Of a DNA stretch of 43,169 nt, positions 1 through 43,169 are shown one piece after another. The stretch lies in assembly GCA_023818745.1 (NCBI GenBank), contig JAMWBY010000001.1, positions 1 to 43,169 on the forward strand, in the 5' to 3' direction. The notes below the pieces were generated by a model. The model did not search any database. It worked only from the letters and a program-made list of their open reading frames with translations, and had not been told where the DNA came from. How positions within the stretch are numbered: the first letter of the stretch is position 1; every line of letters begins with the position of its first letter. Origin of the DNA: Candidatus Omnitrophota bacterium (GTDB taxonomy: Bacteria > Ratteibacteria > UBA8468 > B48-G9 > JAFGKM01). Position numbers and translations under genes: made by a program.

Positions 1-893
1 TCTACCAAATCCATAATCCTGAATCAATTTTGCAATCACAATATTCATCCCATTTATTCTTGCTCCATGGTCAATATCAAATTTCCCAGGTCCACCAAGT
101 ATTATTCCGTCATTATATCCTTGACTATTTATATGCATATGAACAAGCATTTTATTATCAATCTCTTCAACTGTATCATAAATATGGTCAAGTCCAATCA
201 TTTCAGAATGTCCAAATTCCTTATTAACACCTTTTTTTTCTATTTTTATTCCATAATCCTCATTTAATTTCTTCCAAAATAAAATAGCACTTGCAACTGT
301 TGGAATTAACATACAAGGATGTCCCTCATTTGGTTTCGGTTCAATTGCAAAATAAAATTCTCCATCTTTTTTTCCTCATATTTACAAAGATTAACAATAC
401 TTTCTTTCAAATTTTCATACATTTTCTTTATAAAAGGAGTTGCAATATCATATCCCCATGAACCATTCCATAAAACAAATGTTGGCTCTTTATCATCTAA
501 AAAAACATCTTTCATCTCATAACCAACATCAACTGTTTTTATTCCGAATTCTTCTGCCTTTTTTCTTTCATCAGGGTTTAAAGAAGCAATACCTCCATAA
601 GCAAAATGAGAATGTGCTCCCGGAGTAATTAAAGCAAGATAAATATTTTCCTCTTTCATAATATCAACAACCTCTTTAACATTTTGCTCATTTATTTCTG
701 TATCATAATGTAATTTAATTCCTATAATAATATTTTCAGGTAATCTTGGTTTAATTTTTTTTGCAACAAGTTTCACAAAATCAACCGTAGTAAATTTATC
801 AGAACTCCAAGAGGGTCTTATATTTGAAGGGACAAAACCACCTTTTCCAGGATTAAATGTCCATCTACAAATTGAATGATATGATTTTATCAT
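1..893 (-). pseudogene. Xylose-isomerase-family sugar isomerase (TIM barrel). The reading frame is broken at an A7 run and the 3-prime end runs off the window.
   Basis: ORF 306..893 (HSICRWTFNPGKGGF...) stops 20 codons after an A7 run. The -1 frame is open from 365 down to base 1. It encodes DGEFYFAIEPKPNEGHP...VNKEFGHSEMIG...HMHINSQ...DIDHG, matching the EPKPxEP and metal-ligand blocks of the XylA-type isomerase family. Confidence 0.7.
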
Positions 894-914
894 TTTTTCA
901 ATTACCTCTAAACT

Positions 915-2411
915 TTATTTTGTTATTTCTTTTTCAGGTCTTCCTTCAACAAGCCATTCTGTATGAAATTCTCTCTCTTTTCCATCTTCTGTTTTTAAAA
1001 CTTCAGGATTATTAATTGATTTGATTTTAAAATATCCATGAGCACCAAAGTAGTCCCTTTGCAATGCACTCACCTGGGCTGAAAACATAACTGGACTTGT
1101 GATTTGTAAAATATAATCATAAGAATTTGCAAAAGATGGAACAGGAACTCCTGCTTTATGGGAAATTTCAATAAACTTAGCAAGTTTTTTAATATTTTTT
1201 GTTATAAATTCAGAAAAATTTTTATCAACAAGTAGATTTGGCAGATCAGGATTTTCTCTATATGCATTTGTTATTTCATCAAGGAATTGTGCCCTTATAA
1301 TACATCCTGCACGCCATATTTTTGCAATTTCGCCAAGTTTTAAATTCCATTTATAAAATTCACTCGCAGATTTTAAAAGAGCAAGTCCTTGAGCATAAGA
1401 TGAAATTTTGGCAATATAAAGAGCATCATGCGCAACTTTAATTATGTTTTTCTTTGAACCTTTAAATTCTTCTTTAATATCCAATTTTAACATAGAAGAA
1501 ACTTTTAATCTGATATCTTTATCTTGAGACATTTCTCTTGAAAAAACAGCAGATGCAATTGTAGGAACTGGAACAAGCAATTCAAGAGCACTTTGAACTG
1601 TCCAAGTCCCTGTTCCTTTCATTCTTGTTATATCTGCAACAATATCCACAAGATATTCATTCAGGTTTTCTTTATGTTTTTCCTTCATTAAATCACCTGT
1701 AATCTGAATTAAATAACTTCTCAGTATATCATTTTCTCCATTCCACTGGCTCATTATTTCTGCTATTTCTCCTGAACTCATACCAAATCCATTTTTGAAA
1801 AACCAACAACATTCACCAATTAACTGCATATCTCCATATTCAATTCCATTATGAACCATTTTTACATAGTGCCCGGCTCCATCTGGACCTATATAAGTAA
1901 CACATGGTTGGCCATCATATGCTTTTGCAGATATTTTTTTAAACATTTCTTCAACAAGTTTATAGGCCTCAAATTGTCCTCCTGGCATAATAGCAGGTCC
2001 TTTCAAAGCACCTTCTTCTCCTCCAGAAACACCAGTTCCTATAAATAAAATTCCTTTTTCTGAAAGTTGGTTACTTCTTCTTATTGTATCCTTGAAAAAT
2101 GAGTTTCCACCATCTATAATTAAATCGCCTTTGTCAAGAATTGGAACAAGTTTTGATATAAAATCATCTACTGGTTGTCCTTCTTTTACCATAAGCATAA
2201 TTTTTCTTGGCCTTTCAAGATTTGCAACAAAATCAGAAATTTCATAAGTTGGTATTATGTTTTTCCCTTTGCCTTGTGTTTCTACAAATGCCTTAGTTTT
2301 TTCTCCTGTCCTATTAAATACAACAACTGTATACCCATTCCTTTCAAAATTAAGTGCAAGATTCCTACCCATAACCTCCATTCCAATTATTCCAATATCT
2401 CCTTTTTTCAT
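915..2411 (-). CDS. gnd: 6-phosphogluconate dehydrogenase, decarboxylating
   Basis: N-terminal Rossmann IGIIGMEVMGRNLALN, and full-length resemblance to Gnd (GIEYGDMQLI, RAGCIIR, YFGAHGY blocks). An AAGGAGG Shine-Dalgarno sequence lies upstream. Confidence 0.93.
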   Translation of the reverse strand: MKKGDIGIIGMEVMGRNLALNFERNGYTVVVFNRTGEKTKAFVETQGKGKNIIPTYEISDFVANLERPRKIMLMVKEGQPVDDFISKLVPILDKGDLIIDGGNSFFKDTIRRSNQLSEKGILFIGTGVSGGEEGALKGPAIMPGGQFEAYKLVEEMFKKISAKAYDGQPCVTYIGPDGAGHYVKMVHNGIEYGDMQLIGECCWFFKNGFGMSSGEIAEIMSQWNGENDILRSYLIQITGDLMKEKHKENLNEYLVDIVADITRMKGTGTWTVQSALELLVPVPTIASAVFSREMSQDKDIRLKVSSMLKLDIKEEFKGSKKNIIKVAHDALYIAKISSYAQGLALLKSASEFYKWNLKLGEIAKIWRAGCIIRAQFLDEITNAYRENPDLPNLLVDKNFSEFITKNIKKLAKFIEISHKAGVPVPSFANSYDYILQITSPVMFSAQVSALQRDYFGAHGYFKIKSINNPEVLKTEDGKEREFHTEWLVEGRPEKEITK

Positions 2412-2525
2412 CTTGCCTCCTTTTTATATCGGATTTAAAATTCAAAGATTTTTAAAAGAAAACTTTTACAATTTTATTGTATATCAAATACCTGAAAAAA
2501 GCAATTTTAAAACATTTTTCTATTT

Positions 2526-4499
2526 TTAAAAATCTATTACAAGAAATGACATATATGGAATTCTAAATTTGCTTTTCCATATATTGTTAGTTACTTTTAA
2601 AACCCTTCCAGGAATTGGTTTTTCAAGAGGTTTAAGAAGGGTTATTATTTTAGGGGTTTTTTTATAATCTATATTTACAAAAGCAGGGTCCGGACAGCCA
2701 TTTAATATACATAATATCTCTTCTTTCCCTTTTTTGAAAAACATAGGTATTAGATACGAACTTCCTGATACCAAAGGAAAAGGAATTTGATTTTTGTAGA
2801 GAAATTTAATAATCTTATGAGCCATAGTTTGTCTAAAGAAGTTAAAATCAGAAGGAACAACTATACCTACTCTTCCTCCTTTATTATTCTCATAGAGAGT
2901 AATTCCAGGACCTATAACTTTTTTTTCAGGTGTAATAACTTCTGTCCATACAATTGTTTCTTTAAATGGTTTAAATACATTAAATTTGGGAAGCAGGTTT
3001 ACACTGCAGTAAATATCCTCTCTTACTCCACTTTCACTATTTTTAACAACTTCAAGCGAATAATTTGATTCTTCCCTTGTAAGTGTCTGCTTATACTTAA
3101 CTCCTATATATTTTTCAAATCCTCTTTTACACAGTATTTTTGCACTCTCACCATCAAGTAGAAGTCCACTTTTTAACATTTTAAAAATTTCATTATCATC
3201 AAAACTCCAAGCATTATTTCCAAAGATAGCATTGACTTTCTGAATTTCTGAGCAGGCAGGAATACCATAAGATAGGAGAAATTTCCATGTAAAGGAAGGG
3301 TCTACAACGAGTTCAGCAAAACTTTTCCCTTCAACAGTTTCCACCTTTTCTGCTGCATTTTCTTTCCATGGAATACCCACACCATAAAGTGAATATTCGT
3401 TAGAAAACTTATCACATATCCATGAAAGTGAATTATAACTGTTACTTAATAATTCACCAATATTTTTTTCTTCATTTGGAGTGTTACCAACAAAAGGAAA
3501 AAGATTTAATAAAAGCGCGTCAGAACCAAAAAACATAGCTAATGCCATTTCTGACCAAGTTTGAGTATCTGACTTGCTCCATGTAGTATAAGGAAAATTT
3601 TCTATCTCTGGTTCTACTTCACAATAAATTGGTCTAAGTTGTTTCTGAATATCAAGCATCATAATAGAATAAATTTTATTCCTACCAAGATCTTCCTGAT
3701 AAGGAGCAAAGTGAGGTCTGTGAACAACCTTATTATTTATTGTAAGGGATTCAAAAAGTTCATGCCATCTTCTACCTTCAATACTATGAAGTGAAGGATG
3801 AGAACTCATAAGTCCTAATTTTGTTTTCCCTTTGGAACTTTTTTCCACAGCATTTCTAATATTTCTGGCAACATCTAATTGTATTTCTCTCCATATTTCT
3901 AACCATATTTTTCGCCAAGGATGGGGCTTACCAGGTTGTAAAATCTTTTTTACTATATCTTTTCTTGAAACTTTCTTTCCTATTTTTTCAGAGAATTTTT
4001 TAAGGATTTGATTTTCAAAACCACCACCCCATGTAAGAGGAGCATGATTGTGATACCGGAAATCATCTTCAATCCAAATTGTATTAAACCCCAATTTTGC
4101 AAATCTACTGTAAAGATTACAAATATACTTTTTCCAGTTTTTATCGGCAAAAGAAGCAGTAGCATTACTTACCTCTCCATAGGGAGAAACCATTGGTTTA
4201 AATCTTCTATCCGTAGGAAATTTTCTTCCTCTGTCACAGTGAAGAACGGTCATCCATGGATTTAAACTTACCTTTATTCCTTTTTTTTCAATTATTTCTT
4301 TTGCTGTTTTGATTGTTTCAAACCATAAATTCTCTTCTTTTTCTGAAAGAAGCCCGTTATTCCATTCCTCTCCAGCAAAAAATAGAACCACTTCTTCTAT
4401 TCTATGTTTAATACAAAATTCTGTCAGTATTTCTGCATCTTTCTTAACATTTATTCCTGGAATTATTTGAAATCGCAAATGATATTTTACCTTTTTCAT
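2526..4499 (-). CDS. Large cytoplasmic protein of unknown function. It may be a TIM-barrel carbohydrate-active enzyme.
   Basis: Uninterrupted 657-aa ORF with no signal peptide. The block NTIWIEDDFRYHNH and alternating beta/alpha-like segments suggest a glycosidase-like barrel. The neighbourhood is sugar-related. I do not recognise the family. Confidence 0.3.
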   Translation of the reverse strand: MKKVKYHLRFQIIPGINVKKDAEILTEFCIKHRIEEVVLFFAGEEWNNGLLSEKEENLWFETIKTAKEIIEKKGIKVSLNPWMTVLHCDRGRKFPTDRRFKPMVSPYGEVSNATASFADKNWKKYICNLYSRFAKLGFNTIWIEDDFRYHNHAPLTWGGGFENQILKKFSEKIGKKVSRKDIVKKILQPGKPHPWRKIWLEIWREIQLDVARNIRNAVEKSSKGKTKLGLMSSHPSLHSIEGRRWHELFESLTINNKVVHRPHFAPYQEDLGRNKIYSIMMLDIQKQLRPIYCEVEPEIENFPYTTWSKSDTQTWSEMALAMFFGSDALLLNLFPFVGNTPNEEKNIGELLSNSYNSLSWICDKFSNEYSLYGVGIPWKENAAEKVETVEGKSFAELVVDPSFTWKFLLSYGIPACSEIQKVNAIFGNNAWSFDDNEIFKMLKSGLLLDGESAKILCKRGFEKYIGVKYKQTLTREESNYSLEVVKNSESGVREDIYCSVNLLPKFNVFKPFKETIVWTEVITPEKKVIGPGITLYENNKGGRVGIVVPSDFNFFRQTMAHKIIKFLYKNQIPFPLVSGSSYLIPMFFKKGKEEILCILNGCPDPAFVNIDYKKTPKIITLLKPLEKPIPGRVLKVTNNIWKSKFRIPYMSFLVIDF

Positions 4500-4509
4500 A
4501 ATTTTTTTA

Positions 4510-4538
4510 TTTTAAAAATTATTATTATTTCTGTCAAT
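4510..4538 (-). promoter_or_regulatory. Candidate sigma70-type promoter for the 657-aa gene (TTGACA, 17-nt spacer, TAAAAT)
   Basis: On the minus strand, TTGACA lies at 4538..4533 and TAAAAT at 4515..4510. The -10 element ends only about 10 nt before the ATG at 4499, and no SD is visible. Confidence 0.35.
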
Positions 4539-4593
4539 CATTATTGTTTTTTTCATGTAAATCATATGAAAAACTGATAACAAAAATTTTCAC

Positions 4594-4623
4594 TTGACAA
4601 AATTAAAATATATGCTTTATAAT
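4594..4623 (+). promoter_or_regulatory. Candidate sigma70-type promoter for the LacI-headed operon (TTGACA, 18-nt spacer, TATAAT)
   Basis: Exact TTGACA at 4594..4599 and exact TATAAT at 4618..4623. An imperfect inverted repeat AAGCGGTT-aatat-a-AACCGTTT (4628..4649) follows, before the ATG at 4653. Confidence 0.5.
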
Positions 4624-4652
4624 AATAAAGCGGTTAATATAAACCGTTTAAA

Positions 4653-5663
4653 ATGGAAAAAATAACGATAAAAGATATTGCAAAAAAAGCAGGTGTCTCT
4701 CCAGCAGTAGTATCTATTGTATTAAATAATAAAAGAAACACAAAAATATTTGTAAGTGAAGAAAAAAGAAAAAGAATACTTGAAATTGCAAAAAGAGAAA
4801 AATACACTCCAAACAAATATGCAAAAGCACTTGCTACAGGAAGGACAAATACGATAGGAATAATAATTCAACATCTTGAACCTTATACTTCATATTTATT
4901 GGAAAATTTACAGAAATATGCTTTAAAGAAAGATTATGAACTGATGCTTTATCTTATAGAAGATAAAATTGAAAAGGAAAAAGAAATTTTTGAAAAGATT
5001 GCATATGGAACTACAGATGGTTTGATAATTACACATTTTCTAAGTAATCCAGAAGAATATTTAAATTATGCAAAATTATATAAAATAAAAATTGTAACTA
5101 TTACTCCACCTATTGATGATTTACCCTGTGTATATTTTGATGAAAAAATTGCGGGAGAAATATCTGCTAAATATTTAATAAAAACAGGTTGCAAAAGGTT
5201 ATGTGTTGCGGGTGGATATAAGGATTCTGAAAGGTTTAAAGGTTTTATTGAATATGCGAAAAAGTATAACATAACAGTTAATGAAATTATAGATGATAAA
5301 GTTAGAGGATATTTTGAAGATGGATTTGAAATTGCAAAAAGGATATTAAATTTGAAAAAATTACCAGATGGGATTTTTGCATTTAATGATACAATTGCTG
5401 GAGTTATTATTTCAGAATTTAACAAAAGAGGAATAAAAATTCCAGATGAAGTTTCAATTATAGGATGTGATAATACTCAACTTTGTTACTATACTACTCC
5501 AAATCTAACCAGTATAGAGATAAAAACAAAAGAAAGAGCAAAGATTGCGATTGATATGATTATAGACATAATAAATGGCAAAGAAATAAAAATGAAACAG
5601 ATTATTTTAAAACCAGAGTTAGTTATTAGAAATTCAACAAGAAAAAAGGAGGTGATATTATGA
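4653..5663 (+). CDS. LacI-family transcriptional regulator
   Basis: N-terminal [26 protein letters not shown] followed by a periplasmic-binding-protein-like sugar-sensor domain ([16 protein letters not shown]). Confidence 0.92.
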
Positions 5664-6301
5664 AAAGGAAAGGTTTTACGTTAATTGAGTTGCTTGTGGT
5701 AGTGGCGATAATTGCGATTTTAGCAGCGATGTTACTTCCAGCACTTTCTAAAGCAAGAGAAAGGGCAAGACAGGCGGTATGTATGAGCAACTTAAAACAA
5801 ATAGGTCTTACTCTTCTAATGTATGTAGAGGATTACGATGGTTATTTACCAACTGCAAGAGTAGGAACGACTTCTAATACTTGGTTTTCTTTAATATCCA
5901 AAATCACAATTATATGGGTAGGTTATACAACATGGTATCCTAAAGAGCCAGCAATTCCTTTTTATTTCTGGAGATGTCCTTCTGCAATAAAAATAAAAGG
6001 AGAAACATTTGATTGGTATCCTTTTTATAAAGTGAGTTATACATGGAATAGTATGGCAAATTATAAAAAATTAAATAGAAACCCAAATCCTTCAAAATCA
6101 CCTATAGTTTATGATGGGAAATCTTTATATGGAACAGGTTATTATGGATATTCAGACCTCAGAAATTATGCATCACCGAAGAGACACCTTGAAGGAATGA
6201 ATTTACTTTTTCTTGATGGACATGTTGAATGGTATCCAGATAACCTATGGCCAAGAACAGGAAGCGGAAGTAGATACGCTGGTTTTATATGGACATGGTA
6301 A
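5660..6301 (+). CDS. Prepilin-type N-terminal cleavage/methylation protein, DUF1559 / H-X9-DG family (pseudopilin-like)
   Basis: Class III signal [29 protein letters not shown]. The C-terminal [17 protein letters not shown] fits H-X9-DG. The start overlaps the LacI stop (ATGA), with an AAGGAGG SD. Confidence 0.9.
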
Positions 6302-6324
6302 AAATATATTAAAAAAGGAGGGTT

Positions 6325-8457
6325 ATGAAGAGAAAATTTTTGATTTTTTTGAATTTATTTGTGATTAATTTATTTTCAGAAAACTATTATATAAGTAATA
6401 AATTGAACAATAAGTTTATTTTAAAGCCAAGCGAAGAGAAAAGCATTTTGTTTACTTATGATAAAAAAATTACTGGTTCAAAGATTTTACTGTGGATAAA
6501 AGGAAGAATTATGACAGATAGGGAAGGATTTGGTGAATATTGTTTAAGTTTAAAGGTGAATGACAAGGAATTGGAAAAGTTTATAAATAAAGGACAAATA
6601 TTAAAAAATATTGCTTTCCCTGAGGATAACATTTATTTTTATTTGCCCGAAAAAAAAGTATTTTTTCTAAAATATGATTCTGATTATTTACCATACAATT
6701 CTTCTTTTTTGAATGACCCATATAATTGTTCATTTTTTTTAGCAAATGCAAATACAAAATGGAATAAATATGAATTTATAAATTATTACTATGCTTATGT
6801 TTTTGATATAACCGATATTGTAAACCAAGGGAAAAATACCATTTATTTGAAAAATTTAGGTCTTCAATATCCTATAGAATTAGAATATCAGATTAAAGAA
6901 TTAAGTCACCCTATTATCTTATATTCTCATGAACCTGACAGATTGATCTTTCCTCATACTTTTCCTTCTTTTGAGGACTTAAAAGAGAATCTTCATCTAA
7001 CAGGAAAAGGAACTACAGGGACATTTGTTCCACTTGTTTTGTCAATAAAAAATTTAGAAGAGAAAGATATTAAATTTGAAATAAATGTAGATGATTTGAT
7101 TAATGAAAAACAGAAAAATTTAAAAATAGATAAAGAAAAAATTGAAATAAGAATTTTAAATTATACCTCAATAAAAACATCAAGAAATTTTGAATTTATT
7201 GATAATGAAAAAATTTTATATCCAGATAAACTTGAACCTTCTAAATTTATAGATTTATTAAATAAACAAACGAAAACAGTATGGATAAATATAAATATTC
7301 CAGATGATATACCTTATGGCACATTTAAAGGAAAATTAAATTTAAAGTCAGAGAAGCACAATTTTGATATTCCAGTAATTGTTGATGTTTTACCTTTTAA
7401 ACTTTCTAAAATAGAAATTATGTGGGGTTTATGGGTTAATAATTTGCCAGGGAAATTTGATGAATTAACAAGTAAGAGAATACAGGATTTAAAAAATCAT
7501 GGGATTAATTCAGTTACAATGGACCCTTGGACATGTCCTGTTAAAATTAGCAAAGAGGGAGAAAATATAAAAATTGACTTAACAGGACTTGAAATGGCAA
7601 TGGATTTATATAGTAAAAATAATATAAATACAAATGGTCCTATTCCATATGGAGTTTTGAGTCCAATTTTTGATCAAATAAAAACTATTTCTCAAAGCGA
7701 AATAGGCGAAGAAAATTATTTTAAAGTTGCAGAACAGGTTTTTAAAAAAATTATGGAAATTTCTAAAAAATATAAAATTGACCTTTATTTCCATCCAATA
7801 GATGAACCAGATGTCCATCCAAATACTATTGAAAGTTTTGAAAAAATATGTAAATTAATTAAAAAAATAGAAGGAACAAAAGTATGGAGTAATAACACTC
7901 CTTCTGGAATGAAAAAATATATAAATTTAGTTGATGTAAATTGTTCCCCTTTATATCCTCTATTAGATGCCTATAGTGGACATAACTTTCAAAATTTTTT
8001 CTTTCCTAATTGGGGTATTATAGACAAGGATTGGATGAAAGAAAATGTAAAGCATACATATATTCAGGTAAGAAGTAAGACTCCTTACTCAAATAGATTA
8101 TATTATGGTTTTATGGCTTGGTATTTAAATCTTAATTCAATCTGGGGTTTTGCTTATTACTGGAATGTAAAAGAAGGTTGGTATGTTGCATATCCAGTTT
8201 TAAATAAAGATGGAGAAATTTGGTCAACAGTGGGATGGGAAATGCTTAGGGAAGGAATTTATGACTTTAAATATTTGAAAACCCTTGAAGAGTTATTAAA
8301 AATTAAATATGGGGATAAAGAAGCAAGAAACTACATAATGAAAAATATACTTCCACCTTTTGAAAAATTAAAGAATTTTTCCAATGAGGATTTTTGGAAT
8401 TTGCGAGAAAAAATAATAGATGAGATAATTAAACTGGTAAAAAAGGAGGGCAAATGA
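6325..8457 (+). CDS. Secreted protein of unknown function, possibly a glycoside-hydrolase-like (DUF4091-type) enzyme
   Basis: N-terminal signal peptide (KFLIFLNLFVINLFS), strong SD, and blocks FHPIDEPD and WGFAYYWN. The family assignment is tentative. Confidence 0.3.
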   Translation: MKRKFLIFLNLFVINLFSENYYISNKLNNKFILKPSEEKSILFTYDKKITGSKILLWIKGRIMTDREGFGEYCLSLKVNDKELEKFINKGQILKNIAFPEDNIYFYLPEKKVFFLKYDSDYLPYNSSFLNDPYNCSFFLANANTKWNKYEFINYYYAYVFDITDIVNQGKNTIYLKNLGLQYPIELEYQIKELSHPIILYSHEPDRLIFPHTFPSFEDLKENLHLTGKGTTGTFVPLVLSIKNLEEKDIKFEINVDDLINEKQKNLKIDKEKIEIRILNYTSIKTSRNFEFIDNEKILYPDKLEPSKFIDLLNKQTKTVWININIPDDIPYGTFKGKLNLKSEKHNFDIPVIVDVLPFKLSKIEIMWGLWVNNLPGKFDELTSKRIQDLKNHGINSVTMDPWTCPVKISKEGENIKIDLTGLEMAMDLYSKNNINTNGPIPYGVLSPIFDQIKTISQSEIGEENYFKVAEQVFKKIMEISKKYKIDLYFHPIDEPDVHPNTIESFEKICKLIKKIEGTKVWSNNTPSGMKKYINLVDVNCSPLYPLLDAYSGHNFQNFFFPNWGIIDKDWMKENVKHTYIQVRSKTPYSNRLYYGFMAWYLNLNSIWGFAYYWNVKEGWYVAYPVLNKDGEIWSTVGWEMLREGIYDFKYLKTLEELLKIKYGDKEARNYIMKNILPPFEKLKNFSNEDFWNLREKIIDEIIKLVKKEGK

Positions 8458-9239
8458 AAAAAAAGAAAATTATATTTATTTTTTTTATCTCAAATTTTTT
8501 ACTATATTCAGAAGTTATAAATATAGTTAAAGAAAAACAAATACCCTATAAAATTTCTGTTGGTTCATTTTTTCAACATTTTGGAAGGAAATTGGATAAT
8601 GATTTAACTCAATATAAAACTTACACCGTAAAAGATAATATTCTCTTAGACAAAAATGGCAAGGAAGTAGGCAAATTAGAAAAAGATGAAAAGTTATTTA
8701 TAGTTTTAGAAGATAAAAAAATAGAAGTGAAAGAAATTTTAAACTATATAATTTTTAATGAAAAAAATGAAAAAATAGGCAAAGTTAAATTAGACAAAGA
8801 TGGAAATATTGAAAATATTCTATTGATTGTTAATGAAAATGGTGATTTTTTTGAAAGAAAAGGACTTTTAATAGATGGTAAAGATTGGTATGCTCCGAAA
8901 AATGGGGTTTGTTATGTTTTCTGGAGAGTCCCTGTTGAAGAATCATTTATAACCGCTGAGTTCAATTTAGGTAAATTATATAAAATAAATAAAATAGTAG
9001 TAAGAGGTCAAAATCTTTCTGGAATGTATGGAGTGAGTAAAGTAAAAATATTTGTGAGTAAAGACGGAATAATATTTAATGAATTGAAATCAACAGAAGA
9101 AATTTCTCAACCTGAAAGTGGAAAATGGTTTGTTGAGTTTCCTAATTTAGACATAGATGCTAAATTTGTAAGAATAACTGGATTTGCAAAAGAAAATAAA
9201 TATTTAGATTTAACAGAATGTGAAATTTGGGGTGAGTGA
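8454..9239 (+). CDS. Secreted protein with a C-terminal discoidin (F5/8 type C) carbohydrate-binding domain
   Basis: Signal peptide present. The C-terminal pattern AEFNLGKLYKINKIVV...KIFVSKDG..F...AKFVRITG...LTECEIWGE is typical of discoidin domains. The start overlaps the upstream stop by 4 nt. Confidence 0.6.
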   Translation: MKKKKIIFIFFISNFLLYSEVINIVKEKQIPYKISVGSFFQHFGRKLDNDLTQYKTYTVKDNILLDKNGKEVGKLEKDEKLFIVLEDKKIEVKEILNYIIFNEKNEKIGKVKLDKDGNIENILLIVNENGDFFERKGLLIDGKDWYAPKNGVCYVFWRVPVEESFITAEFNLGKLYKINKIVVRGQNLSGMYGVSKVKIFVSKDGIIFNELKSTEEISQPESGKWFVEFPNLDIDAKFVRITGFAKENKYLDLTECEIWGE

Positions 9240-9244
9240 AAAAT

Positions 9245-10330
9245 TTAAGTAAAATCAAAATAATCAAGTTTATCAATGCCTGAAGGACGAGGATTTAGTT
9301 CAAGAAATATAATTTTTAAATTTTTTCCATCTGTTTCAAGTAAAATATCCATTCCTCCTATTTTAAGTTTTTCTTTTAATCCTTTATTGAAGAATTTGAA
9401 AATTTTTTTGATTTCTGAAATGATTTGAATTTTATGTGTCTCTGTTAGAATAAATTTTTCAAAACCTTTCTCTATTCTATAATAAAGATTATTTTTTATA
9501 TCTTTGAAGTTTAAAATTTTACCACCTTTATAAGGAGAAGTAATTGGAAATTTTTCATCTGGACTTATTTCAAAAAAACACCAGTTTGAAAAAATTTTTC
9601 TCTTATACTCAAAAATAAAAAATCTTAAAACAACATCTCTGTATCCTAAAATTTTTTCATCTTCTTTAAAGTAATAAACATTTCCTCTTTTTTCCTTTAT
9701 AATAACTGGTTGTTCTGGTAAAATACTCATAACTGTTTCAATTAAAAAATTAAAGTTTTTAATTATTTCTGTTTTTGTAAAAAAATATGTTTGTTTTCCC
9801 TCTGTTCCATAATTTGGCTGAATATAAAAACCCTGTGTTTTTTGATTTTTAATAAATTTCTCAATTTTTTCTTTTAAATTTTTTCTGTCTTTAAATTCAA
9901 TAAGAAGCGATGAAGGCGTATAAATTTTAAATTTTCTTATTTTTTCAATTGTTTTGTATTTATTAGAGGATAAAAAGGAAACAAAAAATGGATTAAGTTG
10001 ATTTATTTTATATTTTTTTAGATACTCAGATATTTTTTGATGATTCTGATGTTCAAATTCAGGATTAAGTGATAAGATAATTGAAAAATGAAAGTAATCT
10101 AAGTTTTTAATTTTTGTGGTCTGAATATTAAAATTATCATCAACAAAGAGTATATTATCCGAATCAAAACTTTTCAACCACCTTTTTGCATAGAAATTTA
10201 AAAGAAGACCTTCTTTCAAACAGAAAAACTTAAAAAATGAAAGGACTCTCTTTATATATTCTTCATCAACCTCATAAATTAGAAGTAAGTTTCTCAACTT
10301 TCTCTTTATATATTTTCCCTCTTTCTGCAA
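9245..10330 (-). CDS. ATP-grasp-like ligase (stand-alone)
   Basis: The order of blocks fits an ATP-grasp fold: FYIQPNYGTEGKQ (glycine-rich loop-like), VIIKEK, RDVVLRFFIF, GGMDILLE...IIFLELNPRPSG (E-x-N metal motif). The annotated start overlaps the giant ORF by 59 nt. Confidence 0.5.
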   Translation of the reverse strand: MQKEGKYIKRKLRNLLLIYEVDEEYIKRVLSFFKFFCLKEGLLLNFYAKRWLKSFDSDNILFVDDNFNIQTTKIKNLDYFHFSIILSLNPEFEHQNHQKISEYLKKYKINQLNPFFVSFLSSNKYKTIEKIRKFKIYTPSSLLIEFKDRKNLKEKIEKFIKNQKTQGFYIQPNYGTEGKQTYFFTKTEIIKNFNFLIETVMSILPEQPVIIKEKRGNVYYFKEDEKILGYRDVVLRFFIFEYKRKIFSNWCFFEISPDEKFPITSPYKGGKILNFKDIKNNLYYRIEKGFEKFILTETHKIQIISEIKKIFKFFNKGLKEKLKIGGMDILLETDGKNLKIIFLELNPRPSGIDKLDYFDFT

Positions 10331-13300
10331 GACAACTAAATATTATGAAAACACCTTCTCCTTTTCTTTCAGGAGGTAATCTATCATTATGTGGTCGCCA
10401 CAATCCTGCGCCTGGATTTGGTTCTATTTTACAAATTACTAAACTTGGAACTTCATTCCCATTTTCATCATAAATTTTTCTTGGATTTCCATCTTCATCA
10501 AAATAAGATACTGAAAGAACCTTTTTATTTTTGTCAATTCTTGGTATTTCATTTCCATTTTCATCATAAATTTTAACTTTTGTTGGATATCCATTTTCAT
10601 CATAAAGAGGTATAAGTTTTCCTTTTTTCTCATCATAAACATACTTTAAGTTTTCAAATTCATCTATTAAAAATACAGGCATATAATCACCCATTTCATA
10701 AGGAATACCTGTAATTGGAAAATCTGTTAAATCAGTAAATATTTCTTCATATTTAACCTTTCCTTTAAATTCTGGATGTATTTTTAGATATTCTTCAAGA
10801 ACAAATTTCCAATTTCTTTCAAGATATTTTTGCTGTGATTCTAAACTTTTATAAACCGCTTTTGTTATTTGTTCTCTTAATGTTTTTCTATATTTTGGAT
10901 GAATAATGTCGTCTGTATATTCATATAAAAGCCCGCCCTGACCTACATTTGCTATTCCTCTTGTGCTTATTACTGTTATATGATGAGAAATCTTATATCC
11001 ATCTTTTCCAAGAACCACAATCTGCCTAAAATAGGAATATAGGGGTGTTTGTGGTTCTTTATCAATCAATACAGGAATACCAATTTTGGCAAACCTTTCA
11101 ACAACATTTTCAAGAAATTCTTTTGTATAAAGTTGTCTTACCCTTGATTGTATTACTTCCTGAATTACAGCATTATCAGTTAATGAAATTTCATAAACAA
11201 GGTCTGTTAATTTATCAACATTTTCCTGTAAATATTTTTTATCTTCTCTTACAGGTAAAATCATTGATTTTCTTCCGCCTGATTCTTTTTCACATTTAAC
11301 AATAATTGTATCATATTTTTGGGCAAGAGACATTATTTTCTCTCTTATTTTTATTTTTGCTTTTTCTTTAAATTTTGCTGTATCTTCCATATACCAGTTT
11401 TCCTGTTCAGGCGCTTTAACTCCAGAACCTTCAAGCATTTTTGGTAATTCACATTTAAGATGTGTTGCAGCTTCCCATATTAGTGGCTGAATAATTGGAA
11501 TTTTAAAATGGTCAATGTATGGTCTTAAAGGATGTGTAAAGTGGAAGAAAATTGAATGAAGAATCACTGGTTTTTTAAATGAAATGAAAACAAGGTCTGT
11601 TTTGTTTTCTGTTATATTTCTATATTTTCCCCTTAATAATTCAAGTTCTTCTTTCGCTGGATAAATCATACCTTCATTTATCAATAGAAATTTATTTCCT
11701 TTTTTCTCTTCCACAGATGGAAATGCTGATATGAAAAGATTTATATTGTTTTTTGCAAATTTAGGACCTTCTTGTAGAGCAACCGGTACTGTTGTGTTTC
11801 CATAAGGATAGATAATACCTACATTTACTCTTTCATTCACTTTTAAATCTTCTGGGTCAACATCCATAAAAATTTCTGGATATCCAAAACCTTCATATTT
11901 AAGAACAACTGCATCTCTTATTCTTGCATAATGGAACCAGAAAATTTCTTCTCTTGTTTCTCCTCTTACTCCTATTGCCATTTTATTTTTCTCAAAATTA
12001 CCTATATATAAATCCTTATACTCAATTGAATAATTTCTCAAAGGTGTCTTTTCACAAACAAGGTAAACCAAATGAGAATAAAGGAATCTATGATATTTAA
12101 ATGCAAGTTGAAATTTAATTTCCCTATGTAGTTTTTCAAAATATGCAGACCTTTCTTTATGATAATGATAAGGTAAGTAGTCAAAAATGTGACTGTTTAC
12201 TGTTCTATCAAGGAATTTAGCAATAGCAGCATTAAATTCATCTTCTGTATAACAAACTGAAACAAGTTCAAGCAAAAACGCAATATCAATCAACTCAAGA
12301 GCCATACAAACTTTTTCATAAAGTAATAGGTCTTTTTCTTTAAATCTTGGTAGATTAGAAATTGTTGTTGCAAAATTGATATAATTTTCTTCTTTTATTT
12401 CTGTAAGTTCAAAAAAGTTTTCAACTTCATTTAAAACTGTTTCTTTTTCTTTAATTTCTTTTGTTTCTTGTATAAGGTGCTTAATAAAATTTTTACTTAT
12501 TCCAAGAAATTCTCCAAATGTTTCGGGTGGAATTATTCTATCTGGTTTTCCAAGAGTATCTTTTGCTTTTTTATAAATTTCTTCAAGAGATAGATTTTTT
12601 AAAGACGATTCATCAAATTTTTTATAACTTTCTTTCTTTTTTTGTAGATTTTTTATTTTTTCAAATTCTTTTTTCCTTTCCTGCCATCTTGCAAGTGTCT
12701 GTGTTTGAATTTCTGCTGCTTTTAATGAACCAGCAAGTCCTGTACTTATTTCTTCATATCTTTTTTTCAATTCAGGAATATATATTGGTCTGAAATATTG
12801 TTCTATGATAAAATCAATTTCCTTTCTCTCAAATAACTGCCTTTTATTATCCTTTAAGATTTTCTTTAATTTTTTCTCAAATTCCAATCTTAATTCTTCC
12901 ACCTCTTTTTTTGTGTATTTTCCATTTAGTAAAAATATTCCACCAAAAATTAACCACTTTCCAAAATCAATATATTTCCAGTTATCTTCTTTGGATAAGT
13001 TGACAAATGTTTCTGTATAATATTTATCTTTAAGACCCCAAGTGTTTATTCTTTTTGATTGTTGTTCTTCTAAAAGGACTTGATCTACTTTGTTTTCTAA
13101 TATAATATAATTTTTTATTTTTGCAAGTGTATCAAATAATGCTTGTTTGCTTTCACCTATTATTGAATTTAATAATTCTTCACTTAAACTCCTTTCTTTT
13201 TCCATCTCTTTTTTCCAGTTTTCAATCGTTTCTCTTCCTATTCCAAGACAGCCATAAACTGCTTTTTCTTCAATAGCAAAAAGTTCTTTAACCTTCCTTC

Positions 13301-16300
13301 TACAATTTGGATTATTGTAAGCAAAAGATGGTCTTCTTGCACCTGAAGTTCCGTCAGCAAAAACAAGTGCACTGAAAGGTCTATCTTTTTTAATTAAATA
13401 TAAAAATTCTGGTAAATTATCAATAAGTTGTAATAATTCAGGGTCAGGTATTCCAAGGTCAACAAAATCAACCCCTCTAACTGCGACTTTATAAGATGAA
13501 AATGGTCCTCTTTTATCAATGACAAGTAGATGAATTTTCCCTTTTAGGTCATTATAAATTTTATTTATTTCTTCATAACTTCTTTCTCTTATCCCAACCC
13601 ATTTTCTTATATCTCCACCATAAATAATTGCATTTGTTTTAATAAGATTTTCATCAAGCCCAATTTTGTAAAGGTATTCAAGAACTTTATTTTTTATTTC
13701 TTCAAGTCCTGAATTAGGCACATGATTTAGTATATCTGAACCAGTACATTTTCCAACAATTCTTATATCCGCAGGTGGTGTAAAATTTTTAAATATTTCT
13801 TTTATTATTTCTCTTCCTTCAGGGTCAATGTCAAGCAATATATGTTTTTCCGCAACTAAACTATAAATTTCAAGTTTTCTACAGCCAGCACTAAATCTTA
13901 CATCTGATACAGGAATTAATCTTCCATCTTCAATTTCGCTCTCCTTATAACTTACATCCATAACTCCCACCAATTCATCATCAGGCAAAATAAGTTTATT
14001 TTTCTCTCTTGCTTTTTTAACAAGGTCATATATAAGTTTTACTTTTCTAAAAGGACCAATCCTATTTATTTCTTCAAGTCCTTGTGCTTTTTTATTTACC
14101 CAGTAAGTTAGTTTAAACTCATTTATTCTCTCTTCCTCTCCTTCTGGAATAACTATTCCCATTTTTTCTAAAGTTATAGCAATCTGAGGTAATCTTGAAA
14201 GATATGTTGGCTGGCCAAAAATTTTGAAATATTCAGGATATCTTGTGTAAAGATATGATAGCGCTTTTCCTTCCCAGTCAATTTCAAGTTCAAAGTCAAA
14301 TCTCCATGCAAGTATTCTTCTCATATCTTCAATTACATTATTATGAAGTTTTTCTGGGATACCAAAAGAGTCCAATATTTTACTTGAGGTTTCTTTATCA
14401 ACAGCAGAAATTATAATTGCATACAGTAAACTAAATTCTTTTGGAACACAAAATCCACCATATGTCTCACCAGATGGAAGTACTATTCTATCTCCTCTCA
14501 TATTCCATTGATTTCTGAAGAACTCAAATTCTCCGAATCTTAAAACATCAAGATTAATGCCTGCTGTCAATGAAAGATAGAAAACACCACCTCTTGAGAA
14601 AAAGTTTTCCCCAACCTTTAAAAATTCTGCTATTCTTGTTGAAGGGATAATAGTTGGGCCAGCAATGTTATATAAAGAATAAAGAGATTTTCCAGAAATA
14701 GCAGAATGGGTATCTACTCCACCAACCCATTTAGGAATATCCCTTACTGAGTAAACCTCTTTTGCTCCAAGATCAACCCTGCTTGGTGTATAAAGTAAAT
14801 TATATTTTTTATAACCACCTTTTGCTTCATATCTATATATAGGTTGATTTAGTTTTTCAAGAAGACCTTCTTCTACAATAATTTTTCTTTGAGCATTTAG
14901 TTTTGAATATACAGGATGGAGATAATCTTTTATAAAGGAAGATACATATTTGGTAAGATTATATTTTTTTATCAAATCTTCTCTTAAATTTTTTAATATT
15001 TCTGCCTGTTGTTCTGTCAATTTATTTGTATTTAAATTTTCTTTTATTTCAGGTGGTAATTGATCTACAATTTCTTGAATTTCTTTCGCTTTGAAATTTT
15101 CACTGTTTATATCCTGCCCTTCATTGATTAAGAGGATTGAAAGTTTTGCTACCTCTCTGCTTACTTCAGGATAGGCGAGAATAACCTTCATAACTCCTTC
15201 TTTAAAATTTTTATCATCATATTTAAAAACTTCACTCTCAAGATTATTTTCTTTTATAATTTTTTCACCAACTTTTATAATATTTTCTCTCCATATCTTT
15301 CTTCTCTGTTCAACCTTTTCAATTAAATTATTTCTTTTCAAAAAATTATAAAGAAGCATCCCTTCTTCAAGCCAGTTTTTTACATTAAATTCTGTTTCTC
15401 CTGGACCAAGAGTTGTTAAAACATGGACTGATGGCAAATCCCTTCTTTTTCTAAAAAAGTTATTCAGATAATCTGTTACATTTTTTTCAAGATTATATTT
15501 TTTAACAAGGTCTTCCAGTGATTTTTTAAGAGATTTTTTACTTTCATAGTTTTTAATTATTTCATCAATTATATCTTTTTTCTCTTCTATTAACTTTTTT
15601 ATTGCATCATATCTTAATATGTTTTCTCTTTCGCAAATTCTTCCAACTTCCTCAACCATATTCTCATACATTTTTTCTATTAAAACAGCACACATACTAA
15701 CTTCATTTTTATATTTTTCTAACTTTTTAATAAGTTCGTCTTCGCTTTTAAATTTCATTTTAAGCAAGTAAGCAATAAATTCTCTTGCAAGTTGTAAATG
15801 TTCTGTTAACATTACATCATTTATATTTTCAGCCCAATACTCAGCATTTGCTCTATACATTTCTTCAAGAATATTCCTCTGGACAAATGGTTTAAATTTA
15901 TATGAGCCATCTTCAGGAATAATCTCATATGACGCATATGCAGGAAGTGCTTCAATCCAATCATCACAAACTTTTAACCAGTTTTTCATTCCAGCAGTCA
16001 CATAAATATTTTCTCCTCCTTCGCTTAAAAGTTCATCTATATGAGGGTCTTCTCCAAAAAATGGGTCCATAAGTTCATTTAAAACACCCATAAATATAGC
16101 ATCTATTGGAAAGATTCTCTGGAAGAATACCATATAAATAGGAGGTCTCCCTTCTTCTTTTTCTACTTTTTCTTTGAAACTTTTTATTTCTTTTCTAATC
16201 TTATCTATAATTTTTCTATCATTTTCATAAGTTGTTTGTTTTAATTTACCTTCATCAAACTTTTGGATAAGTTTTAATTCATAATCAATAAGGTCCTTCT

Positions 16301-16931
16301 CTAACTTTTTTAATGTTCCAAGAATTTTTGATTTTGCAGATTCTTTTTCTCCTAATAAGTAATCAATTTCATTTATTTCTGTATGAAGATAAAAAGGCAT
16401 AAATTCCAGTTGTTTAATTTTATTCAATATTGCGTCTAAATTATCTTTAAATTTTTCTGTTTTTATAACCCGAGAATTTGCTAAAAGTAGCGCATCAATA
16501 TAAAAAGCCCTGCTAAATCTTCCACAAACAATTCTTCTATTTTCATTTCTTGCTTTCAAACTTATTTTATAAGCACATTCCTTATCCTGAATATCATTAT
16601 ATGTTTCATTTATTACTTCATATATTTTATTTCTTAATTGTTCAAGGTCTTTTTCTGTTTCAAGAATTTTTTTAACCATTCTTCTATCGTAAGATATTCC
16701 AAATGTTTTTCTTGCAATAAGCCATGCTGCAATTTTTTTCTTTTTTAATAAGTCCTCTCTTTCATAAGATAAAAATTCAATATACCAGTCACCATTTTCT
16801 TCCTTAATAAGTGCATTTTTAATTTTTTCTTTAAGAGAAATAGAAAATTTTTCATAATCTGAAAGTAATTTCAAAAGTTCTTCTTTAATTTCTGCCTTTT
16901 TTAATTTTTCTATAAATTTTTTGGCATCCAT
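10272..16931 (-). CDS. Giant 2219-aa multidomain protein with a helical N-region, a nucleotide-sugar-dehydrogenase-like core and a C-terminal ATP-grasp module
   Basis: Single uninterrupted ORF with a GGAG SD. aa 764-835 (STRIAEFLKVGENFFSRGG...GETYGGFCVPKEF) parallels [17 protein letters not shown]...GLGGHCIPID of the bona fide dehydrogenase at 40888..42234. aa ~1860-2219 carry ATP-grasp-like blocks: IIVKCEKESGGRKS, IANVGQGG, KIEPNPGAG. No signal peptide or TM segment is evident. Confidence 0.85.
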   Translation of the reverse strand: MDAKKFIEKLKKAEIKEELLKLLSDYEKFSISLKEKIKNALIKEENGDWYIEFLSYEREDLLKKKKIAAWLIARKTFGISYDRRMVKKILETEKDLEQLRNKIYEVINETYNDIQDKECAYKISLKARNENRRIVCGRFSRAFYIDALLLANSRVIKTEKFKDNLDAILNKIKQLEFMPFYLHTEINEIDYLLGEKESAKSKILGTLKKLEKDLIDYELKLIQKFDEGKLKQTTYENDRKIIDKIRKEIKSFKEKVEKEEGRPPIYMVFFQRIFPIDAIFMGVLNELMDPFFGEDPHIDELLSEGGENIYVTAGMKNWLKVCDDWIEALPAYASYEIIPEDGSYKFKPFVQRNILEEMYRANAEYWAENINDVMLTEHLQLAREFIAYLLKMKFKSEDELIKKLEKYKNEVSMCAVLIEKMYENMVEEVGRICERENILRYDAIKKLIEEKKDIIDEIIKNYESKKSLKKSLEDLVKKYNLEKNVTDYLNNFFRKRRDLPSVHVLTTLGPGETEFNVKNWLEEGMLLYNFLKRNNLIEKVEQRRKIWRENIIKVGEKIIKENNLESEVFKYDDKNFKEGVMKVILAYPEVSREVAKLSILLINEGQDINSENFKAKEIQEIVDQLPPEIKENLNTNKLTEQQAEILKNLREDLIKKYNLTKYVSSFIKDYLHPVYSKLNAQRKIIVEEGLLEKLNQPIYRYEAKGGYKKYNLLYTPSRVDLGAKEVYSVRDIPKWVGGVDTHSAISGKSLYSLYNIAGPTIIPSTRIAEFLKVGENFFSRGGVFYLSLTAGINLDVLRFGEFEFFRNQWNMRGDRIVLPSGETYGGFCVPKEFSLLYAIIISAVDKETSSKILDSFGIPEKLHNNVIEDMRRILAWRFDFELEIDWEGKALSYLYTRYPEYFKIFGQPTYLSRLPQIAITLEKMGIVIPEGEEERINEFKLTYWVNKKAQGLEEINRIGPFRKVKLIYDLVKKAREKNKLILPDDELVGVMDVSYKESEIEDGRLIPVSDVRFSAGCRKLEIYSLVAEKHILLDIDPEGREIIKEIFKNFTPPADIRIVGKCTGSDILNHVPNSGLEEIKNKVLEYLYKIGLDENLIKTNAIIYGGDIRKWVGIRERSYEEINKIYNDLKGKIHLLVIDKRGPFSSYKVAVRGVDFVDLGIPDPELLQLIDNLPEFLYLIKKDRPFSALVFADGTSGARRPSFAYNNPNCRRKVKELFAIEEKAVYGCLGIGRETIENWKKEMEKERSLSEELLNSIIGESKQALFDTLAKIKNYIILENKVDQVLLEEQQSKRINTWGLKDKYYTETFVNLSKEDNWKYIDFGKWLIFGGIFLLNGKYTKKEVEELRLEFEKKLKKILKDNKRQLFERKEIDFIIEQYFRPIYIPELKKRYEEISTGLAGSLKAAEIQTQTLARWQERKKEFEKIKNLQKKKESYKKFDESSLKNLSLEEIYKKAKDTLGKPDRIIPPETFGEFLGISKNFIKHLIQETKEIKEKETVLNEVENFFELTEIKEENYINFATTISNLPRFKEKDLLLYEKVCMALELIDIAFLLELVSVCYTEDEFNAAIAKFLDRTVNSHIFDYLPYHYHKERSAYFEKLHREIKFQLAFKYHRFLYSHLVYLVCEKTPLRNYSIEYKDLYIGNFEKNKMAIGVRGETREEIFWFHYARIRDAVVLKYEGFGYPEIFMDVDPEDLKVNERVNVGIIYPYGNTTVPVALQEGPKFAKNNINLFISAFPSVEEKKGNKFLLINEGMIYPAKEELELLRGKYRNITENKTDLVFISFKKPVILHSIFFHFTHPLRPYIDHFKIPIIQPLIWEAATHLKCELPKMLEGSGVKAPEQENWYMEDTAKFKEKAKIKIREKIMSLAQKYDTIIVKCEKESGGRKSMILPVREDKKYLQENVDKLTDLVYEISLTDNAVIQEVIQSRVRQLYTKEFLENVVERFAKIGIPVLIDKEPQTPLYSYFRQIVVLGKDGYKISHHITVISTRGIANVGQGGLLYEYTDDIIHPKYRKTLREQITKAVYKSLESQQKYLERNWKFVLEEYLKIHPEFKGKVKYEEIFTDLTDFPITGIPYEMGDYMPVFLIDEFENLKYVYDEKKGKLIPLYDENGYPTKVKIYDENGNEIPRIDKNKKVLSVSYFDEDGNPRKIYDENGNEVPSLVICKIEPNPGAGLWRPHNDRLPPERKGEGVFIIFSCLAERGKIYKEKVEKLTSNL

Positions 16932-16947
16932 TTTAACTCCTTTTTTT

Positions 16948-18453
16948 TTAAATTATTTCAACTCCATTTACAGAATTACACACAAATGAAGCAAAATTTA
17001 AATTTCTTGATTTGTAATACTTTTTATATAAGATATCTAAAACATTTTCAACTTTGTTTTCTTCTACAAGTATTACTACACAACCTCCAAGTCCTGCTCC
17101 TGTTATTTTTGCACCTTTAACCCCTTTTATATTTTTAACTAAATCAACAATAAAGTCAACATCTTCCACACTGCATCTATAAGCACCTGGTTGATAATAA
17201 ATTTCTGTTTTTTTTCTTTCTTTTTCATCTTTGCTTTCAGAATGTTTTATAAGTTTTTTAAGATATTCATCACTTACTCTATAATTCCATTTTACCTTCT
17301 TTCCATTTTTTAAAAATTTTACAACTCTATCTCCATCGTGAGAAATATACATAAGTTTACCAAACTCGTTTATATTATTTTTTTTCAATAATTCAGAACA
17401 GATATCAGCCCGTGCACATTCACTAATCCCATAAAGTAATACATCTCTTATAGCATAACCGTTTTCAGGTTCTTTATGGGTTTCAAAAATTTTATCAAGT
17501 TCTTGATCCTTTAAGGTTTCATAAATTTCAAATCTTTTTAGTTTGTAAGGAAGATTAAGTAGAATATTATAAATAACTTTATCACTTCCCAGATTTTTTC
17601 TGTTTATATCTCTAATATAGTTAAGTTTAATTCCAATCTCTGGAAATTTATTCTTTATAAGTTTCAATCCAATTATATAAGTTGCTACTCTTTCGTTGAA
17701 GACATCTTTAGCATTTGCAGATTTTTTGGCTTCAATCAATGAATTACAGCATATGATTTTATAATTTTGAGGAAAAGGTATATATTCAACAACAAACGGA
17801 AAAAATCTTATATGAGTAATGTAATTTTCTCTCCCAAGAATCATAGAAGCATGGTCTCCACTTCCACCCCTTGTTCCAACAAACCATTCTGCTTCTCCAC
17901 ACATTTCAGGAAGTTCTTCTTTTTTTATAGGTAAATTATAAAGATTTATAATTGCACTCATAGTTGCTACTACTATTGCAGATGAAGAACTTAAACCTGC
18001 TCCTGTTGGAATTTCTCCATAAAAGAAAAGATTTACTCCACTAATATTCATTTTAGGAAATTTGTTCTGTAAATACAACACACCTGCTTTTATATAATTT
18101 GACCAATCACCTTGGACAATTTTTACTTTTCTTATAAAGTCAGTCCATATAATTCCTTTCTCTGGTAATTCTTCATCAATATCAAATATCTGTGATTTAT
18201 ATTTTTCTTCTTCAAAATCATAAACATAAACTTTTCTATCTTTTCTTTTCCCTGCTATACACCATAAATTTTTATCAATTGTAAGGGTATTTATAAAACC
18301 ACCTCTATGTTCAATATGAGTTCCAAGAAGGTTTATTCTTGCCGGGACTCTTATTAAAATGACATCTTCATCACAATTTTTTTCTATATATTTTTTAATC
18401 AGTTCTTTTAAATTCTCATTTTCTACTTTTTTCAAATATTCTGAACATTTCAT
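16948..18453 (-). CDS. GHMP-family sugar kinase, galactokinase-like (long form, 501 aa)
   Basis: Galactokinase-type N motif VPARINLLGTHIEHRGG, GHMP motif II PTGAGLSSSSA and motif III KITGAGLGGCVV. Confidence 0.85.
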   Translation of the reverse strand: MKCSEYLKKVENENLKELIKKYIEKNCDEDVILIRVPARINLLGTHIEHRGGFINTLTIDKNLWCIAGKRKDRKVYVYDFEEEKYKSQIFDIDEELPEKGIIWTDFIRKVKIVQGDWSNYIKAGVLYLQNKFPKMNISGVNLFFYGEIPTGAGLSSSSAIVVATMSAIINLYNLPIKKEELPEMCGEAEWFVGTRGGSGDHASMILGRENYITHIRFFPFVVEYIPFPQNYKIICCNSLIEAKKSANAKDVFNERVATYIIGLKLIKNKFPEIGIKLNYIRDINRKNLGSDKVIYNILLNLPYKLKRFEIYETLKDQELDKIFETHKEPENGYAIRDVLLYGISECARADICSELLKKNNINEFGKLMYISHDGDRVVKFLKNGKKVKWNYRVSDEYLKKLIKHSESKDEKERKKTEIYYQPGAYRCSVEDVDFIVDLVKNIKGVKGAKITGAGLGGCVVILVEENKVENVLDILYKKYYKSRNLNFASFVCNSVNGVEII

Positions 18454-18455
18454 TT

Positions 18456-19280
18456 TTATACTCCTGAATAAGCATTAAACCCTCCATCAACAGGAATTAC
18501 AGTTCCTGTAATAAAACTACCAGCATCAGAAGATAACAAAATACAAATTCCAACCAGTTCTTGTGGCTGTCCAAATCTTCCCATAGGTGTATGACTAACA
18601 ATTTTTTTCCCTCTTTCTGTTAAATTTCCGTTTTCATCAACTAATAAATATCTGTTTTGCTGGGTTAGAAAAAAACCAGGAGCAATTGCATTAACTCTTA
18701 ACTTATTATTGTATTCCATGGCAAAATGGACTGCAAGCCATTGTGTAAAATTACTTACGGCTGCTTTTGCTGCTGAATAACCAGGGATTCTCGTTAATGG
18801 TCTAAAAGCATTCATAGAAGATATATTTATTATTGAACCACCATTTTCATTCTTTATCATATATTTTCCAAAAGTTTGGCATGGTAAAATAGCACCGCCA
18901 AAAAGATTTAAAGCAACAACTTTTTCAAGTGCTGATAATGGTAAATCAAAAAAAGAAAGTTCTGTAGATGTAGTTGCTTCTTTTATATTCCCACCTGCTG
19001 AATTGATAAGAATGTCAATTTTACCATATTTATCAATTATTTTTTTTGCAACTTCTTCTATTAAACTTTTATCAAAAACATCAAGATATTCACCTTCTGC
19101 TTCTATACTTAATTTTCTTAAATTTTCTGCAGTTTCTATATAATTTTTAATATCAGCAATTATAACTTTTGCTCCTGCAAATCCAAGCCCTTTTGCTATT
19201 TCAGAACCAAGTATTCCACCACCTCCAGTAATCACTGCAACTTTATCTTTTAAAGAAAAAATTTTATTAATAAAATCCAT
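18456..19280 (-). CDS. Short-chain dehydrogenase/reductase (SDR), gluconate/mannonate-oxidoreductase-like
   Basis: TGGGGILG cofactor motif, NSAG, and catalytic YSAAKAAV (YxxxK). Confidence 0.9.
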   Translation of the reverse strand: MDFINKIFSLKDKVAVITGGGGILGSEIAKGLGFAGAKVIIADIKNYIETAENLRKLSIEAEGEYLDVFDKSLIEEVAKKIIDKYGKIDILINSAGGNIKEATTSTELSFFDLPLSALEKVVALNLFGGAILPCQTFGKYMIKNENGGSIINISSMNAFRPLTRIPGYSAAKAAVSNFTQWLAVHFAMEYNNKLRVNAIAPGFFLTQQNRYLLVDENGNLTERGKKIVSHTPMGRFGQPQELVGICILLSSDAGSFITGTVIPVDGGFNAYSGV

Positions 19281-20286
19281 TTTTTACCTCCATTTTTAGA
19301 TAACATAAAGGGTCTTCTTCTAAAAAATCATTATATAAACTATAAGCAAGCGCTCTACACCCTATACATTCATCAATTATACAATTTTTACATCTTCCTT
19401 TCAAAAACCTTTTATTTCTAATTTTGTTTAATACTTCTGAATTCAACCATATATCAATTAATTTTTCTTTTAATAGATTTCCAATAGATAAAGGTAATCT
19501 TCTACAAGGAAAAACTGTTCCATCTGGCATTATTGCAATTCCATCTTTTCCAACAATACATTGACTTCCATATAATTCATATTTTTTATCTTCAATTTTA
19601 ACCATATAACCTCTAAATTCTAAAATGTTTGTTGTATTAAAATCAACATTACAGATATTATGTAAAAATTTAGTTATTTCAAGCCAATTTTCAAAAGAAA
19701 TTGTTTCACTTTTCATATCTTTACCAAGTCCATATGGAACAAATCTTTCTATTACTAATCCATTAAAATTATAATTATTTGCAAAATCAAAAATTTTAAA
19801 AATCTGTTTCCAATTTTTTTCAAGTATTGTAAACATCAAAAATTTATCTGATTTAATATCTTTAATTTTCTCACATATTTTTATAAACCTTTCAAAATTT
19901 TTACCTCTAAAAAATTCGTATAATTCTTTATCAACAGATTCTGTTGAGATTTTTAATATAATTTTATTTTTTTCAATTTTGTAAATAACCTCGTCAGAAA
20001 GAAAAAAACCATTTGTTATTATTCCAAGATTTTTGGTTTGTTTTAAATTTAAAATTGTTTCAATCAATTTCCACATATTTTTGTGTAAAAATGGTTCTCC
20101 ACCAGTTATATCAATTACAAGTTTTCTATTTGTTTTTTTTAAAAAATCGCAAATATTAGAAAAAATATAAATAAGTTTTTCAAAAGAAAGGTCTTTGTCA
20201 GGAGAAAAATTATCCTGATAACAATGTTTGCATCTCAAATTACAATTGTCTGTTATATGCCATTGAATATGAAAGGTATTTTCCAT
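19267..20286 (-). CDS. Radical SAM enzyme with a C-terminal SPASM-type auxiliary-cluster domain
   Basis: CNLRCKHCY (CxxxCxxC) near the N-terminus and a GGEP motif. The C-terminal Cys-rich region reads CIVGKDG...PDGTVFPCRR...CKNCIIDECIGCRA. Confidence 0.88.
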   Translation of the reverse strand: MENTFHIQWHITDNCNLRCKHCYQDNFSPDKDLSFEKLIYIFSNICDFLKKTNRKLVIDITGGEPFLHKNMWKLIETILNLKQTKNLGIITNGFFLSDEVIYKIEKNKIILKISTESVDKELYEFFRGKNFERFIKICEKIKDIKSDKFLMFTILEKNWKQIFKIFDFANNYNFNGLVIERFVPYGLGKDMKSETISFENWLEITKFLHNICNVDFNTTNILEFRGYMVKIEDKKYELYGSQCIVGKDGIAIMPDGTVFPCRRLPLSIGNLLKEKLIDIWLNSEVLNKIRNKRFLKGRCKNCIIDECIGCRALAYSLYNDFLEEDPLCYLKMEVKNGFY

Positions 20287-20351
20287 AGAAATATATTTTA
20301 CTTTTTTTTGAATTTGAAATAAACTTTAATTTAAAATTATAAGGAAATCTA

Positions 20352-23300
20352 ATGGAAAAAATTCTAAAAGAAATTAAAAAACCTGGGAGTAAATTTAGAG
20401 GTGCTCCTTTTTGGGCTTGGAATGGAAAACTTGACCCTGATGAATTAAGAAGGCAGATAAGGATAATGAAAGAGATGGGACTTGGCGGATTTTTTATGCA
20501 TTCAAGGGTTGGACTTGACACACCATATTTATCAAAAGAGTGGTTTGAATGTATAAATGCATGTGCTGATGAAGGTGAAAAGATAGGAATGTTTGCTTTT
20601 CTTTATGATGAAGACAGATGGCCTTCTGGTGCTGCAGGAGGTCTTGTAACTAAGAATAAAAAATATAGAATGAGGCATCTTGTAATGACTGTTACAGAAG
20701 ATGTTAGAAAAATAAAATATTCAAAAAACACGCTTGCCATATTCATTGCAGATTTTGAAGGTGATTTGATAAAAAATTATAGAAAGATTAAAAAAAATGA
20801 AAAGGTGTCCGAAATATTAAATAAAGAAAAAATTTTATTATTTAATCTTGAAATTGCAAGAGAAAGTCCTTGGTACAATGGTTATACATATCTTGATACC
20901 CTGAATCCAGAAGCAGTTAAAAAGTTTATTGAAATTACGTATGATAACTATAAAAAATTTTCCGGTAGGTATTTTGGTAAGGTCATCCCAGGTATTTTTA
21001 CAGATGAACCAAATTATGGGTATATATATTTTCATTACAATCCACCAAATGAAAAAGAAATTTACATAGGAATTTCTTGGACAGAAAAACTGCCTTATAT
21101 ATTCAAAAAAAGATATGGATATGATATTTTAAATTATTTACCAGAAATTTACTTTGACAGAGTTGATAATAAAATTTCAAAAGTAAGATATCAATATTTT
21201 GAGTGTATTACTTCACTTTTTGTTGAAAGTTTTGCAAAACAAATAGGTAACTGGTGTGAAAAAAATAAATTACTTTTTACTGGACATATACTTGGAGAAG
21301 ATACTTTATCTAAACAAGTACATGTTGTTGGAAATTGTTTAAGATTTTATGAATATATGCAATCTCCTGGCATGGATCTTTTAACAGAACACAGGAGGAT
21401 ATTTAATACTGCAAAACAGGTAAGTTCAATTGCAAGACAATTTGATAGAAAATGGCGACTTACTGAAACTTATGGATGTACTGGATGGGATTTTTCTTTT
21501 GAAGGACATAAAGCACTTGGTGACTGGCAGGCATCATTAGGAATAAACTTAAGATGTCAACATCTTTCCTGGTATACAATGCTTGGTGAAGCAAAAAGGG
21601 ATTATCCTGCAAGTATATTCTATCAATCACCATGGTGGAATTCATATAAATTTGTAGAAGATTATTTTGCAAGAATTAATTTAATTATGACTAATGGTAA
21701 AGAGATAAGAGACCTACTTGTAATACATCCAATTGAAAGTATGTGGGCAATTTATAAGATGCCTCAAATAGAAAAAAATCAATTTATTCAGTCAGAGGAA
21801 GTGAAAAAACTTGATGAAATTTTTGCTGAAATTTGTGATATTTTACTTGCCAATCATATTGATTTTGACTATGGAGATGAAGAAATTTTGTCAAGATGGG
21901 CAAAAGTAGAAGAAAAAGAAGGAAAACCAATTTTAAGAGTAAATAAAGGTGAATATAAAACAGTTCTTGTTCCACCTTTATTCACTATGAGGAGTTCAAC
22001 CCTAAAATTACTTAAAAAATTTAGAGAAAAAGGAGGAGATGTTATATTCGTAAAAGAAGTATCTTCTTATTTGGATTGTGAAAAGACAGATAAGATTAAA
22101 GAGTTCTCAAAGAATTGTATTGTTGTTGGATCCTTTGAAGAGTCAATTAAACATCTTGAAAAAATTAGAAGAATCTCAATAAAAAATGAAAATGAAAATG
22201 AAGTCAAACAAATTCTATATCTTTTAAAAGAAGATGATGAAAACTTTTATCTTTTTCTGTGTAATACAGGAATGGAATGGGATAGTAAAGATATAAATAA
22301 ATACTGCCTTGTTAGAGATAGGAAAATCGGATTTAAAAATCTAATTATAAGGTCTTTCCCTGGTTGGAAATATAAACCAATTGAAGTTAACCTTGAAAAT
22401 GGTGAGATTTTTTATCCCGAAATAATTAAAAGCAAGGATGAGTATGTTATAAAATCTGATTTCCCACCACTTGGTAGCCATTTATATATTATTCCAAAGA
22501 AAAAAGATTTTTCTTTTGAAATAAAAGTATACAAAAAATATAAAGAAATACAAAATTATCAGATAAAAAAGGATGAATGGGAATATATTTTAACAGAAGA
22601 TAATGTTTTTGTTTTGGATATGCCATATTTTAAAATCGGTAAGGGGAACTGGAGGGAGAAAAAAGAAATATTAAAAGTTGATAGAGAAGTAAGAAAATAT
22701 TTAGGAATTCCAGCAAGAGGTGGAGCAATGGTTCAGCCATGGGCAAGGAAAAAGAAAGAAAATTCAAAAAGTGTAAGATTAAGTTTAAAATATGAATTTT
22801 TAGTTGAAAAATTACCAGAAGGAGAAATTTCAATAGCGATTGAAAAACCTGAATTATATGATATATACATAAATAACATTAAATTGACTTCTGATATGAA
22901 ATCTGGATGGTGGGTTGATAAATCTCTTGAGACAATAAAATTTGATCCAACTTTATTAAAAATAGGAAAAAATGAAATACTTCTTGAAACAGTTTATAAT
23001 GAAAATCATTCAGGGCTTGAAATCATTTATTTACTTGGGATTTTTGGTGTTGATAAAGAAAAACTTAGCATTACTTCTCTTCCACAAAATTTAAAAATTG
23101 GTGATTGGACAATGCAAGGATTACCGTTTTATTCTGGTAATGTTGGCTACATACTGCCATTAGAAAAGATTGAGTTCAAAGAAAAACAAAAAGTATTCTT
23201 AAAAATTCCAGAGTTTAGGGGAGTAGGAATAAGAGTCGTTTGTGAAGGAAATGAAATAGGTTTAATTTCTTGGCCTCCTTATGAAATTGACATAACTGAA

Positions 23301-23513
23301 TATTTAAAATATAAAGACGATATTACATTGATTATTGAGATACTTGGACATAGAAGAAATTCACATGGACCATTGCATTATTATGAAAAATGGCCAGTGT
23401 GGACAGGACCAAGTCAGTTTGTTTCAGAAGGAAATATGTGGGTAAATGATTATCAAGTTGTTCCATGTGGTTTAATGAGTTATCCTGAAATAATTATAAA
23501 AGAGGAGGAATAA
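20352..23513 (+). CDS. Large glycoside-hydrolase-like protein (GH106-like / glycosylhydrolase jelly-roll type), function unproven
   Basis: The N-terminal block GAPFWAWNGKLDPDELRRQIRIMKEMGLGGFFMHSRVGL...YLSKEW resembles that family as I recall it. It is 1053 aa with a beta-rich C-terminus and no signal peptide. Confidence 0.4.
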   Translation: MEKILKEIKKPGSKFRGAPFWAWNGKLDPDELRRQIRIMKEMGLGGFFMHSRVGLDTPYLSKEWFECINACADEGEKIGMFAFLYDEDRWPSGAAGGLVTKNKKYRMRHLVMTVTEDVRKIKYSKNTLAIFIADFEGDLIKNYRKIKKNEKVSEILNKEKILLFNLEIARESPWYNGYTYLDTLNPEAVKKFIEITYDNYKKFSGRYFGKVIPGIFTDEPNYGYIYFHYNPPNEKEIYIGISWTEKLPYIFKKRYGYDILNYLPEIYFDRVDNKISKVRYQYFECITSLFVESFAKQIGNWCEKNKLLFTGHILGEDTLSKQVHVVGNCLRFYEYMQSPGMDLLTEHRRIFNTAKQVSSIARQFDRKWRLTETYGCTGWDFSFEGHKALGDWQASLGINLRCQHLSWYTMLGEAKRDYPASIFYQSPWWNSYKFVEDYFARINLIMTNGKEIRDLLVIHPIESMWAIYKMPQIEKNQFIQSEEVKKLDEIFAEICDILLANHIDFDYGDEEILSRWAKVEEKEGKPILRVNKGEYKTVLVPPLFTMRSSTLKLLKKFREKGGDVIFVKEVSSYLDCEKTDKIKEFSKNCIVVGSFEESIKHLEKIRRISIKNENENEVKQILYLLKEDDENFYLFLCNTGMEWDSKDINKYCLVRDRKIGFKNLIIRSFPGWKYKPIEVNLENGEIFYPEIIKSKDEYVIKSDFPPLGSHLYIIPKKKDFSFEIKVYKKYKEIQNYQIKKDEWEYILTEDNVFVLDMPYFKIGKGNWREKKEILKVDREVRKYLGIPARGGAMVQPWARKKKENSKSVRLSLKYEFLVEKLPEGEISIAIEKPELYDIYINNIKLTSDMKSGWWVDKSLETIKFDPTLLKIGKNEILLETVYNENHSGLEIIYLLGIFGVDKEKLSITSLPQNLKIGDWTMQGLPFYSGNVGYILPLEKIEFKEKQKVFLKIPEFRGVGIRVVCEGNEIGLISWPPYEIDITEYLKYKDDITLIIEILGHRRNSHGPLHYYEKWPVWTGPSQFVSEGNMWVNDYQVVPCGLMSYPEIIIKEEE

Positions 23514-23514
23514 A

Positions 23515-24369
23515 TTGTTTAGAAATATATCGTTTGAAGCGATAAATATAAAAACTACATTACTTGAACAATTACGTCTTGCAAAATTAGGAAATTTTGA
23601 AGGAATAGATGTTTCAATTTTAGATATTTACGAATTTTCCAAAAATGATAAAGTTGACAAAATTAAAAATTTGATTGATAGTTTTGATTTAAAAATTGGT
23701 GGCTGGTGTTTACCCTTTAATATTGACGAAGAAGAAGATAAATTTAATCAAGATATAGAAAAACTTGAAGAATATTTAAAAGTTGCAAAAAAAATTTCTG
23801 CCTTCCGAATTTATACATGGATTGTTCCTTTTTCTGATAATTTAACATATAAAGAAAATTTTAAATTTCATTTAAAAAGAGCACAAAAAATATGTAAACT
23901 TATAGAAAAATATAATTGTAGAATCGGTTTTGAATTTGTAGGTACTAAAAGTTTAAGAATAAATCATAAATATGAATTTATTTGGAATCTTGAACAGTTG
24001 CTTGAATTTTTAAAAAAATTAAAAATGGAAAATACTGGAATCTTACTTGATAGTTGGCATCTATATGCATCTGATGGAAAAGTAGAAGATATTATGAAAT
24101 TAAAAAGCAATGACATAATTTATGTTCATATTAATGATGCTCCTGATTTACCTAAAGAGAAGTTGATTGACAATGAAAGATTTTTACCTGGAGAAACAGG
24201 AGTAATTAATTTAATTGGTTTTTTAAGAGCACTTAAAGAAATCAATTATGATGGCCCAGTAACTCCTGAACCATTCAATAAAAGAGTAAATGAGCTTCCA
24301 AATGAAATAAGTGTAAGATTAACTGGTGGATATCTCTTAAAAATTTGGGGAAAAGCATTTTCTCAATAA
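23515..24369 (+). CDS. Sugar phosphate isomerase/epimerase (xylose-isomerase-like TIM barrel, AP-endonuclease-2 superfamily)
   Basis: Blocks FEFVG, LLDSWH, VHINDAP and PEPF. TTG start 1 nt after the upstream stop, with a GAGGAGG SD. Confidence 0.75.
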   Translation: MFRNISFEAINIKTTLLEQLRLAKLGNFEGIDVSILDIYEFSKNDKVDKIKNLIDSFDLKIGGWCLPFNIDEEEDKFNQDIEKLEEYLKVAKKISAFRIYTWIVPFSDNLTYKENFKFHLKRAQKICKLIEKYNCRIGFEFVGTKSLRINHKYEFIWNLEQLLEFLKKLKMENTGILLDSWHLYASDGKVEDIMKLKSNDIIYVHINDAPDLPKEKLIDNERFLPGETGVINLIGFLRALKEINYDGPVTPEPFNKRVNELPNEISVRLTGGYLLKIWGKAFSQ

Positions 24370-24370
24370 T

Positions 24371-25987
24371 ATGAGTAGAATATATTTCCTCCAGTTTAAA
24401 AATGGTAAAGATGGTTTTGAAATTCAACCAGGTCTTACTATACTTGATTATGCTCAAAAATTAAAGATAAAAATAAATGCAGAATGTGGTGGAATTGGAA
24501 AATGTGGGAAATGTGTTGTAAGAATTGAAAAAGGTGAAGAAAATTTAAATCAACTTACCTCTGCAGAAAAAAAATTTGATCTTGGTCAAAAGTATAGATT
24601 GGCATGTCAAGCAAAAATTATTAAAGACCTTTCAGATATTGTTGTTTATATAAAAGATTTTGGAAAATATGAAATTTTGAAATATGGAAAAGGGAAAATA
24701 GTTGAAATATTTCCTTTTTATAAAAGAAAGGGGAATAATGTATATAAAAATGGAGAAAAAGTTGATATTTATAGAGGTGGAATTTATGGACTTGCAATAG
24801 ATATAGGAACTACAACTATTGTATTTGACATTGTTAATCTTGAAAACGGAAATATTATAGGAACAGTTGCAAAAACCAATCCACAGATTATTTATGGCAA
24901 TGATGTTATTTCAAGAATTGAGTATACTATGGTTGATAAAAAAGAAAAAAGATTTTTAAATGAGAAAGAAAGAAAAGAAAAAATTTATGAATTGCAAAAA
25001 GTGGTTGTAAAGATGATAAATGATGAGATAAAAAAATTTGATAAAGAGATATTTGATAAAATATACGAAGTTGTTATTGCTGGAAATTCAACAATGAGGA
25101 ATATATTTTTCATTATTGATGTATCCACACTTGGTAAAATACCTTACGAACCATTAAATCCAGAGAGTTTAATTAGAAATCCAGATGAAATAGAATTGAA
25201 AATGAATAAAAATGGAGAAATTTATGGTCTTCCTTTGATTGGGGGACATGTAGGTGCTGATATTGTTGCTGATATACTTGCTTCTGAAATTTATAATGAA
25301 GAAAATGTTTGTATGCTTGTAGATATAGGAACAAATGGAGAGGTGGTTATAGGAAATAAGGATAAACTTCTTGCGACATCTGCTGCTGCTGGAGGTGCTT
25401 TTGAGGGAGTAAATATAAGTTGTGGTGTTGGAGGAATAGAGGGAGCAATAAAAGAAATAAATATAATAAATGGAAAAGTGTATTATTCAACGATTGGAAA
25501 TAAATATCCTATTGGAATATGTGGCTCTGGTTTAATTGACTTATTAAGTGAGATGTTAAAAAATAAAATAATTGATGAAAAGGCACGACTTAAAGATGGA
25601 GAATTTTATATAACAGAAAATATAAAAATAACCCAATCGGATATTTTTCAACTTATAACTTCAAAATCAGCGATCAAAACAAGTTGGCAAGTCCTTTCCA
25701 AAATTTATCCTATTGATTTAAAAAATATTGATAAAATTTTTATTGCTGGTGGATTTGGAAATTTTATTAATGTTGATAGTGCTATAAGGATAGGATTAAT
25801 TCCAAATATTGATAAAAATAAAATTATTAAAATAGGAAATGGTTCACTTGAAGGCGCGAGAGAGGTTTTATTATGTTATAAAAAAAGAAAAATTGCTGAA
25901 GAGATTGCTCGAAAAACAAAACACATACGAACAAATGAAATAGAACCAAATTTTAACTACCTTCTTACAGAAAATATGTATTTTTAA
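24371..25987 (+). CDS. 2Fe-2S ferredoxin plus ASKHA ATPase fusion (DUF4445 / RACo-like reductive activase family)
   Basis: N-terminal CGGIGKCGKCVV ferredoxin-type cysteines. ASKHA phosphate motifs AIDIGTTTIV and VDIGTNGEV are present, plus GICGSG. Confidence 0.8.
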   Translation: MSRIYFLQFKNGKDGFEIQPGLTILDYAQKLKIKINAECGGIGKCGKCVVRIEKGEENLNQLTSAEKKFDLGQKYRLACQAKIIKDLSDIVVYIKDFGKYEILKYGKGKIVEIFPFYKRKGNNVYKNGEKVDIYRGGIYGLAIDIGTTTIVFDIVNLENGNIIGTVAKTNPQIIYGNDVISRIEYTMVDKKEKRFLNEKERKEKIYELQKVVVKMINDEIKKFDKEIFDKIYEVVIAGNSTMRNIFFIIDVSTLGKIPYEPLNPESLIRNPDEIELKMNKNGEIYGLPLIGGHVGADIVADILASEIYNEENVCMLVDIGTNGEVVIGNKDKLLATSAAAGGAFEGVNISCGVGGIEGAIKEINIINGKVYYSTIGNKYPIGICGSGLIDLLSEMLKNKIIDEKARLKDGEFYITENIKITQSDIFQLITSKSAIKTSWQVLSKIYPIDLKNIDKIFIAGGFGNFINVDSAIRIGLIPNIDKNKIIKIGNGSLEGAREVLLCYKKRKIAEEIARKTKHIRTNEIEPNFNYLLTENMYF

Positions 25988-25988
25988 T

Positions 25989-27062
25989 TTATCTTTTTAC
26001 TCTTACATTTCCTTCCCAAATGCTCCATATTTCTTCTTCATCAAGTATTTGGGCATAGTCAGTCAAAAGCGTTACCACATAAGCACCACAAGCCCACCCA
26101 AATTGTATCCATTTTTCTTCATCCCAACCTTTTAAAATACCATATAAAAGTCCACCAACAAAAGCATCTCCTCCACCAATTCTATCAAGAACAAAAATTT
26201 CTCTTGGTTCAATAACATACCATCTCTCCTTAACTGACATAATTGCTCCCCATAGATGCTGTTGTGCACTTATTACTTCCCTTAATGTTGTTGCAAAAAT
26301 AGTTACATTTGGAAATACTTTTTTTGTTTTTTCTATCATGCTTTTAAAATTATCTATCTGTGCTTTTATATTCTTTCCACCAGGAGAAGGTCCTTCAACA
26401 CCAAGACATAACTGAAAATCCTCCTCATTTCCAACAAGAATATCTGTAACTTTCACAATCTCTGCAAAAATTTCCCTCAACTCTTTCTCTCTATTTTTCC
26501 AAAAAGATGCTCTATAATTTAAATCAAATGAAATTTTTGTTCCATACTTTTTCGCAATTTTTGATATTTCAAGACAAAAATTACCTGTTTCAGGAGAAAG
26601 TGCTGCAAACAAACCTGACATATGAACAATACAAACTCCCTCTTTTCCAAATATTCTTTCAAGATCAAAATCATCTGGTTTTAAAGTTCTTCCTACTTCC
26701 CCTGCTCTATCATTCCAAACCCTTGGTCCCCTCATCCCATAACCAGTATCTGCAATATTAAATTGATGTCTATAACCCCAGGGACCTCCCTGTGGAACTT
26801 CTTTTGCTTCAACATCTATACCTCTACTTTTTAAGCTTTCTTTTATAAATCTTGCTATTGGACTACCCTTTACAAATGCAGTTAAAACTTTTACAGGAAG
26901 ACCAAGATATGAGGATACACTTGCCACATTTGATTCTGCACTTGTTGCATGCATTATATAAAGGTTACTTGTATGAACAGGTTGCATATTAAAAGGTGTA
27001 ATTCTAACTCCAATACTTGTAGGCACAAGTAAAGCATATTTAAAATCCTTTTTTAATTCCAT
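25989..27062 (-). CDS. PfkB-family carbohydrate kinase (2-keto-3-deoxygluconate-kinase-like)
   Basis: C-terminal PfkB signature DRIGGGDAFVGGLLYG and ribokinase-like fold blocks. Convergent with the upstream operon, with a 1-nt gap. Confidence 0.85.
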   Translation of the reverse strand: MELKKDFKYALLVPTSIGVRITPFNMQPVHTSNLYIMHATSAESNVASVSSYLGLPVKVLTAFVKGSPIARFIKESLKSRGIDVEAKEVPQGGPWGYRHQFNIADTGYGMRGPRVWNDRAGEVGRTLKPDDFDLERIFGKEGVCIVHMSGLFAALSPETGNFCLEISKIAKKYGTKISFDLNYRASFWKNREKELREIFAEIVKVTDILVGNEEDFQLCLGVEGPSPGGKNIKAQIDNFKSMIEKTKKVFPNVTIFATTLREVISAQQHLWGAIMSVKERWYVIEPREIFVLDRIGGGDAFVGGLLYGILKGWDEEKWIQFGWACGAYVVTLLTDYAQILDEEEIWSIWEGNVRVKR

Positions 27063-27138
27063 TTTTACCTCCTGTTTGTGTTGGATTAGATTTTATCATA
27101 AATTTTCATTTTTTGAAAGATTAAAAATTCTTGGATTG

Positions 27139-27167
27139 TTGACTTTAATAAATTAATATTTTAAAAT
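27139..27167 (+). promoter_or_regulatory. Candidate promoter (TTGACT, 17-nt spacer, TAAAAT) for the small membrane protein / permease operon
   Basis: Hexamers at 27139..27144 and 27162..27167, followed by a G8 run that forms the SD for the ATG at 27191. Confidence 0.4.
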
Positions 27168-27190
27168 TCTATTTAAACAAGGGGGGGGAT

Positions 27191-27424
27191 ATGGTGGTAT
27201 GGTTAACAATTATTTTGATAAATGGCATTTTAATGCTTTTTGGAAGTAATTTTATAATCAATAATAATTTGGTAAAGCCAATGGGCCTGGTAATTTCTCT
27301 TATTTGTATTGGACTTGGCTTAAGAGTTACAATTCTTGGGAGAAAGGGAGAAAAAGAGGCACTTAAAAAAAGAATTAAAGAACTTGAAGAAAAATTGTCT
27401 GAAATTGAAAAAAAGTTAGAATAA
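27191..27424 (+). CDS. Small membrane protein (two TM helices plus a charged coiled-coil tail)
   Basis: The 77-aa ORF has two hydrophobic segments and a KKRIKELEEKLSEIEKKLE tail. A G-rich SD lies immediately upstream. Confidence 0.5.
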   Translation: MVVWLTIILINGILMLFGSNFIINNNLVKPMGLVISLICIGLGLRVTILGRKGEKEALKKRIKELEEKLSEIEKKLE

Positions 27425-27454
27425 ATTAAAAGTTTTGATAATTATCTTGAAATT

Positions 27455-28447
27455 ATGAAAGCAAAAAAAAATGAAGAAAAATTAAAAAAAATTTTGATTT
27501 TCATAGGTGTTGTAATTTCCTTTTTGGTTTTAAATTTATGGCAATCAGGTTCTTTAAACCAATTAAACCAGATAATTAAAAATCCAAAACTTCAGGCATT
27601 TACAATAATTTTACTTGCAATTCTAATTGAAGGTTTTCCATTTATTTTAATCGGATCTTTAATTTCCGGTTCTATTGAAGTTTTAGTTCCTGAAGAAAAA
27701 TTCAAAAAAATCTTCCCTCAGGGTAAGTTTTCTTCTGCAATAGTTGGTTCATTTTTCGGTTTCTTATTCCCGGTTTGTTCATGTGGAGAAATCCCTGTTT
27801 CAAGAAGATTGATAAAAAAAGGGATACCAACTTCTGCTGGTATTTCCTATTTACTTGCAACAGCGATAATTAACCCAATTACTCTATTTTCAACTTATCT
27901 TGCCTTTTCTTCTTTTAAAATGGTTCTCGGTAGATTCCTTGTTGCTTTTATATGTAGTGTATTTATTGGGATTTTAATTGCTCCAAAGAACAAAGATGAA
28001 ATTTTGAAAGAATATGAAGATGAAGATAACCATAATGAAAATTTTTCAAAAATTGATGAAATTTTCTTTCATTCAGAAAATGATTTTTTAATTATGGGAA
28101 AATATCTAATTATTGGGGCAACTCTCGCTTCATTATTTTCAACTTTTATACCAAGAGAAGTTTTCTTAACAATAGGGAGAAATAAAATTTTATCAATTTT
28201 ATCAATGCAAATTCTTTCAATAATTTTATCTCTATGCTCTTATGCAGATGCATTTGTTGCAAATTCATTTACATATTTACCAGATATGTCTAAAATTATT
28301 TTTATGATATCAGGGCCTATGATGAGTATTTCTTTAATAATTGTGTATTTTGCAGCATTTAAAGAAAAATTTGTAAAAAAACTCCTTATCAGTGTATTTT
28401 TAACTCTTTTTATTCTTGGAATTTTTGGAAGTTTTATACAAGGATAA
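27455..28447 (+). CDS. Permease, UPF0718/ArsP-like family (large subunit of a two-component membrane permease)
   Basis: Polytopic membrane protein with the family-typical FPVCSCGEIPVSRRL motif. It is paired with a TIGR03943-type partner downstream. Confidence 0.75.
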   Translation: MKAKKNEEKLKKILIFIGVVISFLVLNLWQSGSLNQLNQIIKNPKLQAFTIILLAILIEGFPFILIGSLISGSIEVLVPEEKFKKIFPQGKFSSAIVGSFFGFLFPVCSCGEIPVSRRLIKKGIPTSAGISYLLATAIINPITLFSTYLAFSSFKMVLGRFLVAFICSVFIGILIAPKNKDEILKEYEDEDNHNENFSKIDEIFFHSENDFLIMGKYLIIGATLASLFSTFIPREVFLTIGRNKILSILSMQILSIILSLCSYADAFVANSFTYLPDMSKIIFMISGPMMSISLIIVYFAAFKEKFVKKLLISVFLTLFILGIFGSFIQG

Positions 28448-28450
28448 GAT

Positions 28451-29209
28451 ATGAAAATTTTTAAAAATAAACAGTTTTATAAATTTTTAATAGTGCTTCT
28501 TTATACATCGTTTTTCCTATCAATATCCTTAACTGGAAATTTTAAGATATTTGTAAAGAAATTCTACTTTCCTTATATTCTATTAGGTTTTTTAATTTTA
28601 TTGTTTCTTTTAAAAACAGGAATAAAGAAATTGAAAAAATTTATAGAAATTTCTGTTTATGATATTTTGTCTTTTTGTGTATTTTTATTCCCTCTAATTT
28701 TGTTTATTATTGTCAGACCAAATACTTTACCAACTTATACTGCATTAAAAAGAGGGGTACATACAGAATTTTTAACCCATAATGTTTTAAAATCGTTACA
28801 AGAGAAAATAGAAGAAGAAGGGAAATATAAAAAATTAACAATTAAACAACTTCTGAGCTTTTTAAAATCAAAACCAGAACAGATAAATGGAAAAGACGTT
28901 GTAGTCGAAGGAATGGTGTATAAAGAAAATGAAAAATTTATGTTGATTAGATTTTTAATAACTTGTTGTGCTGCTGATGCTACACCACTTGGAATTGAAG
29001 TTGAATATAAGGGAATGAAAGAAGAACCGAAAGATTATGAAGAAACACATCCAATTCCAAAAAATATTGAATTTAAAGAAAAAGAAGAATTTAAAAATGA
29101 TGATTGGGTAAAGGTAAAAGGGAAAGTAAAAATAGAAAATGATAAAATAGTAATATATGCAGAAAGCATAGAAAAAATAAATCAACCAATAGATCCTTAT
29201 TTATATTAA
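28451..29209 (+). CDS. TIGR03943-family (DUF1980) putative permease subunit
   Basis: N-terminal TM segments and the hallmark RFLITCCAADATPLG motif. It lies 3 nt after the permease gene. Confidence 0.75.
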   Translation: MKIFKNKQFYKFLIVLLYTSFFLSISLTGNFKIFVKKFYFPYILLGFLILLFLLKTGIKKLKKFIEISVYDILSFCVFLFPLILFIIVRPNTLPTYTALKRGVHTEFLTHNVLKSLQEKIEEEGKYKKLTIKQLLSFLKSKPEQINGKDVVVEGMVYKENEKFMLIRFLITCCAADATPLGIEVEYKGMKEEPKDYEETHPIPKNIEFKEKEEFKNDDWVKVKGKVKIENDKIVIYAESIEKINQPIDPYLY

Positions 29210-29231
29210 GTTGATATTTATATTAAGTTGA
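29198..29231. repeat. Perfect 17-bp tandem duplication TATTTATATTAAGTTGA x2
   Basis: 29198..29214 and 29215..29231 are identical. The first copy spans the stop codon of the TIGR03943-family gene. Confidence 0.9.
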
Positions 29232-29232
29232 G

Positions 29233-29260
29233 TTGACAGATTTAAAATTTTAAGTATAAT
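29233..29260 (+). promoter_or_regulatory. Candidate promoter (TTGACA, 16-nt spacer, TATAAT)
   Basis: Exact consensus hexamers at 29233..29238 and 29255..29260. The only thing downstream before the terminator is a ~55-60-nt CU-rich segment. Confidence 0.4.
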
Positions 29261-29289
29261 TATTTATTCCTTTCCTTTTAACCCCTCAA

Positions 29290-29325
29290 CCTCTCCTGTT
29301 CACCCCCCACAGGAGAGGTTTTTTT
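29290..29325 (+). terminator. Rho-independent terminator
   Basis: A 10-bp perfect stem, CCTCTCCTGT (29290..29299) with ACAGGAGAGG (29309..29318), a 9-nt C-rich loop, then T7 (29319..29325). Confidence 0.8.
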
Positions 29326-29331
29326 CTAATT

Positions 29332-29359
29332 TTGACAATTGCTTTTTTATTATTATAAT
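29332..29359 (+). promoter_or_regulatory. Candidate promoter of the fur-family operon (TTGACA, 16-nt spacer, TATAAT)
   Basis: Exact hexamers at 29332..29337 and 29354..29359. The -10 element abuts the palindromic operator. Confidence 0.5.
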
Positions 29360-29389
29360 ATCTAAATAGAAATAATTTCTATTTAGATA
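29359..29389. promoter_or_regulatory. Perfect 31-bp palindrome (15-1-15), a candidate Fur/Zur-family operator
   Basis: TATCTAAATAGAAAT-A-ATTTCTATTTAGATA lies between the -10 element and the ATG (29394) of the Fur-family gene. The odd-centred inverted repeat matches the architecture of Fur-family boxes. Confidence 0.6.
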
Positions 29390-29393
29390 AAAA

Positions 29394-29834
29394 ATGGAAT
29401 ACAAAAAAATATTAAAAAGGAAGAAACTTAAAATTACGCCTAAAAGAATTGCTATTATAAATTATTTTTTAAAAAAAGATAAATATGCAACTCCTTTTGA
29501 TGTTTGGATATATTTAAAAAAGAACTTTAAAAAAATTGGACTTCCAACTATTTACAGAAATCTTGAAGAGTTTGAAAAAATAGGGATTTTAACCAAAATT
29601 AAAGGAGAAGAAAATAGATTTTATTATGGGATTTGTAAAATGCTAAATAAAAAGCACCATCATCACATTATCTGTACTTCCTGTCATAAAATAAGTGATT
29701 TTGAATTATGTAATTTTGAACAAATTAAAGGAGAAATAGAAGAAATGACAAATTTTGAAATTAAGGAACATCAATTTTTTTTAAAGGGAATTTGTAAAGA
29801 TTGTAAAGAAGGAGGAGTAAATGAAAAAATTTAA
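29394..29834 (+). CDS. Fur-family metalloregulator (Zur-like)
   Basis: Winged-helix N-domain (TPKRIAIINYF...PTIYRNLEEFEKIGIL), HHHHIICTSCH and CKDCK metal-site motifs, and placement next to a metal-type permease pair. Confidence 0.85.
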   Translation: MEYKKILKRKKLKITPKRIAIINYFLKKDKYATPFDVWIYLKKNFKKIGLPTIYRNLEEFEKIGILTKIKGEENRFYYGICKMLNKKHHHHIICTSCHKISDFELCNFEQIKGEIEEMTNFEIKEHQFFLKGICKDCKEGGVNEKI

Positions 29835-30474
29835 ATATATTGGTGAATCTCTTACACATCATCTTCCCTTTTCTGTCCTTTCTGTTTCTATTGGTCTTAT
29901 TTTTGTAGGAATTTTGACATTTTTATCAGAATTATTAAATGTTGAAAATGTAGGAGAATATTTTGAAGAGCTATTTCATATTTTTCATCCAATTCATATA
30001 CTTTTTTCTGCTTTAGCAACTACAGCAATGTTCTGGAAACATGAAAAAAAATTTTTTAAAGCATTTATAATAGGAATTATTGGAGCTGCTGGAATATGTG
30101 GAATAAGTGATGTTTTTATACCATATATTTCTGGTTTTTTACTCGGAGCAAAAATGGACCTTCATATATGCATTATTGAACACCCTCAAATTATTCTCCC
30201 TTTTTTGCTTTTAGGAGTTTTTATTGGCTATGTTGCACCTGAAACGCTGGAAAAATCAGAAGGAGTTATTTTCTCTCATTCTCTACATGTTTTTATTAGT
30301 TCAATTGCTTCAATATTTTATCTTATAAGTTTTGGATTAACTGAATGGATTCATAAAATAGGTGTGGTTCTAATTTATATGGTTCTTGCAGTTGTTATTC
30401 CTTGTTGTATAAGTGATATCGCATTCCCTTTGTTTTTTGTTTCAAAAAATAAAGAATTTAAACACTTCCACTAA
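29821..30474 (+). CDS. Histidine-rich polytopic membrane protein, a putative metal transporter
   Basis: About 6 TM segments with conserved-looking His clusters (THHLPF, FHIFHPIH, HSLH). The start overlaps the fur stop, with an AAGGAGG SD. Confidence 0.45.
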   Translation: MKKFKYIGESLTHHLPFSVLSVSIGLIFVGILTFLSELLNVENVGEYFEELFHIFHPIHILFSALATTAMFWKHEKKFFKAFIIGIIGAAGICGISDVFIPYISGFLLGAKMDLHICIIEHPQIILPFLLLGVFIGYVAPETLEKSEGVIFSHSLHVFISSIASIFYLISFGLTEWIHKIGVVLIYMVLAVVIPCCISDIAFPLFFVSKNKEFKHFH

Positions 30475-30540
30475 GTTTTTTTATTGAAAGATATTTTTAC
30501 TTCTGGTGTTAAAAAATTAAACAATTTCTCTATAAATAAA

Positions 30541-30612
30541 AGGCCTGGGCCGGATTTGAACCGGCGAATAACGGTTTTGCAGACCGCTGCCTTTCCGCTT
30601 GGCTACCAGGCC
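30541..30612 (-). tRNA. tRNA-Cys (GCA)
   Basis: The reverse complement folds as a cloverleaf: acceptor GGCCTGG/CCAGGCC, anticodon loop CTGCAAA, T-arm GCCGG-TTCAAAT-CCGGC, discriminator U, and an A13-A22 mismatch in the D stem as in bacterial tRNA-Cys. The 3-prime CCA is not encoded. Confidence 0.9.
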
Positions 30613-30633
30613 TTTTTTATATATAATTATACC

Positions 30634-31599
30634 TTAAATTGCCATTTTTTTTACAATATCCATATATTCTATTTTGGGAATTTTCTTTTTGCTCACAACC
30701 TCTGAGAGTGGTACAAAAACAATTTCTTCACCCTTTATTCCAACCATATAACCATATTGTCGTTCAATTAAAAGCTCAACTGCTTTTACACCAAAAATTG
30801 TGGCAAGTTTTCTTGTTAAATATGTGGGACTACCTCCTCTCTGTATATATCCAAGAACTGTATATCTTATTTCTCTTTCAGGTAGTTTTTCTTTTAAAAT
30901 TTCGGTAAGTTCTTCTGCTTTTATCGCACCTTCAGCAATAACTATTATACAACTTTTCTTCCCCTTTTTTTCTTCTTCTTTAATCTCTTTAACTACATCA
31001 TCAATATTAAAAGGAACTTCTGGAATTAGAACTATTTCTGCACCACAAACAATTCCTACTTCAAAAGCAAGATTTCCGCATTCTCTTCCCATTACTTCAA
31101 CAATAAATATTCTTTCATGACTTGTTGCTGTATCTCTTATTCTATCTATTGCAGATATTGCTGTATTGACTGCTGTATCAAAACCAACTGTATAGTCAGT
31201 TCCATAAACATCGTTATCAATAGAAGCGGGAATATGAACTGTAGGGAAATTAAATTCTTTATATAATAAATAAGCACCTTTTGCAGAACCATCACCTCCT
31301 ATTACAACAAGTGCTTCAATTTGTTCTTCCCTTAAGTTTTTATAACATATCTCTCTTATTTCTCTTTCTTTAAACTCATAAAATCTTTTTGTCTTTAGGA
31401 TTGTTCCACCTTGATTTATTATACCACTTACACTCCTTGAATTGAGATAACTAAAATTCTTTTCGTAAAGTCCTTTAAAACCGTCATATATACCACAAAT
31501 TTCAATATTATTATAAATTGCAGTTCTCACAACACTTCTTATAGCAGCATTCATTCCAGGAGCATCTCCGCCAGAGGTAACAATTCCAATTTTCTTCAT
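30634..31599 (-). CDS. pfkA: ATP-dependent 6-phosphofructokinase
   Basis: GIVTSGGDAPGMNAAIR, IGGDGS (ATP-type) and the MGR/GYIQRGG blocks. Confidence 0.93.
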   Translation of the reverse strand: MKKIGIVTSGGDAPGMNAAIRSVVRTAIYNNIEICGIYDGFKGLYEKNFSYLNSRSVSGIINQGGTILKTKRFYEFKEREIREICYKNLREEQIEALVVIGGDGSAKGAYLLYKEFNFPTVHIPASIDNDVYGTDYTVGFDTAVNTAISAIDRIRDTATSHERIFIVEVMGRECGNLAFEVGIVCGAEIVLIPEVPFNIDDVVKEIKEEEKKGKKSCIIVIAEGAIKAEELTEILKEKLPEREIRYTVLGYIQRGGSPTYLTRKLATIFGVKAVELLIERQYGYMVGIKGEEIVFVPLSEVVSKKKIPKIEYMDIVKKMAI

Positions 31600-31610
31600 T
31601 TGTTAATATT

Positions 31611-32681
31611 TTAATAACCAAAATCTGCTTTAAGACCTGGTTTAATTTCTCTGGACTCTTTTATTAATTTTTTACCCTCTTGGCTGACCCATTCAAATTT
31701 ATACCACCATGGTTTTGACATAATTTTTGTAATTGTTCTTATTTGCCTTATCCTTGGAATTGCTATTCTAACAAATGATTCTTCAAGAGTATCCCAATCC
31801 TTTGTTAGAGGGTCAGTAAACGCCTCTTTAAAATATGCTCTTCCACACATTGGTCCGGCAACTAAATCACATACAGAACCATATTGGATGGCATATTGTT
31901 CAAAGTCAACAGCAGCACTTAAAAGCAATAATGGTCTTGGTGATATCTTTTCCATTTCAGCACAAACATCCCTGACAACTTGAGGAGAAAATACCTGTAT
32001 CACTTTACCGTCTTCTTCTACCCATAAAACAGGAACTTGTGTTTTATAAAAATGCCCAAATGGTGAGAAATCCTCTGCCATTTTAATCAATGCTTCTGGC
32101 AATTTTTTTGCTTTCTGAAGTTTTGTTTCTCCAGGCAAATCAGCAAGTAATGTTTCATTATAAAGTGGCTTTTCAAGTTTTTTGCATTTTTCAAAAACAC
32201 TTGCAAGCCATTCCTTATTTTTTTCCCAACTTTCCCTATGTTCTGGATTTAAATAAACCAGTGTTTTAAAAGCATCAACTTTATCTGCGATTTCTTCTGG
32301 TTCAATTGCAAGTCGTGCAACTTTTCCAAGTCCACCATCAAGTTCAATTGGTTTTGTATGTTCAAGTCGCCCAATTAAAAGAATATCAGGCCCAAGTGCT
32401 TCTTTAAAACCAGTCGTTAAAATAGCCAGATGATTAAACAAAGCAGCAGTAACCTCTCCTTTCAAATGTTTTGCAAATCTTTTACAAACTTCTTTTACAT
32501 CCTCATCATTTGCTTCCCTTTTTTCACCTATATGTTTCAAAAAAGCATTTGAAAGTTTAAGATAGGAACTATGTTGATCTGAAGCGAAAACATCCATTAC
32601 ACCATCTGGTGCAAATTTAGCAAGTACTTTAAAAATACCTTCACTTACTTCCAATCCATCCTTATATCTTGCATAAGCCAT
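31611..32681 (-). CDS. Class I aldolase of the LacD (tagatose/fructose-1,6-bisphosphate aldolase) family
   Basis: FASDQHSS (compare AFDQRG), YKTQVPV (compare the Schiff-base lysine block LKVEVPV) and LLLSAAVDF...PMCGRAYF (compare YLSAGVS...VLCGRATW). Confidence 0.65.
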   Translation of the reverse strand: MAYARYKDGLEVSEGIFKVLAKFAPDGVMDVFASDQHSSYLKLSNAFLKHIGEKREANDEDVKEVCKRFAKHLKGEVTAALFNHLAILTTGFKEALGPDILLIGRLEHTKPIELDGGLGKVARLAIEPEEIADKVDAFKTLVYLNPEHRESWEKNKEWLASVFEKCKKLEKPLYNETLLADLPGETKLQKAKKLPEALIKMAEDFSPFGHFYKTQVPVLWVEEDGKVIQVFSPQVVRDVCAEMEKISPRPLLLLSAAVDFEQYAIQYGSVCDLVAGPMCGRAYFKEAFTDPLTKDWDTLEESFVRIAIPRIRQIRTITKIMSKPWWYKFEWVSQEGKKLIKESREIKPGLKADFGY

Positions 32682-32698
32682 AATACCCTCCTTTTGGT

Positions 32699-33151
32699 TT
32701 AAACATATTGACTTTTAAATTCTCTTAGTTTTTCTCTTAATATTTCGTCTTTAAGAGATAGAATTTCAATTGCGAAAATAACAGCATTTTTAACACCTGT
32801 TTTTCCAAGAGACATACAAGCAACAGGAACACCTTCAGGCATTTGAACAGAAGAAAAAATTAACTCATTTGTTGATATTTCATTTGATGGCAAAGGGACT
32901 TCTATAACAGGGATAATTGTTTCAGAAGCGATAATTCCTGCTAATTGTATAAAAATACTGCTACAAACAATTATAATATCTATTTTTTCTTCTTCTGCTT
33001 CTTTTACAAAATTATGAACAGATTCAAGAGAATCAAGCCCTGAAATAATTTTGATCGTATAATCAATCCCAAAATTATCTAAGGTTTTTTTACCATCTTC
33101 AATTAAATTTAAATCATTTTCATTACCAATTACAATACCTATTTTTGCCAT
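32699..33151 (-). CDS. PurE-like (AIR carboxylase fold) protein with degenerate catalytic motifs
   Basis: It is colinear with PurE (IGIVIG..., PVIEVP, VQMPEGVPVA, GKTGVKNA). However, GSKSD is GNEND, SAHR is SGLD and AGGAAHLPG is CSSIFIQLAG. Confidence 0.7.
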   Translation of the reverse strand: MAKIGIVIGNENDLNLIEDGKKTLDNFGIDYTIKIISGLDSLESVHNFVKEAEEEKIDIIIVCSSIFIQLAGIIASETIIPVIEVPLPSNEISTNELIFSSVQMPEGVPVACMSLGKTGVKNAVIFAIEILSLKDEILREKLREFKSQYV

Positions 33152-34296
33152 ATACTCTTCATCCTTTCTATTGCTTTTTTAATTTTTTCTTCATTTATTG
33201 TTAGAGAAAATCTTACATATCCTTCGCCCGAAGGGCCAAAACCAACTCCAGGAGTTGCTACAATTTTACCATTTTCAAGCAAAAAGTCAACAAATTTCAT
33301 AGAATTATCTTTTACTCTTACCCAGAAATAAAATGTCCCTTTTGGCATTTTAAAATCAAATCCAATTTCTTTTATTCCATCCGCAAAAATATCTCTTCTT
33401 TTTTTATAGATTTCTCTTAATTTTTTTACTGTCTCTTGAGTTCCTGTAAGTGCTTCTATTCCTGCAAATTGAATTGCTTCAAATGTTCCAGAATCAATAT
33501 TTTCTTTGATTTTTGCAAGAGCAGAGATAAGAAATGAATTTCCACATGCCCATCCTACTCTCCATCCAGTCATATTATATGTTTTTGAAAGTGAATTAAA
33601 TTCAATCGTAACATCTTTTGCACCATCAATGGAAAATATATTAATTGGTTTTTCTTCAAAGTATATTTCACTATAAGCAGCATCGTAAGCAAGAATTATA
33701 TTATTTTTTTTACAGAATTTAACAACATCTTTTAAAAAATCATAATTTGCAAAACTTCCAGTTGGATTATTTGGATAATTTAAATAAAGAATTTTTGCTT
33801 TTTTAACTATATTTTGAGGGATATTACCTAAATCAGGTAAAAAATTATTTTCTTCTTTTAATGGCAAAAAATAACTTTCTCCACCTGCAATTAAAGTTCC
33901 AAGATGATATACAGGATATCCAGGTTCCGGGACAAGAGAAATATCTCCTGGATTAATAAAACATAATGGAAAATGTGCAATTCCCTCTTTGGATCCTATT
34001 AAAACACATATTTCATCTTCTGGATTTATGTCAACATCATAATTTTTTTTATAAAATTCAGAAATTGTTTTCCTAAATTCTTTAGTTCCCTTCCCAAATG
34101 GATATCTATGAAATTTAGGATTTTCAACAGATTTTTTCATTGCAGAAATTATATTTTCTGGGGTTGGTAAATCAGGGTCTCCTACCCCAAAATCAATAAT
34201 TTCTTCGCCTTTTGATATCAATTCTTTTTTCTTTTTATCAATTTCAACGAAAAGATAGGGTGGTATTTTTTTCAATCTTTCACTTACTTGAAACAT
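33139..34296 (-). CDS. dapL: LL-diaminopimelate aminotransferase (class I PLP aminotransferase)
   Basis: N-terminal RLKKIPPYLFVEIDKKK...IDFGVGDPDLPTP, NYPNNPTG, and the PLP lysine block SLSKTYNMTGWRVGW. It is directly downstream of dapB. Confidence 0.7.
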   Translation of the reverse strand: MFQVSERLKKIPPYLFVEIDKKKKELISKGEEIIDFGVGDPDLPTPENIISAMKKSVENPKFHRYPFGKGTKEFRKTISEFYKKNYDVDINPEDEICVLIGSKEGIAHFPLCFINPGDISLVPEPGYPVYHLGTLIAGGESYFLPLKEENNFLPDLGNIPQNIVKKAKILYLNYPNNPTGSFANYDFLKDVVKFCKKNNIILAYDAAYSEIYFEEKPINIFSIDGAKDVTIEFNSLSKTYNMTGWRVGWACGNSFLISALAKIKENIDSGTFEAIQFAGIEALTGTQETVKKLREIYKKRRDIFADGIKEIGFDFKMPKGTFYFWVRVKDNSMKFVDFLLENGKIVATPGVGFGPSGEGYVRFSLTINEEKIKKAIERMKSIWQK

Positions 34297-35083
34297 TTAG
34301 AACCTCCTCTTTTATATAATCCTCCATACTATATAAGCCATTTTTTTTCTTATATATATACTTTGCTGTGTTCAAAGCACCTAATGCAAATACACTTCTA
34401 TCATAGCATCTATGAGAAATTTCAATAATTTCTCCTGTGCCTCCAAAATAAACATAATGTTCTCCAACTATATCACCTATTCTTAAACAATGCACACCAA
34501 TTTCTTCAAATTTTCTTTCCCCTGTAATTCCATTTCTTCCATATTTTAAAATTTTTCCCTGATTGAGTTTTCTTTCATTACAAATTATTTCAGCAATTTT
34601 TTTTGCAGTTCCACTAGGTGCATCTTTTTTAAAATGGTGATGGACTTCTGCTATTTCAATTTCATAATTTTTTAAAAGATGAGTTGCATATTTTATTATT
34701 TCAAAAAAAAGATTAACTCCTAAACTCATATTAGGAGATAAAAAAATAGGTATATAATTAGCAGTTTTTTTTATCTCTTCTATTTGATTTTTAGAAAAAC
34801 CAGTCGTTCCTATTACAATTTTACTCCTTTTTTCTTTTACTGTTTTGATAAAATCCATTGTCGCTGATGGAACTGAAAAATCAATAAGAACATCTTTTTC
34901 TTCAAGTACTTTTTCCAAATTGTCATAGATTTCTATTCCATCTAATTTTTTTCCTACCAAAGGGTGTTTTTTGGCTTCAATACCTCCTTTAACAAAAAAA
35001 CTTTCATCCTTTTGAGCAAGTTTTATTATCAAACTTCCCATTCTCCCACCTGCTCCACTAACTATTAAATTTATTTTTTCCAT
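34280..35083 (-). CDS. dapB: 4-hydroxy-tetrahydrodipicolinate reductase
   Basis: GAGGRMG Rossmann motif and the signature EVHHHFKKDAPSGTA. Confidence 0.92.
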   Translation of the reverse strand: MEKINLIVSGAGGRMGSLIIKLAQKDESFFVKGGIEAKKHPLVGKKLDGIEIYDNLEKVLEEKDVLIDFSVPSATMDFIKTVKEKRSKIVIGTTGFSKNQIEEIKKTANYIPIFLSPNMSLGVNLFFEIIKYATHLLKNYEIEIAEVHHHFKKDAPSGTAKKIAEIICNERKLNQGKILKYGRNGITGERKFEEIGVHCLRIGDIVGEHYVYFGGTGEIIEISHRCYDRSVFALGALNTAKYIYKKKNGLYSMEDYIKEEVLNVSSK

Positions 35084-35084
35084 T

Positions 35085-36353
35085 TTAACTTTCCTCCCTA
35101 ACTCTTTTTATTTTTGCTCCTAAAATACTTAATTTATTTTCAAGGTTTTCATATCCTCTATCAAGATGGTAAATTCTTGAAATTTCAGTAGTTCCTTCTG
35201 CAACAAGTCCTGCAAGAACTAAAGCAGCACTTGCTCTTAAATCAGAAGCCATAACCTTTGTTCCTCTTAATGAGTTTACTCCTTTTATTATCGCTTTTGA
35301 ACCATCAAGTGTAATATCAGCGCCAAGACGATTTAGTTCTCCAACATGAATAAATCTTTCTGGAAATACCTTTTCTGTTATTAAACTTATTCCATCTGCT
35401 AATGTTAAAAAACTCATCATTTGTGCCTGTAAATCAGTTGGAAAACCTGGAAATGGCAATGTTGTTATTTCAAGCGCTTTCCATCTTTCTTTTGGTATTG
35501 TTTCTACATATTCATCATTATAAGAGATTTCTAAACCTGCTTCTTCAAGTTTATCAAAAAGTGAAAGAAGATGTTGATAAATTACTCCTTTTATTTTAAT
35601 CTTACTTTTTGTCATATAACCAGCAAGAATATAAGTTCCTGCTTCAATTCTATCTGGAATTATATTATATTCAACACCTTTTAATTTTTTTACTCCCTCA
35701 ATTCTTATTAGATGAGAACCTTCACCATATATTCTCCCTCCCATTTTTTTCAAAAAATTTGCAAGAGCAACAATTTCTGGTTCGCATGAAGAAAATTCAA
35801 TAATTGTTTCCCCTTCTGCTAAAGTGGCTGCACACATAATGTTTGCAGTAGCTAAAACACTTGAACCAAAGTTTCCACCAAGAAAAATTATATTTCCTTT
35901 TATTTTATCAGCTTTACCAACTATATATCCTTCCTCATTTTCTATATTAATACCGAGTTTTTTAAATCCTTTAATATGTAAATCAATTGGTCTTGGTCCA
36001 ATTACACATCCACCAGGCATTGAAAATCTTGCTGTTTTATATTTTGCAAGAAGAGGTCCGAGTAAACATATAGACCCTCTCATTGTACTTACAAATTCAT
36101 AAGGGGCAGTAAATTGATATATACCTGAAGGATCTATTTCAAGAACACCATTTTTAAATTCTGTTTTTGCACCCATATAATTCAAAATTTTAATCATTGT
36201 TTGAACATCTTTTAAATTAGGAACATTATGAAGGATTGTTTTTCCTTCTCCCATTATACTTGCTGCGATAATTGGCAAAGCAGCGTTTTTAGAACCTGAT
36301 ATTTGGACTTCTCCTTCAAGTTTTTTCCCACCTTCAATAATAAACTTTTCCAT
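35085..36353 (-). CDS. murA: UDP-N-acetylglucosamine 1-carboxyvinyltransferase
   Basis: Full-length MurA pattern: ISGSKNAALP, the PGGCVIGPRPIDLH catalytic Cys loop, and FPTDLQAQ. Confidence 0.95.
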   Translation of the reverse strand: MEKFIIEGGKKLEGEVQISGSKNAALPIIAASIMGEGKTILHNVPNLKDVQTMIKILNYMGAKTEFKNGVLEIDPSGIYQFTAPYEFVSTMRGSICLLGPLLAKYKTARFSMPGGCVIGPRPIDLHIKGFKKLGINIENEEGYIVGKADKIKGNIIFLGGNFGSSVLATANIMCAATLAEGETIIEFSSCEPEIVALANFLKKMGGRIYGEGSHLIRIEGVKKLKGVEYNIIPDRIEAGTYILAGYMTKSKIKIKGVIYQHLLSLFDKLEEAGLEISYNDEYVETIPKERWKALEITTLPFPGFPTDLQAQMMSFLTLADGISLITEKVFPERFIHVGELNRLGADITLDGSKAIIKGVNSLRGTKVMASDLRASAALVLAGLVAEGTTEISRIYHLDRGYENLENKLSILGAKIKRVREES

Positions 36354-36387
36354 TTTGCTCCTTTTTATTTTAATATTTTACTATTTT

Positions 36388-37239
36388 TTAAATTTTTTTA
36401 AAGACCGCTATTCTGTTTATTCCTGAAAGGTCTTTTTCAAATCCTAAAAATTTTAAATCAGAAGGGAGAAATTCCTTTAATTTTTTAGATTGGTCATAAC
36501 CAATTTCTATAATTAAAAATCCACAATTCTTTAAAAATTTTGGACTTTCTTTTATTATTTTTTTTATTATTTTTAAACCATCTTTTCCTCCGTATATTGC
36601 CCTTTTAGGTTCTTTTTTTACTTCTTCATCCAATTTTTCATAATCTTTTTGATTAACATAAGGAGGGTTACTAACGATTATTTCAAATTTCTCATTAATA
36701 TTTGAAAAAATATCAGAATAAAAGAATTTGCTTCTTTTTTTTACCTTATTTAAAATAGCATTTTCTGTAGCAATTTTTAATGATTTTTTGGAAATATCAA
36801 CACCTTTAACAATTGATTTATTAATATTTTTAGCAAGAGATATAGCAATATTTCCACAACCTGTTCCTATATCAAGAATTTTTATTTTTCTTGGATAAAA
36901 ATTTTCCTGATATATCCTTATAGTTTTTTCAACAAGTAATTCTGTTTCTGGCCTTGGAATAAAAACACCCCTTTCTATTTTAAATTCACAATTATAAAAA
37001 CTAATTTTTTTTGTAAGATAAAAAACAGAAATTCCTTTTTTTCTTTTTTTAACCAATTTTAGAAATGTTTTGTAAATCCTTGGGGAAACTTCAATTTTTT
37101 CTGTATATAATTTGTATCTATCAACATTGAGAAGGTATGATAGTAAAATTTCTGTTTCAAATTGAGGATTTTCAATTCTGGAATTTTTCAGTAATCTTTT
37201 GCCCAATTTTATTAAATCTTCTACATTCACAGATAGCAA
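36388..37239 (-). CDS. prmC: Release-factor glutamine N5-methyltransferase
   Basis: SAM motif DIGTGCGNI and catalytic NPPY (IVSNPPYV). It lies in the prfA neighbourhood. Confidence 0.88.
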   Translation of the reverse strand: MLSVNVEDLIKLGKRLLKNSRIENPQFETEILLSYLLNVDRYKLYTEKIEVSPRIYKTFLKLVKKRKKGISVFYLTKKISFYNCEFKIERGVFIPRPETELLVEKTIRIYQENFYPRKIKILDIGTGCGNIAISLAKNINKSIVKGVDISKKSLKIATENAILNKVKKRSKFFYSDIFSNINEKFEIIVSNPPYVNQKDYEKLDEEVKKEPKRAIYGGKDGLKIIKKIIKESPKFLKNCGFLIIEIGYDQSKKLKEFLPSDLKFLGFEKDLSGINRIAVFKKI

Positions 37240-37242
37240 ATT

Positions 37243-38991
37243 TTATATTCCTGTCTTTGCTAAAACTTTTTTTGCAGTATTTTTTATTTGAGGATATTCG
37301 CTCTCTTCTGCAAGATATTCTATAAGTCCCTTTATTTCTTCATTCGGTTTATTTTTTATATATTCACCAAGAACCTCAACTATATCTTTTCTTATATTTA
37401 TTTCCTCTCCAAGATTTTCCTGTGGATAATTTCTTTTTAATCTGGAAACCATCGTATCTATATTTGTATATTCTCCAAGTTTGCCAAGTGCTATATAATA
37501 ATAAATAGATAACCCTGGAACTCCAAATTCCTTCCATCCTCTTTTTATCACCTGTAATGCTTCTTTATCTCTCATATCAGCAAGAAAATTTATAATCCTA
37601 ATGCTTAAAATTATTTCATTTCTTTCTTCATCAAGTTCGGTTTGAGAATAAGTTATTTGCTGTTGGGGTACACCGGATTGGTCCCAAATTTCTTCAGCAG
37701 ATGGCGTCCCCTTTATTACTAATTCGGAAGAACCAAGGTTAGAAATATCTATCTTCCTTTCTCTTAAAGCAAGCAAGGTTTCATATCTATTTTTTCTTTT
37801 TTCAAGTTCAGAAATTTCTCTATTTATTTTCTGTATTTCTTCTGTATTTTTTCTTACTTTTTCTTCCAAAGTTCTTTTTTCCTCATTAAGTTTTTGTCTT
37901 TCTCTTTCGGTTATTCGCTGTTGAAGTGCTCCTTCAGGAGTTTCTTCAATTCCAAGATTACTGTTTATTTCCTGCACTCTTGAATTCATTTTTTCGTTTT
38001 CACTATTTAATGTATCTCTTCTTTTAGTCAAATTTTCTATCTGTTGAGATATCTGCTGAAAATTCCTTTTTGCCTCTTCCCTTTCTTTTTCTCTTCTATC
38101 AACCATTCCTAATAAAATATTTCTCATTTCAGGAACAATCTTATCGGATTTAATATTTTCAATAGAATTAAAAGCGACAAGTTTAATTTCATATAGTTCT
38201 TTTTCATTTTTTATTATTTCTAATAAAATATCAACAACTTCAGGAGAGCTAACTTTTCCTAAAGCAAATATTAAATTTTTTCTAATTTCTTTATTTTTTT
38301 CCTTTTTTACAATATCAATAATATCTTTTATAACCTGTGAAATTTCATCAGAAGAATAAGTTGAAAGTAATACAGAAGAAGTTTTTCTTATATCTTCTGT
38401 CCCAAATTTTATTCTTTTAATCAGTTTATCAACAGGAATTTTTACTTCTTTTTTAACTTCTCCTGTTTCACCTGTTTCATTTGCTTGTTGTGATATCTCT
38501 TTTTCCTCTTTCTTTTTCTTTTCCTCTATCTCAATTTTTTCCCATTTTTTTGTTATTTCTATTTCTTTATTCATTATTTCAAGTTTTTCTTTTAATCCTT
38601 TTGCCAGTTTACCGTAATATGTTAAAGGAGAAATTTTTATAATTTTATCAAGAGATTCCAATGCTTCCTTGTTTTTATTTTGTGATATATATACATGAGC
38701 AAGTAAATAATAATATGCTTGATTTTGAGAATTTATTTCTATTGCTTTTTGTAAATTCGTAATTGCCTTCTCCATATCCCTAATTCTGAAATATGCTTCA
38801 CCAAGATAATAATAAATATCAGGATTTTCAGGTGCACTTCTTTTTGCCTCTTCTAATATTTTTATTGACTTTTCATAATAACCAGAATTTAAATATACTA
38901 CCCCTTCTTTTATCACATCTACCAATTCTCTGCCTGATAAAAAAGTGTTAGCAATACCTATCAATAAGAAAATTAAAAATTTATTTTTCAT
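37243..38991 (-). CDS. Secreted TPR / coiled-coil / HEAT-like repeat protein
   Basis: Signal peptide (FLIFLLIGIANTFLSG), TPR-like repeats in aa ~30-130, long charged coiled-coil stretches, and HEAT/PBS-lyase-like repeats (ALGKVSSPEVVDILLEII...). Confidence 0.6.
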   Translation of the reverse strand: MKNKFLIFLLIGIANTFLSGRELVDVIKEGVVYLNSGYYEKSIKILEEAKRSAPENPDIYYYLGEAYFRIRDMEKAITNLQKAIEINSQNQAYYYLLAHVYISQNKNKEALESLDKIIKISPLTYYGKLAKGLKEKLEIMNKEIEITKKWEKIEIEEKKKKEEKEISQQANETGETGEVKKEVKIPVDKLIKRIKFGTEDIRKTSSVLLSTYSSDEISQVIKDIIDIVKKEKNKEIRKNLIFALGKVSSPEVVDILLEIIKNEKELYEIKLVAFNSIENIKSDKIVPEMRNILLGMVDRREKEREEAKRNFQQISQQIENLTKRRDTLNSENEKMNSRVQEINSNLGIEETPEGALQQRITERERQKLNEEKRTLEEKVRKNTEEIQKINREISELEKRKNRYETLLALRERKIDISNLGSSELVIKGTPSAEEIWDQSGVPQQQITYSQTELDEERNEIILSIRIINFLADMRDKEALQVIKRGWKEFGVPGLSIYYYIALGKLGEYTNIDTMVSRLKRNYPQENLGEEINIRKDIVEVLGEYIKNKPNEEIKGLIEYLAEESEYPQIKNTAKKVLAKTGI

Positions 38992-39026
38992 TTTTACCCC
39001 TTTTAATATAATACCAAAAATATTCT

Positions 39027-40088
39027 TTAACTGTCAACTTTTTCATTTTTAATAATATTTCTTTTCAATTTTTCTATAAGTTCATCAATTTCTCCATCCA
39101 TAATTTTATCAAGATTATAAGTTGTATAGTTTATTCTATGGTCAGTAATACGATTTTGAGGAAAGTTATATGTTCTTATTTTTTCACTTCTATCACCTGT
39201 TTTTACAAATTTTTTCCTTTCTTCTTCTATTTTCTCCCTCTTTTCCTTCTCATAGTGATTTTGTAATCTTGCCCTTAATATTTTCATTGCTTTTTCTCTA
39301 TTTTTTATTTGTGACCTATCTTCTTGACAAGTTGCTGAGATTCCAGTGGGTAAATGTGTTATTCTAACCGCAGAAGATGTTTTATTTACATGCTGTCCCC
39401 CATGTCCGCTCGCTCTAAAAGTTTCTATTTTTAAATCTTCTGGATTTATTTTTACTTCGCTATCCTCCATTTCTGGGAAAATAGCAACTGTTGCTGCAGA
39501 GGTGTGAATTCTCCCATAACTTTCTGTCTTTGGAATTCTCTGGACTCTATGAACTCCACCTTCAAATTTTAAATTTCCATACGCAAATTTCCCTTTAACA
39601 ACAAAAATTATTTCTTTAAAACCACCCAATTCAGATGGATGAGAATTAAGAATTTCAATCTTATATCCCTTTTTTTCTGAGTATTTAGAGTACATTCTAA
39701 AAAGATCAGCAGCAAAAAGACACGCTTCTTCTCCACCTGTACCAGCACGGATTTCTATTATTGCATTCTTTTCATCTGTTATGTCAGGTGGATTTAAAAG
39801 TTGTATTATGTTTTCCTCAAGTTTCTCCTTTTCTTCTTTCAAGTGTTTTATTTCTTCTTTTGCGATTTCTTTTAAATCTATATCTTCACTTTTTAAAATT
39901 TCCTCATTCTCTTTGATTTTTTTTTCAATTTCTTCAAGTTGTTTTTTTAATCCTAAAATTTCTTCATAAAAACTAATTTTTTTTAAAACTTCTTTTAATT
40001 TCTCCTGGTCTTTTTTATTATTTTGAGAAAGATATTCAATACAAAATTTATAGTCCTTTTCTATATCGCGTAGTTTATCATTTACCAT
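39027..40088 (-). CDS. prfA: Peptide chain release factor 1
   Basis: [20 protein letters not shown] (GGQ motif) and an RF1-type tripeptide region, [16 protein letters not shown]. The ORF is uninterrupted. Confidence 0.93.
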
Positions 40089-40275
40089 ATTTTTTCATAA
40101 ATTTTTCTACTCTCCCTGTGCTATCAACATATTTTTGTTTCCCTGTAAAATATGGATGGCATTTATTACAAATCTCAATTTTAATTTCTGCTTTTGTAGA
40201 CCTTGTGTGTACAATATTTCCACACGCACAAACAATTCTTGCTTCTTTGTATTCAGGATGTATTCCTTCTTTCAT
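40078..40275 (-). CDS. rpmE: 50S ribosomal protein L31
   Basis: MKEGIHPEY..., the CxC...[13 protein letters not shown] zinc ribbon, and a length of 65 aa. Confidence 0.95.
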
Positions 40276-40838
40276 TTTTCCTCCTCTTCTTTTATTTTTA
40301 TATCAAATTCTTTTAAATCATCCCTACTTATAGGCTTTTCTACAATTGTTATACCTTCTCCACTGAAATAATTAATAGGTTTCCCTTCTATTAAAAATCT
40401 TACTTTTTTTATCTCTGGAAATTGAGTTGCTGAACAGACAATCTGAGCAATTCTTGTTTCCATAGTTAAAGTTCCTCCTCCTTCTTCTACTTCTTTTGAA
40501 AAATCTAAATTAACCATATCTTCTTCTATTGTTACATTTAGAAGTTTTGTGTTTTCATTTAAAAATGTAGAAAATCCTTCTTTCTTCTCTTCTTCTGTAG
40601 GTCCTTTTAATAATTCTTTTATAGTCATTGCAATCTTATTCTTAAAATTTCTACAATAACCAATCTGTCTTTTTACAGGAAGTAAATATATTTGATTATC
40701 TTTCTGAGTTACAAAGAATACATAAACGCTTGTTTCTTTTAAAATTTTGCCTCTAATTTTTAAAAATCCCCAAAATAGTAAAAGAACCAAAAGAATAAAA
40801 CTTAAAATTATAAAAACAATATTTTCATTTTTTTTCAT
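40272..40838 (-). CDS. Membrane-anchored GerMN-domain protein
   Basis: N-terminal TM helix, then GerMN-like blocks (VYVFFV...[33 protein letters not shown]). Confidence 0.55.
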
Positions 40839-40887
40839 TTTTCCCTTTTTAAATGTTTTATTTTATCACTTTTAATTTTTTAGTCAA

Positions 40888-42234
40888 TTAGGCCTTTACA
40901 ACCTTGGACAGTTTCTCTTTATATACGTTTCTTGTATCCACAATTAAAGGAATACATTCATAAATTAATTTATAATCAACATTTGAATGGTCAGTAACTA
41001 TGATTGCAATGTCATATTCTTTAAGTTTTTCTGGAATAAAATCTATTGAAGAAATTTGTTTGTAATATTGCCTTGTTTTTTTAACCTCTTTTACATACGG
41101 GTCATAATAGTCAATTTTGCTCACATTCTTTTTTTCCAAAATTTTTATTATTTTGAAAGCAGGTGATTCTCTAATATCATCAACATCTTTTTTATAAGCA
41201 ATACCAACGATAAGAACTTTACACCCTTTTATTGCTTTTCCCTGTTGATTAAGAGCCTCAATGCATTTTTCAACAACATAATAAGGCATCATTGTATTTA
41301 TTTCGCCTGCAAGTTCAATAAACCGTGTAGTAAAATCGTATCTTTTGGCAATCCAGGTAAGATAAAAAGGGTCTATTGGAATACAATGTCCACCTAAACC
41401 TGGACCAGGATAAAATGCCTGAAATCCAAAAGGCTTTGTTTTTGATGCTTCTATAACTTCCCATATATCTATACCCATTTTATCAAAAAGCATTTTTAAT
41501 TCATTAACAAGTGCTATATTTACTGCTCTATATATGTTTTCAAGTAATTTTGTTGCTTCTGCTGTTTCTGTGGAAGAAACAGGAATTACTTTATCAACAA
41601 TTTGTGAATAAAGTTCAATACCAATTTTTTTACAAGATTCGGTAATTCCTCCAACCACTTTCGGTATTGTTTTTGTATTAAAGTTTGGATTTCCAGGGTC
41701 TTCTCTTTCAGGAGAGTAAATAAGAAAAAAGTCCTCTCCAACTTTTAAACCTGTTTTTTCAAATTTAGAAAGAAATACTTCTCTTGTTGTCCCTGGATAT
41801 GTAGTTGATTCAAGAGAAATTATATGCCCCTTTTTCAAATTTTCATAAATATCATCTGCTGTCTTAATAAGATAAGTTAAGTCAGGTTCTTTATAGGGTG
41901 TTAATGGAGTAGGAACACATATTATAATAGCATCTACCTCTTTTAATTGAAACATATCAGTAGTAGGTGTAAAATTGGTAAGTAATGACTTAATTTTTTC
42001 ATTTTTAATATAATGAATATAAGAAATCCCTTTTTTTAATTTTTCTACTTTTTCTTTATCAACATCAAATCCCTTTACTTTAAACCCACTTTCAACAAAT
42101 CTTATAGCTACTGGAAGTCCTACATATCCAAGTCCGATTATCCCTATTTTTATTTCTCTATTTTTTATCCGTTTAATTAAATTGCTTATTTCTGCCATTT
42201 TGGATAGTTTAAAGTTTTGTTTTTTTATTGTCAA
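40888..42234 (-). CDS. Nucleotide-sugar dehydrogenase (UDP-GlcNAc/ManNAc 6-dehydrogenase-like, UDPG_MGDP_dh family)
   Basis: IGIIGLGYVGLPVA Rossmann motif, AEATKLLEN, catalytic GLGGHCIPID and the C-terminal GIAYKKDVDDIRESP. The real start may be an internal Met, because the annotated one overlaps the helicase gene by 26 nt. Confidence 0.9.
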   Translation of the reverse strand: MTIKKQNFKLSKMAEISNLIKRIKNREIKIGIIGLGYVGLPVAIRFVESGFKVKGFDVDKEKVEKLKKGISYIHYIKNEKIKSLLTNFTPTTDMFQLKEVDAIIICVPTPLTPYKEPDLTYLIKTADDIYENLKKGHIISLESTTYPGTTREVFLSKFEKTGLKVGEDFFLIYSPEREDPGNPNFNTKTIPKVVGGITESCKKIGIELYSQIVDKVIPVSSTETAEATKLLENIYRAVNIALVNELKMLFDKMGIDIWEVIEASKTKPFGFQAFYPGPGLGGHCIPIDPFYLTWIAKRYDFTTRFIELAGEINTMMPYYVVEKCIEALNQQGKAIKGCKVLIVGIAYKKDVDDIRESPAFKIIKILEKKNVSKIDYYDPYVKEVKKTRQYYKQISSIDFIPEKLKEYDIAIIVTDHSNVDYKLIYECIPLIVDTRNVYKEKLSKVVKA

Positions 42235-43169
42235 TTTTTATTATCTTACACTTGGAAAGATTAACTATATAACATTCTACTTTATTTTTGAATATCTTTT
42301 CCACTCCATTTTTATATATTTCAAGTTGTTTTTTATAATCCTCTAAATTTTCTAAATAAGTTTTAAACTCGTATATTCTAATCTTTTCTTTTTCTATAAA
42401 CATTTTATCAATTACTCCTTCATAAACAACCCCATCTATTTCACATATAAATGGATATTCAATTTTGACTTTTTCAGAAACAGGACTTTCAATTATTTTC
42501 TTTATTTCTTCATTTTTTTGTATTTGTTCAAATAAACTTATAATCTTATCTTTGTAAATCTCTGCTTGATATTTGTAAAGATAAAATTCAGTTCTTTTTT
42601 TAATTTTTTCTATATTAAACTCAATGTTTCCATTTCCTATTTCATATATGATTTTATGAACAATCGTGCCTATTAATGTATCTAAATAAGTTTTCTTGAT
42701 TTCTTTTTTTTCTTTTGTAAATGAAAGGAAAGGTGTAAATTTGCTCAAAATTTTCTCTCCTTTCTCTTTTATTTCTTGCTGCGGAAGTGGTTGTCCTTTT
42801 TCAAAGATACCCTTATACTTTTCTCTAAATTTATTCAACATTTTTATTATTGGAGTATCTTTGTTAATCCCTGAAATAAATAAAAATTGTCTTGCCCTTG
42901 TTAAAGCAACATATAAAATTCTTTTTTCTTCTTCTAAAAGTTGTTTTTTAAAATAATCCTGAAAATCTTTATCACTTTCTTTTTTTAGAATATAAACATA
43001 ACCACTTTCTTCTTTTTTGTAGAAAAAAATGTCATTTTTCCCACTTTTAGAATTTATATCTTCAATATTCAATAAGAAAACAACAGGTGCTTCAAGTCCC
43101 TTGGCTCTGTGAATTGTCATAATTTTTACTGCATTTTGATCAATAGAAAAAATGTCTGCTTTGGGTTCT
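42209..43169 (-). CDS. UvrD/AddA-like helicase C-terminal part with a PD-(D/E)XK nuclease tail. The 5-prime end lies outside the window.
   Basis: The frame stays open to the window edge (…AVKIMTIHRAKGLEAPVVFL, helicase motif VI-like; LYVALTRAR). The C-terminal GVIDKMF...RIYEFKT fits a D...ExK nuclease motif. Confidence 0.75.
   Translation of the reverse strand, partial: EPKADIFSIDQNAVKIMTIHRAKGLEAPVVFLLNIEDINSKSGKNDIFFYKKEESGYVYILKKESDKDFQDYFKKQLLEEEKRILYVALTRARQFLFISGINKDTPIIKMLNKFREKYKGIFEKGQPLPQQEIKEKGEKILSKFTPFLSFTKEKKEIKKTYLDTLIGTIVHKIIYEIGNGNIEFNIEKIKKRTEFYLYKYQAEIYKDKIISLFEQIQKNEEIKKIIESPVSEKVKIEYPFICEIDGVVYEGVIDKMFIEKEKIRIYEFKTYLENLEDYKKQLEIYKNGVEKIFKNKVECYIVNLSKCKIIKIDNKKTKL

Follow-up and report, generated by a model that had tools for sequence, protein, structure and literature searches.

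A giant cytoplasmic protein that couples a nucleotide-sugar-dehydrogenase-like body to a predicted ATP-grasp ligase in mostly uncultivated bacteria and archaea

The stretch of DNA analysed here (hereafter the window; 43,169 nt from Candidatus Omnitrophota bacterium, GCA_023818745.1 JAMWBY010000001.1:1-43169) encodes a real, conserved and uncharacterised cytoplasmic enzyme of 2219 residues, in which a dehydrogenase-like body and an ATP-grasp ligase are joined through a 400-aa helical scaffold. A second ATP-grasp protein and, usually, a galactokinase-like kinase are encoded beside this giant, which points to a pathway of sugar-acid ligation in uncultivated bacteria and archaea. The giant gene (10272..16931, minus strand) is a single run of 2219 codons read from 16931 to 10272; it starts with an ATG located 7 nt after a GGAG ribosome-binding site, has the same G+C content as its neighbours and predicts neither a signal peptide nor a transmembrane segment. 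An earlier note, made from the sequence alone, had described a single 6.66-kb ORF of an architecture not known from any described protein, and both statements have held up: colinear homologues fall into 42 full-length protein clusters with 97-100% coverage, and searches of Pfam, NCBIfam, the PDB and the literature returned no significant full-length match to a described family. The 69 genome loci (about 70 independent MAG assemblies) span >15 phyla, including Bathyarchaeota, and one homologue lies on a closed 4.79-Mb chromosome. The family is rare, accounting for 86 clusters out of 1.84 billion representatives, and most of its hosts are anaerobic fermenters. The protein is evenly conserved over its length, and AF2 yields compact, confident models.

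In the giant, residues ~130-1240 make up a single compact body derived, with great expansion, from the nucleotide-sugar 6-dehydrogenase fold. The part of this body that is recognisable from profile matches, hhalign and conservation is a block homologous to the UDP-glucose/GDP-mannose dehydrogenases (aa 700-840; 14412..14834, minus strand), which corresponds to the end of their N-domain and their catalytic central domain. NCBIfam model TIGR03026 aligned aa 689-854 with profile positions 125-287 (E=8.3e-6) at 24.8 bits, far below its curated cut-off of 189.8 bits. The giant-family profile found PDB entry 3g79, an NDP-GalNAcA dehydrogenase and the best PDB sequence match of the core, with E=1.4e-4, and hhalign paired aa 701-832 with residues 158-288 of the genuine UDP-glucose dehydrogenase (UGDH) of the window (40888-42234, minus strand) at a probability of 95% and P=3e-8. 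A Pfam search with the window giant matched no family, and PF00984 was matched by one of 16 homologues (E 4.4e-6). When the dehydrogenase-like model was compared with the PDB by Foldseek, the top 50 matches all belonged to the UGDH family (probability 0.99), with alignments that cover whole UGDH chains. The segment that the earlier note had likened to the catalytic block of these enzymes, aa 764-835, lies inside the supported matches, and the nucleophile that it took to be retained, Cys828 (encoded at nt 14448-14450), does not vary among 36 homologues.

The key residues of this block are found in LLYTPSRVDLG, in which Ser717 replaces a glutamate, at K772 and N776, and in GETYGGFC828VPK831E832, of which aa 821-831 form a catalytic loop with low pLDDT. 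C828, K831, E832, K772 and N776 vary little or not at all (residue 832 is Glu in the window giant and Asp in a divergent subfamily) and align with UGDH catalytic residues, whose Lys/Asn/Cys/Lys/Asp-type side chains act in oxyanion and hydride steps (PMC3129169). The covalent-catalysis centre (Cys828, Lys772, Asn776, Lys831 and Glu/Asp832) is kept. Ser717, which is invariant in both subfamilies, aligns with Glu161 in the (N/S)PE(F/R) motif of human UGDH, the base for thioester hydrolysis (PMC3265891), and release of a free uronate through hydrolysis may therefore not occur. Downstream there follow a helical expansion of the central domain, as seen in the model (aa 841-984; 13980..14411, minus strand), and an alpha/beta domain that corresponds to the C-terminal, UDP-binding domain of UGDH (aa 985-1240; 13212..13979, minus strand), according to hhalign of the divergent subfamily, the alignment and the strands of the model. 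This domain contains an ADGTSGARR motif and the signature SYK996...D1010-V-R-F-S1014, split by a 9-aa insert (the window reads SYKESEIEDGRLIPVSDVRFS); hhalign of the divergent subfamily reaches the UGDH C-domain and pairs YKPDTQDGRFS with YKKDVDDIRES.

The N-terminal ~700 residues had been thought to be charged and helical throughout. This is not so: the model that includes them together with the dehydrogenase-like part (pLDDT 89, pTM 0.86) has a beta-alpha-beta core at aa ~133-330, and a remodelled version of the Rossmann half of the dehydrogenase fold very likely lies within the region. By DSSP of the model and the conservation profile, a helical cap whose start is weakly conserved (aa 1-130; 16542..16931, minus strand) precedes this Rossmann-like core (aa 131-330; 15942..16541, minus strand), the motifs of which are invariant in both subfamilies: G137-R-F-S-R-A142 past strand 1, Q271-R272 after strand 4 and T312 after strand 5. 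We infer that the core represents the nucleotide-binding half of the UGDH fold in remodelled form from a DSSP order of strands and helices parallel to that of the UGDH N-domain and from one long Foldseek alignment (989 columns, to 3g79), rather than from inspected coordinates, because a match at the sequence level is absent: hhalign of aa 60-320 and of aa 100-720 against UGDH found nothing, PF03721 was not matched in 16 members of the family, and sequence searches detect no NAD-binding domain. At the position of GxGxxG, placed by secondary-structure order, GR[F/M]SRA is invariant in the family, a bulky residue taking the place of the required second Gly, and in the alignment of both subfamilies strand 2 is not followed by a conserved acid; NAD-dependent oxidation is therefore only putative. 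This loop, together with Ser in place of the hydrolytic Glu, suggests a chemistry of oxidation or release unlike that of the classical UGDHs. The core is followed by an insertion of ~370 aa (aa 331-699; 14835..15941, minus strand), modelled as a beta-hairpin and helical bundles, which matches no family and includes an invariant HVLTT strand (aa 503-507).

The same observations are open to the reading that redox activity has been lost altogether, and that the body is a sugar- or sugar-nucleotide-binding module, an acyl-carrying module in which Cys828 takes an acyl phosphate made by the ATP-grasp domains as a thioester and passes the acyl group on, or a scaffold that holds the substrate for two ligases. 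The altered loop, the missing acid and Ser717, the absence of PF03721 from all 16 members, the low TIGR03026 score and ~1000 aa of helical expansions around the fold would all fit such a loss. The strict invariance of the five residues of the covalent-catalysis centre is, however, hard to explain without related chemistry (PMC3129169), and the invariant Arg residues of the GR[F/M]SRA loop could still offer an unconventional site for a dinucleotide or NADP; we consider a loss of redox activity fairly unlikely.

The body is followed by the scaffold or linker (aa 1241-1640; 12012..13211, minus strand), which is all-helical in the model and without a family match, as had been proposed for the ~400 aa between the two modules. 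Within it, conservation and the model mark a near-invariant motif, TGLAGSLKAAEI (aa 1397-1408; 12708..12743, minus strand), in which S1402, K1404, A1405 and E1407 never vary; it lies in a loop of low confidence directly before a long helix. The model, Foldseek and conservation then define a pre-ATP-grasp alpha/beta domain (aa 1641-1860; 11352..12011, minus strand; YPYGNTTVPVA, FFHFTHPLRP), and Foldseek and invariant residues define the ATP-grasp catalytic domains (aa 1861-2219; 10275..11351, minus strand). When aa 1020-2219 were modelled with AlphaFold (pLDDT 86.8), ~45 of the top 50 PDB matches to the model were ATP-grasp proteins, among them Ddl, MdnC, RimK, synapsin and DcsG, with E down to 5e-5, a probability of 1.0 and TM (target) up to 0.57. 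The motifs from which an ATP-grasp unit had originally been read, IIVKCEKESGGRK (1876-1888), IANVGQGG (1993-2000) and KIEPNPGAG (2168-2176), are present and invariant. The key residues are K1879, E1883-SGGR1887, N1995-VGQGG2000, D2082 and E2170-x-N2172, and the ATP and Mg ligands among them (K1879, E1883-S-G-G-R1887, D2082, E2170 and N2172) are identical in 36 sequences. Residues ~1640-2219 thus form an ATP-grasp ligase of the Ddl/RimK/GshB type with its catalytic apparatus intact. No curated ATP-grasp model in Pfam or NCBIfam matched the window giant significantly; GSH-S_ATP (0.023) and ATPgrasp_ST (0.067) were each matched marginally in two of 16 homologues, and PF14305 (TupA-like) was absent from the matches at E<=1 in 16 members. 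Sequence and conservation also reveal five YDxxG repeats with a period of 11-12 aa (aa 2099-2165; 10437..10637, minus strand), inserted directly ahead of the Mg-binding strand.

The survey of orthologues and conserved neighbours that the earlier note had suggested, now run over the 69 loci, places the giant in a recurrent gene context; the second ATP-grasp gene, the kinase and the natural triple fusions had been overlooked in that note. A divergent stand-alone ATP-grasp protein of ~350 aa, assigned by conserved adjacency, motifs (QPNxGTEG, RGNV, ASxxRGG, LExNPRPxG) and fusions, is encoded directly downstream in 51 of 56 loci. In the window this partner gene (9245..10297, minus strand) starts with TTG at 10297 or 10330, overlaps the stop codon of the giant and has no Pfam or NCBIfam match; its similarity to the ATP-grasp part of the giant reaches an hhalign probability of only 27%. 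Upstream by 16 nt lies a gene for a galactokinase/GalNAc-kinase-like GHMP kinase of 501 aa (16948..18453, minus strand; PDB 2a2c, 5e-30), most similar to human GalNAc kinase and yeast Gal1, and such a kinase occurs within 9 kb of the giant in 31 of 42 loci. The partner is fused to the giant in many lineages and the kinase in several, and fusions of all three (L045 and at least 8 representative clusters) yield single 3-8 kb-aa polypeptides in several lineages. The operon of the window also encodes an SDR oxidoreductase of the D-mannonate-oxidoreductase subfamily (18456..19280, minus strand; 345.9 bits, cut-off 281); an SDR is found in 13 loci. The operon begins with a gene for a radical SAM/SPASM protein (19267..20286, minus strand) that is restricted to the closest relatives. 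The main subfamily has no conserved nucleotidyltransferase; in Methylococcaceae loci a PF00483 NTP-transferase is encoded beside the partner, other loci have DUF2064/CofC-like genes, and mega-versions of the giant carry fused LbH/GMPPB_C, GFO_IDH_MocA, hexokinase, PFK and mannitol-DH domains. Glycosyltransferases, flippases and exporters are absent from the conserved context, and PADLOC defence models matched neither giant, partner nor kinase.

Our preferred reading, to which we give somewhat less than an even chance, is that the giant stands at the centre of a conserved cytoplasmic pathway with three components, namely a sugar-1-kinase, the giant and the second ATP-grasp. A galacto-configured sugar, possibly GalNAc or Gal, would be phosphorylated at C1 by the GHMP kinase and, at least in some lineages, then nucleotidylated; the dehydrogenase-like module would bind the sugar and process C6 through a Cys828 thiohemiacetal or thioester; the fused ATP-grasp domain would activate the resulting carboxylate as an acyl phosphate and join it to an amine; and the partner would add a second residue. 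The product might be an amide-linked uronate, i.e., a uronoyl-amino acid or peptide, that serves as a metabolite or primer. The idea that such a fusion makes an amidated uronate was already put forward in the earlier note, and its ligation half, between a C6 carboxylate and an amine, is compatible with the galactokinase-like kinases and with the NTP-transferase genes or fused LbH/GMPPB_C-type domains of some lineages. The synthesis of a uronic acid by the core is only putative, given the nucleotide-binding half and Ser717 described above, and the ATP-grasp unit lacks a match to the TupA-like uronate amidoligases. It is a more doubtful proposition that the trio constitutes an unrecognised, horizontally spread pathway of >15 mostly uncultivated bacterial phyla and Bathyarchaeota, for a new class of cytoplasmic metabolites or polymer primers, with new chemistry in its UGDH-derived module. 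Since both the hydrolytic Glu and a classical NAD loop are lacking, the Cys828 thioester would in that case resolve by aminolysis, phosphorolysis or hand-over to the ATP-grasp domain rather than by water, and the giant would be a self-contained "oxidise, activate, ligate" line for sugar acids that needs no carrier proteins.

The two successive ligases could also be RimK-, MdnC- or cyanophycin-type peptide or protein ligases, which would make or modify a chain of amino acids, perhaps on the giant itself (e.g., on the invariant flexible loop TG[IL]AGSLKAxE) or on a sugar-acid primer supplied by the sugar enzymes. RimK, MdnC and Streptomyces peptide ligases are among the Foldseek neighbours, the giant has its N-x-x-x-G-G motif in common with RimK and GshB, an invariant motif lies within a disordered loop, and a PGA_cap gene is located between giant and partner in one locus (L004). 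We nevertheless regard peptide ligation as distinctly unlikely: no precursor-peptide gene, conserved small ORF, protease or exporter was seen in the neighbourhoods, the context is dominated by sugar kinases and oxidoreductases, and the carrier-like motif is without a PP-binding, biotinyl or lipoyl match. Less probable by far is a catabolic, energy-conserving role, in which a sugar C6 aldehyde would be oxidised to the Cys thioester, phosphate would cleave it because the hydrolytic Glu is missing, and the ATP-grasp domain, running in reverse, would use the acyl phosphate to make ATP while the uronate entered a mannonate/KDG route encoded nearby. Apart from Ser717, this scheme draws on the mostly anaerobic, fermenting hosts, on the mannitol/mannonate-DH domain fused in one giant (P0083) and on a window locus rich in genes for glycoside hydrolases, LacI, D-mannonate oxidoreductase, a KDG-kinase-like protein and 6PGDH; these catabolic neighbours, however, are conserved only in close relatives, the structural neighbours are ligases and not ADP-forming acyl-CoA or succinyl-CoA synthetases, two ATP-grasp units would not be needed, and the scheme is without precedent. 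Finally, an assembly chimera or pseudogene-like run-on ORF, for which nothing speaks beyond the unusual length, is effectively refuted by colinear homologues of up to 100% coverage in dozens of assemblies from independent projects and on a closed chromosome, as well as by the even conservation, the compact models, the good ribosome-binding site and the tight operon spacing.

The preferred pathway can be set against several known systems. With the UGDH family (e.g., 3g79 and human UGDH; PF03721/PF00984/PF03720, TIGR03026) the giant shares, by Foldseek, the same three-part fold, together with homologous PxR, a Lys/Asn pair, a GGxC(x)PK[D/E] nucleophile loop and, in the C-domain, the YK...D.R.S signature. 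It differs in that three large insertions bring its dehydrogenase-like part to ~1240 aa, compared with ~450, in reading GR[F/M]SRA where GxGxxG is expected, with no detectable NAD-binding domain, in having an invariant Ser for the catalytic Glu and scores far under curated cut-offs, and in being fused to a ligase. With the ATP-grasp carboxylate-amine ligases (D-Ala-D-Ala ligase, RimK, glutathione synthetase and MdnC) it has in common the fold, including the pre-ATP-grasp domain, the ATP-binding Lys, the Gly-rich loop, N-x-x-x-G-G and the Asp...Glu-x-Asn Mg ligands, whereas it belongs to no significant Pfam family, carries the five-fold YDxxG insertion, is tethered to the dehydrogenase-like body by the helical scaffold and is paired with a second, very divergent ATP-grasp. 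Two homologues and the L004 partner weakly match the sugar-transfer-associated PF14397 (ATPgrasp_ST), but these matches are marginal (E 0.07 or marked weak), and the partner in the window has none. The chemical precedent is provided by Cj1438 of Campylobacter jejuni, the C-terminal domain of which is a TupA-like ATP-grasp that amidates the C6 carboxylate of capsular GlcA and is likewise fused to another sugar-handling domain (PMC11800379). The giant lacks a sequence match to the TupA-like family, and whereas Cj1438 works on a polysaccharide as it grows and carries a fused GT2 glycosyltransferase, the partners of the giant are kinases and oxidoreductases.

A UDP-glucose dehydrogenase (UGDH)-derived fold that retains the residues of covalent catalysis and an intact ATP-grasp ligase are carried together on one giant chain, encoded on the minus strand of the window by an uninterrupted reading frame of 2219 codons that runs from 16931 to 10272. 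The ATG start of this gene lies 7 nt past a GGAG and 16 nt past the stop of the upstream gene, its base composition is that of the flanking DNA, and its product (the giant) lacks both a signal peptide and any credible membrane segment. The motifs that the earlier note had quoted from the protein were all found at the residues to which they had been assigned. When 5.8 billion proteins were searched, 42 relatives came up, nearly all of them 2070-2560 aa in length (query coverage 96-100%, identity 26-89%) and annotated, where there is any annotation, as "hypothetical". In an alignment of 36 relatives the mean column identity is about 50% across ~2200 residues, with invariant residues distributed along the entire protein. 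The family falls into two subfamilies, a main one with 34-89% identity to the window protein and a divergent one with 24-25%.

Sequence searches of the giant against Pfam, NCBIfam and the PDB gave one weak match, to NCBIfam TIGR03026 (aa 689-854, E=8.3e-6, a score far under the family cut-off), the rest being noise (EF-hand, Gp44 lid). The family profile matches PDB 3g79, an NDP-GalNAcA dehydrogenase, and the window's own UGDH (40888-42234, minus strand) aligns by hhalign with aa 701-832 at a probability of 95%; hhalign of aa 60-320, 100-720, 480-720 and 840-1260 against the same enzyme yielded nothing, and AIFMGVLNEL, tried as the UGDH central helix, was dismissed as spurious (probability 4-7%). 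The divergent subfamily, in which the sequence reads GEGYGGYCVPKDG, is nearer to canonical dehydrogenases, and its alignment extends into the signature of the UDP-binding domain (YKPDTQDGRFS against YKKDVDDIRES). An AlphaFold2 model of aa 60-1259, made with the 36-sequence alignment, is compact and confident (pLDDT 89, pTM 0.86), and its best 50 PDB matches by Foldseek are all UDP-Glc, UDP-ManNAc, TDP-Glc or NDP-GalNAcA dehydrogenases, with probabilities of 0.7-0.99, E-values of about 1e-2 and low TM scores, these modest values being expected because the fold is swollen by insertions. The TIGR03026, 3g79 profile, hhalign and Foldseek matches uphold the dehydrogenase-like core that had been proposed from the sequence.

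In human UGDH the active site comprises six conserved residues, Thr131, Glu161, Lys220, Asn224, Cys276 and Asp280 (PMC3129169). The giant keeps Lys772, Asn776, Cys828 and Glu/Asp832, which are invariant or nearly so, and its Thr/Ser312 is a plausible equivalent of Thr131. The position of Glu161 is occupied by an invariant Ser717, within LLYTPSRVDLG; with the hydrolytic Glu gone, release probably does not follow the classical course. The NAD-binding domain went undetected in sequence searches of the Pfam/NCBIfam type and by hhalign. In the model, the elements of aa 133-330 (strand-helix-strand-helix-helix-strand-helix-helix-strand-helix-helix-strand) follow the order of the UGDH N-domain, and they are succeeded by a 370-aa insertion and then by the strands NLLY, WVGG and TII; the single 989-column Foldseek alignment with 3g79 would have to take in aa 133-330. 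Placed by this order of secondary structure, the glycine-rich loop appears to be replaced by an invariant G-R-[F/M]-S-R-A, the acid after strand 2 of the predicted N-domain is unconserved, and NAD binding by the giant is putative. Another candidate for the NAD loop, HVLTTLGPGETE (aa 503-514), was dropped; the divergent subfamily has HVLTTQSAGMT at this point, and a single strand is found there.

About 400 helical residues separate the two enzymatic bodies. The AlphaFold model of aa 1020-2219 (pLDDT 86.8) retrieved by Foldseek D-Ala-D-Ala and D-Ala-D-lactate ligases, MdnC, RimK, synapsin, DcsG, PurK and peptide ligases, with E-values down to 5e-5 and a probability of 1.0. The ATP-binding Lys1879, an ESGGR loop, NVGQGG, Asp2082 and Glu2170-x-Asn2172 are invariant, and NVGQGG corresponds to the motif N-x-x-x-G-G that RimK and GshB carry. 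The ATP-grasp module recognized in the earlier note is thereby confirmed by its structural matches and its invariant ATP and Mg residues. It was structure search alone that revealed these relationships, ATP-grasp entries being absent when the family profile was compared with the PDB, and Pfam searches of the homologues giving marginal GSH-S_ATP and ATPgrasp_ST matches in a few and no TupA-like match. Fold and catalytic residues place the giant in the ATP-grasp superfamily, outside every curated family. Directly before the Mg-binding strand there is inserted a five-fold tandem YDxxG repeat (aa 2099-2165; 10437-10637, minus strand), whose period of 11-12 aa is kept in homologues. A near-invariant TG[IL]AGSLKA[VA]EE (aa 1397-1408; 12708-12743, minus strand) lies in the one long loop that the C-terminal model gives at low confidence, immediately ahead of a 35-residue helix; it superficially resembles the GxSL site of carrier proteins, or a swinging Lys arm, and no family match supports a carrier-protein, biotinyl or lipoyl reading of it.

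The operon in the window consists, in order, of genes for a radical SAM/SPASM protein, an SDR of the D-mannonate-oxidoreductase subfamily, a GHMP kinase (16948-18453, minus strand), the giant and a ~350-aa ORF, the partner (9245-10297, minus strand). The partner is kept in all loci examined, with 24-35% identity to the window copy, and has no Pfam, NCBIfam or PDB match; its motifs (QPNxGTEG, ASxxRGG and LExNPRPxG), together with weak ATPgrasp_ST and hhalign evidence, indicate that it is probably an ATP-grasp protein. Of the 56 loci with enough DNA, 51 have it downstream of the giant in the same orientation, as counted by a six-frame HMM search, greedy ORF calling giving an undercount in high-GC loci. 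A galactokinase-like GHMP kinase, closest among solved structures to human GalNAc kinase (5e-30) and yeast Gal1/Gal3, is found within 9 kb of the giant in 31 of 42 loci. The second ATP-grasp is an obligatory companion of the giant and the sugar-1-kinase a frequent one. In a Pirellulaceae MAG (locus L045:8265-20891) giant, partner and kinase form a single ORF of 4208 aa, and giant-partner and giant-partner-kinase fusions recur among the representative protein clusters of the profile search (P numbers) at lengths of 3000-7944 aa. Single chains with all three, 3000-5700 aa long, are seen in L045, P0061, P0064, P0065, P0068, P0097, P0098, P0105 and P0106, and in these triple fusions the order of domains is the order of genes. 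Still larger versions (P0083, of 7944 aa, from L076; P0075; P0066; and P0054, from L077) have added domains, namely mannitol dehydrogenase; hexokinase; PFK, HD, HEAT and a CsrA-like segment; and GFO_IDH_MocA with an LbH/GMPPB_C-like segment. All four have long stretches without any Pfam match, and no Pfam domains were found in the extra regions of P0105 or in aa 521-3376 of P0083. A common N-terminal module of ~540 aa (24-39% identity, without a Pfam match) stands ahead of the giant part in P0066, P0074, P0075 and P0083.

The strict pairing of ligases, the kinase and the repeated fusions outline a concrete, testable three-enzyme pathway. The reading that we favor, tentatively and at somewhat less than an even chance, is that the kinase, the dehydrogenase-like body and the two ATP-grasps join a sugar-acid carboxylate to an amine. 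The kinase would supply a hexose-1-phosphate, perhaps galacto-configured or N-acetylated, which, as such or as its NDP derivative, would be held by the dehydrogenase-like body and processed at C6 via a Cys828 adduct; the fused ATP-grasp would convert the carboxylate to an acyl phosphate and then attach the amine, and the partner may add a second unit. The sugar-acid ligation first suggested in the earlier note is thus kept, and widened by the partner and the kinase, but the making of a uronic acid that went with it is at most putative, no NAD domain having been found by sequence. A redox-dead body with an acyl-carrying or scaffold role is an unlikely alternative, a peptide or protein ligase system is decidedly doubtful, and an energy-conserving catabolic role seems very improbable. 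No precursor peptide, glycosyltransferase, flippase or exporter is conserved in giant neighborhoods.

Recurrent neighbors include an NTP-transferase (Methylococcaceae) and DUF2064/CofC-like, GFO_IDH_MocA, xylose-isomerase-like TIM barrel and SDR genes, and the domains that recur in fusions are hexokinase, PFK, mannitol-dehydrogenase and LbH/GMPPB_C-type. A PADLOC search gave no matches, and a defense-system reading of the trio is unsupported. Oxidoreductases of the mannonate/mannitol class are tied to the giant twice, as the SDR at 18456-19280 and as a long-chain mannitol-dehydrogenase domain in the C-terminal part of P0083, and the two types are mutually unrelated. The radical SAM/SPASM gene (19267-20286) that opens the operon occurs only in the four closest loci, and its product resembles ACGX-system and heme-synthase types far under cut-offs. 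At 23515-25987 a xylose-isomerase-like TIM barrel is followed by a 2Fe-2S/ASKHA protein like corrinoid activation proteins (AcsV/RACo-like, under cut-off), an unusual pair for a carbohydrate locus. Elsewhere in the window, the ORFs at 2526-4499 (657 aa) and 31611-32681 (356 aa) are without a Pfam match, and 5660-6301 encodes a protein with a prepilin-type N-terminal methylation motif and DUF1559, typical of the PVC group, which fits an Omnitrophota-like source for the window. Upstream of divergent-subfamily operons (loci L048, L049, L053, L059, L064, L072 and L075) are genes for a PAS histidine kinase, a sigma-54-type response regulator and an HDOD protein, an arrangement that suggests conditional, sigma-54-dependent expression of these operons.

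When genomes were scanned, one for each species, 69 giant loci turned up, every one of them in a MAG or SAG, from hosts that include Omnitrophota, Ratteibacteria, Aminicenantes, Armatimonadota, Sumerlaeota, Latescibacterota, Aerophobetes, Hydrothermota, Planctomycetota, Elusimicrobia, Gemmatimonadota, Methylococcaceae, Myxococcales, Handelsmanbacteria and the archaeal Bathyarchaeota, and an exhaustive HMMER search of 1.84 billion representative proteins with a profile of aa 690-1260 recovered 86 clusters at E<=1e-3; the family is broad across phylogeny, yet rare. Because full-length relatives recur across so many genomes, a chimeric assembly is untenable, and we give practically no credence to an artefact. 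The giants of five Bathyarchaeota MAG loci (L003, L015, L029, L037 and L041) are 39-46% identical to bacterial proteins and have the same partner and kinase, which implies transfer between domains of life.

A literature search for the dehydrogenase-like and ATP-grasp combination found none described, and the library searches were equally blank, in keeping with the earlier note, whose author knew of no described protein with this architecture. The family is uncharacterized and consists of two well-understood folds in an arrangement absent from the libraries and literature searched; on present evidence, the trio is a real enzyme system with a testable hypothesis attached, not a new principle. 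If its product is an amide-linked sugar acid, this would be a new class of metabolite for poorly known anaerobic lineages (among them Omnitrophota, Aminicenantes, Latescibacterota and Bathyarchaeota), and if the Cys/Ser site differs in mechanism from that of UGDH, a textbook family of enzymes would gain in catalytic range; the natural fusions are ready-made expression constructs. The giant would work like the enzymes of the curated UDP-glucose/GDP-mannose dehydrogenase family, but it is a non-member, departing from them in its score, which is under the cut-off, in the NAD fingerprint and in the Glu. For the ATP-grasp amidation step proposed here, the chemical precedent is Cj1438C, an ATP-grasp enzyme that amidates capsular glucuronate (PMC11800379).

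Follow-up and report, generated by a model that had tools for sequence, protein, structure and literature searches.

A composite gene cluster of a Candidatus Omnitrophota bacterium with a predicted ancient core of sugar kinase, giant protein and ATP-grasp partner

Two features of previously described enzymes are relevant to the locus reported here: a role in salvage is established for the GALK2-type kinases, and in human UGDH the Glu of the PE(R/F) motif promotes thioester hydrolysis. In addition, amide formation on the C6 carboxylate of glucuronate has been described for Cj1438C, a TupA-like ATP-grasp (PMC11800379), and provides a precedent for the enzyme system proposed below. The locus lies in a 43,169-nt stretch of DNA of a Candidatus Omnitrophota bacterium, analysed at its full length (hereafter, the window), and comprises the following features:

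19267-20286, minus strand: radical SAM/SPASM (rSAM) gene, 339 aa, first in the unit
18456-19280, minus strand: SDR gene, D-mannonate-oxidoreductase-like, 274 aa
16948-18453, minus strand: GHMP anomeric sugar kinase gene, GALK2/Gal1p-like, 501 aa, core component
10272-16931, minus strand: giant gene, whole, 2219 aa, core component
9245-10330, minus strand: small ATP-grasp partner gene, 361 aa, TTG start, core component
20287-20351, no strand: divergent intergenic region separating the rSAM gene from a GH106-like gene, 65 nt, read directly, presumed promoter region

The initial annotation had described these five genes as a tightly coupled minus-strand operon diverging across 65 nt from a glycoside-hydrolase-like one, and both the ORF list and direct reading of the sequence agree with it in coordinates, strand and spacing. 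The rSAM and SDR genes overlap by 14 nt, the SDR and kinase genes are 2 nt apart, and the 16-nt gap between the kinase and giant genes contains a GGAG ahead of the ATG of the latter. The single soft point of the gene layout is the start of the partner gene: there is no in-frame ATG, and neither TTG 10330, which gives a 59-nt overlap with the giant gene, nor TTG 10297, which gives 26 nt, is preceded by a clear SD; the 59-nt overlap is also seen in close relatives. Promoter and terminator scans were at background level and are silent on transcripts, the former including one weak promoter-like match on the minus strand at 20318-20290. The five genes probably form one transcription unit. The domain calls made for them were likewise verified, that of the partner at the level of its family only.

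The kinase carries PF00288, PF08544 and PF10509 together with the galactokinase signature, and its top PDB relative is the human GalNAc kinase 2a2c (E 5e-30), supporting its assignment to the anomeric-sugar-kinase type. Its length had been called unusual; 501 aa is indeed long for a bacterial GalK but normal for the GALK2/Gal1p type, to which its best PDB relatives belong. The TIGR00131 score (181 bits) is below the galactokinase equivalog cutoff of 226.65, and in 20 of 20 giant-associated kinases the sugar-binding Glu of the GEH motif is replaced by T, V or R, with the catalytic Asp and Arg retained.

The giant protein, with 2,219 aa, is divided into four parts:

14862..16931, minus strand: N-terminal region, aa 1 to about 690, helical for the most part with strands interspersed, no known family
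13167..14861, minus strand: NDP-sugar 6-dehydrogenase-like module, aa about 690-1255, from profile and fold matches
11892..13166, minus strand: all-helical middle region, aa 1256 to about 1680 (~420 aa), from the AF2 model
10275..11891, minus strand: C-terminal ATP-grasp module, aa about 1680-2219, from Foldseek

The giant family is conserved over its full length and is represented at 69 genome loci in Bathyarchaeota and more than 12 phyla of bacteria; all 42 matches to the giant at E <= 0.001 are annotated as hypothetical. The N-terminal region, whose invariant motifs include GRFSRAF and HVLTTLGPGETE, had no Pfam or NCBIfam match, and its model had no fold match in PDB or BFVD apart from the UGDH part. 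A profile search with this region against 1.84 billion representatives retrieved only 127 clusters, all of giant-family proteins or fragments. The AF2 model of aa 1256-2219 (pLDDT 84.9) consists of helices only up to model residue ~424, and this middle region showed no significant fold or family match.

Several lines of evidence support the dehydrogenase-like module that had been proposed for the giant. TIGR03026 matched at E 8e-6, although with 24.8 bits against a family cutoff of 189.8; the family profile matched 3g79 in PDB (E 1.4e-4), and PF00984 was found in 12 of 36 family members. The best Foldseek matches were all NDP-sugar dehydrogenases (4r16, 4xrr, 2o3j and 3g79), and hhalign aligned the module to the window's own canonical dehydrogenase with a probability of 96%. 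K772, N776, C828 (codon at 14448-14450) and E832 are conserved, the first three being invariant. The GxGxxG NAD-binding motif was not located in the giant. The Glu of the (S/N)PE(R/F) motif is replaced by the invariant Ser717, so that the module may not be a classical four-electron dehydrogenase.

The C-terminal ATP-grasp of the giant, also proposed previously, was confirmed by Foldseek, with VanA 1e4e as the first PDB match (E 2.6e-4, probability 1.0), followed by MdnC 5ig9, Ddl 2i87 and DcsG 6jil, each with probability 1.0. Weak Pfam matches in the giant family were to ATPgrasp_ST (5/36 members) and GSH-S_ATP (4/36). K1879, E1883-S-G-G-R1887, D2082 and E2170-x-N2172 are invariant, and a YDENG-repeat insert of ~75 aa (10437-10655) lies between the Mg-binding strands. 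The window copy of the partner had no Pfam match of its own; in the alignment of its family (38 members), ATP-grasp_3, ATPgrasp_ST and YheCD matched 21, 15 and 13 members, respectively, and its profile matched Ddl 4egj in PDB (E 4.4e-5) as well as RimK, LysX and TTLL. The partner contains K124, a QPNYGTEG loop, D328 and E344-x-N346, of which K124, D328 and N346 are invariant in its family. On these family-level similarities, the 361-aa partner is assigned to an ATP-grasp family, and the earlier call of a second ATP-grasp holds at that level.

The two ATP-grasps could also point to a template-independent polymer synthetase, in which the giant and its partner would resemble the machinery of cyanophycin synthetase, poly-gamma-glutamate or teichuronopeptide (TupA) and would make a peptide or sugar-peptide polymer with a primer or monomer from the kinase. 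This reading is favored by the fixed order of the two modules, by the ATPgrasp_ST and YheCD matches of the partner family and by the large helical regions of the giant, a possible scaffold. A PGA_cap (CapA-like) gene also lies between giant and partner in locus L003, but in this single locus; the profile matches to cyanophycin synthase and tubulin polyglutamylases, although pointing the same way, are insignificant (E 0.17-0.6), and neither a Mur-ligase-like component nor a membrane component or exporter was found. We consider a polymer synthetase quite unlikely.

The gene neighborhood comparison that had been suggested was strongly positive for the kinase, giant and partner. Of the 53 loci with enough flanking sequence, about 49, drawn from more than 12 phyla, have the partner directly downstream of the giant, and an anomeric sugar kinase adjoins the pair in about 29 loci, these counts taking in a few near-duplicate MAGs (L001=L009, L002=L023, L025~L075 and L059~L065). 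In 19 loci the pair has a GalK-like kinase as its neighbor, upstream of the giant in some and downstream of the partner in others, with an identity that follows that of the giant; in a giant subfamily of roughly 25% identity, a fucokinase-like GHMP kinase directly follows the partner (9 loci). No kinase is found beside the pair in about 40% of loci. Moreover, giant, partner and kinase are fused in that order in at least 11 representative proteins and in a genome ORF of L042, and further representative proteins join giant and partner only. In a genome as small, AT-rich and gene-dense as this one, genes of no common function might simply have been brought together by compaction. For the core trio, this explanation is refuted by the adjacency in more than 12 phyla and the repeated fusions; it could apply only to the rSAM and SDR genes, and as a whole we give it hardly any credence.

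The SDR scored 345.9 bits against NF006132 (D-mannonate oxidoreductase; cutoff 281), with 4wuv as the top PDB match (E 2e-64). Its orthologs (72-85% identity) were found beside the kinase only in L004, L007, L008 and L076, and also in L077. The rSAM protein, in whose translation CNLRCKHC can be read, matched PF04055 (74.5 bits) and PF13186 (SPASM; 43.4 bits), and its best specific families were all far under cutoff (e.g., TIGR04340, 151 versus 400). The initial annotation had viewed all five genes as one self-contained pathway, in which rSAM and SDR would also act serially with the core proteins in activating, modifying and ligating a single sugar. The overlapping or nearly abutting ORFs are in keeping with this, as is the rSAM-SDR-kinase-giant order shared by L004, L007, L008 and L077 despite differing upstream contexts (fab genes in L077); however, the shared order is weak evidence because all four genomes are rather closely related to that of the window (giant identity of 76-81% in the first three, rSAM identity of 69% in L077). 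These four loci and the window are the only ones in which rSAM occurs together with the giant, L076 has the order SDR-kinase-giant-partner without rSAM, and both genes are missing from most giant loci. Furthermore, rSAM homologs of 49-52% identity, with no giant nearby, adjoin an AP_endonuc_2 TIM barrel and the polyamine genes for arginine decarboxylase and agmatinase, and the window's TIM barrel (23515-24369) shares 35-36% identity with these barrels. A single five-gene pathway is thus, in our judgment, very unlikely: the linkage of the core trio is supported, the unity of the five genes is not. The gene distributions indicate that the "operon" is a composite in which only kinase, giant and partner form an ancient recurring unit, with the UxuB-like SDR a later addition, apparently recruited within an Omnitrophota/Ratteibacteria-like clade, and the radical SAM gene a later, lineage-specific accessory limited to close relatives. 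The SDR and rSAM need not act on the molecule of the core trio.

The surroundings may suggest a different role. LacI, GH123-N-like and F5/8C genes lie on one side of the operon, and GH106-like, TIM barrel and PfkB genes on the other; gnd directly follows the partner in L005, L018, L022 and L076 and is present in the window (915-2411). In addition, several lineages have a ROK or AraC regulator immediately upstream, the core has AP_endonuc_2 and GFO_IDH_MocA genes at its flanks in L015, L040 and L074, and archaeal loci contain a NagB/6PGL-like gene. The trio might therefore serve catabolism or salvage, processing a sugar freed by the neighboring glycoside hydrolases (e.g., a uronic acid or N-acetylhexosamine) into central metabolism; the ATP-grasps would then be kinases or activating enzymes and not amide ligases, with the UxuB-like SDR, scoring above its D-mannonate oxidoreductase cutoff, and gnd as the true partners of a salvage-type kinase. 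However, none of these neighbors is kept family-wide, as kinase and partner alone are, the closest relatives of the partner are amino-acid or peptide ligases (Ddl, RimK, LysX, TTLL), and the architecture of the giant is not known from any catabolic pathway. We regard this possibility as unlikely.

The best explanation, which we hold with about even confidence, is that the locus is probably one transcription unit but an evolutionary composite, the core of which would be a cytoplasmic three-part enzyme system of kinase, giant and ATP-grasp. The kinase would form the 1-phosphate of a hexose-type sugar other than plain galactose, and the dehydrogenase-like module may bind this product or an NDP-sugar derived from it, either by the N-domain of the giant or by an enzyme of another locus. 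A thioester at Cys828 would carry the oxidation of C6 to the carboxyl level, and each ATP-grasp would then convert a carboxylate into an acyl phosphate and couple an amine, so that two ligations might yield a uronic acid amidated with an amino acid or amine, and perhaps lengthened by a second residue. Several points count against this explanation: the failure to locate a GxGxxG motif in the giant, its invariant Ser in place of the PE(R/F) Glu, the share of about 40% of loci with no kinase beside the pair, the catabolic look of the neighbors (LacI, ROK, AraC, glycoside hydrolases, gnd, AP_endonuc_2 and GFO_IDH_MocA), the ~1,100 aa of the giant without assigned function, and the lack of a nucleotidyltransferase in the window's cluster, which, as had been noted, also contains no glycosyltransferase or exporter. 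As clusters of other lineages do include nucleotidyltransferase genes (GalU or CofC-like, TIGR04282), the module may not be self-contained in the window. The core trio is an uncharacterised unit, often a single fused protein, that recurs in numerous phyla of uncultivated bacteria and in some archaea.

In agreement with the earlier statement that no known pathway fits, no characterised counterpart was found, and each of the closest systems is matched in part. Like the giant, cyanophycin synthetase and other ATP-grasp enzymes of several modules are large multi-domain proteins in which ATP-grasp chemistry is joined to further modules; however, the giant has no Mur-ligase-like M domain, the sequence similarity is insignificant (E 0.17), and cyanophycin synthetase itself has neither a dehydrogenase-like module nor a kinase partner. 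The kinase has in common with GALK2/Gal1p the GHMP N and C domains, the signature, a length of ~500 aa and the catalytic Arg and Asp, and differs from them in its sub-cutoff galactokinase score, in the replaced GEH Glu and in its frequent fusion C-terminal to the partner. The giant module resembles UGDH of the WecC/Cap5O type (3g79, 4r16, 2o3j) in central-domain sequence and overall fold, with the IPKxVGG, KxxxN and GGxC(x)PK(D/E) motifs, the invariant Cys and the YK...D-x-R-x-S of the nucleotide-binding domain, whereas its placement inside 2,219 aa, large insertions, missing GxGxxG, Ser in place of the PE(R/F) Glu and scores far under family cutoffs set it apart. Unlike the Cj1438C/TupA-like amidoligases (ATPgrasp_ST, ATPgrasp_TupA), the core lacks a context of glycosyltransferase, polysaccharide export or capsule and combines two ATP-grasps with one giant scaffold, that of the giant having the YDENG-repeat insert; the window copies of these ATP-grasps fall under every Pfam threshold. 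Nevertheless, it shares with these amidoligases the ATP-grasp fold with intact ATP and Mg motifs, the ATPgrasp_ST matches of the partner family, and the linkage of ATP-grasps with sugar-activating and C6-oxidising-type enzymes.

All five genes proposed in the initial annotation are present in the ORF list at exactly the same positions, on the minus strand of an AT-rich window (G + C content of approximately 28%). In 5' to 3' order, they are as follows:

19267-20286, minus strand: radical SAM/SPASM protein (rSAM)
18456-19280, minus strand: short-chain dehydrogenase/reductase (SDR)
16948-18453, minus strand: GHMP kinase
10272-16931, minus strand: giant protein of 2,219 aa
9245-10330, minus strand: 361-aa partner protein

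Direct reading of the junctions revealed the reported 16-nt gap, with a GGAG sequence, between the TAA of the kinase and the ATG of the giant gene, as well as the 65 nt separating the rSAM start from the divergent GH106-like gene. The ORF of the partner contains no in-frame ATG, and two TTG codons could serve as its start: the one at 10330 yields the 59-nt overlap with the giant gene that had been described, and the one at 10297 yields an overlap of 26 nt. Scans for consensus promoter and terminator motifs returned background levels and were uninformative on transcripts.

A set of 69 genome loci with the giant gene was retrieved, and eight further loci (L001-L003 and L073-L077) were obtained through exact-protein look-ups. 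The retrieved loci come from Omnitrophota, Ratteibacteria, Aminicenantes, Armatimonadota, Sumerlaeota, Latescibacterota, Planctomycetota, Aerophobetes, Elusimicrobia, Gemmatimonadota, Methylococcaceae, Myxococcales and Bathyarchaeota. Neighbourhoods were counted by clustering all flanking ORFs, together with HMM searches. Downstream flank of 1.3 kb or more was available for 53 loci, and in approximately 49 of these the partner comes immediately after the giant. In the near subfamily, a GalK-like kinase gene adjoins in 19 loci, where it directly precedes the giant or directly follows the partner, and the identity of these kinases to the window kinase declines in parallel with giant identity. 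In the distant subfamily (approximately 25% identity; Latescibacterota and Gemmatimonadota), a fucokinase-like GHMP kinase gene directly follows the partner in nine loci. In addition, a CofC-like gene (TIGR04282) and, upstream, a histidine kinase/sigma-54 regulator/HDOD set are present in several Latescibacterota and Gemmatimonadota loci, and GalU is present in the Methylococcaceae loci.

The same three proteins are also found joined. One locus, L042, encodes giant, partner and kinase in a single ORF of 4,208 aa (L042:8265-20891), and among the representative proteins longer than 2,700 aa from the protein collection, the order giant-partner-kinase was observed in at least 11 and giant followed by partner in at least eight. 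The three-part fusions (P0077, P0078, P0080, P0083-P0086, P0090, P0098, P0140 and P0143) measure 3,400-5,600 aa, some fusion representatives bear extra extensions of 900-3,400 aa, and P0071 reaches 7,944 aa; Pfam searches of the extra regions of two mega-fusions, P0078 and P0105, found no domains. Taken together, the kinase, the giant and the partner form a conserved, repeatedly fused unit. The co-occurrence check that had been suggested for the five families across genomes was thus borne out for these three but not for the rSAM and SDR, and the core consists of three genes rather than five.

In nine loci of the distant subfamily (L045, L046, L050, L056, L058, L061, L063, L069 and L072), conserved genes for a PAS-type histidine kinase and a sigma-54 response regulator precede the giant, and an HDOD protein is also encoded upstream in most of them. 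The histidine kinase/sigma-54 set suggests signal-controlled expression in these genomes, rather than control by a sugar repressor.

Concentrating on the two lineage-specific accessories, the SDR exceeded the cutoff of NF006132, the D-mannonate oxidoreductase subfamily (345.9 bits against 281), and a UxuB-like SDR adjoins the kinase only in the window and in L004, L007, L008, L076 and L077. The SDR of the distant subfamily was considered as an ortholog and rejected, as it is FabI-like and approximately 22% identical. The rSAM accompanies the giant only in the window and in L004, L007, L008 and L077. It matches PF04055 and SPASM (PF13186) above their cutoffs, carries the CX3CX2C motif as C15-x3-C19-x2-C22, and belongs to a family with 1,918 matches at E values up to 1e-20. 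The cutoffs of the named rSAM subfamilies (ACGX, AhbD, NirJ, anSME and RiPP maturases) were not reached, the best being TIGR04340 at 151 against 400; among PDB entries, CteB and SkfB came closest. A role in RiPP maturation was dropped, with no precursor seen, as was a role in anti-phage defence, with no defence context seen. Two rSAM homologs with 52% and 49% identity (L078:7103-10461 and L079:7145-10576) are encoded divergently to an AP_endonuc_2 TIM barrel, and are followed downstream by a pyruvoyl arginine decarboxylase and then an agmatinase, with no giant nearby. The TIM barrel of the window (23515-24369), which lies across the divergent presumed promoter and behind the GH106-like gene, is 35-36% identical to the TIM barrels of these two loci (E value of 1e-61). 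As distant homologs of the rSAM pair with related TIM barrels, its association with the TIM barrel is the older one, and this pairing may hint at the real role of the rSAM.

The window kinase is a member of the GHMP kinase superfamily, with both the N-terminal (PF00288, 62.5 bits) and C-terminal (PF08544, 44.4 bits) domains above cutoff and a galactokinase signature also present; however, it falls below the cutoff of the galactokinase equivalog TIGR00131 (181.1 bits against 226.65). Its closest solved structures are human GalNAc kinase and yeast Gal1p/Gal3p, and its 501 aa, previously regarded as unusually long, are therefore ordinary for this subtype. The sugar-binding GEH motif reads GTH in the window kinase and G[TVR]H across the giant-associated subfamily: in all 20 giant-associated GalK-like kinases examined (20/20), the Glu is replaced by T, V or R, while the catalytic Arg and Asp are retained. 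By sequence, this motif marks a distinct kinase subfamily, and the sugar pocket of its members probably differs from the canonical one.

Homology searches found 42 full-length homologs of the giant, of 2,070-2,560 aa, and all of those named in their source are annotated as hypothetical. Conservation in the family alignment spans the full length. Pfam gave no match to the window giant at E values up to 0.01, and plain PDB sequence searches with the giant and with the partner were nearly empty. AF2 models were examined alongside family profiles; they were built from 15-row alignments and reached a pLDDT of 79.3 for aa 56-1255 and 84.9 for aa 1256-2219. The first 690 aa gave neither a family match (Pfam on family members) nor a fold match (Foldseek, including viral structures, against which the whole N-half model also found nothing), and a profile of this region, searched against 1.84 billion representatives, recovered no more than 127 clusters, which consist entirely of giant-family proteins or fragments. 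In the protein collection, the rSAM protein is an exact NCBI entry (P0166), while the giant is absent from its own homolog matches, the best of which is partial and 89% identical; the public record may list the window giant as a pseudogene or leave it unannotated.

Beyond this region, the N-terminal half matched only NDP-sugar dehydrogenases among PDB folds (4r16, CalS8, UGDH and 3g79), which account for all of the top 50 Foldseek matches. A weak match to TIGR03026 (NCBIfam; 24.8 bits, below the cutoff of 189.8), a PDB profile match of the family to 3g79 (E value of 1.4e-4) and the detection of PF00984 in 12 of 36 family members agree with this result. The window also contains, at 40888-42234, a canonical WecC/UGDH-type NDP-sugar dehydrogenase with all three Pfam domains; it lies approximately 24 kb away amid housekeeping genes and provides an internal reference for the degenerate module of the giant. 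Alignment of the two with hhalign gave a probability of 96% and paired the giant motifs YTPSRVDLG, IPKWVGG, AEFLKVGEN and GGFCVPKE with YSPEREDPG, IPKVVGG, AEATKLLEN and GGHCIPID of the canonical enzyme, respectively; by eye, YKE...SDVRFSAG of the giant also aligns with YKKDVDDIRESPA of the nucleotide-binding domain. By central-domain homology and overall fold, the module belongs with the NDP-sugar 6-dehydrogenases. The motif pairs indicate that the catalytic Cys828 (in GGFCVPKE), Lys772 and Asn776 are retained, and these residues are invariant in 35-36 sequences. However, the Glu of the (N/S)PE(F/R) motif is replaced by an invariant Ser717, and no GxGxxG was located within approximately 150 aa upstream of the module, the two candidates, GPGETE at 509-514 and GRFSRA at 137-142, both being atypical. 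The missing Glu and the failure to locate a GxGxxG argue against a textbook dehydrogenase and would be compatible with an acyl intermediate that is passed on directly from the Cys.

In the model of the C-terminal half, approximately 420 aa of helices precede an ATP-grasp fold, whose top Foldseek matches are VanA (E value of 2.6e-4), MdnC, Ddl and DcsG, each with a probability of 1.0. K1879, ESGGR, D2082 and E2170-x-N2172 are invariant; by analogy with the ATP-grasp superfamily, in which we would place this domain, K1879 would be the ATP-binding Lys and E2170-x-N2172 the Mg site. An insert of approximately 75 aa (window 10437-10655, giant aa 2093-2165), composed of five tandem YDENG-type repeats of approximately 11-20 aa each, sits between the two Mg-site strands carrying D2082 and E2170-x-N2172. 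One homolog showed a weak RHS_repeat match.

Neither Pfam nor NCBIfam found a match in the 361-aa partner of the window. Across the family alignment of 38 sequences, matches were obtained to ATP-grasp_3 (21/38, best E value of 1.1e-9), ATPgrasp_ST (15/38) and YheC/D (13/38), and the family profile matched Ddl (4egj, E value of 4.4e-5), RimK, LysX and TTLL in the PDB. The window copy contains ATP-grasp motifs and is homologous to the profile-matching members. These matches place the partner in the ATP-grasp superfamily at the family level, in support of the second ATP-grasp ligase that had been postulated beside the giant. BLASTP detected no similarity between the partner and the giant, including its own ATP-grasp; the partner thus did not arise by recent duplication of that domain.

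In the close relatives L005, L018, L022 and L076, gnd directly follows the partner. In the window, approximately 7 kb (2526-9239) lie between gnd (915-2411) and the partner; this block, which contains a 657-aa ORF without any family match and convergent LacI, DUF1559 pilin-like, GH123-N-like and F5/8C genes, looks like an insertion or rearrangement. On the other side, the GH106-like/TIM-barrel sugar unit is closed by a RACo-like protein (24371-25987) with a 2Fe-2S ferredoxin domain and ASKHA, whose AcsV-like score of 332 bits is below the cutoff of 800; this is an odd setting for a corrinoid-reactivation-type protein.

The five genes had been interpreted as a self-contained pathway of sugar activation, modification and ligation. 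This interpretation is supported in part: the modules were indeed recognisable, but only the three core genes are conserved as a unit. Our comparisons showed that this unit combines a predicted sugar-1-kinase, an NDP-sugar-dehydrogenase-like module and two ATP-grasps, with key catalytic residues that appear intact. In the scheme we favor, the kinase would phosphorylate a sugar, C6 would be oxidized via Cys828, and two ligations would proceed via acyl-phosphate. The substrate would be a hexose or N-acetylhexosamine, since the closest dehydrogenase relatives act on NDP-HexNAc and the closest kinase relative is GalNAc kinase; an amide of a uronic acid would result. There is a precedent in Cj1438C, an ATP-grasp enzyme acting on glucuronate, whose C6 carboxylate it converts to an amide (PMC11800379). 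An alternative hypothesis, which we keep alive, is that the core trio serves in salvage or catabolism, as the neighbouring genes look catabolic.

We regard the system as a variant assembled from known catalytic folds, and something more novel is the less probable explanation, although its chance is substantial. In such a tentative scenario, the giant, the partner and their dedicated GHMP kinase would together be an unrecognised ancient machine of Bacteria and Bathyarchaeota, sometimes built as one polypeptide of 3,000-8,000 aa, whose products form a novel class of metabolites or polymers; the N-terminal region of approximately 690 aa would adopt a novel catalytic fold, e.g., that of a built-in nucleotidyl- or sugar-transferase, and the module without the hydrolytic Glu would pass the Cys-bound acyl group straight to a ligase module, with no free uronic acid.

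The kinase/giant/partner set is a widespread enzyme system that is unnamed in any database, and approximately 60% of the giant lies outside Pfam coverage. Many uncultivated phyla carry it, among them Omnitrophota, Latescibacterota, Aminicenantes, Armatimonadota, Planctomycetota, Gemmatimonadota and Bathyarchaeota, which are dominant in sediments, groundwater and hot springs. Through its recurrent fusions, the system offers a clear, testable three-protein unit for biochemistry and cryo-EM; its elucidation could bring to light a novel metabolite or polymer derived from sugar as well as a novel catalytic domain, and would better annotate thousands of MAG genes. In agreement with the initial annotation, which could not assign the cluster to a known pathway, Pfam, NCBIfam, the PDB and the searchable literature yielded no characterised counterpart of the system. 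The nearest comparison is with the NDP-sugar 6-dehydrogenases: the giant differs from them in its absent PE(R/F) Glu and in its score below the curated TIGR03026 cutoff, while it shares with them the Cys in GGxCxPKD and the Lys/Asn pair.
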